From Zygnema circumcarinatum SAG 698-1b (lineage: Eukaryota > Plantae > Zygnematophyceae): 64,000 nucleotides of DNA. The notes under the pieces are model-generated. The model was not told the origin of the DNA, did not search any database, and saw only the letters and a list, made by a program, of their open reading frames with translations. Position 1 is the stretch's first letter, and every line of letters starts with the position of its first letter. The stretch lies in assembly GCA_037447605.1 (NCBI GenBank), contig CM074815.1, positions 558,001-622,000 of the forward strand, read 5' to 3'. This document shows, piece after piece, positions 1 through 64,000 of this stretch. The translations under genes and the position numbers were made by a program.

Positions 1-734
1 TGGCGGCGGGCGAAAGGGAGCCGGTGTTCTTGATGGTGGGGGAGCAGCCGGGAGCATATCCATGAAAGTGATCTCGGCAGGTGAGTTCCCTGCTGCTGCC
101 TCTTTCCCCTTCCGGGCCTTCTCACTCGAGAGTCTCCGCATGCACACACGGGCATCATGTCCCGTGATCTGACAGAAGGTGCAGGTCCATGGTCCGCAAC
201 GCAGCCGCGGATTGTGAGTTAGGCCACAAGCCAGACATACGCCCTCCGGAACCCCTGCCTCTGTCATCCGACGGCGCAGATCGGCCCTGGCAGCTTCTCG
301 CTCTTCGGGTGTGCGATCGGAATAAGGAGCCCGATATCCTGGACGCGAGACATCTGGTATGTGAGGATTCACCGCTGGCTCGATGGGATGCGCCGGATCA
401 TGAGGGTATGGGGAAAGGGGAAGGGGCTTGGTTGTGCTGGCTATGGCCAGAGGCTGCACCACAGGGGCTGTCCGGCCGTCCTGAGCAGTGGCGCCGGAGA
501 AGGAAGGCTTGTTCCGAGCAGATGTAGCGTAGGGATCGAACAGCTGTTGATTCTGTGTCTTCAGGAACTGCTGGTAGAGTCGATCTTGTCGTGGATCTGT
601 AGCGTTCATGTAATGTGGTCTTACATGTCGGTTGCCTCTCTCTTGATCCTTCTGAATTCGCTCTGCCCTGTCTAACAATGCCTGGGCATCTGCTGGTGGG
701 TTGTCGCGCAGCTCACGATCCAGGTGGAGATCCT
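1..734 (-). mobile_element. LTR-retrotransposon Gag C-terminal fragment (nucleocapsid zinc knuckles); truncated by the N-gap and runs off the window edge
   Basis: Manual translation of the minus strand gives an uninterrupted frame (DLHLDRELRDNPPADAQALLDRAERIQK...) with CLACGLTHNPRLRC and a canonical CTFCQITGHDARVC (C-x2-C-x4-H-x4-C) knuckle. It is not in the ORF track because there is no stop inside the window. Confidence 0.75.
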
Positions 735-800
735 NNNNNNNNNNNNNNNNNNNNNNNNNNNNNNNNNNNNNNNNNNNNNNNNNNNNNNNNNNNNNNNNNN

Positions 801-860
<60 letters not shown>

Positions 861-892
861 GCCCGTCCGTCCGTCCGTCCGTCCGTCTCAAC
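801..892 (+). repeat. (CT)n followed by (CCGT)n microsatellite directly upstream of the LRR-lipase ATG (repeated at 2794-2885)
   Basis: Directly visible; ends ...gtccgtctcaacATG. Confidence 0.95.
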
Positions 893-2783
893 ATGAAGAG
901 AAGGAAGGGAGTCCAAGCGCGTGAGATTCAATACAAGCAATGGCTGAAATCGTCGGAGGCCCAGTGGTCCTCTCTTCGGGATACGTTAGGAGGCCATTTT
1001 TCAAAAGAAGAAATCGAACTGGTCTCAGAGCTGCGGGAATGGCGAAAGAAGGAGATGCAGCACTGCCGTCCTGAGGAGGGGGCGGCTGTCGAATTAGCGG
1101 CAGAAAAACTGGCGGATTTGCTTTTGAATAGCCAATCCTCCGTTTCGACAGGATCTCTCAGCTTGAGGAGAGCCTATCTGAAGTCTCTGCCTGTTTATTT
1201 CAACCGGTCGGGTGACAGAATGGACGAGCTTGATCTCAACGGCTGCCATTTGGGAGTCTTTCCACCATTGAAGAATTGGTCATCTTTAAGGATTCTTTAT
1301 GCACATGGCAACAATTTCAAGGTTATTCCCAGAATTGAGCTGCCGCATCTCCAGACGTTGGACCTTGCCGACAACAAGATAGAAAAAATTATGGATCAAG
1401 AGATGCTGAGTAACCTGACTACCTTCATGGCGAGCAGCAATCAGCTTCGAGAATTTCCAGCGCCCATTCTTCAGTGGAGTGCGCTAGTAGAGCTGAGGTT
1501 GGATGACAATCAGATGTCATGTTTGCCAGAGAGCATAGCCGAACTGAAGCACCTTCAGACTCTATGGCTGAACAACAACTGCTTGAGCTCTCTGCCGGCG
1601 GAAATTGGTCAACTTAGTCGACTGAAAGAATTGCGTCTCGACCACAATGAGCTGACCTCCATCCCGGCCGAAATTTCATCTCTAGGGAAACTGGAACTGC
1701 TCGATGTGCGCAAGAACCTACTGCTCACTTTGCCAAGAGAGAAAAATCTCCGGTTGAGTCTGCGGCCACCGGGGCTAAGTAGTGGCTCTATCGCCCGAAA
1801 GACCTGTGCGGTCATTGTCGATGCTAATTCGTTGCTTGATGGTCCGAAATACCCGTTGGCATTTCAAGACAAGGAAGACTTGATTTCCTTCACTTCAAAA
1901 ATACATCGTGAATTCGAAATTTTTTGGAAAGAAGCGGAACGGGAGCCTGTGAGCAGCGCTGGGGGCCGCGTTATCGACTACTACAACAAACACATTTCCA
2001 AAATGTTGACGATGGAGGAAGCTGCGCTGCAGATGCTGGCCTCTTCATTGGTATATCTGGATGAAAAATTCAGCACCTACAAGGGCGACATCGAATTTAA
2101 TGTAACAGAAAACGTCCGCTGTGAATCTGTGAGTTGTTATGCGAAGAAGTACAGAATAAATGACTCCATTTGCCACGAAGAAGGGTGTGTTGCCTTCCAA
2201 TTGGTTCCACAAGGCGAGCAAGCAGGTCAGAAAGCCGACATTATTTTGTTTCGTGGAACCAAACCCAATGCGAAGTTTGCTCCGACGGGCATGAAGGCGG
2301 ACTTGAATCGGCATGCAATTGGGATGAAAGTGTTCAAAAGTGTACGAAAGTACATGCAAAAATGGATGGAGAACGCGCTACGACCTGATGTCGGTGGTGA
2401 CGGCACCAAGCTGGTGATAACGGGCCACAGCCTTGGGGGGGCTTTGGCAATGCATGCATTTGCGAGCATTGAGGAGCCGCTCCATCGGCAAAACAATGTG
2501 AAACTGATCACCTTCAACTCACCTGGCGTGGATAAAGACACCATTCAAAACAAAATGTGTGGTGGTGGAGTAGATGAAGGGGAACATCTGTATGGTTCGT
2601 CACGAGTGGGATATTGTGCACTACGCAGGAAAGCTGCAACCTCCAGGGGCCGTTCTATACACAGGGGATCATGTGGATAAGCCGTTAAGCTCTTTAGAGG
2701 CACTTGCTAAGTGCAAACTCCCAGTCTTGGAGCAATTGTGTAAATATCTACTCAGGTACTTTCGATCGGCTACATCACCTCCC
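893..2783 (+). CDS. Intronless LRR + class-3 (alpha/beta-hydrolase) lipase fusion, copy 1; frameshift near 2571-2574; 3' end lost in gap
   Basis: About 9 LxxLxLxxNxL repeats (e.g. LPAEIGQLSRLKELRLDHNELTS), then IILFRGT, ITGHSLGG (Ser at 2429) and TFNSPGV. The WDIVH segment continues in the +1 frame from ATG 2574. Confidence 0.8.
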
Positions 2784-2793
2784 NNNNNNNNNN

Positions 2794-2853
<60 letters not shown>

Positions 2854-2885
2854 GCCCGTCCGTCCGTCCGTCCGTCCGTCTCAAC

Positions 2886-4971
2886 ATGAAGAGAAGGAAG
2901 GGAGTCCAAGCGCGTGAGATTCAATACAAGCAATGGCTGAAATCGTCGGAGGCCCAGTGGTCCTCTCTTCGGGATACGTTAGGAGGCCATTTTTCAAAAG
3001 AAGAAATCGAACTGGTCTCAGAGCTGCGGGAATGGCGAAAGAAGGAGATGCAGCACTGCCGTCCTGAGGAGGGGGCGGCTGTCGAATTAGCGGCAGAAAA
3101 ACTGGCGGATTTGCTTTTGAATAGCCAATCCTCCGTTTCGACAGGATCTCTCAGCTTGAGGAGAGCCTATCTGAAGTCTCTGCCTGTTTATTTCAACCGG
3201 TCGGGTGACAGAATGGACGAGCTTGATCTCAACGGCTGCCATTTGGGAGTCTTTCCACCATTGAAGAATTGGTCATCTTTAAGGATTCTTTATGCACATG
3301 GCAACAATTTCAAGGTTATTCCCAGAATTGAGCTGCCGCATCTCCAGACGTTGGACCTTGCCGACAACAAGATAGAAAAAATTATGGATCAAGAGATGCT
3401 GAGTAACCTGACTACCTTCATGGCGAGCAGCAATCAGCTTCGAGAATTTCCAGCGCCCATTCTTCAGTGGAGTGCGCTAGTAGAGCTGAGGTTGGATGAC
3501 AATCAGATGTCATGTTTGCCAGAGAGCATAGCCGAACTGAAGCACCTTCAGACTCTATGGCTGAACAACAACTGCTTGAGCTCTCTGCCGGCGGAAATTG
3601 GTCAACTTAGTCGACTGAAAGAATTGCGTCTCGACCACAATGAGCTGACCTCCATCCCGGCCGAAATTTCATCTCTAGGGAAACTGGAACTGCTCGATGT
3701 GCGCAAGAACCTACTGCTCACTTTGCCAAGAGAGAAAAATCTCCGGTTGAGTCTGCGGCCACCGGGGCTAAGTAGTGGCTCTATCGCCCGAAAGACCTGT
3801 GCGGTCATTGTCGATGCTAATTCGTTGCTTGATGGTCCGAAATACCCGTTGGCATTTCAAGACAAGGAAGACTTGATTTCCTTCACTTCAAAAATACATC
3901 GTGAATTCGAAATTTTTTGGAAAGAAGCGGAACGGGAGCCTGTGAGCAGCGCTGGGGGCCGCGTTATCGACTACTACAACAAACACATTTCCAAAATGTT
4001 GACGATGGAGGAAGCTGCGCTGCAGATGCTGGCCTCTTCATTGGTATATCTGGATGAAAAATTCAGCACCTACAAGGGCGACATCGAATTTAATGTAACA
4101 GAAAACGTCCGCTGTGAATCTGTGAGTTGTTATGCGAAGAAGTACAGAATAAATGACTCCATTTGCCACGAAGAAGGGTGTGTTGCCTTCCAATTGGTTC
4201 CACAAGGCGAGCAAGCAGGTCAGAAAGCCGACATTATTTTGTTTCGTGGAACCAAACCCAATGCGAAGTTTGCTCCGACGGGCATGAAGGCGGACTTGAA
4301 TCGGCATGCAATTGGGATGAAAGTGTTCAAAAGTGTACGAAAGTACATGCAAAAATGGATGGAGAACGCGCTACGACCTGATGTCGGTGGTGACGGCACC
4401 AAGCTGGTGATAACGGGCCACAGCCTTGGGGGGGCTTTGGCAATGCATGCATTTGCGAGCATTGAGGAGCCGCTCCATCGGCAAAACAATGTGAAACTGA
4501 TCACCTTCAACTCACCTGGCGTGGATAAAGACACCATTCAAAACAAAATGTGTGGTGGTGGAGTAGATGAAGGGGAACATCTGTATGGTTCGTCACGAGT
4601 GGGATATTGTGCACTACGCAGGAAAGCTGCAACCTCCAGGGGCCGTTCTATACACAGGGGATCATGTGGATAAGCCGTTAAGCTCTTTAGAGGCACTTGC
4701 TAAGTGCAAACTCCCAGTCTTGGAGCAATTGTGTAAATATCTACTCAGGTACTTTCGATCGGCTACATCACCTCCCCCTCTTCAGGATCTCATGGAGGTG
4801 GTTTCCTATGCGCACACGGTTCCGGCTTTCGCGCTCCGCCAGATGCATGGACATGGACCTGTAATTTCTAAGAGGGTGGAACACAAAGAGGGTCATTGGC
4901 CCAGTGATCTCGGAAAGGTTTCCGAATATGTACGAACTCTTCATGAACTTGGCTCTATCTTTCCGAAATAA
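2886..4971 (+). CDS. Intronless LRR + class-3 lipase fusion, copy 2 (complete 3' end; same frameshift near 4564-4567)
   Basis: Same as copy 1. The C-terminal ORF 4567-4971 carries the remaining lipase motifs (MVRHEWDIVHYAG, candidate catalytic His in YAHT) and ends at TAA 4971. Confidence 0.82.
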
Positions 4972-5081
4972 GATCGAATCTCGAAGCGTGGCAGCTTTTG
5001 TCCAGGAGGGCTACCTTGTACTAATGACTGATTAACTGAAGCTATTATTATTGATAGAACTGGAAAGTCAACGTTACTAGC

Positions 5082-5324
5082 TGTAGCGAAACGCTACAGT
5101 CACCCCAAGGGGGAAGGGTTACTTAGAGCCCGGCGTGGCTTTATGTTTCCATCCAATGCAGTACCTAACGGTTAGGGCATCAGATACCCTATAGGACGAC
5201 GGAGGTCCTAGGTTCGAACCATAAGAACTGGTTCACCCGTGGGGCCGCCACATAATCTCTATGGGCCCCACGTCAGCGGCCAAGGTCCCCTCCTCTCAGC
5301 GTAGAGGAAGATCACGGACTAACG
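5082..5324. mobile_element. Probable LTR fragment (starts TGTAGCG), truncated by an N-gap
   Basis: TG start, palindrome TGTAGCG-aaa-CGCTACA, and position immediately 5' of a gag region. No second copy is present in the window to confirm it. Confidence 0.4.
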
Positions 5325-5361
5325 NNNNNNNNNNCGAACCCCCCCCCAGGCTGTAGAGGCA

Positions 5362-8300
5362 GTGGATGCATTAGGTCCTGGGGAAGGGGTTAGGCAAGCC
5401 ACTCCGGTGGCGTCGTCTTTTCCGACGCCCCAACCGGCTGCCGGAAGCAGCCGGCAGAAGTCCGGACCCCCTGGATTCTCCACGGGGGTGAGTCACCCCC
5501 ATGGGGGTGGCGAACCACCCAGCAGTGGGGGACCCCCGTCGGGGGCAGCTGCTGGCGGCGGAGGGGATCCCAGTCCTCAGACTGCTCCTCCGCAACCTAC
5601 TGAGGATGCCCGACGGAATCGGGCCAAAGTGGCCCCTCTTTCCTTTTGGGGCGAACATCCTACCACGGACTGCTCGATTGAGCAGTGGTTGGGTCAAACG
5701 AAGGGTTACCTTCTTTGCGACCAGCTGTCCCCCCTCCGATGGGTAAAGCTTTGCTTACCGACACTGAAGGAGCACATCTGCGTGTGTATGAGGGGCCTCT
5801 CCCGATGAGATTGGGGGCGATTGGGATAAGTTAGAGGGAATGAACTTATCAAACACTTTGGGGCCTTGGATCCCGGCTTGGAGGCCCGGGATAAGTTTCA
5901 GAACATGGTCCAAACCGGCAGCGTCAAGCAGTTTCTGCGAGACCTGCGACAAGTGGTGCCTCAGATCACCACTCACAAGCGGGGCCAGTGAGTTCTTTTC
6001 CGCCGAGGAAAGGCTTGAAGCCACACGAGGCGGCTAAGGAGCAACCCGCGGACTGCACGGCAGGTGGGACCCCGGCCCGACTTCTGGTTACGTACTTTGA
6101 TCACGGCCATTGATTCTGAACCACCGCCCTACTTGAGCGTCTGACCCTTCCGACTTGGCGAGGAGGTGAGGCGGCGTGGCTGGTCTTGAGAGAAGTGGGG
6201 AACCTCAGCTCCTTAGCGGCGCGAAGAACAAGCGAGCGGCGGAAGTGAACGCGCCCTATACCGCGACGCGAGTTGACTCGGAGGAAATGGAAGATGCGGC
6301 GGAGAGCAAGATGTTTCGGTTGCCTTGAGGGGCACAGGCGGGGATTGCCTCACGAACACCAAGGACAAGAAGGGCAGGGGCGGAAAACTTGCCCACCCGG
6401 CGGCTTAGGGGTCGTTGGTGGACATCTTGGAAACTTCAGGGGAGTCAGTTAGTCTGTGTTTGATGTACTCCCTTCTTCCATTTCTCTCTCCCCTGCCACT
6501 GTAGTGACTCCTTCTGGGTTTATGGATGTAGTGATGAATGGTGATTGGCATGTCTTTATCCTCAATGTCATGGGCGATGATGTTCTCATGCAATGTGCCA
6601 TGGATGCTTTGCATGTCATGGGAAACACCTCCCATATCCTTGCGCTGCATGTGCTGGTTCCTCAGCACATGGCAGTTCGCACCTTTCCCAGCGCCACTTG
6701 GCGGTTGGTGAAACAGTTGAGGAAAGGGCACACGTTGGTGCAGACGATGGAAGGATCCACCAGCTTGCTGGTTGGCTCACCCTACACATTGGTGTGGAGG
6801 ACGGCTCGTCCTCAACCTTCGCATATAGTGCGATCTATGTTCCACCTTGCCCATCGTGCCATGACCTTCATCGGGTCAGCCAATGGCCACCCAGCAGTTC
6901 TACTGCTAGATACTGGGGCAGATGCTAACTTTGTTAGTTCTGCGTTCACCCGGAGATGTGGGTTGACCACAGATCCCCATTCAGAAAGTGTTACTTTCGG
7001 GGATGGACGCAAGGGCCAGATCTCTGGTAGCGTCACACTCAAGATCAAGCTCCACTCCTACTCCGGGGCAGTCAAGTGTCTTCTAACACAACTGGCCCCT
7101 GGTACTGATGTTATTTTGGGGAGTGCTTGGGTTAACCATGGTCAAGCACAAATGAGCTTTTACGTCACGCGTTGCGTGCACTTGCGGTGGTGACGGGCGG
7201 CTTACACTTTTGTGAGCATCCGGCTGGCCCATCCAGCGGCTGCTACTCACCCAGCATCTGCCTTTCGGCTATGCGGTGGCCATGATTAGAAGGTTGCACC
7301 TTGTTCATGGTGCATGTCATGGCAGCCACTGAGGATGTTCATGACGAAGATCAGGAATGGCAGATCACATCTACGGGATGTGCTCTCGGCCGTTCCACCC
7401 AAAATCCAACCTTTGTTGGATGAGTTCAGGGATGTTTTCCCTGACGACCTTCCAAGAGGGTTGCCACCATCTAGAGGTAGGGCACACAATCCTCTTGAGC
7501 GAGGCATAAAACACGCCTTGGCGTGATCTACTCGGTTAAGTCAGAAGGAAACCGAGGAGATCGCAGCGATTGGCAACTTCGTGAAAGTTTGGATAGGAGC
7601 AGTCGAGCCCCTTTGGGGGCGCCCATGCTGTTGTTGGGAAAAAAGATGGTTACGTTGAGGATGTGCATTGATTATCGCGCACTCAACAAGATCACCGTAA
7701 AGAACCGTTTTGCTTTACCACGTATTGATGATCTGTTGGATCGTCTTCACGGCGCCAGAGTGTTTACTTCACTCGATCTTGCTCAGGGGTACCATCAGAT
7801 CCGCGTCACGGAAGCTGATGTGCCAAAAACTGCGTTCCGGACGCCGATTGGTCATTTCCAATATAAGGTGTTGCCCTTTGGATTGACTAATGCTCCGGCG
7901 ACTGTCCAGGCTGTGATGAACGAAAAGTTCATCGGCATGGACGAGTCTGTATGGGTTTACCTCGATGATATCCTTGTCTTCAGTAAGACAGAGGAGGAAC
8001 ATCTTGAACACGTTCGGAAAGTGTTTGAGACCCTGAGGAAACACCAATTTTATGCCAAGAGGAAGAAGTGTCACTTCATGCAACGTGAGTTGCTTTATCT
8101 TGGGCATATTCTCAATGATCAGGGCCTTCGGCCAGATCCTGCCAAGGTTTCTGCGGTAGAAACTTGGGCGCCACTTAAGTGACACGCACCGGTTGAGGGT
8201 CTTTTACGGGCTTTGCGAATTATTTTAGGTAAGTTCATCAGGGTTTAGTAAAGCTGGTTTACCCTTGACTAATTTGACGTTAGGTGTCCTTTACATGGAC

Positions 8301-10264
8301 CCACTGAATGCCAAAGTGCATTCGAGAAGGTGTCGCCATGCACTTATTCACAGCACCCACTCTCAGGTTTGCTCGGGCCGTCCAAACCTTGAAGTGGTTT
8401 GTGATGCTTGGGATTACCGCCTTGGAGTCGCGTCTTGTTTTCCAAGATGGCCAACCTTTACTTGGCGTATGAAAGCATAAAATGAATCGGCGCAACTATT
8501 ACCGCGAAACGAGGAAGCGCCCAGAGTGGTGCATACGAGGACATGGCGTCGCTGTTGTTAGAGGGCAGCGATCCTGGCCCAGTCGCGACCACCGCCCGGC
8601 CCGGCGTTCCTCTCCAGCCGCGAGACCTGTCATAGCAAGCGAACGCAGCTGATGCAGGATTCCCTCCAAAGGTTTGTACCCGGTAAACGGTTTTATCGGC
8701 GGAAGAATTTGAATACTTGGCGGAACCCTTACGGTAGGCTGACCTCGGCGCATCTTGCACGGATGGTGCTGGCTAAAATGCGACTCGAGTGTTAGTGGAG
8801 CGAGATGTGAGAGGTGAGGGCGGCCAACCCAGTCCGTCTCGGTATGCTTTGTCACCAAGATCCCTCCACGGTGTAGCGATCAACCCTCTGCTTTCTCTCA
8901 CGATCTTGACGGATGATTGGGAGGGTATACTATTGATCCTTTGTTCTGGATGGCCAAGGTAATGGCTATAAGGACAAAGTGGTGTCTAGGACGGATTTTG
9001 GTACCGACGTGATTGTGGTCGTGCCCAAGGCGGAGATGCGGCGGCTCGTGCAGGTGAGCTACATGATCCCTCACGTGCCGAGGGTCACATGGGAGTTGCC
9101 AAAACCCGTGAGGCCGCGCTCAGGGATTACGGTGGCGGCCTGGACTCGAGGGGATGTGGCGTATGTCTTCGCTTGTCAACTTGTCCAGCGAAACAAACCC
9201 CGCCTTTGGCGGGGATCACGGCCGGTACAGCCCCTCACACCTCCTTTTTAGGAATGGGGCGGTGTGGGTATGGACTTGATCACCAGTCGCTGCAGCTGAC
9301 ACCTGCGGGGGCATGGCTCCATCCTGCGTCTTTGTCGATCGGCTGGCAAGATGGTGCATTTTGCACCAACTCTTGGAAACATTTGGGGCGGCGAAGTTAC
9401 GGTTGTATGTTGACAAAGTGTGGAGCGGCATGGTCTTGATCCAAAAATTGGTAATGCGGCCAAGTGATCCACGATTCACGGCCATTTTTGGGCCGAGGAA
9501 GTGCTCAAAATAGATTGGGACCAAGCGGTACGTTAGTCTGACTTTCCACCCGCCAAACCGATGGCGGGCGGAGCGGGTGAGCGGGGATCTGGAGGGGATT
9601 ACCTCGGCATTATGTGGGATTTACCCGGATGGGTGGAATGACTGCTCCCGGTGGCGAAATCGCCATCCAATAATGCTTTCAGCGGGAGTCCATCCCGGTA
9701 CCACCCCTTTCTTCGCGAACTTTGGCGGCATCCTCTAAATCCCTGCAACCGAAGGGATCAGCCCACGATAGTGGAACATGAAGCGTCCACGAGAACCCCG
9801 TCCTTGGAAGGCGAGAGGTGATGGGACTCCAACCTCCTTGATCCCGGATCTTTTACATCCGACTAATATGCGAGGAGGCGGCTGCGGAGAGCCCCGCGGC
9901 GGGGCCACGCTGGCAACCCGATCGCGACAAAAGGCCTATGCTGACCGTCACCGTACCCAACTCACCTTCAACGAAGGCGATGAGGTGTTGCTAAGTACGG
10001 CGAACTTGAGACTCAAAGCTTATGGCGGAACACGTAAGCTGTGGCCCCGCTTCATCGGACCTTTCAGGGTCGTGAAGCGAATCAATGATGTCGCTTACAG
10101 GTTGGATTTACCATCCCACATGAAGGTGCATCCGGTCTTTCATGTGGGTTTGCTAAAGGTCTACCGTAGCGATGGGAGGATCCAGCCACCTCCCCCACCA
10201 GTGGAACTTGAGGGTGAACTTGAGTATGAAGTTGAAACCATTCAAGCCCACCGTCTTGTGAGAA
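5362..10264 (+). mobile_element. Degenerate Ty3/gypsy chromovirus internal region: gag - protease - RT - RNase H - integrase - chromodomain
   Basis: Gag-like KVAPLSFWGE...IEQW (5362-5808); protease LLLDTGADANF (~6900); RT RMCIDYRALNK...LPFGLTNAPA...VYLDDILVFS (7523-8182); RNase H EVVCDA (~8395); integrase fragments QRNK, GMDLIT, VFVDRL, DPRFT (9050-9520); KLWPRFIGPFRV...VHPVFHVGLLK and chromodomain EYEVETIQAHR (9950-10264). Many frameshifts. Confidence 0.92.
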
Positions 10265-10309
10265 NNNNNNNNNNGTTCAACGGGGGAAGCGTAAAGGGGC
10301 GAGGGTGAC

Positions 10310-10592
10310 TGTCGTCACCCAACCAACGTACCGGCATTCGGTTGCACCCCTGCCCAGGGCTGCGCCACCCTCTGGGACACTCTCTGAAGCTCTCTCTCTC
10401 TTGCTCTCGCTCTCGCTGAACTCTGAGTGCTGGTGTGTGATTCCGCGCAGGCTGAAGAGGCGGTTTTCAGTCGTTACACTAGCTCATTTTCGGGCCATGG
10501 CGTTCAGTGGCAGTTTATGATGATGCTCTGTCGAATCGTGCCATCGTAGCCTCTGTTCGCACTCTCATAATCAAGATTCTTTTTTGACGACA
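10310..10592 (+). mobile_element. Candidate 3' LTR (283 bp) preceded by a purine-rich PPT-like tract
   Basis: Perfect 8-bp inverted termini TGTCGTCA...TGACGACA. GGGGCGAGGGTGAC lies immediately upstream, and the segment follows the chromodomain. Confidence 0.7.
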
Positions 10593-11257
10593 ACCTCCTT
10601 GCTATCGCTCTCCCTTGTTCTTCCCCTCCCCATCCCTGCCTCACCCACTCCCTTCCCCTTCCCTCTCCATCTCAACTTCTACATGTTCCCTCTCATTCAA
10701 ACGCTAACCCATGTCTTACACTTTCTCTTCATTCCCACCCTGAGCGTTTGCAGCCCTTTTTCCCTAAACTGCATTTTAGACAAAGTCTGAGGCTTTTTTT
10801 TTGTCTCTTGAGAGTCTCCGTGGCATTTCTCCCTTTCCTATTGTTGACAATTTGAGCCCGGTCCCTCGCACTACTCTCACTCTCTGACATGCTTGCAATT
10901 TCTGAATCAAGACAACCCTCAAGTGCACACACTGAAAAACAGATGTACTCAAACAAGCAAACACCGAAAGAGAATAAGTAAGGAGAAAGCACCCCGGCCT
11001 CAAAAATTCTTAATAAAGAATGGAAGAAAAAAGCAGTGAGTTAAAGTTATCAGACTTCTACTTCTGCTCTGACTCACTCCCGACCTCCTGCTGCCCATAA
11101 AGCCAAGCAACTGCACTCAGCAGCACGAGCTAAGCTACAGCTGAATTAAGTTGGACTCTCAGGTTAATTAAATCCTAAACAAATCCTAGTTAAATACTAA
11201 GCACTGCACTACTCCACGCGCCGCCGTACAGCGCACCGCCATGTCGCTGGCAGTGCT

Positions 11258-11590
11258 CCACGTGTCCCGGAGCGAGAGGGAGCTCACCCTCAGGGTCGCC
11301 ATGGCCAGGGGGAGACTGTCCGTACCGGAAACGCCCTCCTTCGTCGCGCCAGGCTTCCTCGAAGCTTCGTATCCATCGCGCGCGTATTCTTCAGCGCGTG
11401 TTGGGTGTCCGTACACCCACGCGTCTCGTACGCTCCGGACATTTTTGTACGGTCGTTCGCCAAAGCAATAAGCAATACAAAGCCGACCGCGCAGCCTATC
11501 GCTGCGCGCCACGTGTCCAGCACTTATCACTTATCAGTTCTAGGTAGGCTCCAGTGCTGGCGCGGCCTATCGCCGCCCTCCACGTGTCCT
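11258..11590. promoter_or_regulatory. Three CCACGTGTC (ABRE/G-box) elements
   Basis: CACGTG at 11259, 11510 and 11581, each in the context CCACGTGTCC. Confidence 0.5.
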
Positions 11591-12511
11591 ACTCAGACGT
11601 CACATTTTCCCACAGAGAACAGCGCACTAGCGCCCTGTTCAGACTGTGACCAAATCTACTGAGGACCGCCGACAACGGCTAAGGACCGTACAGTGTACTA
11701 TGTGAGCCTATACCCCTATTGTACACAACACTTTCTTTCCTCCTCTTGCCTCCCCTCTTCCTTCCCCTCCTCGAGCTCTCCTCTCTCTCGCCCACTCCTT
11801 TCTCCCACCCCTCTCTCACTTTCTCCAACTCTATATCTCTCTCTTTCTCTCGCTCTCATTCTCTTTGTGCAGAGACTATGGGGAATCCTGAACACGCGAG
11901 CGGCAATGGGGCTCCAAGTGGCCGACATTCCTCCGCGGTTTTTAGCAGAAAAATTTGGCAGTGAGCGGAATGGGGGGAGGGCTGTAGGGAGGAGAGGAGG
12001 AGAGGAGGAGGGAGGGAGTGAGAGAGCTCGGCAATGCGAATTGGTTCTTTCCTTTGGTTTAGTTGTTGGTAAGGGGAATTTCTTTTTTTAATGATTTTAG
12101 ATAGATAGTCATGATTTTTCCATTTTTTCTTGTTTTTTTCTATTTATCGTTTTGTAAATATTTTCAGCTTGGAGTGAAATAGGAAAAATTCTTCTTGGAG
12201 GGGCAAACGGAGGGAGATTGTATATTGTACATTGTTTCGTCAGCAGGCACAGACCAGTTGGCACACTGTGCACAGTACTGAAAAAAAAAAGAGGGAAAGG
12301 AAAAAAAGGAAATGGGCTATGAATGCAATTTCAGCATGCACATTTTGGCATGAAGTCGCGCATTCAACAAATTCCGGTTTGCTGTACAAGTGAAGGGAAC
12401 TCGACGCTTCCAAAACCTCACGAGCCCGTCAATTTCTGAACCCTAAAAAACCGTCTGAAAAGGAAGAAAAAATAGAAGAAAATCGCCTGTACAGATGCAT
12501 CCCCCCTGGAC

Positions 12512-15500
12512 CTACAACCTGGCCATAGACTGCAGAGCGTCCTTAGCCTTCAATTTTGTTTCAATGTCGAAGTTTTTTCCAATGTAGGCCTTCAAATATT
12601 TAATTCCCGGAACCACATTCGAAGCATTGAGCGGCTCCCTCTGCGCCGACGCCAAGAGGTGTCCGTACACGTCCCCGTCGTACAGCCCAATGGCGGACCC
12701 TGCAAGGAACTTAGGGTTCAGAAGTTAGAGATTTCGGGGTTCTAGGCTTCAGGGTTTAGGGTTTTAGGAGTGAGTGGAGAGAGGTTTTCAGGGTTATGAA
12801 GGGTTGAGGGTTTCTCAGGGTTTTGCCCGGTACTCGAGTTTTAGGGTTGTAGGGTTTTGAAGGGTCTAACGAACTTAAAAGTGGTCTTGAAGGGTACTAA
12901 AATTGAAGTCTTGCAATTCCCTCCAAGAACGGGAAACACATAAACAAAACTCTCAAAATCCTTGTTTTCTTTCCCTTTTTTTTTGGAATGGAGTCGAGAC
13001 ATTTAGGGCTAGGGCTCTGGGGGGGTTCAGACTCGCAGGGGATTAGGATTGTTCAGGCAATTTATTTTTTTAATTTTAATTTCATTTTACCAATTTAGGG
13101 TTGAGGGCCCCTCCCTCCCTCACCCAGGTAGTGGTCCGAAAAGTGGAAGGCTTCTTTCAACTGAACGGCCGACTTCCGCACCTGCAAATAAAATGACCTT
13201 TTTAGATAATTAATACATGAATAAGGTAACTGAGGAAGAGACAAAGTGTGTGTGTCTGAGAGAGAGAGAGGAGAGAGAGAGAGAGGAGAGAGAGAGACAG
13301 TGTTACGTCATCCTATGAAATCCTGCACTTCAATTTCTGCATGGTGGATTATTCTCGCAAACTTTTGTCTTGCTTGTCTACGCATTACAATAATAGGGCG
13401 TGGTGACGCAAGCTTCCAACTCAATGTGACGTCATCACACGTGTTGTGGTTAGAGGTTCATGTTCGTCATATTGTCCGCCTCAAGCTCGAATATTGCACG
13501 GATACAGTGCCATGTACGGAGAACCCATGAACAACAACAAATTGCAAATGTAGACATGCAAAGAATAGTATGTGAGTTGCCATGCATCCATTGGCGAACC
13601 CACAAGAACTCCATAGTGAAACAGGAACATGTAAATGGCAATGCTGATATGTATAATGAAGGAAGGATACAATTTGTTTGTGGGAAAGATGTGAGGTAAG
13701 AAAGACCCTAAGACTCTAAGCAGGCGCATTGGGCGGTCAAGCGACCCCTCATTATCTTACAGTAACGCAGCGCTCTATCCTAAGGAAAAAAAAAACAAAG
13801 AAAAACGAGTGCAGGACGAAGGTCGTCCTGAACCCAAAAAATATGTCCATGGGACAAAAAAGAAATGGTCACCGGTCCTAAAATTGAAGTTCTACTCATG
13901 GCCTCCCCTCTCCCTCCCACCCTCCCTCTATCTCTCTCTCTGCACTCCTACACATCAACATCGTCTATGGTCCTCGCTCCTTCCCCTTCCCCTTCATCCT
14001 TCCACTTCCACTTCTTCAATTCGTTCAATAAGAGCTTCCTTTTCTCGTCGCGGCTCTTCGGAACCTTTTCAGCCTCTCCCTCCTCCCTACTCGACTCCTC
14101 ATCCTCCTCCCACCCATCGTCTCTCTCTCCCCTCTCCTCCCCCCACTGCCTCACTTCCCCTTCCTCCGCACCCACCCTCCTGGGCCTCCTCTCCTTCAAA
14201 CTCGTCGCCTTCAACACCACCTCACCATGTCCCCTCCTTCTCTCTTTCCTCCTCCCTTTCCTCCTTCCTGAACTCTGCGAAACAGAAGAGTCCCCCTCTA
14301 AGGAAGAGTCCGAAAACCCTCCCACCCTCGAGCCAGTTGAATTACCTCCTGGAGAGACTCTCCTACAGCTGAACTCCGCTTCATGGCCATCCCAATGCCT
14401 TCTAAGAAGTCTGTCAGACTCAGATCGCTTCAGACTCCTCTTCACAGGTGTGGCAGATATCTCCACCACATGCCTCTCCTCCTCTTCTTCGTCCTCCACA
14501 TCATCCTCCGTCTCAACCTCACCACCTTCTGAAGAGAGAGAAGAGTCCCCTCTCTCTCTTGGAGACCAAATCGAGCCTTTCGCCTTTCTATGTCTAAGCT
14601 GAGGTTGAACTTGCCTTGCCTCCCTTCCGACAGAGCGAGGAGAGCCTACAGAAGAAGAGCTTCGGAAGCCTCCAGAATGCTTTGAAGGAGAAGGAGATCT
14701 CAAGTGCAGTCCTCCACTTTCAACCAATGGGCGCATTGCCTGAAGAGATTTCGGAACTTCATTCTCTCCAAGTCTAGCAAGTCGGACAGCTCCTCGTCTA
14801 CTAACTCCACCTGCTGTCACATCTACTGGAGGTTGAAATGCTCTACCACCACCCCTCTCCCTCCCCCCCTCTCTCCCTCCACCCCTCCTCTCTCTCCTCT
14901 GCAGTTGCATCCGAGGAGGAGACACCCCATACCCATCAAAGTCATCATCCTCCGCTTCAGGGGAAACATACCCATCAGAGAGAGACTGCCTGTGTGGTCT
15001 TCTCCTCCTCATTCCTTTCACACTCCTCTCCGCATATTCACCATTTGCTTCAAAGTCTGCAAATACCTCCCGAGAAGCAATACCCTGTGCGGATACTCCA
15101 CCCCTCTTCTTTCCCCCTTTCTGAGAAAACGAAGATGACTGAAGAACAGCCACTTCCGCTTTGCGTGCAACCTCCACCACTTCCGTCGCAAATGAGAAAT
15201 CTGGCCTTCTATGTTTAACTAAAGGACGAGGGGAAATTTCAGTCACATCTGCAAATGACTCCGCCTTTCTATGCCTCTTAGGGTTTGTAAGACGCGGCGA
15301 AATTTCGGGTGGTGAGAAAGCCTCCAGGGCGGGCGGGGCTGGGATCGAATATTCACGGGCTGCCCGAGCCGCTTTTTTCCTATACACAGAGAAGATAATT
15401 TCTTCAATGTCTTCCTGAGTGAGCGCTCCCCCAAAGTGCGTTAAAGAAGGAGGCGGAGCCTCTCTTCCCTCTCCGTCCTCCTCTACGGAAATGTACCCGT

Positions 15501-16308
15501 CTGAAAGCGACTTTCTATGCGACCTCCGAACTGTTGGGTCTCTCGGCTTCCTCACATACTCCTTATACTCAAAAACTGGTCTCTGTGTCAGTTGCTTTTC
15601 CGTTAGCTTCCTCTTCATCAGACCCTCTCTAGAGTGATCGAAAGTTCGGGAAGTCCCAAACTCGCTCTGATCAACATGGTTCAGATTACCCCCATCGTAG
15701 CCCATCCCTGCCTGCTGGTTATATACAGCCCTGCTTCCCTGCTTCTCCACAAACCCATCCGTCCCATTAAACCCACTAGTAGATGCAATTTCGAGCCCCA
15801 CAACCCCTCGCTCCTGAACCCTCTCCCTCCTCTCTCCGTACAATGCCGACCGCCAGCCGGCCCTCCCCCTCCCTGCCGTCTCCGCCTCCCACGTGTCCAC
15901 CGCACCCTTCCTCCCCGCCCCTCCCCCATGCTGAGCCGCACTCCTCCCCCCTCCCCGAGAAAAAAAGGCCTTCCAAAATTTTTTCCTGCCCAACTTCTCC
16001 TCCGCCGACGAGGTTCCAAGCTCCGGAAGTTTCTTCAAATCCGAAACCTTCGCCGTGCCGCTCCGCGATTTGAACCCAGAAAATAAACTTGAAATGAACC
16101 TCCTGCCGAGGGAGGGGCTCCCTCTGCTTGAAGTGACTGAAGGAGTGGGAGAGCTGTCTCTCTTCCTCACTCTCTCCCTCACTCTCTCCCACTCTCCCTC
16201 CTCCCCCGGAACTGCCTCTGTGGCCTCCATCCTACCTCTCTTTCTCCATGCATCCACCTCCCAAGGCTGCAGCGCCATGGCTTCACCTCCTTCTGACCCT
16301 TTACCCAT
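12512..16308 (-). CDS. Uncharacterised ~870-aa protein: long disordered S/R/E/G-rich N-terminus plus compact C-terminal domain; 4 exons (16308-13952, 13779-13761, 13181-13124, 12699-12512)
   Basis: GT-AG junctions with matching phases give a continuous C-terminus DDVDVIERCVTVRKSAVQLKEAFHFSDHYLGSAIGLYDGDVYGHLLASAQREPLNASNVVPGIKYLKAYIGKNFDIETKLKAKDALQSMARL*. Confidence 0.75.
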
Positions 16309-17073
16309 ATGTCAAGGAAGCCATAGAAGAGAGAGAGAGCCCTGTCTATATACGAGAGGCGGGGGAGGGAGGGAGGGAAAGAGGGAGGGAGGGAGGCGGG
16401 CGAGGGCGGCGGCGTGGAGGGGAACGAAGGCGGCCGCGTGGGCAGAGAATCTGGCGGGAACTCGCACGTGTGAACCACTCCTGATGCTGGTCCTCTTTTG
16501 TCGGCGGGCAGACAAAAACAACCTTTAAGTGCCCGTTTTCTTCTGGCCGGCGGCATCCTTTTCAACGGCGAGTTGAATTCGGCCCGCGCTCAGTTTGACT
16601 CAGTCCGTATCTCTGCGCTGCAAACATTTTAGCGAATCCCGGGAACCAATGGAACGTCGCCACGGTGGACTGCCGGTCAAGAAACACAATCCTTTTGTCA
16701 CGCGGCGGCCTCTCATTAGGCCAAATCCGTAAATGTCGGATGACAGGGACGCCACGTCGGCACCACGTGGGATCCCCTGAACCGAGGCGTGTGCCCCTTC
16801 CGGAGGTCCCCATTTTTTTTTCTTTCGTGCAGCGGGCAGGCGAAGTGCCGCCGCGGGCAGGCGTCCGGGCAGTAAATAATTTCCACGGGCAGCACGGACG
16901 TGGCCGGCGGGCGGCGGGACGGGGGGGGTCTGGGCAGCGGTCTGCCACGTGCGTGCCGTACGGACGGGGCCACGTGGCGGGCGCAAGGCCACGGTCCGGG
17001 GCGGGATCTCCGGGCACCTCGCTGGCAGGCGCTGGGCGGCCCGCGGGGTGGGGGGGTTGATTGGGGTCGGGGA

Positions 17074-17211
17074 TGTTCACATTGGTCGGGTTGTCTGGAA
17101 CGGGTGTTTACATCGGCGGATTGTCTGGGAGGGGTGTTCACATAAGGCGGGAAGGGCGGTGTCTGGGATGGATGTTCACATTGAGTGGGGAAGGGGGAAG
17201 GGTGTTCACAT
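17074..17211. repeat. Five spaced copies of TGTT(C/T)ACAT
   Basis: Copies at 17074, 17105, 17135, 17173 and 17203, spaced 30-38 bp apart in G-rich spacers. Confidence 0.8.
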
Positions 17212-17464
17212 TGGAAAAGGTTTTTGGGGGTAAGGAACACCGCGTGGTGACTGGTGAGGGTTAATGGTCATCTATGGATGGATGGCATCGTCATGAGAAT
17301 GGGAAATGGCATTGATCTCACGATGGCGAGACCATCACATGTACATGGACGAATTCAGCATAAGGAACCACGAAGAACTGGTCGCAAAGGACCTGAGCAC
17401 CAAAGAAAAAAGCTAGGAGCGGAAAGCATCGTCATGAGTTTTGTTTCAAACTTTGGAAGGGGAG

Positions 17465-17548
17465 GCATGAGCATCATGGCATGATGTGATCTGGTGTGAT
17501 ACGATGGCACGATGATGGCATGACATGGCATGGCATGGTCTGGCATGG
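17465..17548. repeat. ATGGC/CCATG-rich degenerate array
   Basis: Visible ggcatg/atggca repeats. Confidence 0.7.
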
Positions 17549-18152
17549 CAGTGGTGTGTGTCGACCTCTTCAAAAACAAAAGAACAAGTTGTCACGGATG
17601 TTGCAGTAGTTTTGATCGTCACTAATGACGAAAACGACCTATTTTCGTGCCAAATAAAGCTGGACATGGTTCGGCAGCAGAAAGTCAAAAAACAGGTAAG
17701 GACTCAAATAATCAAGTTATTAACTTGATTGAAAAAGTTCTACCAGCATGCATTGAATTGCAATAATTCAGTTCAAGTTCACTTATGGGTTATACATCAT
17801 ATGAAGAGAGAAGGTTCAGAAAACCACGGAATACTTAATCCGCATACAAAGAAAGAATCAAAATAACCAGATGCAACGTGCCACGCAAGAAAGCGTTAAT
17901 GAGTGCAGATGATGGGAGCGGAGCCAAAAAATATTCTCCTTCACATTACAAGTGGTAAGTGAAGCATATCCTTACAAACTTCAGCTTCATCCATTGATTC
18001 CAAAATAACTACTCCTGTGTGAAAATCAATGCTTCTCTGTATCATATATCTGTTTGAATAAGCTAAAAAACGCATTATTCTGACTTCACCCCGACGGTTC
18101 ACGAATCTGGAACGGCGCTGCAGTGTTCAGAAAGATCTGTCAAGGAGCAACT

Positions 18153-19198
18153 TTAGCATCGCTTCACAGCACGTTTGAACACTAGTGGAAACAGAGCTTC
18201 CTTGTATTCCAGTGTCAACGAATCAAAAACTTTCAACACGGATTCACGATAAAGTTCAAAACCGGAAGGCGCACCCGTCAAGAAACTCTCGAGGAACCTG
18301 TTCCTTTGTTGAACAGTCATGATCACTTTTCTTTCTGCCAGGCCCTGCAAAAATGTTCCCTGTACTTGGCATATTTGAGAATGTATTGAGTTCTTACATG
18401 CCGCGCATAATAAGCTCACTCGACGAACCATGTCACGCAGGGATCGTGCATCTGTCATGTCTAGAATGGGATCCGCTTCCAAAATATTTAACCTCCACCC
18501 GCCTGCTCCAAACGTTGCATCCATGCCTTCAACAAGCATGTTGTCACTTTCATGGCTTCACTGACATAGCAGCACGAGCCTTCGTTCGAGATGATTCGAC
18601 GAAGGCAAGACAAGAACATGCGAAGGATCTTGTTTACTCCGAAAATCTTTGGACAGCTCAGAAGTTCATTCTTCATCTGTTCAACGATCTTGCTTGCTGG
18701 ATTCTTGCAGCAATGCAGAAGTCTCCCAAACTGTGGAGAAGTGCCAATCTCGAGCAGCTGCATGATAAGTGCGTTTACTTCCTTCATCTGCATCCCCTCG
18801 AGCACTGAAATCACCATTTCTGCCTCCGCTCCTCTCTGCCAGGACACATTCCTGAGATAATCCGAGCACTCCTTGATGCCGTCTTCATACAGGCACATGC
18901 AGCAGATTTTCAGCAGGATAGCGGTCGTCTTGACATCCTTCAGTTCATCTTCAAAGTTGGACGTCCTTGCCATCAGCTTCAGGACAGTCACAAACCAATC
19001 CACTTCTTCCTTTGCCACAGTCACCGAAATCACCGGGTGGCTCTTCTCACTGGCCTGGGACGAATTCCAACGCAATTTTGTGGAAAGATACTTACTTTTG
19101 CCCAGTGCAGCTGCAGTCATGCTATGTGTAACCAATACATGATTTCCCTCGACATCAAGGATTTGCACTTCCACCACTTCAACACCTGAAGGTATCAT
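18153..19198 (-). pseudogene. BTB/POZ-domain protein (At3g05675/At3g50780-like family), intronless CDS with one apparent frameshift near 18500-18540
   Basis: SKYLSTKLRW...ISV...DWFVTVLKLM...CSDYLRNVSW matches the family pattern. The C-terminal half (RNRFLESFL...VFDSLTLEYKEALF) is in a different frame. A probable 5'UTR acceptor ttctgcag lies just before ATG 19198. Confidence 0.6.
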
Positions 19199-19635
19199 CT
19201 CTGCAGAAAAAGAAGCCATATGCGAAACCGGCTACATGTGATTCCTGCCCTGCCTTGAAATCCTAATCCTGCACCACCATCATCACATCTCCTGTGTCTC
19301 CCACTGCTCCCTGAAACCCTAATCTCGGCGCCTCCTTGCAGTCCGGCAAGCGCCTGCTCCGTCCTGCATGCTCGCTGAGCTTGAACAGTGCTCAAAACCA
19401 GCGGCAAAACGCAATTTGCATTGTGGTGGAAGCCTATAAAGGGCACAACTTCTTTACTTCCTGATCCAATCGAGCTCTCCACGTAAGCATAAATTACCTA
19501 CGTGACGCTATGGTGGCACAAATTTAGAAAGTACCCTCTCCATGGAAGCAAGCCGTACACAACGGGTACAGTTGAAACCTGTAGAACCCTTTTCTCGTGG
19601 AACCCGAGCCCACCAACAATGCGTATCATTCTGAA

Positions 19636-20160
19636 TAGTATCGTATCGTATCGGTCTCTGAAAAGTGTATCGCATCACATCTTCAAGTATCGTATCGTAT
19701 CACCTCATAATCATAGATTGTATCGTATCGTCTCATAATTCTAGAGTGTATCGTATCGCAATACAACTATCGTCTCGTAATGTATCGTCAATGAAAAAAT
19801 GTATCGTATCGCATTACAACTGTCGTATCGTACTGTAACGGCTGTGTTAAAGTGTATTGTGTCGCATTGCAAATACCGTATCGTACGTATTGAAAATGTA
19901 GAGTGCTTATATCGTATAAAAATATCGTATCGTTCCGTATCGAAATTGTAAGTGTATCGTATCAAATCACATCTATTGTAACGTATCGAGATAATTTAGT
20001 ATGTTGAATTAAAAGTTTCGTATCGAATCGTATCGACTTTGGAGAGCATGTCGTATCGGAATGTAAATACAGTAACGTACAGTATCGGATTTATGAAATG
20101 TTATCGTCTCGCATTGAAAATTTCGTATCGGTTTCATCTTAAGGATTACAGTATATCGCA
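19636..20160. repeat. Degenerate (TATCG)n pentamer satellite, ~520 bp
   Basis: Dozens of GTATCG/TATCGT units in one orientation within an AT-rich background. Confidence 0.85.
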
Positions 20161-20805
20161 GCACTAGGTCGCTCTGTGTGGCAGTTACGGCGAATTTTCC
20201 AGGCTGAGGTCGATGGTTCAGACCTTGTCCCGGTAAAAGAAGAGTGGGAGGAATTGAGTGTAGAGGAGCCGGAAAGCCGCAGGATGGGATGGGAGAGAGA
20301 GAGAGGGCGAGGCGAGGGTGTGAGCAGAAGCAGGCGAGAAGTGACGTGAGGGAACTCAAAATGGGAGTGGAATGAGGAGACCGAGGCCTGAAGGTCTCCG
20401 ACGGCCGGTCGCAGAGAGCGGAACTAAGAAGATGGAAAATCAGTTGTAATCGCCCACAGCCTACAGTATCTTGATTTACCCCCCCTGCATTCAACCTGTC
20501 ATTCATACCAAGCATTCAATCCGCACGCCAAGACAAAGTAGCAAGGACAGTCGTCTTGTTACAATTTCAGCCCAAGTCACAAGAAGAACATTCTTTCGCT
20601 GCTCCTCCAAGCTGGCTGATGCTGCTGCTGTCTGCACACGAAATGTCACACGCTTCTATGCTTCCGTTCTTCCTGTGCATAAAAATGTACAAATGGTACG
20701 GCTTTAAGTTATTAAAGAAAGTGCTCCGCTGTATTTTGAACCGCTTGGTTGCATGCTAGCCAGCCTCTCACTTTTCCTACTAAAGAAAGAAAAAAACAAA
20801 GTATT

Positions 20806-24402
<3,597 letters not shown>

Positions 24403-24563
24403 GGCTGGACCTCGACCTCGGTGTAGTGCGAGAGAGCGAGAGCGAGAGCGAGAGGGAGAGAGGGAGAGAGATTGAGAGAGAGGGAGACGGAGAATGGAGG
24501 GCGATGGCTCCCGCGGGTCCAAGTACGGCGGGGGAGGGAGGGAGGGGGGCGAATCCGGGCGGG

Positions 24564-24672
24564 GATAAACGCGGCGTGCTGATTGGCCGCCGCACCGCCG
24601 GGGATGGGGGGAGGGCCGCTGCATGGTGCCACGTGGCGGCCGGGTGTTGGCGGAGAGGGGGAGCTCGCACGT
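24564..24672 (-). promoter_or_regulatory. Light-responsive-type promoter of Lhcb3: GATAA, CCAAT, palindromic G-box GCCACGTGGC and a second CACGTG
   Basis: GATAA at 24564, ATTGG at 24582, GCCACGTGGC at 24628, CACGTG near 24667. Confidence 0.6.
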
Positions 24673-25947
24673 GCGGAGATCGGGAGCCGGGAGGAGCGGA
24701 GCGGGGAGACCGTACCCTTTTGGACGTTGGCTGGGTACGAATGTACTTTTTGTACGAAATGTACGGTTTGGAGGGTATGAAAGAGGCTACGAATGTGAAT
24801 AAAACGTCGATGGGGTAGATTGAAATGGGTGAATTTTGTTCAGGACTGTAACTGACTAACTAACAGGCGTAGTCTAGGCTAGGCTTGACTCATTTTGACT
24901 TTTCTTGGCTTGGCTATACTCCATTCGTTTCCGTTTGGAATTATCATCAATTGCACCATGAGTTTGAGTTTGTATGCTTGAACAAAATTTTTCGAGGCAG
25001 CACTAGTACTATGAAGAGCCAAATCTTACGTTTCATTGGAAATTTGGGCCCCCCCGGGTGTAAGCAATTGTGGGATAAGATTTCTCGTACTTTGGCACTC
25101 GTCTTGTGGCCTCAAGAATGACAAGGATTGGACAATCGTGCGACATACAACAAACACTTGCAAATGTAGATAACTAAGTTACTAACACCCAAGTTGAAAC
25201 CTTTAACGATTCAATGTGAATATAGATTTATCGAAATTCGATTTTTTGCCGCTCACGCTCCAAGGATCCTGAAAGAGGACCCAAGCATTTCAGAACAACA
25301 ATAATCAACTAACTGCCTTCCCAGTCAAAATTTCTACCAAACTGCATCCAACGCAGGATGAAGACGATGCGGACGATGAAACCTTCCGTTCCGTCCCGCG
25401 CAGTTCCGTTCCGCTCGTTCTGTTCTGGACTGTTCCGCCGGAGTCCCGTCACCCTGCGTTCGCAGTTCCCAGTTCCCGGCGACAGCCATTCTCTGTGCCA
25501 AACAAGGTGAGAGCGTCCAGATCCAACCAGCCGTCCAACAGCCGCAACATTCAGCCCATAGAACCTCTCCCCACCGATCCCCCATTCCCTCTCCCACCTG
25601 CCGCCTCCCTCCCAAATTCCCCAATTCCCAGAATCCCAAATTTCAGCCCTGCCCCGCAATCCCGCAAACTAGCGGTGGGCGGAGGAGCGGGCCCCGCCCC
25701 GGCCAATGGGGCCGCGCCACGCTGGCGGGCCCCCTCATCCTTTCCTTATCCGCCCGCGCCGCGCCCCGCGCCGCCCTGCAAATACTGCCCCGCCCAAAAT
25801 CGCCCCCCCCTCCGAGCGAGCAGGATACAGCAGGCTGCCCTCCCTGCAAGTGAGTTGCAGACGTGTTGCAAGGTGTAAGAGAGGCAAGCATAGAGAGGTA
25901 GGCAGAGAGAGACAGACAGAGACAGACAGACAGACAGGGCAGGAGCA

Positions 25948-27295
25948 ATGGCAGCCACATCCATGGCATCCAGCATCGTGCTGAAGAGCTCCCCGGCGGC
26001 GTTGAGCTCCGCCCGCAGCAGCGTGGCGGGAGCGAGCTTTGAGGTCGCCAAGCCGGTGTCCGTGGCCGTGAGGACCAGCGTTGTGTGCCGGGCAGAGAAG
26101 GCGGAGGAGTCCGCGGTGTCCCGCCGCGCTGCGTTGACCCTTCTTGCCGGCGCTGCTGCGCTGACAGTGAAGGCCAGCCCCGCTGAGGCTGCTTACGGAG
26201 AGGCTGGTGAGCTGCTGGAAGAGAGAGGATGGTTGTAGATGCAGGTTCTCCTTCATTCACCGTCTGTATCGTCTCTCCTCATTCGCCCTGTGTATCCTCT
26301 TCATTCACCGCTTGCCTCTCCTCATTCACTGTTCATCAGCGCTGGCGCGGAGTCAATGTTTAGTTCGTTAAGCATACATAAGTTGTTGTGGCCCGCTGTT
26401 TGGTAGGATCTTGCTGTACTGGCATGAGGACTTAGATATCTTTGCAGGATTCGCCTCCAGAGAGATGCTGGTTAACTTGGAACTTCAATCGCTTCTTGCA
26501 GCCAACATCTTTGCCCCCGCAAAGAAGCAGACCGGCTTCATCCCCTACTCTGGTACCGGATTCTCTCTTGATGTGCCTGCCAAGTGGAACCCGAGCAAGG
26601 AGATTGAGTTCCCTGGCACCGTTGTGAGATTTGAGGATAACTTCGACGCGACCAACAATCTCGCCGTCATGATCACTCCTTCCTCCAAGTCATCCATTAA
26701 AGACTACGGATCTCCTGAGGATTTCCTGCAGGAGGTACAGCCGGCCGACCACGATGCCTTTTGAATCCACTTTCGCCTGTTTTTGAATATTCAATCTGGA
26801 CGCCTGCTAACAATACCTCTAATGTTTGGTGCTTGCAGGTGTCTTTCCTCCTCGGAAAGCAAACCGCCACGTTCATCACCAGCTCTGAGGTTAGTAAAGC
26901 CTTTCGCTTCACATCAACGTTCATGAAGCACATTGTTTCGGTAATCCCTGGATTGAAAGGATGCCTTCGGATATTGTGTCAAGGAAGGCGACTCAATTCT
27001 GTGGTTGCTGCTCTGCTCGTGTGGGATGCTGCAGGGTGGATTTGCGGACAACGCGGTGGCTACCGCGTCTGTGTTGAGCTCGGAAGCCGTCAACCTGGGC
27101 GGCAAGGACTACTTCAAGCTCTCGCTGCTGACCAGGACGGCTGACGGTGATGAGGGTGGCAAGCACCAGCTGATCACGGCGGCCGTGAACGACGGCAAGC
27201 TGTACGTGTTGAAGGTGCAGGCCGGGGACAAGAGGTGGTTCAAGGGAGCAAAGAAGTTCGCTGAGGGAGCCGTTGAGTCCTTCCTAGTTGCGTAG
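25948..27295 (+). CDS. PSBP: PSII oxygen-evolving complex 23-kDa protein PsbP; 4 coding exons (25948-26206, 26502-26734, 26839-26889, 27035-27295) plus a 5'UTR intron
   Basis: Bipartite transit peptide with twin-Arg SRRAAL and AEA|AYGEAANIF; [15 protein letters not shown]; RFEDNFD; [15 protein letters not shown]; [16 protein letters not shown]. Confidence 0.96.
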
Positions 27296-28527
27296 AGGGG
27301 ATATTATGGGGCAGGCAGTATGTGCTTTTAGTGGTTAGTTTTTAAGTCCTTAGTTTAGTTATGCGCACGTTTTTTTGTGACCATGTAATGATGAGTGGCG
27401 CTGAACTGTGTAATTCCTTTGTAATGATGGCGATGAGTGAACGACGAAATACAATGAGGTGACTCTTTGAAGAGTCTTTGACGCGAACTGTCTCCAGAGG
27501 CAGGAGGTCCTCAGTCTGCCCGTGTCTGTTGTGAGGTCTTGTCGGTGGCTGGCTCTCCTGTGAGGTGCAATGTAAAGGGAATTTGTGCAGGACAAGTCAC
27601 AGTTCTTTTCAGTCAGAACGCATGGATGCTTAGCACTCATTGGCCAACAACCTTGCACACATTACAAGACGACCTCAATGGAGCCCCAGCCGCGCTGTGT
27701 AGAAATTGAAGCCAAAAGAAGCAAATGCTCAGTGTATGTTAGGTCAGGGGAGACGACAATGAGTGGGAATGCGAGGGAGAGGTATGTAGGGGAGATGGTG
27801 TGCGAGGATGAGCGGAAAAGCAGCGAAAACTTCATAGGATTGGCAATGTTTGGTGTGGCGGAGTGGAAGAGATAAGGGAGTTGCGGATGAAGAATATGAA
27901 ATATTATTAAAAGAGCCAACATAGAATTCAGCATGCACACTACTCCCTCTCTTTTCTCGATAAAGCTTCATCATGCAAACTTACTTCACTCCAAAACCAA
28001 CCCTAAATCTGGCAAACTTCTGAACACGTTTCTCCGAAGTATCCATCCTCCCTGGCTCGCTGCCAAATCGTCCTGCGATCTGCCTGGAAGATTCGAAGCA
28101 GGGAGAGGTGGAAAGTTGAGGCGGAGAAGGCAACAGTTCGCGCGTGCGAGATGAGGCGGAAGCTGGGGGACTTTAGACGGCTGGCAGGGCCGTACAGACA
28201 CGTACTATACCGTACCGTACGGATTCCTGGCTGGGTGTTTATGTGTGAACTTTCCAGGTGGGACGATCGGGGTCGAATAAATTGTGTCGGTGGAGCCAAT
28301 CGAAGTGCCCGAAGCTTAGTCAGATTTTGGCCATTTTCCATAATTTATCAACAGCTACACAGATAGACCAAATGGTTGCAGTTCATAAATTTTGTGAAAT
28401 GCAAGAAATTTTGTAACTGTCTCATGTGACGCTTGTTTTTTAGAGAAACTTGAACTGGACAGTTCTGTGCTGTGTAGTTCGTCCAAGCTTCAAATTTCCG
28501 ACTTCGCTGCCGTACACTCCCGCGCTT

Positions 28528-28592
<65 letters not shown>

Positions 28593-28653
28593 TCTTCGCT
28601 CTTCCTCTCATCGCCTCCATTTCCTCCTCTCCGTGAAGCGCTCTCTGCCTGCG

Positions 28654-31600
28654 ATGTTCTCCGGGGGGAAGGCCCGGCATAGCGCCACGTGGCAAGACCA
28701 GAGCGCTTCCCCCAAGCCGACATGGCCGTCGGAGGCGAGCGTGTCCCCTTGGGCCCTCCCCGGGACGCCGCCGGGAACTGCAAGGACGCCCCCGCCCGCC
28801 AGGTTGCGTCTCCATGCTCTCAGTTTTGTTATCAGTTCCACGGCCGTTGGCCGTTCCTTAGGTTTCTTAAGGCTTTCTCATTTCCATCGTCGTGACAGCT
28901 GGCACGGACATTCTTATTTTTCGTGAATTTTATTGCAGAGGAGAAGATTGCATTCTGAACAATCTATATCGCAGTTTTTATTGTTGTTTCACTTTCAATT
29001 TTTTTTTTAATATTTTCTATTTTTGCACCACGAGGTTTTATTTGAGCATTCAAAGCTTGTGTTTTATGAAACTAGAGGTTTAAGAGGAACCCTGCAAACC
29101 TGCAAACCTGCAAACTTGGTTGGCAGGTTTTTAAGTTTCTTTATCGTGAGGTATCCTTGTTAATGCAGGTTTAATTTCGACCCCATATATATACGAAATC
29201 TCATGGTCATCTCCATGGAAAATGGCGTCATTATTGATACCCATGTAGTGATATATTGCTTGTCAGAAAACTTGTGAATCTTCCTACTGGCTGGAGTTGA
29301 GAAAGGCTTCTCCTCCTCCTTCGTCTATCTTCATCTTCTCCACTGACAGCTTATCTTTTGTTTTTGAGATATATTCTCTGTTATTGTGCTGCATCGGCGA
29401 CATGTTCTGTACTGACGGGGGCCCTCGCACCTTCAGGACGGGGCCCGCTGTGCAGGAGGGCATGGCCCGGCCGGAGCAGGAGCCAATCAGAGTGTGCCAC
29501 CTGCCCCAAGTTCTGCGGGAGGACAGAGAGGAGGCGCTCAGCAACTTGGAAATAGGTATTCACACTGTTTTTGGCCAGCATTCTCTCCCTCCCTCCCTCT
29601 CTCTCAAAATCCCTCTCTCCCTCATTCTCTCTCTCGTCCTCCCTCCGTCCCTCCAACTTTCTTGGGGATGCGCGAGGCAATTCAAGTGTCCGATGGAGGA
29701 GAGATGATTGAATGAGGTTTAATTAAATGAGCAACTTTAAGGGCATTCGGTGGCGGATTCTGTGCAACTGGTTTGGAACCATGAGTTTGGAGCTTTAGGG
29801 AGTCCAAGCTAAAGTTTTGCTTGACCTCTTCTCTCGAAACTTTACCGACCAAAAGTTCAACTGACCCTACAGAACATTCCATTCTACGAAAAACTATACC
29901 TAGCACTGCCATTAGTAGCAAATTCACATGTGCAAGCATTTTTCTTCACTTGACCCTCCCACACTTTCCCATTCCTTATTGCGTTGCTGCTTTCAGAGGA
30001 CTTTGAAGAGATCAACGGAAGCATCGACTCCGCCACAGGAATCGCATGGGTTCTATTTGGCTCGAAACTTTATACCTGGAATTATCTCTCCTCTCCAAAT
30101 CCACGCCATTGTACTGTCTTAAAATTTCCAGGAAGTCTCACCAAAGCAGATACAGGTGGCAGCATTATAGCAGTCCACTGGTTTGTTAAAATAATTGCTC
30201 CTTCTTCCGACGTTTCTGATACAATCAGCAACGGATTTGGCTCCTTCGCTGCTTCGTTCTCCTCTCCAATACGTCAAGAATCCTTTGCTTTCGCTACAAG
30301 TCCAACTGTAGGGTCTGAAGGACGGGATTCTAAGGAAACTCCCAGAGGGAAATCTGAAGGGCAAGCAAATTGCTCCTCCATGGGGAGAAACGTGGGGGTT
30401 GTTGCGATACATAAGCGGACCATGGCAGTAGTATATTGGCCTGATATTGCAAAGGAAGAGGGAGGAGGAGCTGTGCTTGGGCGAGTCAATGAAGAATGGA
30501 CAATTCCCCATGGCTCGGGCTTAAGGCCAAGCGGAAGTTTTGGCAGTAGAGTGAGGCACAGTGACTGCGTGACAGCTGTGATAGCTATCTGCAGGAGAGC
30601 GGGAGAGAGCGAGACAGAGGGAGACCTCAATATGAGTAGTGGCAGCAAAGGAGTAGTGCCTGAGGGAGAGAACGAGAGGCTCTCTCCCACCAATGGGCTT
30701 GTTGAGGGAGGCCTGACTAACGGACGACTGACAGCTGGCAACGAAGTGGTCGGAGATGAGCCCATTGGCTGCATATTAGTGGTGGGATGCAATTCTGGAG
30801 AGCTTTGGAGGATTGATTGCTCTCCCTATGGCATCAAAAGAGTCAGACTTGGGAGGGAAACAGCGGACTATTCAAACTCAAGATCTGCCACTTTCGGAAT
30901 GCTTGCTTTTGAGAGAAGCTCTGAAGCTCCTGCTACTATTCGGAGCATAGTGCTCTTGCCGGAAAATTCCGCTCTCCCTTCTGTCATATCTGACTCAGAC
31001 TTGATGATGACGAAGAGTAATGAGAAGCAGGAAGGAGAGAGAGAGGGGAGTGGGGTTTCTGGATTAGCGCTTTTTTCAGGGTTTCGACAGAAGAGCAAGC
31101 AGAGGAAGCAGCAGCAGGTTCAGCAGGTTCAGCAGGAGGAGAGGGAGAGGAAGGAGAAGGAGAAGCTTCAGGAAGCAGCAGAAGATATGGAGAAAGGGGG
31201 GAAATCTATGTGCAGATTTTTGCTGCTTACAGCAGCAGGTTTGGAAGCTTGGACCCTAAAAATGGAGCCTGGAGGAAAGGCTAGTCTAGCTTGGGCCTAT
31301 GATATTTTGGGAGATAAAGCAGTGCATATGGACCTTGCAGGGCAGAAGCAGGTCTGGCTATTGGACTTAGCTTTAGCAGCTGAAGGAGATTCAGTTATAG
31401 TTCTACTTGCTTCTCTATGTAAAGATAGGGCTGCTGTGGGAGGCTCTCAGACCCAGTATTGGCTTCTCTCCTTCATTCTACCTCCCAAGTCTTCTCTTCA
31501 GCCTCTCACAAAGCCTCTCACACAACCTTCGCAAAGGCCTCTCTCTCCCCCTCCCTCCCCTCCCACCTCCCGTCCCTCCACTCCCTCCATTCGGCCCCTT

Positions 31601-34600
31601 TCCAGCTCGAGACTGGTAGCCAATAATTCCTCTCCTTCCAGCCCATCCAGAGATAATGCAATTTCTCCTGCCTTTAAGCTGGAAAGAAAGTGGCCTGCAC
31701 GTGTATTTGTACCCAAAGCTCGAGTAGAAAATGAAGAAAATCTCCTTCTTTTGAAGCTACATATAGGAGGAAGGCCCAATGGTTCCGCCCTTATTTTAGC
31801 CAGTGATGGGACTGCTACAGTTACATTTTTTGATAAGGGAGAGCCTTGGCTTTACCAAACAGACCCAAGCTGCTCTTTAGGAAAAGTTTTGGGGGTCGGA
31901 TTTTTGCCTCGTAGAGCTCAAAATGATGAAGGCTTGCATGCTGCAGTTTCCGTTGGGGCGGACGGATTTCCGTTGTCTGAGTTTCCAGGAAGTAGTCAGT
32001 TGAAGGAGAAGGAGAGGGAGACGGAGAGGGAGGAAGTGGGAGGGGAGTGGGTGCTGCTGACAGAGAGAGAGGGAGTGTGGGCTTTATCAGAGCAGATGAT
32101 TCTTGATATGGCAGTGGAGCCTTTTGGAAGGCCTCACAGTATTCATAGGCAGAGCCATAAGAAGGTTTTTGGGGTGCTGGAGAGTGGAAAGGAAGAGGGA
32201 GAGGGAGAGGGAGAGGGAGAGGAGACCATTGGTTTGACCCCTCGGAAATCCCCGAGGCTTGCCATTCCTCCAAGTCGGATAGTGGGAGGAGGTCCAATAG
32301 AGGGAGAGGAGAGAGAGGGGTTTTTACAAGATGAAACCAATGAGGGCAGAGGTTATAGGAATGCAAGATCAGGCACGGGAGGGGCAATTGCTCTCACTAC
32401 CACTACCACTACCACTTTGCAGAGGCAAGGAGAGGCTGAAACGTTAGTTGAGAGAGTGTTGGGAGAGGCTGCGGGAGAGAGAATGCAGGAGAGCCTGAAG
32501 TGGCTGAGAGAAGTTGGAGCTTTCGAGGTAGAAGGGAGAGAAAACATCTTGGCTCAAGCGAGTCGAGCCATAATCGATACTCTGCCCAAGCACTGGGGGG
32601 GGGGACACATGTGGGAAGGGCAGTTAGCGGCAGTTTCAGTTCAGTTGGGAGAGAAGGAGCGGAGGCACAATCAGTATCTTGAGTTTCTCTCCCGTTCGGG
32701 TTGTCACCAAGAGCTCCTTTTGCTGCAAAGTAAGAATCAATGCTTAAAATTTTCAGTTTTTCTCTTTCATTTTTGTATTTCTTTAATTTTTCAATCTTTT
32801 AGGATTCATCTGAAGCATTTCTAAGGTTTCCTGGAGGCTCAGGTTGACCAGGAAATCTCAATGCTCTCAAAATTCATACTTTCCTTTAAATCGGATTCAA
32901 CTGTTTTTTGGAATAAATTCAGTAATTATTCAATACTAATACTACGAACATTTTTTTTTTCTTTCCTCCTTAACAGAATCCGCCCTCACTGCCATCATGG
33001 AAGACGGCGAAAAACTCGCGGCTTCTATTTCTCTCCGAGAGTCCCACAACCAGCAGGCCAATCAGATCATGCCACGTGGCAGCCCTCTGCAGCTGACCAC
33101 CACTAAGAGCGTGCCAAGTGTCCTCTGGGAGGCCATCCAGCTGGCAGGTGGCACTATCCGACGCTCAAATGTGCTCCTAATGGGGAAGGAAGAGGGAGAA
33201 GTTTTTTTCACGCGAGTCTCCCAAATAAGTGAACTGTTTGCGGCCGTACAGCTCCATGCAGGCGCTGTGATTGGCCGAGAGCCTTATCCGCAGCAGCAAG
33301 CGGCCAATGAGGACTCGCCAGCTGTCAATCGGGAGCTCTCCTTGCCATTGAATGTCCAGGTGGAGAGGTTTTGCCAACTTTCTGCGGCTCTTAAAGGAGC
33401 AGTTGCAGCTGCGAAGGAGTACAGGGAGAGACACTCAGTGTGGTATCCTCTCTCTGAGGGAGAGGAGGAGGAGGGAGGAGGAGGAGGAGGAGGAGGAGGA
33501 GGGAGAGGGGGAGGAGGAGGAGGAGGGTGGGAGGGGAGGCAGGAGCCATGGCTTTGCAGTGGACCATTGAGGAGAGGATTACGGAAGCTTGCAAACCTTT
33601 GTACGGAGCTAAGGTATGGGGGGGTTTAGTGGATTCCCATGCAGAAGTTTTTGCGGCATGCTTGATGTTACACAGTTTATGTCTCACTATCTGTTGTATC
33701 ATATCATGCTGAGATAATGTGGTCCTCTTCAAGCTATCCCTACTCTCAACTTGACCCCTAAGGAAGCAATGAAGGAAGCTACAGTTGACTTGACTTTGAC
33801 TTCGACGTTGAATTCGGATTGACTTTGACTTTGACTTTGACTTTGACCTTGTCCTTGACCTGCAGGGCCGAGGCTGCCCAGTTTCAGCACTCCCTCGTCC
33901 CCTCTCTGAGCAGCATCTTCCGCCCTCTCTCTCACTTGCTGCTCGATTTGTTCGCGGAAGCTTTGGATGAGAGGGAGAGGAGGGGAGAGCCCTTTCAGGG
34001 TTTGGCGGGGGAGTACGGAAAACTGAAAGATGAGCTTCTGAAGGAGATGGTCTCGCACGCGCGGGAGGAGGCCCTCCGGTCAGCACAGGTACAAATTTAA
34101 AAAAAAAGAAATAGGAAATAACTTTTTGACATTGTGGTATGTAAGGAACTTTTGTGGGTTTGCCTTGAAATAAACCCTATGATACCCCGTTTTGTGCATT
34201 CACTCTCTAACGTGCTTTCAAGACTGTACAAACAAGGCTATACAAGACTATACTACACAAACATGGGGGTCCCATTCTATATTGTAAAACAACAGTGTGC
34301 TAGAAATGCAGAAGTTAACCAACAAAATGGTCTTCTGAATTCCTATCTTTTCTTCCTCCTGCAACAACTCCCCTTCATCTTTTCTTCATCTTTTTTTTTT
34401 CTTCATCTAAACACGCAGATTAGCGGAGACAAGAGCCAAATCCGAGTCAACCTTATGGCCCAATACAATGAAGTCGTTTCCATTGCCAGACGCCATTGCG
34501 CGTATGAAGCAATGCTCACTATGTGTGAGGAATTGGAGGCATGGGATGTGTTGAGAACCCTCATGAGGGAGCCAATGGGGAGAGGGGGAGAGGGGAGGTT

Positions 34601-35585
34601 TTGCACTCACGTTTTTCAACGCTGCTATGAGAGAGGCCACTATGGGTTTTTACTTAGTTTCGGAAAAGACCTTCCGGAAGAGGTTGAGGCATTCTTGCAA
34701 GACTATAAGAGTCTCCGTTGGTTGCATGAGCTTTATTTGGGCCAATATGGAAAGGCAGCTGCTACTCTCCGACAGCAGGCATTAACGAACGATGGGAGGA
34801 GCGGGAGAGGAGGAGAGGGAGGGAGGGAGGGAAGCGGAGAAGGAGAGGGGAAGACTGGGCTGAGTTTTGGAGAGAGGAGGCAGTTGCTGTCACTTTCAAA
34901 GCTTGCGGTTTTGGTAGAGGGAGGAGGAGAGGAGAGGGAGGGAGAGAGGAAGAGGACGGTAGACAAGCTTGATGCTTGTATGGAGCTTCTGCAGATTCAG
35001 GAAATGGCTGCCAAAGAGGGCCTCCTTGGGAGTGATGCAGTGGGAGCTGCCAAGTTAGCAGAAGCCTGCTTGAAGGGAAGCCGTTCCTTAGTACTTAGAG
35101 CCTTTGAGGTTTTTGCTTTTGGGGGTTCAGAGATGCGGAAAAGCTCCAAGGTTTTGCTTGAACAGGCGTGGCTTCAGGCGGTAGATCTGGACCCTTGGAT
35201 CTCGCTGAAGCAGAGATCAAAGGAGGAGGGATGGAGTGAGGAGCAGTACTGGGATGTGTTACGGGGAACAGGGCTGTTCCATGCTGCAAAACGGTGCTTT
35301 GGGAAAAATTCCGTTAGAATCGGTGAGCCGTTTGAAGCGGTTTTGCCTCTTTTTTCGGGGGATCGGAGGGGGGTGTGGGAAGAGATGGAGAGGGAGAGGG
35401 AGAGAGAGAGTGAGAGAGAGAGAGAGGGAGGAGAGTTGAGGGGAGGAGAGGCGGCAGAGGGCCTGGGAGACTCTGTTCAGACCCTGCTGTCACGTCACAT
35501 CGCGTATCCGGAAGCCGGGCAGGCCATGGCGGCGGCGTTGCAGATGGGGAGGGATGACGAGGACTTGCGGGGCTCAGAATTTTGA
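28654..35585 (+). CDS. NUP133: Nucleoporin Nup133; 6 exons (28654-28802, 29437-29555, ~29997-32728, ~32978-33613, ~33866-34087, ~34418-35585)
   Basis: MFS... start; NGSIDSATGIAWVLFGSKLYTW; IIDTLPKHWGG...EKERRHNQYLEFL; SELFAAV; ARRHCAYEAMLTMC; FCTHVF...FGKDLPEEVEAFLQDYKSLRWLHELYLGQY; RRQLLSLSKLA. Recognised from recalled plant Nup133. Confidence 0.85.
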
Positions 35586-35739
35586 AGATCGGCTTTTGCG
35601 TCGGCGAGCCATGTGGGATAATTTTTTGTAAATTTTGTGGTCATGATTCTGCCAAATGATGGTCGACCGTCACAATCTGTCGATGTGTTTTTCGTGTGGC
35701 AAAACTTTTTGTTGTTGTTGTTTTGTAACTTGCTGCATC

Positions 35740-35940
35740 GTGTCTCTCTCTCCCGCTCTCTCCCTCCCTGTATCCCTCTCCTTCTCCCTCTCTGTATTCC
35801 TTTCCCTCTCCCTGTATACCTCTCTTTCTCCCTCTTTGTATCCCTCTCCCTCTCCCTTTATCCCTCTCCTTCTCCCTCTCTGTATCCCTCTCCCTCTCCC
35901 TGTATTCCTCTCCCTCACCCTCTTCGTCAGGCGTCCCCCT
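35740..35940. repeat. CT-rich minisatellite (units like TATCCCTCTCCCTCTCCC)
   Basis: About 10 degenerate units downstream of Nup133. Confidence 0.7.
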
Positions 35941-37503
35941 CTCCCTTTTCTGTGGACATAATGAGGTGTTGATTGACATAGTTGCTATTTTCTAGAGACA
36001 ACATATGCTGGTGCTCGAGATGAAGGTTTCCCCAAAAACCTGCATTCGGGTATGCGTCAATTTACCATGCATTCCGTGCATTCTGGCATTCTATTTTGAC
36101 TCGCTGTCATCGGTCATGCACACTTTTCCAGGAAATAAAAAAAGATATTTCATCCTAAGTGGGTTCAGCCGCATCATCAGCCACAATGGCTGGAGCAAAT
36201 GACGACCCTCCTTTTTGTTCCAGCCAGACGAGGCACCTCCTGGTCAATAAAGTCATTACGACAGCCCATCATGCCACCACCGCATCATTGCGCCATCAAC
36301 ATGCGTTTGCATCTCTGAGTGCCGCGACACCCCCTGCCCCTCCCTCCTCCCTGCCTCTCCTTTTCCTCCCACACTACCTATCCTCCCCCTCTACCTCCTC
36401 TCCCTCCTCTCCCTTCCCGTCTCCTCCCTGCCACTCACACCCCCATTATTTGAAGAACGAGCCCGTGGTCGTCATGGCCTTGCGCCCAGATTTCACAATT
36501 TCTCGCATCAGCAGCCACGACGACAACGCACGTAGTAGATACACTTGGCAGATACACAACGCACAGAAAGCAAAAAAACCCAAAGAAAATTTGACTCTTT
36601 CTGCATGATTTTGACTTCAAGCGCATGCTCCAATGTACACCAGGACTGACATCACATTACAAAGTCAATAGTCGAGAATCTCTATCTCACGTCGAACAAA
36701 CTAAAGACCACAAACCATCTGTCGACAAATCCAACGCATTAGAACCAAGAAAGTGCAATTATTGAACATGGCACTTGGTTGACCAATCAAAGAATGTCAC
36801 AAAAACAGACTCGCCGTTTGGCATGCGACCAAAATTGTCACCCTTCACTAAGACTCCTGTCCACTTATCTGCACTGTACCCTGCTTTCCATAATTAACAT
36901 ATTTCTACCACCAACCAATTTTTTGTCCTTTCCCTTTTATTTGCTTGCTTACCAATTGCAAGCCGAAGCCTGTCCCCTCCTACAGGCCACCACCCCTGCT
37001 TGAAGCCTCTCCTTGAGGCATCTCCCCAAACTCACTTCCTGCACTCATCAAAACTGCAATTTACATTTTTCTTGCAGGCTGCCCGCTCCTCCGTTAACGA
37101 GAAACCGACTCCTCGGCATCCGATCATAACAGGAGTCCAATAGCAGGCCGTCTGCAAAAGGAGCGTGCCTTGTTTCTTCTTCAGAATTTCTTCTTCAGGC
37201 CCTCTTCTTCAGAATTACAGAGTAGACTGATAGCAGTCTGGTTGACCAAGCCAAGCCAACCCAGCAGTCAGGTTGCTCCGGGAGCCAATCTTCATCAGAT
37301 TTGTGGTAGATGGCCGTTTCCTGACGTGGAAACCGAGCAGCTGCCCAAGCCTGGGGGTGCAAGAAAAACGCCAGATAACTATCCAGGGAGAGGGCGTGGG
37401 AGAGAGGGAGAACAATAGACTACACCTGCTGCAAGGGCCGAGCATGCCCCCACCTAACCAAAGCTGGCTCGCACACCTTTCATAGTCTCTTCCTCCATCC
37501 CTT

Positions 37504-37572
37504 CCCGCCCTTTTCTTTTTTGTCATCCCGCCCTTCTCTTTTTTGTCATCCCGCCCTTCTCTTTTTTGTCAT
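37504..37572. repeat. Three tandem ~23-bp units CCCGCCCTTCTCTTTTTTGTCAT
   Basis: Directly visible in the DUF789 3' region. Confidence 0.8.
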
Positions 37573-37731
37573 CGGCATCCCTTAGGCGCCTAGACCGGCC
37601 GATATATGCCTTCACTCTCTGTATGCTGGTAACTGTACCGCTCCGAGCTCGATTGTGACATGCATGCACAAAGTCGAGCATAATCTCTACAAGGGCTATC
37701 TAAGACCTAACTATAGACAAAAACTAACCGC

Positions 37732-40337
37732 CTATCCCCGACCATTGTGGGATCTGAAAAACTCGAAGTCCGGGTGATGCACTTGCTGCTGCTGCAGCCA
37801 GTTGTCTGCGTGCACTTGGAGCTGGCTCATGCGCTTCCGCTCAGATGCCAGGCCCTGCTGGGACCACACGCCACCCTTCAACTTATATGCTGCCATTCCA
37901 AAAGCAGGCATTCTCATCAACTGCTTCTTGGATTGCTGGAGTCCACCATTGGATGCTGGCAGGTCTGGTTGCCGATATGGAACAGGCAAGTTAGTCGTGC
38001 AGTAAGCCTTCGAGCAACTCCCACAACGATCTGCACATACAAATGCACATACCACACATAAGACGCGGACATAAGTGGAAAAGAGGACTTTCAAGGAGCT
38101 GTGTCCCATGCTATAGGGGCATGGATTTCAGAAGCCTGATTTGACCAATCTCATGTTACGCGCTAAACAAAGCAAAGCATTGAGAACAAGTCCGCCAAGT
38201 GTTCCTCAACAGCCAATGTAGAAGTACCTGCTATACATGAAAGAGGAGTCGACAGAGAGTGGTAGGTCAAAAAAGAGGCCGCAAGATCGCGTAGAGTGGG
38301 ACCAGTGGGTATTCTGTACACAGGATACCTGCACATGTCCATGTCAATGTGTCAGCGTCAATCAGACACAGTCAACATTGAGCCAGAAAGGAATAGTCAA
38401 TGCTATTGATAGACAACAAGGCGACTACATCTTACCAGGCCACAGAGAACCAGCTTGCAGGATGAAGGTCAACGCTTCGCAAAGTCTTGATTGCTGGAAA
38501 AAATTGTTCAAGTTCGGCAATCTGCAGCCAGTCAAGCGCGAACATGTTAAACGCTTTACAACAGCGGGCACATGCCTACGAGAACCCTCGTTGTTAACAG
38601 ATATTGCAAATGAATAGACAACATACCTTATCTGTCAAAGGGACTCGTCCGTAGGGTGCGGCATGCTCGAAATATTCGAAAGCTCTATGCTTCTCTCTGC
38701 AGTCGAAACATCTCCTTCCCCAGTCCTGACCTCCTGCGTCTACTTCATCTTCTAAACTCATGACATCGCTTCCTGGTTCACTGCTACTATCGCTTCCCGT
38801 AAATGGAAAGCTCCTGTCCCCATCACTATCGCTAGTGTCGCTGCAGGAATCCTTATACTCTGAGTCGCAGGCTTCTCCATCGTCACATCTCCTGCATCCA
38901 TCATCAAACTAGAATATTTAGAGGAGAACAATGTTTATGCGGTAACATTACCGAGTCAGGGTAACATAGCTTTAAGAAAACAATCCAACACCAGAGCCAG
39001 ACGCGACTGCATAACGGTGTCCACAGCTACCCACACATGAAGCCACGTGATTTTTCCTAAGTTCTAAAGAACATGCATCAGCAACTGCACATTACGCATC
39101 ACTCCCGACACTTCTGAATCTTCAGCCTTCACGAACCAAAAAACAAACAAACCTCATTCTCTACAGACTCATGTCGACTGACTTAGATTTCATGTATGAC
39201 CTTCCTGCTGTGACTCTTCATGCCATTATCTACGTAACCGCCAGACAGTAAGGGCTGAAGAAGGCACCTCATAGATTCCAGTCGGCGTAGAGGCGACCGT
39301 GTATACAGCTGAATCGCCGACAAATATGGCACATAATATTGCACAACATTTTCCTCGCAGCTGAGGGACAAGGGGACACCACATCCATATACACTCCATT
39401 CCTCATATGCTTCCCACACATCTGCGAGCGTAAAGTACGGCACACTTTGTGCGTCGAGGGCATTCCAACTTCCCTTGCTTCCGACTTGTGCTTGCCATGA
39501 TTTACTCTGCAATACAGACAACCAGCCTTCACGAATTAATGTTATGCAAAATGTGGCGGTGGTCCTGAGAATGAGAGAATGCTTCAAACGACTCCAGCAT
39601 GAATACGAAGAATCATATTAACAATCAAATTCATTACAGGGAAAGTCAACAAGCATCCCGCTTAAGACAAGTATCAGGGACAACGGAAATTGCCCAAGAA
39701 TTCCCGGGGAGGAACAATATAGTTCGTTTAGTCCAGGAACCGCGTCATGAATGACACTGGGAACACATACTGCAGTACAAAAAAGGCTTCCGAAAACAGC
39801 GCCCAAAAACTGACGAGCTCCAGCAACTTCCACTAAACATAGGGAAATGCAACTCCTCACTGCAATACAGGGCGGTCGTGCGATACCGGGAGCAACCGTC
39901 ATTGACCGTCATTGAAGGACGACAGTAGAGAGAACAAGCAAGACGCTCAAGGGAAAAGCATGAACAAAACAAGAGATTACCTTTGACAGGTGTTGGAATG
40001 TCACTGCTGGTGTCGTGCTAAGAACGAAGCTCTCAAGATTACAAGGCTGACGCCTCTTTTGCTGCAGCAATCCTGCACTGTCGTAGCTACCGAAAGCTGA
40101 GGAAGGGCCTTCGACTCCATCCTCATACCCTTTGCCACAGAGAGGCCCTGCAACAGGCCTTCCTAGTGTGCATCCATACAGCTGCGCTTGCAACTGTGCA
40201 GCATCATCAGGCTGATACATCGTTCGGAAGGCAAAGTCGTCCAAATATCCTATCAGTTGCTGCTGTTGCTGCTGCTGTTGTTGCTGCTGCTGCTGCTGGT
40301 GCTGCTGCTGGTGCTGCTGGTGCCTGTGTCCTACCAT
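37732..40337 (-). CDS. DUF789 family plant protein with N-terminal poly-Gln; ~6 coding exons
   Basis: [12 protein letters not shown]; [23 protein letters not shown]...[13 protein letters not shown]; [18 protein letters not shown]; [28 protein letters not shown]; [12 protein letters not shown]...HHPDFEFF. Confidence 0.9.
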
Positions 40338-42734
40338 AGTCAATCTCTTCACAGGAATAACCTCTCCCTGCTGTAGAAAATGGTTAAGCTCCCGCTTTTA
40401 AAACACGCAGAAACCTAAGCAAGCTCAGTATGCTACCAAACAACAAAAAGGAGAAAAAATGACTTAAGACAGCTGTTCCTTGTAACACCGTCTCCCTCGC
40501 CCTCCTCCCAATTTCCTACTGGGATACCGAGGACCTCCTCCACCTACTCCCAAATGAGCCCTCCAGCTGCGCCTTCTGCCAAGCAACCCTTGTGCAGCAG
40601 CGCCTCTCCCTGCTCCCTGCAAGCCCCTTGCAAGAAGCCTTCCTTGCTTCCTTGCTAGCTTGCTTGGTTGCTTGCAAGCACACGCCTGTCTCAAGTTCCA
40701 AGAGATAAGGGCAGGCTCAAGCCCGAGCAGAAGCACGGCCTTCCTAGAACGCGGTGGCATCTGCCCGCCTCTCCCACCACACGGAGGGATCTTTTCACGG
40801 GCTGCCCGGCAAACTTTCGTACGCCACAAAACCTTTTATCAAAAGCGTTTATCGGGCACGTCAGGTACTGAATTTTCTGGACCAAATATTTTCTTTGGCC
40901 CGAAGTATTCTCAAACTTGGCCCGAAAACCGCCGTGCAGTTAACGAACGGTCACATTTTAGGGCCACGGCAGGCCAGCCAATGGGAGCGCTCCGCCGTGG
41001 CACGAATTTTTTCGGCTTCCGGGCAGGGGCGTTTTTTTGCGGTTTCGGTCGGCGAGCGCGGAGGGGCTGCCACGTAGGCGCCTGTTGGCCTTCTGGAACA
41101 TTCCCGGCCTATCAGAGGCCGCCTCGATCCTCCAGAAGATGACATCTGTTGCCACATGGCAGTCCTGGTTCAGGTTCTCAGCCTGAATAACGGGGACACT
41201 GTAGGTGCCACGTGGCAGGTTACCGGCGAATGGCTTCCCTGAAAAGGGGGCTTGACCGTTAGGACTGGAAATTTTCGCGAGCGGAATTTATTTTTTTTTA
41301 GAAGAAAAATATTTCTCGATTTGCAGTTTTTTTTGGGATTTTCGGGCAGGGGAAGGAAAGGGAAATTTTGTGACTCGGCGGCGATGGTGGTGCCACGTTG
41401 CACTACCCGACAAGATGCGTGCTACGTGGCAGTACGGTCGCAGGTGCGGCCAAAGGAGGCTTGGCGGCACGGCATGCGTGATGTCACGGCGTACGAACGT
41501 GACGCCAATAACGTCGGCAAGTGCGAACTCGCCAGAAAGTTCAAGCGACGAAAGTTGCAAATTTTGTTTTTAAAGTGCCCGAAGGGCAGCTTTGACCGGA
41601 ATGTTTTTCGCGCGTGGGCGTGGAAACACGGCGTGCTCGCGGGAGGGCGCGCGAAGGCCGTCCGATGCCTATCGGACGGCCCTCGCGCGCGCTCACGCTA
41701 ACAGCGGATCGGGAAGCGCACGCGCCCTCCCGTGCACGGGGCCGCTCACCCATGCATGTGCCGCGGCCTGCATGCATGCATGGGTACATACTTGGGCGCC
41801 GCCGCGTGCGCATGCGCGCAGCCTTGAAGGCATCGCATCTGGGGAGTTACTGGCACACATGGGACGGGAACCACCGGGAGGACACCGGGAGGGCTGTCCA
41901 ATGACGGGGCCTCACGGTATCTGATAACCAATCAGAGATGGCCACGTTGGATAATCATGCCAACGTGGAGACCTGTTTTGATCGACGACTGTTCCTTGCA
42001 CTGGACTTCAGTTCTAGTTCCATGGAGCATTACCGCCAATTGCTACTCTCCACGTATACAACAATTGTCCACGTCGACAACAGAGAGCCGCCGCTCGGAT
42101 TTTAGGACGGCCGGCGAACTCCGGCGCGTCCGGCCGTTTACTGCTGGCTTTCGTACAGTCTGCCGTCTTCCTGCCTGGGCGGGCGTGCGTGTCGTTTGCG
42201 ATCGCTGTCCGTCCGCCGGCCTGCGCCCGGATCCTGGCTGCCACGTGGCGTGCGGAGGAGGGCCTGGAAGCCGGCCGGCCGGCCGGGCCGTCCGTCTTCT
42301 GGTGGCCGGCGCTTCCTGCCACAGCTACAGTTACAGTTACTGTTACAGTTCGGCGGCTACAACTGCTGTCGTCTACGGCAACACTAACGGGCGTCGATAG
42401 CAGCGTCTCATGTTTGTATCATATCATATCGCATCGTGACGTATCGTATTGTATTGTATTGCATCTCGATGTTGGGGCGGGGCACTGCAACGAAGTCAGA
42501 ACCATTCTCGCATGGTTTCATGCTTTTCGTTGTTGGTGATTGTGTTTTGGTTAAGATTGGACTTTAGCACATCTTGTGCAGTCTTAGGAAGCATCAAACA
42601 TGGCATGGTAATCAAACATCGGAGTTCACACCCTATGAAATTGCAAATTAAAAAATCTTTTGGATATCGACTTCCTTGACCACTGGATTTCGAATATTAT
42701 GTTCTGAATATGAAACCCAACCTCTCGTACATTA

Positions 42735-42934
42735 GGGGGAGTCAGACCTTGGCCATCGCTTACGAAATTCCCGACTTCCTTATACTAAAAGTCACTTCTT
42801 TCGTGTACGAATTCCGGGTCAGGATCCGCGGCTCCGCCGTACACAGCTGTACCGAAATGCGTACCTAGCCAATGCTGAATTCGCCCGACAGGCTTACGAA
42901 ATTGGTTTGGCGATGGTCAAGGTCTGACTCCCCC
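42735..42934. mobile_element. 200-bp MITE with ~25-bp terminal inverted repeats, flanked by TA
   Basis: TA|GGGGGAGTCAGACCTTGGCCATCGC ... GCGATGGTCAAGGTCTGACTCCCCC|TA (one mismatch); no coding capacity. Confidence 0.8.
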
Positions 42935-43594
42935 TATTCTTGAAGTCATCCTGGCCATACAGTACGGGAATGGGCAAAAAGCGCTAAAACTGCAAAGCGT
43001 GGATATATCGCGATAGCGCCGGCGCATCGGCTGGGATAGACAGAAAGTTTCCGGCGCGGCCGCCGGGACTAGCCGGCCATCAAACTGCCGGTCGGGCCGC
43101 GGGGTGATGGTTCTGAAAAGTGAAAAGCTAAAGCTTTTTAAGGCCGATAGCGACTGGCTGAAACAGACGCCGCCGGCGTGCGACGCCGGCAACTTTCGTC
43201 CGTCATAATACCCGATACCCCGGCGAAATTCCGATATGCCACAACAATCACCTCCATCCAAGCGCCCACGGTCGGCGGCTCCTGATTGGTTGTAAATCCA
43301 ACCAATAGAAACCAGTCACGTGTATACAAAAAGTGCGCGTACTGCACTTCTCAGCCCTGTAAGCGCACAGCGAAGAGGGCCAAAGTCGGATCACCGCCGA
43401 CCGCGTCCATTCGAAGGGCACCACGTGTCCACATAAACGTGCGCGTACCTCACTTTCATCCCGGTAAACGCACATCGCAGAGGGCCACGTGGCGCGGCCG
43501 CCGCCGACCTCCCCCGCCGCGGCGGACCGGCGGCGGGCGGTACAAAGGGCCCCGCGCGGCGCCTCCCCTCCTCGCCCTCCTCCTCCCCGCCGCC

Positions 43595-46589
43595 ATGGCT
43601 GCCCCCCGCCCCCTCCTCCTCCTCCTCCTCTGCGCCTCCCTCTTCGCCCTCCTCTGCTCCCTCACTCCCACAGCGGCTGCTGCCGGCGGCGGCGGCGGCA
43701 GACGGGCTCTGCGAGAGAGAGAAAGAAGCTTCTCGAAGGGAGGGGGAGGTCTGGAGGACTCCCTCGCGGAGGAGAGCAGCTCAGAGCTTTTGTACGACGG
43801 AGACTCAGAGCCTGCCGACACGTGGGAGTCCCAGTCCCAGGCTAAGGCTGTGGACCAGAGCTGCGCGATGGAGGTGGACGCACAGCTGGGCGCGGCTGGA
43901 GACGCCATAAAGGAGGCTCTCCCGCTGGCCTCGGACGACTTGGCCTGCACGCGGAGGATCCGTCGGGCAGCCATGGCGGCTGAAGGCGCGAAGAAGCTGG
44001 CGGGTACGGGCACGTGGGGGAAGGCGCGCAACAAGGCGGCGTGGGCGCACCACTTTCTCTCTAAATGCGGCGCTCCAGTGGGCACGCGTTTGGCCTTCAA
44101 GCTGACGGAAGCCATTGCCATTCTGGCCACCCCCTCGAGCTGCCTCGCCGCCATAGCCAACGACGTCATTCTCGCAGACACGCTCGCCGGCACGCCCGCC
44201 ATGGACCTTCTCGCTGAGGTGGGGGCCGCCAATGTGGCTGCCTCCTCCAACAGCTATGACCTCACTTTCCGAAAGTCGACTTATACAGGTGGGTAGATAG
44301 AAGCTTCCGTTCCCCCACTGGGTATGAAGAGCCCTCCGTAACTCTGCAAAAGCTGACTGCAATTCTTCACTTGTGTTGCTGCTCATTCATGGCAGGGGCC
44401 CGCCTCCGCTCATCCTCCACCTTCACCTCCGGAAAGTTCTCAGCACGCATTAAGTGTCCAACGGGAGAAAGCGCAGACGGGCTCAACACTGCCTTCTTCG
44501 TAAGTCTCTAACTAAAGCCAAACTCGAACATCACTCCAAGTAGCCTTTTTTTTTTTTTTTGACTGTTACCCCTCTCTCCCCTCTCTCCTTCAATGAGAGA
44601 AGTCGAAGTTATTCTCTCTTCTAACCCTCGCTATCTTGCTGCCACGTGGCCTACATTGCAGCTGTCATCGAATGCGGACGACTCCCAGCGCTCCTCCATC
44701 ACCATGGAGTTCCCCGGATTCGACCGCAGCATTGTGCTCCTAAACACTATGATCGACGGAAAAAGTGGTTGGAACATGGTGGTGGATCTTGAATATGACT
44801 GCTCCGAAGACTACCATGTTTACTCCATCTACTGGACTCCGGAAAAAATCATGTCAGCGCCTTGAAACCCGTCCCATGGGTCATGCCTGAATGCATGCCG
44901 TGCTTCACTTAGGGAGAGAGGGAGAGACAGAGGGAGAGAGGGTGAGAGAGAGGGAGAGGGAGGGAGAGATAGGGAGAGAGAGAGAGGGAGAGAGGGAGAG
45001 AGAGAGGGAGAGAGAGGGAGAGAGAGAGGGAGAAAGGGAGAGAGGGAGAGAGAGAGGGAGAGCAAGAGGGAGAGAGAGAGGGGGAGAGAGAGGGAGAGAG
45101 GGAGGGAAAGAGGGAGAGAGAGAGGGGGAGAGAGAGAGAGATAGAGAGAGAGAGGGAGAGAGAAGGAGAGAGAGGAGAGATGCCATGCACATCAGCCGTT
45201 CCTTGCATGCCTTTCCGTTAGACTGAACAACTATCGTCCATTGCGTTTTGTTGCAGGTGGAAGAGTGACAACACCGTTCTGGACATCTACGACAAGACCA
45301 TGTGGCTATCGAGCCCCGTCCCCAACAAGCCTCTCTATTTGTACCTCGCCCTCACCAACACATGGTCGCTCACTCCCCCAACATGGGGCACGGGAGTACC
45401 CGCCGGGGCCGACTCCTTCACTTCTTCCTTTCACGATGTGGCTTATCAAAGCCCCATTTCCGCCATCCCCAATTTCCCCACAGCATTACCTGATGCTCGG
45501 GTGTACCCCATCGGCATCGACAATGGACTCTATGGCGGCTTTGGGAGGATCAACATCGGATCAGACGCTCAGAACATCACCTGTGACAATAGCCAGTGTG
45601 GTAAGAGGAAAAAAACTCAAAACTCAAAACTCAAACTTCATGCTGATTAGGGACTGATTGGGGGATGCATGGCTAAGGGAGGGGTATTTGAATGAAGGTG
45701 AAGCTCAGATTTTTCTGAGAGTGAACTCACGCTCGGGCTGGTTTTGGGCTGTGCTTTGAACTGCAGGAGGACGGTTCCACAGCACAAGGTATTACGCTTC
45801 CGGAGAGTTTACAGGTTCATTCAAATGTTCTGCTGGCGACACGAGTGGACTCCTCTCCTCTCTCTATGTAAGTTTTCAAGACCCAAAAACTGGGAGCAGT
45901 CGAATGGCAATCAACGCCTAATCTATCCGAAGTGAATCGTCGGTGTGTCTGATTGCAGGCATGTTTAACGAGTGCTGTTTTTTGCGTGTTAGTGATCAAG
46001 CCTTTGCTGACGTTGCGTTTGCCTTTGCGTTTGTGGGCGGCAGCTGTCCTCCAAGGAGGGATACCAAGTGGACGGCCAAGCCGTGCAGGACGAGATCGAT
46101 TTTGAGTGGCTGGGCAAGGACAAGTACAGCGTGCAAACCAACTACTATGTCAATGGCGTGGGGGGAAACGAAGGCTTCATCGACCTCGGCTTCGACTGCT
46201 CCGAAGACTTTCACACATACACCATCCGCTACGGCCCCGCTATGATTCAGTGAGCACGCGCCCTCCCTCCCATCCGGGTCCTCTCTCTCTCTCATGACTT
46301 CCGCTTGCGATGATAAACTCTTTTTCCCTTCACTGCGTCATTTCAAGGCTGAGAAGTTGGCTTTGCTTCTCGGGAGTGCAGATGGCTGGTGGACGGCACG
46401 CTGCGGCAGACGGTGCGGAAGGACAGCGCCGAAACTTTCCCGACAAAGCCCGTCTTCTTCTACGCCTCCATTTGGAACGCGAGCTCCGTCAAGTACGGCG
46501 ACTGGTATTGGACGGGGAAGTGGGACGGGAAGGACATGCCCTTCGTGGCTCAGTACAAGGGTCTGCGAGTCACTCCCCTCGGCGACTAA
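43595..46589 (+). CDS. Secreted protein with two tandem GH16 EG16-like endo-glucanase domains (first degenerate, second with intact DEIDFE); 7 exons (43595-44288, 44396-44499, 44662-44852, 45257-45600, 45767-45867, 46044-46249, 46382-46589)
   Basis: Hydrophobic signal peptide. Domain 1: SGKFSARIKCPTGESADGLNTAFFLSS...SITMEFPG...DLEYDCSEDYHVYSIYW. Domain 2: SGEFTGSFKCSAGDTSGLLSSLYLSS...QDEIDFEWLGKDK...QTNYY...DLGFDCSEDFHTY...FPTKPVFFYASIWNAS. Confidence 0.88.
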
Positions 46590-47966
46590 GCGCGCGCGAG
46601 GGCGACCCCCTCCTCTCTCCTCTCTCCTCTCTCCCTTCCCCTCTCTCTCTTCTCTTTCTCTCTTCCTCTCTTTCGTTCTCTCTCCCGCTCTCGGTCTGTA
46701 AACAAACCGCCGCGCTGGCGGAGGAGTAGCCGCTCAGACGCATGCTGCGTCTGGAGGCTTTTGGCGCGCAGGCCTGCACTCATCAGCAGCATCACCTTGA
46801 TGATGATGATGATGATGACCTGCTGAAACGTGCGGCCCACTGCTTGTGGGCGCGGAGAGGTGGGAGGGGGACTTGTCAAAAGGACTTCACGCGGCGGATG
46901 TGTCGGGCATGATCGTCACTTTCCAGTTTTGGGCGCGAATTTGTTGAGTTTATGTATAGCGGAACCGTTGTAAAAGTAAAATTGTTTAGCTTCTAGCTTT
47001 AGCTGCTATAAATCTAGGACTAAATCTAGGACGTCCTCAATGTACATACCCAACATGTATATTTTTAGAATTTCGTAACTAATTTCAGACACCATTTTGA
47101 TCAGCAACGTTTCATCGTCGTCCAGATTCATAGTTGTCAGTGGCCAGCTACTGGCTTCGAGTTTGACAAGGGCGTAGTCGTGCTTCCGAACACAGCATGG
47201 ATGGCCTGTGAATTCTGCCCTAGTGATTCACTAGGGTGTTAAGAGGTATCCGTCATCCTGCATTTCTACTCGAGACAGAACGAGCAAACCAAGGTGCAGG
47301 CGCTCATCCTCGATGGTTGCATGTCCGTCCAATGGTTGTCATTTGGGCAAGTCAGCGCCATCATCATATCGCGATCATGATCACCTTCATCATCACCATC
47401 ACCATCACCGTACACCGGCAACACTGGCTTCACCTTTAGTCCAGTTGACCATCCTCTCACCATCCCATTTTTCCGTTTCGAAGATCCTAACGAAATCAGA
47501 ACCGACCCTACAAGAACTCGGACACATCATATTCCGTACTGTAGTTGTCGCATAAATACAAATGAATCAGACGAAAAAATTACCTACCTCGTTACTCTTT
47601 GTTCCCTCCTCTCTTGACTGGCCCTGTCCAGCTTATCCCTTAAGGGCACTTCTCTTTATTCCTTCACAAAAAGGACCCCCGCAACACCCTAAACTATTTC
47701 AACACTTCCGCCCTCATCTCCTCGCCATGGAAGAACCACTCAGTCTTTATCACCGGTCTCCTTCATCCCAAACCACTAACTAGCTTTGTACGGCATCGTA
47801 CTTCCCGCAAGTTCGCTCGCATGGCTGTGTTACACATGGTCGTGTAAGCATCATCTCTCTTTCGGATACCCATGCATGACATGATGTTCATCCCTTAACA
47901 CTGCGTCACATCACGGAATAGTCGTCGGAATCTTCTCAGCATGTATGTGAGAAGTCACGGAGATAT

Positions 47967-50900
47967 TCACAAGATGAAGAAGATGGCCAGCAGACTGGCA
48001 AGTACAGCTCCCAAGAGAGCGGAAAGAGCAGGGAGCCTCCCGGCTGCACTTGGTAGAGTGGGGAACTCGCTGGGCATAACACATTCCTCTCCGTTGAAGA
48101 AGACGCGCTGCAGATCAAAGGTAAAATTTCACATTGAGCGATTGAAATCCGTCTCGTACTCCTCTCTCACACGCACACATCCGGAAGAAACAAACAACCA
48201 GAAAACAAACACAGGACCTCCTTTCTTCCCACAAAGAGCGGGAGAGCGAGAGAGAGAAAGAAAGAGAGAGCGAGAGAGAAGAGTGGGAGAGGGAGAGAGA
48301 AGTGGACATACCCTAGGAAACCCCCAGCCATTGCTAAAAGTAAAATCCGGTATTTTCGCAAAGAGGAACTCTGACTGAACATTGCCAGTGCTCCCAGCCG
48401 GACCCAAGATCGAGTTGTAGGCCTTCCGCCCCCACATCACCGCCGTGTTGTTAATGCCAAATGGTTGAATTTGCGAAATGTTGAAGCTGAAAGCTTCGGT
48501 GAAATTCGCGAAGTTTGGGTGCTGCATCCCAACAGGCAGTGACCAGAGCAACATGACATGGTTTAGTTTTCGAGGGTGGAAGGAAAAACAATCATGTAAA
48601 GCTGCAAGGCTGAATGATTCAAATGACGTAGAACCATATGGTATTTTAGCTCATACCTCCATTACTAAGTTCCAATCGGTCCAGTTGTCATTCAAGTCCC
48701 TATTAATGATTGTCAACTTTGCGCGCCAATAATCATAATAATTTTGCTGCAACAATACCACACCCCATCCCCCACATGACCTTCAGAAGGAGAGCTAAAC
48801 ATTGGATTTCTTAAAGCATATACTCCCCCCGACACCTAACTACAATGAGTTCATAAAAAGTTTCAAAATCTGAATTCCTTGTCAAAGGAATAAATGAAAG
48901 GGAAAAGGAAGTCTCCTTCAGCAATCTCACCTTGATATGATAGTGGATGCTCACAGGGCAGCCGTCAGGACTGCATAACCTCGCCTTTGGTTGTCTCTTA
49001 AGGTCACTTACCGCCCCATCTGAGACGAGGAAGGGTGTGTCTGCATCTCCTGCAAACGTGGTGGTACAATGCCCTTGGTAAGCCGGGAAAAGATAGTCTC
49101 TTATTGCCCTAAAGGCAAGCCTATGACGACTTACAACACAATCAATACGAGTTCAGAAGGGGCATCTCCTCACCGATTAAGTTGCAAATGTCTGCATTTC
49201 TTGAGTAGTTTCCGCAGGCACAGGCGCACTGTGCGCATGGAATGATAGTCTGACTATAAAAGGCAGAGAGCGAAACACAGCAAGTGGGAATCGGTTTCGC
49301 CACAACAGCAGTGTAGGAGCACACCACATGGAGCGTTTTCACGGCCTGCACACAAATATAACAAGCAAGAAAGTTGATGCATGGCCCGAGAGGGGGAGCC
49401 CCACCTTCAAAAATATACCCTACAAAACCCTAAACAAAAACCTGTACAGGATAGGTGAGCCCCTCCACATGATGGCTTCTTCCAGGTCCTACCTAGCCAG
49501 AAAATGCAATGCCTGCACTGTAACTTCTCTTCTGTCCTTTTCTCTCCCACATCATCCACAAAGTATAATAGAAGGGAAAGAGAAAGAGAAGAGCAAAAGC
49601 AAAATGAAGCTTCAGTGTATAAGGGCTTACCGATGCTCGTTGGCCTTGCACAAGGAACAACGTCGGATTCACATCTACAGCAGGTGTGCAGGAGTAGCCA
49701 TCAACTAGAAGCCTGCCATGCAAAAACAGTTTATTGAAATTCAGTAAACGGAAACTTAAAATCTGTACTGACAGCACAATTGGCATGGTATCATTTCTGT
49801 ACCCAGAAAACTATTCATCCAGGAATGTAGGAGGAAGGCTTTCAAAAATAGAAGAAAGCTATATGTTCACCATTCCTTGAACCTGGGATACGACAGACTA
49901 GTAATAAACATGCGTAGCTCAGATAGGCTTCCAGATAGATGAATGGAAAGGCAAACCCCAAACTCCATTACGAAGGTCTGATCGCTAGGCTGCGTACTCA
50001 CTTGAAATTTGTTGGCGGCACGAAGCTTGATTTAGAATTAATCTTTGATGCATTTCCGACTTGAAGCTGATTTCTCGCAATAAATAGAACACAATCAGGC
50101 AGGAAAATCAGCTCCATGTAGCTACAGTTGAAAGTCCCAAGTCACCATCTACTTCAATAAGCATAAACAATCTAGGAAAACAGTCATCTTTGTTCCACTT
50201 TGTTCCAAAGCGGACGAGGTGAATGTGTGTGATGAAGAGGTCGACCAAAAATTGACAGCAAGCAGGGAAATGGGAGAGGGCAAACGAGAACTGGGAGGGA
50301 GCAGATCGGGGGGGGGGGGGGGGGGGGGGGGCGCAGAAGCGTGGAAGTGAGAGAGAGGGAGAGAGAAGGGGGAGGGAGACCAACCTTGAAGCTTGACATG
50401 GTGTTGGCCGAATCCTGCACTGTTGCTGTCAAGACGCCGTCCTTGCAACAATTCGTGAATTCCCCGAAAGCAGTAATATCCTTGTCCATCACGGTAGGTT
50501 CAGGTGAGCAGCTGCAGGATTACACGAGTGGAGAATCCATTCTCGCTGTCAGCTAAGAAAAAGTGGCATACGCCTGTGAAAAACCACAAAGAACCGATTT
50601 CTACACCGTGCTGCCAACAGCTCGACGAACTCGTAAAGAAATAGTCCGGGGTACAAGAATTAAGGGTGAGAGAGGTCAAATAGGAGAGTTGCATCTTCAC
50701 CCAAAATTTGGTCAGTAAGAGGACGGCACTGGCTGTGCTGTACCCTTCTGTCACAGCCAAGTAAGAAAAAATGTGAAAGGAGCATCCTGACCCATATCGC
50801 ATCACCCATCGACTTCCATGGTTATTTTCCTCTCAGTTCATTCATTTCGCTTACCAGTAAGGAATCGCGCCACCAGCCTGTGCAATGAGACTACAGTCTC

Positions 50901-51891
50901 CCTGCTCAGTAGTGACAGCGCCCTGTGGAATCCCACAAAGAAAGTGTCAGAAATAGAGTTCAAGCGCTTTGAGTTAGGTTCCACCATAGCATAGCATAGC
51001 GTAGCATAGCATAGCATAGGGTAGACCGCATCCGGGAAGGCACAAACAAAGAGGCTGCTAGTAAAAAATCTGGGAAGCACACACTGACTTGTGACTGAAA
51101 AATTGATCCACTCAAAGCAAGGGATGACTCAAACCCCCGTGATCTAACCCTCCGTTGAGACACAACGTACAGGAAACGACGACTGTAGCGACACATGCCA
51201 GAACCATTCCACTGCATCATACATCATTCTCTCCATGCAAGATAAGAATCCCCCACACAACACAACAACCAGCAAGCTGCACGACCTTCATCTAAAGCAG
51301 GATTTCACGTCGAAGAGTCGGAGCCATCGGACAAGAAACACAAGCATCAGCATCATTTCTTCCGGTTAGCTTAAAAGGGAACATTCTACCCTAAAGGTCC
51401 CAATCAGAAGCAGCTCCAATCTCCTTATCCCTGTCACTGGGACAAGCGACCACGCTGCAGAATACAAAACCAGAAAAAAGACACCCCAAGTCGAAACTCT
51501 AGAAAGAGACTTCTGAGGAAAAATACACAGACAAAGCATTTTCCACTGTAAATTATCAGTCTTATTTGTTTAGAGGTCGCCTCCTACTGAAAGACACTGC
51601 GACGAGAATTCATGCAAATTTCCTCCATTCCAAAAGACTGACCTGCATGTTCCAAATGATCTCGCCGTTGGTCCATGTGAAGTTGATTGCCCAACCCGGG
51701 GGATTGATTTTGCGAAATTTCTGATAGTTAAACACATTCACCTGCGCTATGTATCCATCACCTGTCCATTGCTGAACGTTCCATTCTATCGTTACATTCC
51801 CTGTTGGATCCAACGGATCGAAAGCCTCTCCCGTTCCAGCAAACATCAACAATACGACCCCAACACATACTACTACCGACAATCTCGACAT
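47967..51891 (-). CDS. COB: COBRA-family GPI-anchored cell-wall protein, multi-exon
   Basis: Signal peptide; AFDPLDPTGNVTIEW; GAVTTEQGDCS; NCCKDGVL; PTCCVSLSAFY...CACAC; CPVSIHYHIK; NYYDYWRAKLTI; GNVQSEFLF...GWGFPRRVFFNGEECVMP; hydrophobic GPI tail. One or two small internal exons were not resolved. Confidence 0.92.
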
Positions 51892-52944
51892 CCTTTCCTC
51901 CCCCCTCATCCTCGCCCCTTCACTCTCCTCCTCCTCCCTCCCTCTCTTTTCCTTTCCTTGCTCCCTCTTCCCTTTTCTCTCCCTCTTGTTGTCCTCTCCC
52001 TTACCTCTCCCTCTGCCGTTATCCCTCTCACTCCTACTCTCTCCCTCCCTCTCCCTTTCTCTCTCTCTCGCTCTCTCTCTCTCCCTCCCTCTCTCCCTCT
52101 CCCTCTCTCTCTCCCTCTCTCTCCCCCTCTCTCTGTCTCTCCCTCTCCCGCTCCCTCTCCCAGACACAGCGCCAAGACAGACCAGTCCCCCACCGCAACA
52201 AAAAGCTCCAACGTATTGGAACAAGGCTGGACCTGGTTCCAAATTGTTCGGGCAGCCCAAAAAACATTTTATCGTCGGGCAGCCGCCAATGGCGGCCAGA
52301 CGTTGCCCTTCCGACCCCACGATTGGTCCGTTTTCCGCAACTGCCGCAACGGGCCTGTGCGTTTCCATGCGCGTCCTTAACGTCTCTGCGTACGAATTTG
52401 AGGCGATTTGACCACTTCAGAACTTCAAAGTTTACTCGTGCGAATGAGAGAATGGACGGCCACAATTTGAGATCGAATGTCGGTGGCAAATCTGGACCGT
52501 CCGTTTGTATTTGTACGAGGCGGTGGCGACGGTCTGCGCACACGAGCGACCGTTCGAGCTTGTTGTGGCCACGTGGCGAGGGCAGATTGGTTGCAGGTCT
52601 AGGCGGGGCAAAAACAGGATCTATGTGGCGGTTAACCGTTTGGCGGTTGAGGATGAGGAGCAGCTTCCACATAGAACCAGTGAACGACCACAGCACATGG
52701 CACATAGCAGCTCTTCTCCATTGTCTCCATTCGTGACGTGACACGAATGCAGCCCCCAAAGTGTCCAACCGCAATTTCATTTCATGCCTTGGGGAAGCCA
52801 TCCATCGTCCTCTACAATGCGGTACAAGAAAAATAAAATAAAAATAAACTATGAAGAAAAATGGAAATTCAAATATGGTCGTTCCGATTTGAATCGCTAT
52901 TCGTAACATGGGCCTCTGGGCTGCACCCTCGCCCTTTGGGTCGA

Positions 52945-53222
52945 TCCATGGCCCCATGGCCCCATGTCGCCATGTCCCCATGTTCCCATGGCTTATGGCC
53001 CCATGGCCCCATGGCCTCATGGCCTCATGTCCCCATGTCCCCATGTCCCCATGTCCCCATGTTCCCATGTCGTCATGTCCCCATGTCTCCATGTCGCCAT
53101 GGCCTCATGGGCCCATGGCCTCATGACCCCATGTCCATGGCCCCATGTCCCCATGCCTCCCCATACATGGAGGGAAAGACTGCTGGACAGAGATGGGCCA
53201 TGTGATGCCCCCACGGCCCAAA
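52945..53222. repeat. CCCCATGTC/CCCATGG minisatellite followed by (GAT)n at ~53235-53280
   Basis: About 30 CCATG cores; the source of the MSPCPHVP pseudo-ORFs. Confidence 0.9.
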
Positions 53223-53633
53223 GTACCCCATCACGATGATGATGATGATGATGATGATGATGGATGATGGATGATGATGACCACCAGTAGCCCATGTTCC
53301 ATCCTCCGCTTCAACAGTATTCCGTTTTTCTCCCGACTACTGTCGAGAGTGCATAAATGGTACAAAATGAATCACCCTTTGAGGGTGTTGGGGCAGTGTT
53401 CGTGTCTTCAGTTGAATAAATACAAGCAAGGGAGAGAGAAAGGCGGAAGCAGAGAGAGAAAGGGGGAGGAGAGGGAGAGGGAGAGGGAGAGGAGAGGAGA
53501 GGAGAGGGAGGGAGAGGGAGAGGAGAGGAGAGGAGAGGAGAGGGAGAAGAGGAAAGGAGAAGGGGAGAGAAGAAGAGGGGAGAAGAGGGAGAGGAGAAGG
53601 GAGAAGGGAGAAGGGAGTGAATGAGGGAGAGGG

Positions 53634-56600
53634 TTATCTAGGAGGCATCTTTGTCGCCTCTCCCTTCTCCAATAGCGGTGCTTCGTCCCCACTCTCCTTA
53701 GAATCTTGCTGCATGACAACGTTCATCTCTACCGTACTGTCCCCTCCAAGCCCTTTTTTCTTTGACTGTTTGAGCCGATATTTGACGACTGAATACCATA
53801 CTCCCCCTACAGTGTTGAGCACGTGGCCGGATACAAATAAGCTCTTTACCCAAAAGGCAGAATCTTGATCTTTGATTCCACTCCATCCAACTCCACCAAG
53901 TACAAAGAAGCCGAGTGTCTGCCAAAAACCCACTCAACAAACACAGAAGAATATCGTTAGCGGTCGAATTCTATGGACTAACTTTGAAGAACAATGCTTC
54001 CCTCTCTTAAAGAGAGTATTCTTCTTGCTGTAGAATGAGCAATCGATGTGCTATGAATTTCGCTTTGAGGGAGCGAAAAATTGAAGCAAGTTGGCGTAAA
54101 AAGTTGATTTTCTTTCACTTCTTTTTGAATCGTTGGTTGAAAGGAAGACATACCGTGCTTGCTGCCGATTTCAAGACTCCCACAATGGTGGTAGTGAGAG
54201 CAGAATTGTAGAGAGTGCATAGAAACACAGTGAAGTTGAGGAGGCATCCCATGACCAATAGGAGGACCATTGCGAATGTGAAGCCCATGGAGGAGCTCAT
54301 CTGTCCAACCCCTCCCGTTAAGCAAATCAAATAAGCAAATCGCAGATTGAATTCTCAAAACAAGAAACATCAATGTATAGTATGAAAGCGAGAGTGACAG
54401 AGAAAGAGAGAGAGAGAGAGAGAGGGAGAGAGGGACAGGGGAGGTGGGGAGAGGGANNNNNNNNNNGAGGGGGAGGGGGAGGGGGAGGGCGAGGCCAAGA
54501 GCGAGGGTGAGGGAGAGGGGGAGAGAGAGAGAGAGAGAGGGCGAGGGAGAGAGAAAGAGAGCGAGGGAACGAGAGTGAGAGAGAGAAAGGAGATTGGTTG
54601 ATCCCTACCTTAGTGACAAGCTCAGACAACGAGACTTGAGCCTCTCCAGTGATGATGATGAGAGTGGCGAGAACAGGGAGAGAGAGAACGGAGTTATAAA
54701 GCAGCAGCTCGGACGAGTTCAGCCCTCCTTCCGCCCCCGACCGTTCTACCATAAGCAGGTAACCGACCTGCTCAAGTAAAAGGTTTTTCAAATCTTTCAA
54801 ATCTTCTGAAAACCTTTCGTGGGTCGTACGTTCACTTTTGGGGGGATGAATATGGAGTGAAATAGATGCTGGAAAGGATAAATTGAGAAGCAGAGTGGAA
54901 GTGGAACAAAGTAAAATTGAGCAGTCCAATGAAGGAAGTCGTCAAAGGAAGGTGGGAATGCACAAGAGGAGGAGAAAGGAAAGGCGAAGTAAAGGTTCTG
55001 AACCTGAAAAGTTACAGAAGCAAGAGCCATAATGTAGCTCTTCAAATCAAATGTGAAGTCGGAACTCCCAGCTACTATACAGCCTGCTGCAATAAGCAGA
55101 ACTGACAATGTAACCTGCGGGCCAAATCTGAAAAAAGATTAGACAAAGCAGGCATAAAGTCACCTCCAACATAGAAGATACTCTACCCCCGCATTCAGGA
55201 ACAAGCGTCCTCCTCTTCCCATACCCTAAATGCGGAACTCCCTCTTCAGAGGACTTCCTCTCCTCTCCCTCTCCCTCTCCCTCTCCCTCTCCCTCTCCCT
55301 CTCCCTCTCCTCTCCTCTCCCTCTCCCTCTCCCTCTCCCTCTCTCCTCTCTCTCCCCTTTCCCTCCCTCTCCCTCTCCTCTCCCTCTCCCTCTCCTCTCT
55401 CTCACTCTCCCTCTCCCTCTCCCTCTCCCTCTCCCTCTCCCTCTCCCTCTCCTTCTCAGAAATTTACTTTCTACTTTATTTTCTTCTTGCACAAAACCAA
55501 GGAGTGCCTCACCTGCACGGGAGGAGAAGGCTTCCCTAAGAAGAAGTTGGAGACGAGCACCCCGAGAGGGTTGAGTCTCTTTAACGCTGCGTACATGGGA
55601 ATGTTGACCCCCTGCAGACTGGCGAGGGCGAAGGCAACGTTCGCATTGTAGAAGGCCGCAAGAGGGAGGAGGTCGGTCGCGGTTTTCATAGAAAAGGGGC
55701 GGACGGAAATGAGGAGGAGCCACTGTACTGACGAGGGCAGCGGAGACAGCTCATCTGGCGGGAGAGGGAGAGGGAGAGGGGAGAGAAGGAAGGGAGGAAG
55801 GGAGAGGGAGAGGGAAAGGGAAGGGAGGGAGGAGGGAGGGAGGGAGGGAGGGAGGGAGGGAGGGAGGGAGGGAGGGAGGGAGGGAGGGAGGGAGGGAGGG
55901 AGGGAGAGGAGAGGGGAGAGAGGGAGAGGGAGGAGAAGGGAAGGGGAGAAAGGGAAAGAGAGAAAGGAAGAGAAAAGGAAAGAGAGAAGGAGAGAGGAGA
56001 AGGAGAAAGGGAGAGAAAGGAAAAAGGGAGAGAGGAGGAAGGAGAAGGGAGAGAGGGAGAGGAGAGGAGAGGAGAGGAGAGGGAGGAGGAGGAAGAAAGA
56101 AGTGGAGGAGCGAAAGGATAAGGGGGGAGAGAGAGGGAGAGAGAGAGTGATTAGAGATGATGAGGAAGCAACTTGACTCGTTGAAAAGCGCATAGATAGC
56201 ACATAGCGCATTGATGTTTGAACAAAGGTGTACGAAAGAATAAGTCGATTTATGAAGGAAGCAGATAGAGGGTGTGGGGAAGCGCGTACTTGAAGCGTGA
56301 GTATTGTAAGAGGGTACGGATAGTGAACCAGAAGTCCCTTATTCAGAAACACCATAGCCAAGGAAGTGCAGCCATATGCCAATGCAGCGAGTAAACTGCA
56401 AAAAGAAAAATACATTAGTGGTTAATTTATAATTAATTAATCAAGAAATTAAAGATGAAATAATTACTTCAGGCTTTAGGCTTAACGGAGAAGAATTGAA
56501 TTGCAAAGAAGGAAGATCCCGAAAAAAAAAAAGAATAGAAACAATTAATGATCGCATTTAAATTAGCATTTGGGAACGAATGGGAATTTTTTTTTAGACA

Positions 56601-57044
56601 TGATGAGAGAAAGAGGGGAAAAATCACTATTCGAATGGCATCGCCTTTCGCATTCGAAAAGTAATTATCATTGCATTAGGGACGAAGAATCTAGACGACA
56701 AATTTCAAATTGATGTAGTTGAAAACACGGAGAGCGCCCTTAATTTTCAGTTTTGGTTTTTGAAGTCCGGGAAACTAAACAAAGGAAAAAAGTATATTAA
56801 CAAAGCTACAGTCTGATAACTGGATATGCCAGATCCACCGAAAATTCCTGGCGATTAACCCTAACCCTAACCTTATAACCCTAACCCTATCCCTAACCCT
56901 AACCCTAACCCTAACCATAATTTCCTAACTCCGAACCTACCCTGACCTCAGATCCCAACCGGAGACAAAGCACCTCACTCACCTCAGCAGCTGGCTGGGA
57001 ATCAGCTTCTGCACCTCCGGCCACGTGGGCTTCCCAGCCTCCAT
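53634..57044 (-). CDS. UTR7: Nucleotide-sugar transporter, UTR7-like (UDP-Gal/UDP-Glc), multi-exon
   Basis: SLLAALAYGCTSLAMVFLNK; FYNANVAFALASLQGVNIPMYAALKRL; AGCIVAGSSDFTFDL; VERSGAEGGLNS; LNFTVFLCTLYNSALTTTIVGVLK; NTVGGVWYSVVKY. First exon MEAGKPTW at 57044. Confidence 0.85.
56856..56919. repeat. Interstitial telomere-like (CCCTAA)n array in UTR7 intron 1
   Basis: About 9-10 TAACCC units, some degenerate. Confidence 0.85.
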
Positions 57045-57862
57045 GGCGATGCCACGTGGCAGAAATGCAGGCCGTCACGTGCACTGGCAGCCCGCCCGCT
57101 GTCTCTCGGCCTCACCTCCACCTTCACCTCCGCCCGCTGCCCTGCTCTCTGCCTTTGAAGGCGCTGGGAGCGAACTCTCAGCGCACAGTTCGCGAACTGA
57201 AGCGCACTGCGCGACTCAGGGACGTGCATTACGCGAACTGTACGAAAAATAACTAACGTATGAACTTTTTCGCCATTGGCGAACCGGAGTTGGGCATCGA
57301 CCAACACCGACGTACCACGTGTATGATTTGTACACATGGCGGTTAGGGATTGGCGAATGGAGAAAACTCCTGGGGGGTGCGTTTTTGTGCGGCTGCGCTG
57401 TGGCCGGATTTAGGGGTACGAACTGGCCGTCGCTTTGGGAGCAAAAGTTCCCTGTGAAGGAAACAGTTCGCGTTGACGGCAAACGGTTTGGTCGGAAAGC
57501 GTCTGGTTTGAGATTCCGGTCGTCCGTTTTGGGGACTTAGACCGATGGCATGAGTTGGACGGAAGCGAACTGAGACGAACTGAGAGCGAGAGTCGAAATA
57601 TTTGCGCACTGAGACGAACTAAGAGCGAACTGAGTCAAACTATTTGCCCACTCGAGACGAACCGAGAAGGACCTTTTGGAGGTCCTCTTGGTCGGTCGGT
57701 GCCGAGATTCAAGGAAGCGCGTCCTCGTACAAAACAAACGACAAAAGTGTACGAATCCGGCACGACCTGCCGGACCGGCCGAACGACCTGCCGGTCTGGC
57801 AGCCACTTTCGCCGGCCGGTAATATGCCGGCTGCCGGTCCTGCCGGCGGCCGCCGTTGGCAG

Positions 57863-57901
57863 TTGACCGGCTGACCGATTGACCAATTGACCAGTTTGAC
57901 C
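57863..57901. promoter_or_regulatory. Tandem W-box-like array (TTGACC x4, TGACC x1) in the UTR7/SCY1 divergent promoter
   Basis: Cores at 57863, 57872, 57879, 57887 and 57896. Confidence 0.5.
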
Positions 57902-58219
57902 CAGCCGCGACCTCGTCCAAAACGACAGAGAACGGAGAGAAAAAGTTGTGTTCGCTAACGACACAGTTACCGTACGGATTCAAGTACCGTACCGTACTGT
58001 GAAAAAAGACAAGGCTGATCCAGGATCTACCGCTGTTGAACATTGCCTTTACAACGATCAGCCGATGGCCAACCTTCGAGTGGATTCCAGATCCACACAA
58101 GTTCAACTAGATCCACTAGTTGAACATTATCCACTCCAGCAGGCAGGCAGGCAGGCAGGCAAGCAGTCCCCCATAGTGAGGGCCTCCGGGAATCCTGAAA
58201 AGCCCTGAACGGCCCTCCC

Positions 58220-60416
58220 ATGGCTACCTCCTGCTCCTCCCTCCTGTTGCCCTCCCTCTCCTCTCCCTCTCCCTCTCCCTCTCCTTCTCCCTCTCTTCTC
58301 TCCCTGTCGTCAAGCCGCAGCCGCCATGGCTGCCTTCTGCCTTCTGCTCTCTCCGCAAGGCTCAGACATTCCCCGCGTCGCAGAAGTGCATGTAGCGCCC
58401 GTTCTGTTCTCCGCCATGGCTGGTCTGAGAAGCTCGAGGAAGAGAGCAGGAAGAGGATGAATGTACGGTTTGCGCGGAATCCATGGCGGAAAGTAGCCAC
58501 GGCTGCCGGTTCGTCGTCATCCTCATCGCCAAAAAGTTCGACTCTGTGAGCTTCTTTTGACAGATTTTGAATCCTAAATTTAACGATTACTCTAAAATGC
58601 TGAATTTCTGTTTTGGGACCCAGCTCACACTATTGTTCTGAGAGGAAGATTTGGACTCAGGAGCAAGCTCAAGCTCCCCCTCGGGGCGAAGGCGGGTTGC
58701 GTGGGAGAATTAGGCTTTGGTTTAGTTTGTTTTTAGAGTCTTCACTCGTTCTCGCTCACTCTCCCTCTCGCCCTCCCCTCCTCCCTCCCTCCCGGTCCTC
58801 TTTCTGCTTCTCCCTCTCCTTCTCCCACTCTCTGTCTTCACTCTCTCTCTCTCTCCCTGGCCCACTTTCCGTCATGTTCTATCTCCCGTTGTTTCCCTCT
58901 CCCCAACGATTGCAAATGAAACGTGGCAGGTTTTTGTTGTTTTGTTAAGCGTTGGTCTCCTCACAAGCAGCAATGTTGCTATTTTTCTTTCAAAAATTTA
59001 TTCAGATAAAAATTTCATTTCGTTTCAATTAAGGAGTGCTGTTTTACCAGTTCAGTTTTTCTTTTCAATAATCTAGCTTTTATTCTCCAAACCGTAGTGG
59101 TCAAGAAATCACAAACGGTTCGTGTCTTTTGCGGTTTAATTTTGTGGTTTAATTTTGCTGTTTTGAGGTGCAGAAAAGGAGGACATGAAGGGAAGCCCTG
59201 GGAAGGAGAGGAAGAAATTTTTGATCCGTTGGAGCTTCGAGTGAAGCAGCCATGGCTACCATCAAGAAGACCACTAGGAAGGCTTGCGGCAACTGGACGC
59301 GGTTCAGCCTGTAAGAACAGGCGAGAGAGAGAGAAGGAGAGAGAGTGTGAGAGGGAAGCAAGAGAGGGGGAGAGAGAGAGAGATGTGGAAGCATGAGAGT
59401 GGGAGAGAGAGAGGGGCCAAAAGGAAGAGAAGGGAGAAGCAAAAAGACTTCTTAATATGATGATGCTCCATGTCCGCTTTCTCTCTCGCCGTTTCCCTCT
59501 CACGCCCCTTACTTTCTCCTCTCTTCCCTTTCTCCCTACTCTTGCGCTCATCACTTTCCCCACCCAGCCTCTCTCTGCACCTTTCTCANNNNNNNNNNNN
59601 NNNNNNNNNNNNNNNNNNNNNNNNNNNNNNNNNNNNNNNNNNNNNNNNNNNNNNNNNNNNNNNNNNNNNNNNNNNNNNNNNNNNNNNNATGCAAAAAAGA
59701 GACTGAATCCACCCTGTGTGCTGCCCTCAGGCTATTGGCCAGGTGGCATTCATCAAACCCTACGCCTACGACTTCTCGCCAGCGTGGCAGCTTTCAGCCA
59801 TTGCCGGGCTGACACTTGGCTCCTTCGCAGTGATTTACATCGGAGACAAAATTACTGACCTGAAATTGGGGAACGGCACTTCTCTTCTCATCTTCACGAG
59901 CATTGTTTCATACCTGCCCGCAACTTTCGGGCGGACACTCGAACAAGCGACGGAGACTGGGAACTATGTCGGACTTGGGACTCTTCTCCTCTCGTTTCTT
60001 CTTTTGGTGTTTGGAATTGTATATGTTCAGGTTAGGCCACACATAGCTTTCCTCCCTCTCCCTCTCCCTTTCCCTTTCCCTCTCCTCTCCGTCCTCCTTG
60101 CATCTCTCTACTCTTTCTTCTTTCTTCTCTCCTCTTCAAAGTTCATTATTATTCCTCAAGTTATTCTTATAGGGAAGTCCTAACTCCCGTTGATGAGTTT
60201 TGCTTCGGAGATGAATTTCAGGAAGCGGAACGGAAGATTCCCATTAACTATGCGCAAAGGTTTACTGTTACGATGAGAAAGGCCGCCTACCTGCCATTCA
60301 AGGTAAACATCACCACCTCTTTTTGCCGACAAAAGTAGGAAATGCACGCACAACTTGAGGCAGAGGACAACTTAGGAAGGGAATGGAAGGGCTCCTCTCC
60401 TACTTGCCATGACATG

Positions 60417-60466
<50 letters not shown>

Positions 60467-61540
60467 ACTCTCCCCTCGCTCTCCTCTCTCTCTCTCTCTC
60501 TATAGGTTAACTCTACAGGAGTCATGCCCATCATCTTCGCCTCGTCCCTCATGGCTGCTCCCGCCTCCCTCGCCCGCTTTACGGGATCTCCGGTTCTGCA
60601 AACAGTTGCAGTCAGCTTGGACCCTGGAGGTGAGAAAGAGCTGCTTGAACTCTGAAATGTCTCCCTCTCCCTCTCCCTTGCCCTCTCCGACTCACTTCAT
60701 CACCCGCTCCGCTGTTCCTTCCTTTTGCTTCTCCTCTCTCTCTCGTTCTCTCCCTCTCTTTCTGCTCATTTTTTCCTTCGCGTGCTCGTTCTCTGCCTCT
60801 ATTTGCCATTTCCGCTTCGCTCGCCCTCACTCACCATCCTATCGCCCTTTCTCTCCTCCTCCCCTTAATTCTCGCTGTTTGCCTCTCACTCGCTCTCCCC
60901 CTCTGTTCACCAGGCCCTGCCTACTTGGTGCTGTATATTTCTTTCATTGCCTTTTTCAACTACTACTACACATTCCTCCAGCTCGACCCGAATGATGTCA
61001 GCGATCAACTGAAACGGCAAGGAGCCTCCATTCCCATGGTTCGCCCCGGCAAGGCAACGGCTGCATATATCACCGACGTAAGTAGCCCTTCGGGGGAGGG
61101 GGGGTTGAGGGAGAGAGGGATAGGGAGCGAAACAGAGAGAGAGAGAGAGAGCGAGATCACGAGAGCGAGGGAGAGAGCCGCAGGCAACACAGAGACTTTC
61201 CGCAACTGTGCGAACTAACTAAGTACCTATCTTCCATCCCCTTTTCCCTTTTTTTTTTGTACTTTCTTTCGTTTCCCCCTTGTTTGATGCGCAGGTCCTG
61301 GCGAAAATCTCGGTTTTGGGGTCGGGGTTTTTGGCGGCCATGGCCACCGCCCCCTCCTTGGTGGAGGCCCTCACGCACCTTCAAGCCTTCCGGGGCTTCG
61401 CCGGGACCTCCATCCTCATCCTGGTGGGCTCCGCCACCGACAGCGCCCGCAAGGTCGGGGCGGAGGTCGTGAGCAACCGCTACAAAGGCATTGAGCTGCC
61501 CTTCAGCGGCGGGTCCGACCGCCTTCCGCCGCCTCGTTGA
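58220..61540 (+). CDS. SCY1: Chloroplast preprotein translocase SecY (SCY1); middle exons hidden in the N-gap at ~59589-59688
   Basis: Ser-rich transit-like start; IFDPL; IGDKITDLKLGNGTSLLIF; QEAERKIPINYA; YLPFKVNSTGVMPIIFA; FFNYYYTFLQLDPNDVSDQLKRQGASIP; GFAGTSILILVG. The start is less certain than the C-terminus. Confidence 0.88.
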
Positions 61541-61964
61541 GGGGAAAAAAGAAAGGGGGCAAATAAAAAATGGGGGTGAGAGCAATGCTTCGGGGGGGGG
61601 GGGGGGGGGGNNNNNNNNNNACGTCACGCGCTTGTCAGTAATGTATTAAAGTCGGCGTTTTCTTGAAGTAGGAGAAATTGAGAAGAAGTTTGTTTGCGTG
61701 TAGCCCCCCCTCTCTCTCTCTCCCGCTCTCTCTCGCACCCACGCTCGTTTTCACTCTCCCTCGTTCGCTCTGCTCACTTTCTCTTCCTCTCTCGCTTTCT
61801 CGCCCACTCTCTCTTTCTCTCGCTATCTCCTTGCTCACTCTCTCTCCCTCTCGCTTTCTCGCCCTCTTTCTCTTTTGTTGAAAGGAACGCCTATCAACGT
61901 TTACTGATTGCATGTTTGATTGAAAAGTTCACCGCGAAGACGATGCGCCGTGCAAGCGCTACAT

Positions 61965-62183
61965 GCCATGCTATGCCATGTTATGCCACGCCGCTCACCG
62001 GCCATGCCATGCCATGCCGCCCGCCAGCCATGCTCTGCCACGCGGCCCACACCATGCCATGCCGCCCGCCGGTCATGCCACGCGCCATGCCGCCCGCCGG
62101 CCATGCCATGCCGCCGCCGAGCCTCCCGCTGCGCGCTTGCGTTTCGGGTCGTTACGTCATCACGTCACGTCACGTCACGTCAT
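61965..62183. repeat. GCCATG-rich array (61965-62112) followed by tandem ACGTC/TGACGT units (62154-62183)
   Basis: Directly visible downstream of SCY1. Confidence 0.8.
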
Positions 62184-63361
62184 ATGACGACCCGTCACTT
62201 CGCGATGCCGCGGATGGCAATCTTGACCTTTGCGGCGGCGCCAAGCGACACGTGGCGATGAACGCGCACGCGATCCGGGCCGCTGTGCCCCCGCTCCATC
62301 GGACGGCGGTGGACACGTGGCAGGTCGACGGAAGATGCTGGCGGAAGGGGGGACCCGGGGGAGGGCTCAATTAGAGGGGTGAATTCGCCGACCCGAATAA
62401 ATTGCACCTGTGAAAAACCTGTTCAACACGACGGATTTCAAACATGGATCACGCTATTCCGCTGGTACAAGTGAATACAATCTACATTTGTACATTTGTA
62501 CATTTGTTTGCGTGGGGACATTTGTACGATTGTCATGCACAGTAAAGCCTGCTGAACGTATGAGATGCGAAACAGTACGGTATACGTACGGTACCAATAA
62601 GAGCTCGTGTGGTCAAATGTACGGTACCAATAGGAGCTCGCGACAGGAATTGCCGGGCGGCCATGAGCCTCCGTACAGAGCGGAACAGTACGGCCACAGG
62701 CCAGTCTCGAGAAACCACGACCGCCCCGAAATAAGACAAAACCATACGGCTTTGTCCTCTGATTATTTGTGGTGGACGGCAGCTCCCGACTCCGTGACGC
62801 GTCCGTACGCTGCCGACACGCATTAACGGCGCTTGGACGGACATGGCTTGACGGGCGGGTCGAAGGAAACGTTTTAGAGTATCGTGAAGCTCTCCGATTG
62901 GCTGCAGTCGCTGTTTGCAGCTAGATGTCAGAAGCCGGGCTGCCCGAAAAAAAAGAAGCTGCTCCGAACCACCACGTTGACCAGGGCGGACTGAAATCGA
63001 TGACGCCATCCCACCGACACTTTGGACAGACCTGCCGACAGGACTCTCCTGCTTGCCGTACCCCGAATGCCGGGAACGGTAACGGAAACTGTGCGGCATA
63101 GGTCGTTTTGAATCTGCCCGAAGAAGCATCTCGAGAACCAACTATAGCTCATAGCCAATACATACCCGCCACGTCGGACACAAGTTTCATTCCTGACGGC
63201 CTGAGTCTTCGGGGCAACCGGAAAAAGCGGGCCGTGGCGACATATGGCAGGGCGGCACGTGTGAGTGTCGGTTCAGCTCGGTCGTTCGCACGTGCGAGAC
63301 GCCGAGCGCGCCAGGTGGGGCGGGCAGGAGGACGGTTCGCTACGTGGCGGCTGGAGGACGA

Positions 63362-64000
63362 AAGAGGGTGGGAGAGGGAGAGGGAGAGGGAGAGGGAGAG
63401 GGAGAGGGAGAGAGAGGGAGTGGGAGAGAGGGAGAGGGAGAGGAAGGAGAGGGAGGCGGTAGCTGAAGGAGCGAGAGGGTGGCCATGACGGAGGCGGATA
63501 GAGGTATGAAGGTGGGGGGTGAAGAGAGGGAGAAGAGTGGGAGAGAGAGGGGGAGAGGGAGGGAGAAAGGGATGTGGGAGAGATGAATGGAAGGGGAGCC
63601 AGGAGATGAGAGGTATGGGAAGGGTGGGAGATAGGAGAGGGAAGCGTTTAGAAGAGGGAGAAGAAATGGAAATTAGCGGGAGATGAGGGAGGAGAGTGGA
63701 GTGAAGCGGGAGGTTAAAGTGGGATTAGAGTCGAGGCAGAGGGGTGGAGGGGAGGCGAGAGGATGAGGGAGATTGTGGGGGAAAGGAGAGCGAGAGAAGA
63801 GAGTGCAGGTGGAGGGAGGGAGAGAGTGAGAGAGGTGGTAGAGAGGGAGAGGAGAGGGAGAGAGGGAGTGAGAGAGGGGGGTAGGAGGCGCTGAAATGGG
63901 ACGACCGTTGAGGATGAGTTCGGAGAGAGAGTGGGATGGACAGGGGAAAGGGAAGCAGAGAGAGGTTGAAGACAGAGAGAGAGCGAGGGAGAGAAGAGAG
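63362..64000. repeat. GA-rich low-complexity tract to the window end
   Basis: Directly visible; no credible ORF. Confidence 0.85.

Follow-up and report, generated by a model that had tools for sequence, protein, structure and literature searches.

A frameshifted gene in Zygnema circumcarinatum that joins eukaryote-type LRRs to a class-3 lipase whose nearest relatives are bacterial

The window analyzed here is a stretch of 64,000 nucleotides from Zygnema circumcarinatum SAG 698-1b (contig CM074815.1, positions 558,001 to 622,000). Close to its start lies one LRR-lipase gene, which runs from the ATG at 2886 to the stop at 4971 and is preceded by a duplicate whose ATG is at 893 (Table 1). The preliminary description had placed a single 2.1-kb CDS at 893-4971; a gene of this kind is indeed present, but that span also takes in the duplicate block and the CDS is broken in frame. 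The CT/CCGT leader that had been described ahead of the gene was recovered as a (CT)n and (CCGT)6 tract. CT/AG microsatellites also occur elsewhere in the window, at 28534, 21139-22839, 54405 and 60417. At the gap of Ns at 2784-2793, the sequence on the left breaks off within the 3' part of the gene, whereas that on the right begins in its 5' leader, and thus the two sides are not continuous coding sequence; a 699-aa ORF spanning this gap was therefore rejected as an artefact.

Table 1. Features of the LRR-lipase locus (positions in the window; aa numbering from the ATG at 2886)
Feature	Position	Strand	Basis or remark
Most likely redundant copy of 2794-4776 (leader and first ~630 codons)	801..2783	+	Stops short of the catalytic His
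5' leader microsatellites, (CT)n at 2794-2853 and (CCGT)6 at 2856-2879	2794..2879	+	
N-terminal region, ~105 aa, four predicted helices, without family match	2886..3212	+	AF2
Eight LRRs of 21-23 residues, aa 110-290, SHOC2/LRRC40/ROCO-like	3213..3755	+	Pfam
Linker, ~72 aa (aa 291-362)	3756..3971	+	Envelope of lipase-family hmmsearch begins at aa 363
Lipase part 1, frame 0	3972..4568	+	Lipase_3, 1.5e-9; alignment with bacterial family
Lipase part 2, frame +1, with ~45 aa insertion between Asp and His; stop at 4969-4971	4567..4971	+	
Frameshift point	4569..4570	+	11 nt absent relative to a high-depth paralogue; 4-nt microhomology flanks the missing stretch
Premature stop, frame 0	4671..4673	+	Product as written 595 aa, without Asp and His
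Repeat of very high copy number immediately 3' of the gene, probable edge of the LTR element	5018..5324	.	

The N-terminal helices were predicted by AF2 at aa 2-31, 38-55, 60-82 and 88-102, with pLDDT of about 70-79. Neither the whole protein (E<=1) nor aa 1-110 alone (E<=10) matched the TTSSLRR cap (PF12468), and a PDB sequence search with aa 1-110 also returned no match. Thus, of the helical N-cap proposed in the preliminary description, about 105 helical residues are present, but the likeness to the TTSSLRR cap found no support. Look-alikes of this region in a structural atlas were the N-termini of eukaryotic LRR proteins, which can be taken as a lead only, and a sub-threshold match to HEPN_Swt1 (16.7 bits versus 27.5) was considered to be due to chance. 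The arc of LRRs that follows had been estimated at about nine repeats; eight were counted, starting at aa 110, 132, 153, 175, 198, 221, 244 and 267. They were matched by the Pfam models LRR_4 (PF12799; 2.1e-18, 66.4 bits versus 27), LRR_8 (PF13855; 47.8 versus 27) and LRR_14, and the best PDB matches of this part were Leptospira LIC11098, LRRD1 and SHOC2. The linker had no detectable homologue and its Pfam matches were at chance level only. No NB-ARC or NACHT NTPase was found among the Pfam matches at E<=1, and the PADLOC anti-phage models gave no match at E<=0.01 for either piece of the lipase gene or for the bacterial relative P0121. In the AF2 model of the frame-0 piece, which was built from a mixed LRR and lipase alignment, the LRR part had pLDDT of about 30, and therefore the model says nothing on LRR-lipase packing or autoinhibition. 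A word search with the whole protein was dominated by generic LRR matches and was uninformative on the fusion.

The lipase domain is encoded in two frames. Frame 0 contains the family-specific MEEAALQ helix (4005-4025), FRGT (4242-4253) and GHSLGG (4416-4433), the last of which includes the codon of the nucleophile Ser513 (4422-4424). WDIV (4600-4611; Asp codon 4603-4605) and AHT (4810-4818; His codon 4813-4815) are found in frame +1, which opens past a stop at 4564-4566. The Ser, Asp and His all match conserved columns in the alignment with the bacterial lipase family. Accordingly, the class-3 lipase originally recognized by FRGT, GHSLG, WDIV and AHT holds with all of its motifs, and the comparison with Pfam Lipase_3 (PF01764) that had been proposed gave 38.3 bits for the frame-0 piece (cut-off 22) and 40.8 bits for aa 370-560 alone. 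The lipase part of the frame-0 AF2 model had pLDDT >90 over aa 322-555. On the other hand, the gene is not continuous, as had been assumed, because the frameshift at 4569/4570 parts the Ser from the Asp and His, and no single chain translated from the gene as written contains the whole triad. A paralogue contig (X1 record 7, X5 record 22), with a depth of 875 in X1 and 430 in X5 versus about 60 and 20 for the window copy, matches 4383-4569, then has 11 extra nucleotides and keeps the frame. An intron was rejected as the cause of the frame change because homology confines the change to 4548-4576, a stretch without any GT..AG interval long enough to serve (the sole one of 3n+1 length is 10 nt). 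Since the product of the gene as written has neither the Asp nor the His, the window copy is most likely a pseudogene in decay, at a site rich in retrotransposons.

Both copies in the assembly derive from the same data, and so the frameshift could instead be an error of the assembly or consensus: the region is rich in paralogues, which may have been collapsed or mixed, and the gene would then be intact in the organism. We regard this as possible but somewhat doubtful. It would agree with the tiny contigs at the locus (1983 and 2531 nt), with the otherwise clean ORF, which has no further stops and retains the Ser, Asp and His, and with the fact that none of the exact unitigs listed crosses 4569/4570. 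However, three DNA studies list no indel relative to the window and the bins around the site have depth; moreover, an 11-nt loss accompanied by a 4-nt microhomology resembles a slippage deletion and is unlike a typical read error.

Homology with the lipase family begins at aa 363, continues past the frameshift and reaches the C-terminus. An exhaustive phmmer search against 1.84e9 representatives identified 91 lipase relatives, the best of which had an E value of 3.7e-20 and 37% identity, and none of the 91 contained LRRs. The named relatives were from Margulisiibacteriota and from an unclassified 'bacterium', whereas most were unlabelled metagenome proteins. Gene contexts were compact and prokaryote-like for all five relatives with contigs long enough to judge (P0121, P0123, P0162, P0143 and P0138); the 2.3-kb contig of a sixth, P0135, was too short for judging. 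A genome scan, limited to a pattern from a six-sequence alignment, added Myxococcota, Planctomycetota (Pirellulaceae) and cyanobacteria, which does not bear out the earlier suggestion of a link to Chlamydiae. The hallmark of this bacterial subfamily is a helix, EEAALQ..LA..LAYL, ahead of the core, and its members occur either by themselves or in fusions with PLD, TPR, kinase or eCIS-core modules. A metagenome scan with the window lipase gave no match, and region-restricted and profile word searches gave almost none, the word index being blind to relatives of 30-38% identity. Viral contigs matched the core lipase only (aa 81-187, E about 1e-6), and there was no sign of a giant-virus route. Thus, the horizontal acquisition proposed in the preliminary description agrees with the lipase half being nearest to rare bacterial proteins: a bacterial source for this half is plausible, and the direction of transfer is inferred. 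The phylogeny that had been proposed as a check placed the window sequence inside the family on a branch of median length, but with no supported node around it.

Alternatively, the lipase subfamily might be an old eukaryotic or algal one, inherited vertically, which looks bacterial either through missing algal proteomes or through bacterial uptake from eukaryotes. We consider this rather unlikely, although the sampling is clearly incomplete, given that neither protein collection contains the alga's own paralogues. No match above 40% identity was present in the protein libraries, from which the proteome of the alga, and probably those of its close relatives, are absent, so that the lack of eukaryotic homologues argues only weakly for transfer. 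The fully host-like composition and the lack of resolution in the tree would also fit vertical descent. However, no eukaryote-labelled relative was found although the libraries include NCBI and UniRef eukaryotes. In addition, solved plant and fungal class-3 lipases reached only E 0.06-0.25 in a small database, compared with 1e-20 for bacterial proteins in a database of 1.8e9, and the bacterial members come from several phyla, branch deeply and differ in their fusions.

The gene is best explained as one member of a multi-copy, intronless, lineage-specific algal family, in whose proteins a helical N-terminus is followed by eight LRRs of the SHOC2 type, a linker and a class-3 lipase with a Ser-Asp-His triad. 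Contigs aligned to 2.4 kb at 90-100% identity numbered 111, 337 and 67, counts that include the high-copy repeat at 5018-5324. None of the runs listed with the gene is recorded as RNA, and run X7, of unrecorded kind, contained mostly paralogue-like pieces. The summed contig depth of the repeat was 1e4-1e5, compared with about 60-100 for the gene; a tRNA scan of 4900-5400 found none, and a degenerate Ty3/gypsy element with protease, RT and integrase lies downstream of the gene, with a gag fragment upstream. The GC content of the gene (0.49, with GC3 of 0.55) is close to that of host ORFs (0.50 and 0.46-0.53, respectively). The absence of introns had been set against a window in which nearly all host genes were thought to be intron-rich; this is not evident, as the ORFs of a Nup133-like gene run without interruption for 946 and 483 aa.

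The duplicate itself is identical to the gene over its whole length (801-2783 versus 2794-4776, 0 mismatches over 1983 nt, 100% identity), and a gap of Ns directly precedes each copy (735-800 and 2784-2793). The depth of exact unitigs inside the duplicated block was 31-76 in X1, 66-140 in X2 and 18-24 in X5, compared with 69, 85 and 20, respectively, in the unique 3' end (4802-5067), so that the block was similar in depth to the unique end and not doubled in any of the three DNA studies. Because the copies are identical, bounded by gaps and no deeper than the unique 3' end, the block at 801-2783 is most likely a redundant contig that the scaffolder put ahead of the real gene (2794 to ~5000). 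A genuine and very recent tandem duplication, with a truncated copy at 893-2783 followed by the full one, would be in keeping with a multi-copy family and with the two copies in the assembly. It is nevertheless very unlikely in view of the perfect identity over 1983 nt, the start of both copies exactly at a gap edge and the undoubled depth. The locus is thus a warning that the assembly has redundant contigs and that the LRR-lipase family includes decayed copies, and therefore the number of copies, and any claim that one of them is intact, need checks at the level of reads.

The layout had also been likened to that of the IpaH, SspH, SlrP and YopM effectors, and the entire LRR-enzyme fusion might then have come from a bacterium, as a gene resembling those of type III effectors. 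NCBIfam models of T3SS LRR effectors did match with E values of 1e-11 to 1e-22, but their scores (44-78 bits versus cut-offs of 450-1243; for example, SspH2 45.4 versus 1243, SlrP 43.7 versus 1113 and XopAC 77.6 versus 450) amount to generic LRR similarity. Some bacterial lipase members are located near T6SS genes or have an eCIS core domain; P0121 is three genes from DotU and IcmF. A fold match to the T6SS lipase 9cys had a Z score of 10.7. PF26363 (Tle-like phospholipase) is precomputed for the relatives P0123 and P0135, and is absent from the local Pfam matches of the window protein, although that copy of Pfam may not contain the model. None of these T6SS features bears directly on the algal gene. 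Against effector transfer stand the absent PF12468 cap, the repeats of 21-23 residues, whose type and best PDB matches point to SHOC2, LRRD1 and Leptospira LIC proteins and not to IpaH or YopM, and the lack of LRRs in all lipase relatives. The likeness is thus not supported, and we regard such a transfer as extremely unlikely. Bacterial contamination mis-scaffolded into the assembly is hardly credible at all. The gene has no introns, bacterial-like lipase relatives and flanking gaps, but each of three separate DNA studies of the organism gives it a depth like that of a gene, and the same runs contain many diverged paralogues. Moreover, its contig (2794-5324) passes into the very high-copy repeat of those runs, its CT microsatellites and composition are host-like, its top bacterial identity is only 37%, and its scaffold is eukaryotic, with the Nup133-like gene and an LTR retrotransposon. 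The preliminary description had likewise argued against a pure contaminant.

Taken together, a single locus with a redundant contig, carrying a frameshifted copy from a multi-copy algal LRR-lipase family with a bacterial-derived lipase, is moderately probable as a joint account. The alga most likely acquired the lipase from a bacterium, and long ago, because the composition of the lipase gene now matches that of host genes; the lipase would then have been joined to eukaryote-type LRRs. From the window copy, 11 nt that separated the codons of the catalytic Ser and Asp would have been lost. For intact paralogues, the likeliest mechanism would be that the LRR arc binds a protein or ligand and thereby positions or releases the lipase, whose substrates might be membrane or storage lipids and whose role might lie in defence, cell death or lipid signalling; the ligand-gated lipase of the preliminary description remains a hypothesis. 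It is even conceivable, but quite improbable, that the intact paralogues form an innate immune or cell-death system without NB-ARC, in which the LRRs act as the sensor and directly control a lipase of bacterial derivation as the executioner, and the frameshifted copy is birth-and-death debris of a fast-evolving receptor cluster. In that case, a single protein would serve as an alternative to the NLR-EDS1 scheme found in land plants. More generally, if the family is functional, a streptophyte (green-lineage) alga would have made a protein for recognition and lipase activity from a bacterial enzyme and a eukaryotic LRR, which would also offer a simple two-domain protein for assaying LRR control over an enzyme.

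Comparison with known systems places each half of the protein among familiar relatives. The closest to the lipase half is the rare bacterial Lipase_3 subfamily (P0121-P0140; Myxococcota, Planctomycetota, cyanobacterial and Margulisiibacteriota MAGs; partly PF26363 'Phospholipase-like'), which is collinear over about 300 aa at 28-38% identity, with the EEAALQ helix, FRGT, GHSLGG, Asp and His aligned. However, its members are proteins of 340-400 aa without LRRs, or the fusions mentioned above (PLD, TPR, kinase or eCIS-core), whereas the window protein adds the N-terminal helical region, the LRRs and the Asp-His insertion of ~45 aa. Fungal class-3 lipases share the Ser-Asp-His order and the fold: the AF2 model of P0121 (pLDDT 82.9) matched A. 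niger FaeA (2bjh) with Z 17.4 and Rhizomucor miehei lipase (4tgl) with Z 16.9 (rmsd 3.1-3.7 Å, about 200 residues). These fungal enzymes are secreted, consist of a single domain and differ in sequence (14-17% identity; E 0.25 in the sequence search).

The LRR half resembles SHOC2, LRRC40, plant PIRL and ROCO proteins in its LxxLxLxxNxLxxLPxxI repeats of 21-23 residues, but those proteins have no lipase; matches to SHOC2 (E 3e-54), LRRC40 and cyanobacterial COR proteins have scores inflated by repetition and do not imply orthology. The IpaH/SspH/SlrP/YopM effectors likewise place an enzymatic domain C-terminal to LRRs, but the window protein has a different repeat class and neither the TTSSLRR cap nor, among its Pfam matches, a NEL domain. 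No description of a layout that combines LRRs with a class-3 lipase was found in the literature; the fusion itself is real, as originally proposed. EDS1, PAD4 and SAG101 have a class-3 lipase-like fold (Z about 11) and gave a weak 47-residue match around GHSLGG (E 0.06); the relation is at the superfamily level only. The EDS1 family has no LRRs, and Pfam shows no EP domain in the window protein. In plants, EDS1 works downstream of TIR-NLRs, as part of a heterodimer that senses nucleotides. The bryophyte HNL NLRs, which have the order alpha/beta-hydrolase-NBS-LRR with a central NB-ARC (PMC3352924), likewise unite LRRs with a hydrolase fold within the green lineage, but in the window protein the order is LRR-lipase and no NB-ARC was detected by Pfam. 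If functional, the algal family would bear on how lipase-like modules of the EDS1/PAD4 type and the hydrolase-NLRs of liverworts entered plant immunity.

The preliminary description had placed one intronless coding sequence of ~2.1 kb at 893-4971. This interval contains two blocks that are identical at 1983 of 1983 positions, each directly preceded by a run of N. On the left side of the second gap lies a 3' part of the coding sequence, equivalent to 4776 and short of the catalytic His, whereas on the right side the (CT)n/(CCGT)6 leader starts anew. Hence the sequence is not continuous over this gap, across which an ORF finder had drawn an ORF of 699 aa that was rejected as an artefact. Public contigs of three DNA studies under the same organism label contained the LRR-lipase stretch. 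Exact-match unitig depth was compared between the duplicated block and the unique 3' end (4802-5067) in three DNA studies: 31-76 against 69 in X1, 66-140 against 85 in X2 and 18-24 against 20 in X5. Because a real second copy would give nearly double depth and the depths were equal, the duplicate was probably produced by assembly, with the first block a small redundant contig put into the scaffold. One gene probably remains, from ATG 2886 (from which residues are counted) to the stop ending at 4971.

Features of the LRR-lipase gene and its surroundings
Feature	Position	Strand	Remarks
Gag-like open frame	1-734	-	~244 aa, both ends open; CCHC zinc-knuckle-like motif C-x2-C-x4-H-x4-C
N runs	735-800, 2784-2793
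Duplicated blocks	801-2783, 2794-4776
LRR_4, LRR_14, LRR_8, LRR_1	aa 104-296		Pfam; LRR_4 2.1e-18
Lipase_3	aa 470-551		Pfam; 1.5e-9, 38.3 bits, cut-off 22
FRGT, GHSLGG	4242-4253, 4416-4433		frame 0
WDIV, AHT	4600-4611, 4810-4818		frame +1
High-copy repeat	5018-5324
Degenerate Ty3/gypsy-type LTR retrotransposon	5335-10300	+	gaps 5325-5334, 10265-10274; domains in different frames
Aspartyl protease	6456-7190	+	Ty3/gypsy
Reverse transcriptase	7523-8179	+	Ty3/gypsy
Integrase SH3/C-terminal domain	9778-10264	+	Ty3/gypsy
786-aa ORF	13948-16308	-	0 Pfam matches at E<=0.001
AG dinucleotide repeats	21139-22839		nearly all of ~1.7 kb, runs 21296-21793 and 22440-22817 among them; several spurious long ORFs, both strands
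Nup133-like nucleoporin gene	29984-32824, 34134-35585	+	unbroken ORFs of 946 and 483 aa

The combination of LRRs with a class-3 lipase was borne out by Pfam and by all four lipase motifs. A motif scan counted eight repeats, each 21-23 residues long (first residues 110, 132, 153, 175, 198, 221, 244 and 267), instead of the ~9 proposed. The closest solved LRR structures were Leptospira LIC11098, LRRD1 and SHOC2, and the top database matches of the protein were LRRC40, SHOC2, plant PIRL and cyanobacterial ROCO proteins. As to the suggested TTSSLRR-like helical cap, four helices were indeed predicted by the structure model in the first ~105 residues, but PF12468 was absent even at E<=10; this region had no Pfam family and no sequence match in the PDB. 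A sub-threshold HEPN_Swt1 match at 2886-3215 (residues 8-77; 16.7 bits against a cut-off of 27.5, E 0.009) is probably due to chance. NCBIfam models of SspH2, SlrP, XopAC and similar effectors scored 44-78 bits against cut-offs of 450-1243, which amounts to generic LRR similarity. Therefore, the IpaH/SspH/SlrP/YopM-like layout proposed earlier is unsupported and was rejected.

The coding sequence had also been taken as intact. However, frame 0 holds the N-terminus, the LRRs and the first two lipase motifs and stops at 4671-4673, whereas the remaining two are in frame +1, which opens only past a stop at 4564-4566 and closes at 4969-4971. Alignment with relatives confined the switch to 4548-4576, between '...TIQNKM' and 'NICMVRHEWDIV'. 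A paralogue contig of ~1960 nt, with depths of 875 in X1 (this copy ~60) and 430 in X5 (this copy ~20), agrees with 4383-4569, then has 11 letters beyond the window's before re-joining, and is in frame thanks to them. The 11-nt stretch absent from this copy is bordered by a 4-nt microhomology, as would be expected of a slippage deletion. It is likely that the frameshift is real and the copy a pseudogene. An assembly error at 4569/4570 appears unlikely; among the contig matches listed, none had an indel relative to the window in any run. An intron is excluded, because the sole GT..AG span of length 3n+1 in this interval is 10 nt. With the frameshift, this copy as written cannot give an active enzyme, as judged from its reading frames, and the locus is a probable pseudogene with an assembly duplicate.

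The view that the gene is not a pure contaminant gained support from its surroundings. The same scaffold carries the Nup133-like gene (Nucleoporin_N 2.5e-8; Nucleoporin_C 6e-4, below threshold), with whose ORFs the GC (0.49) and GC3 (0.55) of the LRR-lipase gene are in line, and CT/AG microsatellites are frequent across the window. The gene-bearing contig passes directly into the high-copy repeat. In three DNA runs the contig depth of this repeat summed to 1e4-1e5, compared with about 60-100 at the gene. An LTR fragment had been suspected nearby; a Ty3/gypsy element lies 3' of the gene, and the gag-like frame is probably a fragment of another retroelement, so that transposable-element debris lies on both sides. 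Contamination is thus excluded for practical purposes. ARAGORN found no tRNA in the repeat, despite a GGTTCGAACC-like stretch. Nearly all host genes had been described as intron-rich; the unusually long unbroken ORFs of the Nup133-like gene show that they are not uniformly so here and make the intronless state of the LRR-lipase gene less striking.

Residues 300-557 were compared exhaustively by phmmer with 1.84 billion cluster representatives. Lipase relatives numbered only 91 at E<=1e-3, of which 18 reached E<=1e-10 (best E 3.7e-20, 37% identity); the top ones were metagenome singletons. Five relatives (P0121, P0123, P0162, P0143 and P0138) had compact, prokaryote-like gene contexts (RecG, GreA, CheX, SMR and others); the contig of a sixth (P0135), at 2.3 kb, gave too little context for a judgement. 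Named relatives were a protein from a Margulisiibacteriota MAG and another given simply as 'bacterium'. When species-representative genomes were scanned in a pattern-limited way, lipase matches came from a Myxococcota MAG (E 2e-23), Pirellulaceae, and Microcoleus with other cyanobacteria, and none from Chlamydiae, to whose lipases the domain had been likened. Homology is collinear from residue 363 to the C-terminus and extends past the frameshift; Ser, Asp and His fall in conserved columns, and the aligned part includes the family-specific helix MEEAALQ...YLD. The window's lipase has ~45 additional residues between Asp and His. When 46 domain sequences were put into a quick maximum-likelihood tree, it fell within the family, with median branch length and no supported sister. 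Since the nearest relatives are bacterial, from several phyla and on deep branches, and no eukaryotic relative was seen among the matches in protein collections with few algal sequences, descent of the lipase half from bacteria is plausible and favoured. The organism's own paralogues were absent from both collections (no match >40% identity), so algal sampling is poor; for this reason, and given the tree, a bacterial origin falls short of proof. There is no sign of a bacterial source for the fusion itself, and its LRRs are of the type common in eukaryotes and cyanobacteria.

Bacterial members are stand-alone proteins of 340-400 aa or occur as fusions with an eCIS core domain (P0147), with PLD domains (P0137, P0138), with TPRs (P0141) or with a protein kinase (P0143), and P0121, the closest bacterial relative, lies three genes from DotU (TssL) and IcmF (TssM) homologues (8001-9086 and 11855-14939 of its contig L001). 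These fusions and this context hint at a family with delivered or polymorphic phospholipases among its members. In intact paralogues, the most likely mechanism would be that the LRR arc binds a partner and then positions or de-represses the Ser-Asp-His lipase/phospholipase. A putative role in defence or cell death is favoured by indirect points: this is a multi-copy family embedded in transposable elements, decayed copies are among its members, and its bacterial relatives are joined to modules for toxin delivery or to other enzymatic modules. PADLOC models gave no match.

The architecture had been called unfamiliar. Full-text literature searches brought up no description of an LRR-class-3-lipase fusion, and LRRs resembling the window's occurred in 0 of the 91 lipase relatives; it is real, apparently undescribed and assembled from known parts. 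Solved plant and fungal class-3 lipases were hardly detected by sequence from the window's lipase (EDS1 E 0.06). The AlphaFold model of P0121 (pLDDT 82.9) matched A. niger feruloyl esterase A and Rhizomucor lipase (Z about 17), plant PLA1 (about 15), EDS1 (about 11) and a T6SS lipase effector (10.7). The nearest described idea to the fusion is the hydrolase-NBS-LRR (HNL) class of liverwort NLRs, which differs in domain order and contains an NB-ARC (PMC3352924).

Follow-up and report, generated by a model that had tools for sequence, protein, structure and literature searches.

The question raised by this locus of Zygnema circumcarinatum is whether a single gene encodes a secreted protein in which a catalytically dead GH16 domain precedes an intact EG16-type one, and, if so, how old such an arrangement is and what the dead domain does in it. 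EG16 and EG16-2 have been discussed as intermediates on the way from bacterial glucanases to XTH, the family that remodels the walls of land plants. The original prediction, made from the letters alone, had described a single protein, bearing a secretion signal, in which a dead EG16-like domain is paired with a live one, and the gene model obtained here agrees with it (the signal was read by eye). No further GH16 copies were found in the window, i.e., the whole stretch of 64,000 nucleotides that was analysed. We consider it likely that the tandem gene encodes one secreted cell-wall protein of three modules (a helical bundle, a dead GH16 domain, and an intact EG16-type domain); this judgement covers the explanation as a whole, with the proposed roles in glucan cleavage and, for the dead domain, in glucan binding included.

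The coordinates are collected in Table 1. All six introns have GT-AG borders, and the reading frame is unbroken through the seven exons to a product of 615 amino acids. In exon 4, the last strands of domain 1 and the first strand of domain 2 are encoded in the same open frame. The splice model rests on the canonical sites, the frame, and homology. The local alignment, HMM, and tree work was performed with the joined 615-residue model; the queries for database searches and for fold analyses were single exons or segments. Residues 5-23, within the putative signal peptide, form a helix in the single-sequence structure model.

Table 1. Predicted features of the tandem gene (positions are those of the window)
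Feature	Position	Strand	Remarks
Whole coding span, seven-exon gene	43595-46589	+	615 aa plus stop; continuous frame, GT-AG introns
Exons 1 to 7 (predicted)	43595-44288, 44396-44499, 44662-44852, 45257-45600, 45767-45867, 46044-46249, 46382-46589	+	
Predicted signal peptide, residues 1 to ~29	43595-43681	+	By eye: Arg5, Leu-rich core 7-22, Ala-rich end
Cys-containing four-helix bundle, residues 76-198, PMEI/invertase-inhibitor-like fold	43820-44188	+	Single-sequence model, PDB matches
Domain 1, predicted catalytically dead GH16, residues 189-409, spans introns 1-3	44159-45494	+	HMM envelope 116 bits; PF00722
Degenerate catalytic strand SSITMEFPG, domain 1	44692-44718	+	S278 nucleophile site, T280 Asp site, E282 retained
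Short Pro-rich linker joining the GH16 domains, within single exon 4	45495-45536	+	Gene model, HMM envelopes
Domain 2, intact EG16-type GH16, residues 424-615, spans introns 4-6	45537-46586	+	Envelope 235 bits
Catalytic strand DEIDFEWLG, domain 2	46089-46115	+	E495 nucleophile, D497, E499 acid/base, by VvEG16 alignment

PF00722 (Pfam GH16) matched exons 2 and 3 (domain 1) and exons 5, 6, and 7 (domain 2), with E-values of 1.8e-6 for exon 3 and 1e-16 for exon 6. The best solved relative of both of these core exons was grapevine VvEG16 (E-values, 8e-7 for exon 3 and 9.2e-20 for exon 6; the identity of exon 6, counted by hand, was approximately 55% across 60 aligned residues). When the two domains were aligned with each other, the identity was 33% over 169 aligned residues, and the score was 201 versus 32 ± 5 for 300 shuffles, a likeness far beyond chance. 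The strand D494-E495-I-D497-F-E499 of domain 2 (46089-46106) was aligned with E89, D91, and E93 of VvEG16, and the E-I-D-F-E that had been read there originally is located at residues 495-499. As for domain 1, the strand is S277-S278-I-T280-M-E282 (44692-44709), and the HMMER alignment to VvEG16 put S278 where the nucleophile would be, T280 where the helper Asp would be, and E282, which is retained, at the acid/base position; the earlier reading of S-I-T-M-E as a loss of the nucleophile and the helper Asp was thus correct with respect to the alignment. Domain 1 alone has lost catalytic residues, two of the three being replaced (the nucleophile Glu by Ser, and Asp by Thr). As judged from its sequence, domain 1 can be regarded as having the GH16 fold without being a GH16 enzyme: homology to the beta-jelly-roll of PF00722 was detected, and the E-x-D-x-E strand was absent. 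Both were present in domain 2, which keeps 70 of the 85 family-conserved positions (82%) and all catalytic residues.

The support for the fold of domain 1 comes from a homologue approximately 31% identical, P0002 of Spirogloea, and not from the Zygnema protein itself. The AlphaFold model of P0002 had a pLDDT of 87.8 and a pTM of 0.75, with a pLDDT of 85-97 in the dead domain. Its live domain was superposed on VvEG16 with a Z score of 32.6 (rmsd, 1.1 Å; identity, 43%), and its dead domain matched GH16 structures with Z scores of 21-25, the best being the XTH-type structures 2vh9 (Z, 24.9) and 1umz (Z, 23.6). XTH structures alone were superposed on the dead domain together with the linker and the strands that open the next domain (P0002 residues 83-331), a range that covers nearly the whole XTH chain, including the part of the C-terminal extension. 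The fold of the dead domain, on which the original prediction depended, is supported at the level of this homologue.

Introns 1 and 4, 2 and 5, and 3 and 6 are located at aligned residues of the two halves, in phases 1, 0, and 2, respectively (junctions, with the intron shown by a slash: T-G/A-R and C-G/G-R; F/LSS and Y/LSS; M/W and Q/W). The alignment confirmed the two EG16-like repeats with three introns at matching positions and phases, as had been predicted; a minor correction is that just one Gly is split at the first junction in domain 1. The further claim that the matching introns indicate a duplication particular to this gene did not hold. A single-domain relative in Closterium has the same three introns as each Zygnema half, and the Closterium tandem protein P0017 has all six (3+3) intron positions and phases of the Zygnema gene (P0020 has four). 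Note that the angiosperm EG16 P0036 was omitted from the intron comparison (its gene model looks wrong at the 3' end).

The phmmer search with exon 6 was performed against 1.84 billion representatives, and two GH16 stretches were present in most of the best eukaryote-type matches. In the two-domain homologues, the first motif is degenerate and the second is an intact DEIDFE[WF]LG, and residues ~198-610 of the Zygnema protein are collinear with them at 31-42% identity. The same dead-then-live order was found in Spirogloea, Mesotaenium, Closterium, Netrium, Sphagnum, Physcomitrium (orthologue PHYPA_012418), Ceratodon, Selaginella, Diphasiastrum, and Adiantum. The orthologue in Sphagnum has no introns and consists of a single ORF of 1965 nt, and Trinity transcripts of Netrium and others contain both GH16 domains, so that the architecture was indeed found in transcriptomes, where the original prediction had proposed to look for it. 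The best match to exon 6 was just 70% identical; thus, the Zygnema proteome seems to be missing from the searched library. More mosses and Closterium were recovered by the profile search with the family alignment, and Zygnema's own protein was absent from its results. Among the matches recovered, no dead-plus-live tandem came from seed plants. The dead-plus-live tandem is a conserved family, unnamed in public databases, that extends from zygnematophytes to ferns; the Zygnema protein has its domain order and collinearity and shares its intron positions and phases. The dead domain evolves faster than the live domain, yet it is kept: the identity between Sphagnum and Adiantum is 37% in domain 1 and 53% in domain 2, that between the Zygnema protein and other members is 21-31% and 40-59%, respectively, and in the family consensus of domain 1 the motifs D-x-I-x-F-D-F-x-G-N and V-L-T...V-N-G, which surround the former active site, are preserved.

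The age of the duplication was considered with a tree of the separated domains, which was obtained by a quick search, in which the fast-evolving dead domains may attract each other, and from which XTH sequences were left out. The streptophyte clade was supported with a value of 100. The dead domains fell into three groups, each mirrored by its own partner live domains, and domain 1 of Zygnema was grouped with the dead N-domains of the homologues. When the dead domains of the 17 proteins were constrained to one clade, the p value of the AU test was 0.74 and the tree was 15 lnL units higher. Since the placement of the dead domains in one clade is allowed, the duplication is ancient and predates the diversification of zygnematophytes; it is probably also older than their split from land plants. 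A recent intragenic duplication was rejected on the intron pattern in the Closterium relatives and on the tree.

PMC8711696, citing Behar 2018, describes the characterised EG16s as single-domain proteins without a signal peptide, in accordance with the original prediction. Domain 2 is similar to VvEG16 (PDB 5dze, 5dzf, 5dzg, and 5sv8) in the DEIDFE strand and in having no XTH-type C-terminal extension. Unlike plant EG16, however, the Zygnema protein is predicted to be secreted, and its live domain is preceded by a helical and by a dead GH16 domain. As EG16 sensu stricto, it thus departs from the single domain without a signal peptide and agrees in the lack of the XTH extension and in VvEG16 as its closest relative. 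EG16-2, the secreted EG16-like enzymes already described in charophytes (PMC8711696; Shinohara and Nishitani 2021), are, according to the same source, mostly equipped with a signal peptide and biochemically uncharacterised; the Zygnema protein is likewise a streptophyte-algal EG16-like protein with a (predicted) signal peptide. Domain 2 shares the streptophyte clade with P0047 of Klebsormidium subtile and land-plant EG16s (the inner branches are unsettled, and EG16-2 of K. nitens was left out); P0047, which falls among the live-domain sequences, is a single-domain protein, in contrast to the Zygnema protein. Neither the tandem dead-plus-live layout nor the helical N-domain was mentioned in the EG16-2 literature examined, and no dead-plus-live tandem was described in the literature found by a search for tandem or inactive GH16 in plants, Behar et al. 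2018 aside in both cases. The original claim of an undescribed modular enzyme needs revision: no published description was found (again with Behar et al. 2018 aside), but the layout is not unique, being found from algae to ferns, and secreted EG16-2 had already been described. XTH (GH16_20) has the same type of catalytic strand and comprises secreted wall enzymes of the same lineage, whereas domain 1 has no nucleophile and the XET_C extension (PF06955) is absent from the Zygnema protein; this profile matched neither exon 7 nor any of five full-length homologues, even when the E-value limit was raised to 10.

What is known is thus EG16 and, in charophytes, secreted EG16-2, both treated as single-domain in the literature examined; besides them, a conserved secreted tandem form exists in zygnematophytes, mosses (the model Physcomitrium included), lycophytes, and ferns, with a long-kept dead twin and an inhibitor-like helical domain, and its dead-plus-live layout is apparently unstudied. 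Early streptophyte wall remodelling may have used a modular enzyme with a pseudo-enzyme domain, and the tandem family offers a testable case of the recruitment of pseudo-enzyme domains as binding or regulatory modules.

The N-terminal helical domain was missing from the original prediction. In the single-sequence model (pLDDT, 70-90), residues 76-198 form helices at 76-112, 116-136, 141-156, 162-178, and 180-198. The top PDB matches of this bundle were PMEI (1xg2_B; Z, 12.9; rmsd, 1.7; 94 aligned residues), 1x8z (Z, 12.1), and an invertase inhibitor (1rj1; Z, 11.6), followed by generic bundles (Z, 10-11). The domain resembles the PMEI/invertase inhibitor family (PF04043) in being a four-helix bundle with its three best PDB matches from that family, but a sequence-level match was lacking (no match of PF04043 to residues 71-200 or exon 1 at E-values up to 10); the PMEI-like label accordingly applies to the modelled fold only and is not clear of generic helical bundles. 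Cys118 and Cys157, 39 residues apart, are conserved from zygnematophytes to mosses in the MAFFT alignment, a spacing that we presume to be comparable to the Cys pattern of PF04043. The helical domain is also located in front of single-domain relatives (e.g., P0029 of Closterium). With Pfam at an E-value of 10, the N-region gave just a sub-threshold match to DUF3077, which was taken as noise, and neither the protein-atlas search with residues 75-210 (no usable match) nor jackhmmer with the N-region against the retrieved proteins (no match) gave a relative. The helical domain may have a part in regulating the enzyme or in targeting it.

The protein is most likely a secreted endo-beta-glucanase whose dead domain would bind glucan. 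With E495 and E499, domain 2 would use the retaining GH16 mechanism to cleave beta-1,4-linked glucan backbones (of the mixed-linkage glucan or xyloglucan type), and domain 1 would most likely serve domain 2 as a glucan-binding module without catalysis of its own, by targeting or holding the substrate. Domain 1 appears to have persisted for hundreds of millions of years, with much of the cleft strand still conserved. In insects, the beta-1,3-glucan recognition proteins (betaGRP/GNBP) have a GH16-like domain that lost its catalytic residues, and they function in immunity. These proteins (a family cited in PMC6827312) set a precedent for secreted proteins in which the GH16 fold is retained as a module without catalysis, although they belong to an unrelated lineage and lack a live GH16 partner in the chain. 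The possibility that two neighbouring single-domain genes were wrongly fused by the model is extremely improbable: in the 344-nt exon 4, a single open frame leads from the end of domain 1 through the linker into domain 2, the transcriptome homologues carry both domains, and neither a second signal peptide nor a start codon context was found before domain 2; a mis-join was rejected on the continuity of exon 4 and the Sphagnum ORF. That the gene is a decaying paralogue, in which domain 1 is junk beside a working domain 2 or which is unexpressed altogether, would be in line with the long end branch of Zygnema domain 1, the longest in the tree, and with its low retention of conserved positions. 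We nevertheless regard decay as highly doubtful, since the frame is open through all seven exons and the splice sites are canonical, domain 2 retains its conserved positions and every catalytic residue as described above, and domain 1 still scores 116 bits against the GH16 profile, inside the range of the family.

Two other roles for the additional modules were weighed against glucan binding, and both are considered unlikely. In group-2 pectin methylesterases, a PMEI-like PRO region is considered to keep the enzyme silent until processing; like this region, the helical bundle of the Zygnema protein precedes a wall enzyme domain in a secreted protein of the plant lineage. The bundle, perhaps together with the dead domain, could similarly be an intramolecular inhibitor or pro-region that keeps the glucanase silent until it is processed; the three top structural matches of residues 76-198, the conserved Cys pair, and the presence of the helical domain before single-domain relatives as well are consistent with this, but there was no PMEI sequence match, the atlas and jackhmmer searches were empty, Z scores of 12-13 fall within the range of unrelated helical bundles, and no processing site between the bundle and domain 1 was identified. 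Alternatively, as the original prediction had also suggested, the dead domain could position an acceptor chain, so that the live domain would transglycosylate instead of hydrolysing and the protein would be a functional forerunner of XTH. From the pTM of P0002, the two domains seem to be held fairly rigidly relative to each other, and the best structural matches of its dead domain are of the XTH type with a range reaching the start of domain 2; on the other hand, domain 2 has no XTH-type C-terminal extension, and the characterised EG16s are described as endo-glucanases (PMC8711696). A bolder proposal, which we regard as a long shot, is that XTH arose from the tandem family and not from single-domain EG16-2, the extension on the acceptor side that turns XTH into transglycosylases being what is left of the junction with a second GH16 unit, or at least that the dead domain is an XTH-like acceptor platform in the older tandem enzymes. 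It comes from the structural model of P0002; sequence support for a tandem-to-XTH origin was not obtained (no match to PF06955, with XTH sequences outside the tree). The binding of glucan by the dead domain remains the preferred reading.

As a point against the preferred reading, domain 1 of the Zygnema protein keeps 31 of the 53 positions conserved in domain 1 (the second lowest number among the 17 proteins), and the length of its end branch in the tree is 2.16. The Zygnema dead domain is thus among the most diverged and could be drifting in this paralogue.

The gene was rebuilt from the window sequence as an uninterrupted frame of 1848 nt (615 codons and a stop) on the forward strand, in seven exons with GT-AG at six of six introns and ...gcag acceptors, and it is real and intact. 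Sequence databases, family profiles, structure searches and fold prediction were queried with single exons of this gene; comparison of the joined 615-aa model was local only, against sequences retrieved by the searches. In the exon-by-exon search, Pfam GH16 (PF00722) matched two separate blocks, one of exons 2 and 3 and one of exons 5-7, and the closest solved relative of both core exons was the grapevine endo-glucanase VvEG16 (exon 6, E 9e-20; exon 3, E 8e-7). Domain 1 (residues 189-409) and domain 2 (residues 424-615) were aligned over 169 residues with 33% identity (score 201; shuffles, 32 +/- 5), and intron pairs 1/4, 2/5 and 3/6 fall at aligned residues in phases 1, 0 and 2. The catalytic strand of domain 2 is DEIDFEWLG (E495, D497, E499). 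That of domain 1 is SSITMEFPG, in which Ser replaces the nucleophile, Thr replaces the Asp and the acid/base Glu alone is retained; domain 1 is unable to use the normal GH16 mechanism. The original prediction of a dead and a live GH16 domain, with these motifs and matching introns, is thus borne out by the gene model, the PF00722 matches and the self-alignment.

Coordinates of the features in the window
Feature	Position	Strand	Remark
Exon 1	43595-44288	+	frame and splice sites
Exon 2	44396-44499	+	frame and splice sites
Exon 3	44662-44852	+	frame and splice sites
Exon 4	45257-45600	+	frame and splice sites
Exon 5	45767-45867	+	frame and splice sites
Exon 6	46044-46249	+	frame and splice sites
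Exon 7	46382-46589	+	frame and splice sites
GA-rich microsatellite	44911-45180		~270 nt, much of intron 3
CT-rich tract	46610-46692		after the stop codon
DUF789 exon	39186-39587	-	PF05623, E 9e-23; upstream of the glucanase gene
COBRA-like protein exon	51613-51900	-	PF04833, E 3e-10; ~5 kb downstream, opposite strand
Purine-skewed region	20001-24000		very strong skew; GC skew 0.47, AT skew 0.44-0.51

The gene encodes one protein, not two, because exon 4, a single open frame, runs from the last part of domain 1 through a short Pro-rich linker into the first part of domain 2, the Sphagnum orthologue is an intronless 1965-nt ORF whose translation is exactly the 654-aa protein, and both domains are present together in Trinity transcripts, from Netrium among other samples. 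Set beside the 4-11 introns of the Closterium relatives, the intronless locus of this three-module protein in Sphagnum magellanicum (L002:1001-2965) means that the moss lineage either lost all introns of the gene or carries a retrocopy of it.

When exon 6 was run with phmmer against 1.84 billion representatives, many of the best matches were proteins with two GH16 stretches. Those of eukaryote type have a degenerate first motif (DAITLEFLG, DVIGFEFLG, DLISFDFIG, SGVSFDFPG, DAIVMSIFG and others) and an intact second one (DEIDFE[WF]LG). The tandem is not novel to this locus: the same layout was found in zygnematophytes (Spirogloea, Mesotaenium, several Closterium strains, Netrium), mosses (Sphagnum, Ceratodon, Physcomitrium), lycophytes (Selaginella, Diphasiastrum) and the fern Adiantum, always labeled in the databases as hypothetical or "GH16 domain-containing". 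These homologues align collinearly with residues ~198-610 of the window protein, at 31-42% identity. The Klebsormidium subtile representative is single-domain, and no dead-plus-live member from seed plants was seen among the sequences collected. Proteins of the grass Paspalum (P0010 / P0167) have two near-identical intact EG16 domains (DEIDFEFLG in each; on sister branches of 0.10 and 0.16), seemingly from an ordinary EG16 that doubled recently; they reflect a recent fusion in tandem, or an annotation merging two adjacent genes, and are unrelated to the old family. Two tandem GH16 proteins filed in EukProt under "Leptophrys vorax" (P0028 and P0014), a vampyrellid amoeba that preys on algae, group tightly with Closterium proteins and are probably transcripts of algal prey rather than amoeba genes.

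The exons of the Closterium relatives were mapped exactly onto genomic loci. The tandem P0017 has the same six introns (per domain, phase 1 before G-S-R, phase 0 before LS[ST]/MSS and phase 2 before W), P0020 keeps four of the six, and the three of a single unit recur in the single-domain P0029; the introns therefore go back to the ancestor of this branch of the family. The intragenic duplication read from the introns stands insofar as an intron-bearing unit duplicated long ago, which is all that the match shows, and is not specific to this gene. P0029 (L005:501-3483), EG16-like and with the same helical N-terminal domain as well as these introns, may preserve the architecture from before the duplication, or may have lost the dead domain secondarily. 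When 90 separated domains were placed in a tree (quick free search), a single clade with support 100 held the streptophyte sequences, distinct from bacterial sequences of licheninase type, and the dead domains fell into three groups, each mirrored by a group of partner live domains, the pattern expected if the pair was inherited together. When all 17 dead domains were forced into one clade, the likelihood was above that of the free search and the clade was not rejected by the AU test (p 0.74), with long-branch attraction among the fast-evolving dead domains as a caveat. The architecture is ancient and widespread.

The ~170 residues between the predicted signal peptide and domain 1, a module missing from the original prediction, gave no Pfam match. 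In a single-sequence AlphaFold model, residues 76-198 form a helical bundle (pLDDT 70-90), for which the best Foldseek rows were pectin methylesterase inhibitors and the tobacco cell-wall invertase inhibitor, with non-significant E-values. The same family took places 1-3 in an independent all-against-all structural search (1xg2_B, Z 12.9, rmsd 1.7 Å over 94 residues; 1x8z, Z 12.1; 1rj1, Z 11.6), with unrelated four-helix bundles close behind at Z 10-11, such values being common for helical bundles; the model suggests a "PMEI-like" domain at the level of fold, not of family membership. The alignment of the upstream region shows a conserved pair, Cys118 and Cys157 (spacing, 39 residues), shared by Closterium, Netrium, Mesotaenium, Spirogloea, Sphagnum and another moss, single-domain relatives included; judged from this alignment, the Cys-bearing helical domain has long belonged to the family.

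Domain 1 evolves faster than domain 2 (Sphagnum vs Adiantum, 37% and 53% identity; window protein vs others, 21-31% and 40-59%), and despite this it was retained from algae to ferns, conserving much of the former active-site strand and its neighbours (D-x-I-x-F-D-F-x-G-N, V-L-T, V-N-G, F-D-C-S, W-D). The AlphaFold model of the Spirogloea homologue P0002 (35-row alignment; mean pLDDT 87.8, pTM 0.75) superposed its live domain on VvEG16 with Z 32.6 (rmsd 1.1 Å); its dead domain (pLDDT 85-97) matched GH16 structures with Z 21-25, so that a loss of fold in domain 1 is contradicted at least in this homologue. XTH structures were the best matches of this dead domain (2vh9, Z 24.9; 1umz, Z 23.6; also 2uwb). 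On this model (m90d418c61feb), the range aligned with XTH, residues 83-331, continues past the dead domain across the linker and takes in the first strands of the live one, with nearly all of the XTH chain covered.

Domain 2, with all expected features present, would be a retaining endo-glucanase of the EG16 type; mixed-linkage glucan and xyloglucan are both cleaved by characterised EG16s, as reported in PMC8711696, citing Eklof 2013 and McGregor 2017. For domain 1, a role as a non-catalytic glucan-binding module would fit best, given how long it has been retained, its intact fold and the conservation of its cleft strand. Less probably, it may position the acceptor for transglycosylation, or act with the helical bundle in regulation. 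As domain 1 of the window protein is among the most diverged dead domains (end branch, 2.16; 31 of 53 D1-conserved positions kept, second lowest of 17), we keep a small probability that domain 1 is drifting in this paralogue.

The contrast first drawn with signal-less, single-domain EG16s holds for EG16 but is half the picture, because a charophyte EG16-2 clade, mostly with signal peptides, is already described (PMC8711696; bioRxiv 10.1101/835561). No mention of the dead-plus-live tandem or of the helical N-terminal domain was found in the literature searched (Behar et al. 2018 and relevant supplements lie outside it), and by that measure the protein is a variant of EG16/EG16-2 not described before.

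Given the COBRA-like exon downstream, a second cell-wall gene neighbours the glucanase; DUF789, on the other side, is a plant-lineage family of unknown function. The purine skew at 20-24 kb probably comes from repeats similar to the GA-rich and CT-rich tracts near the gene.
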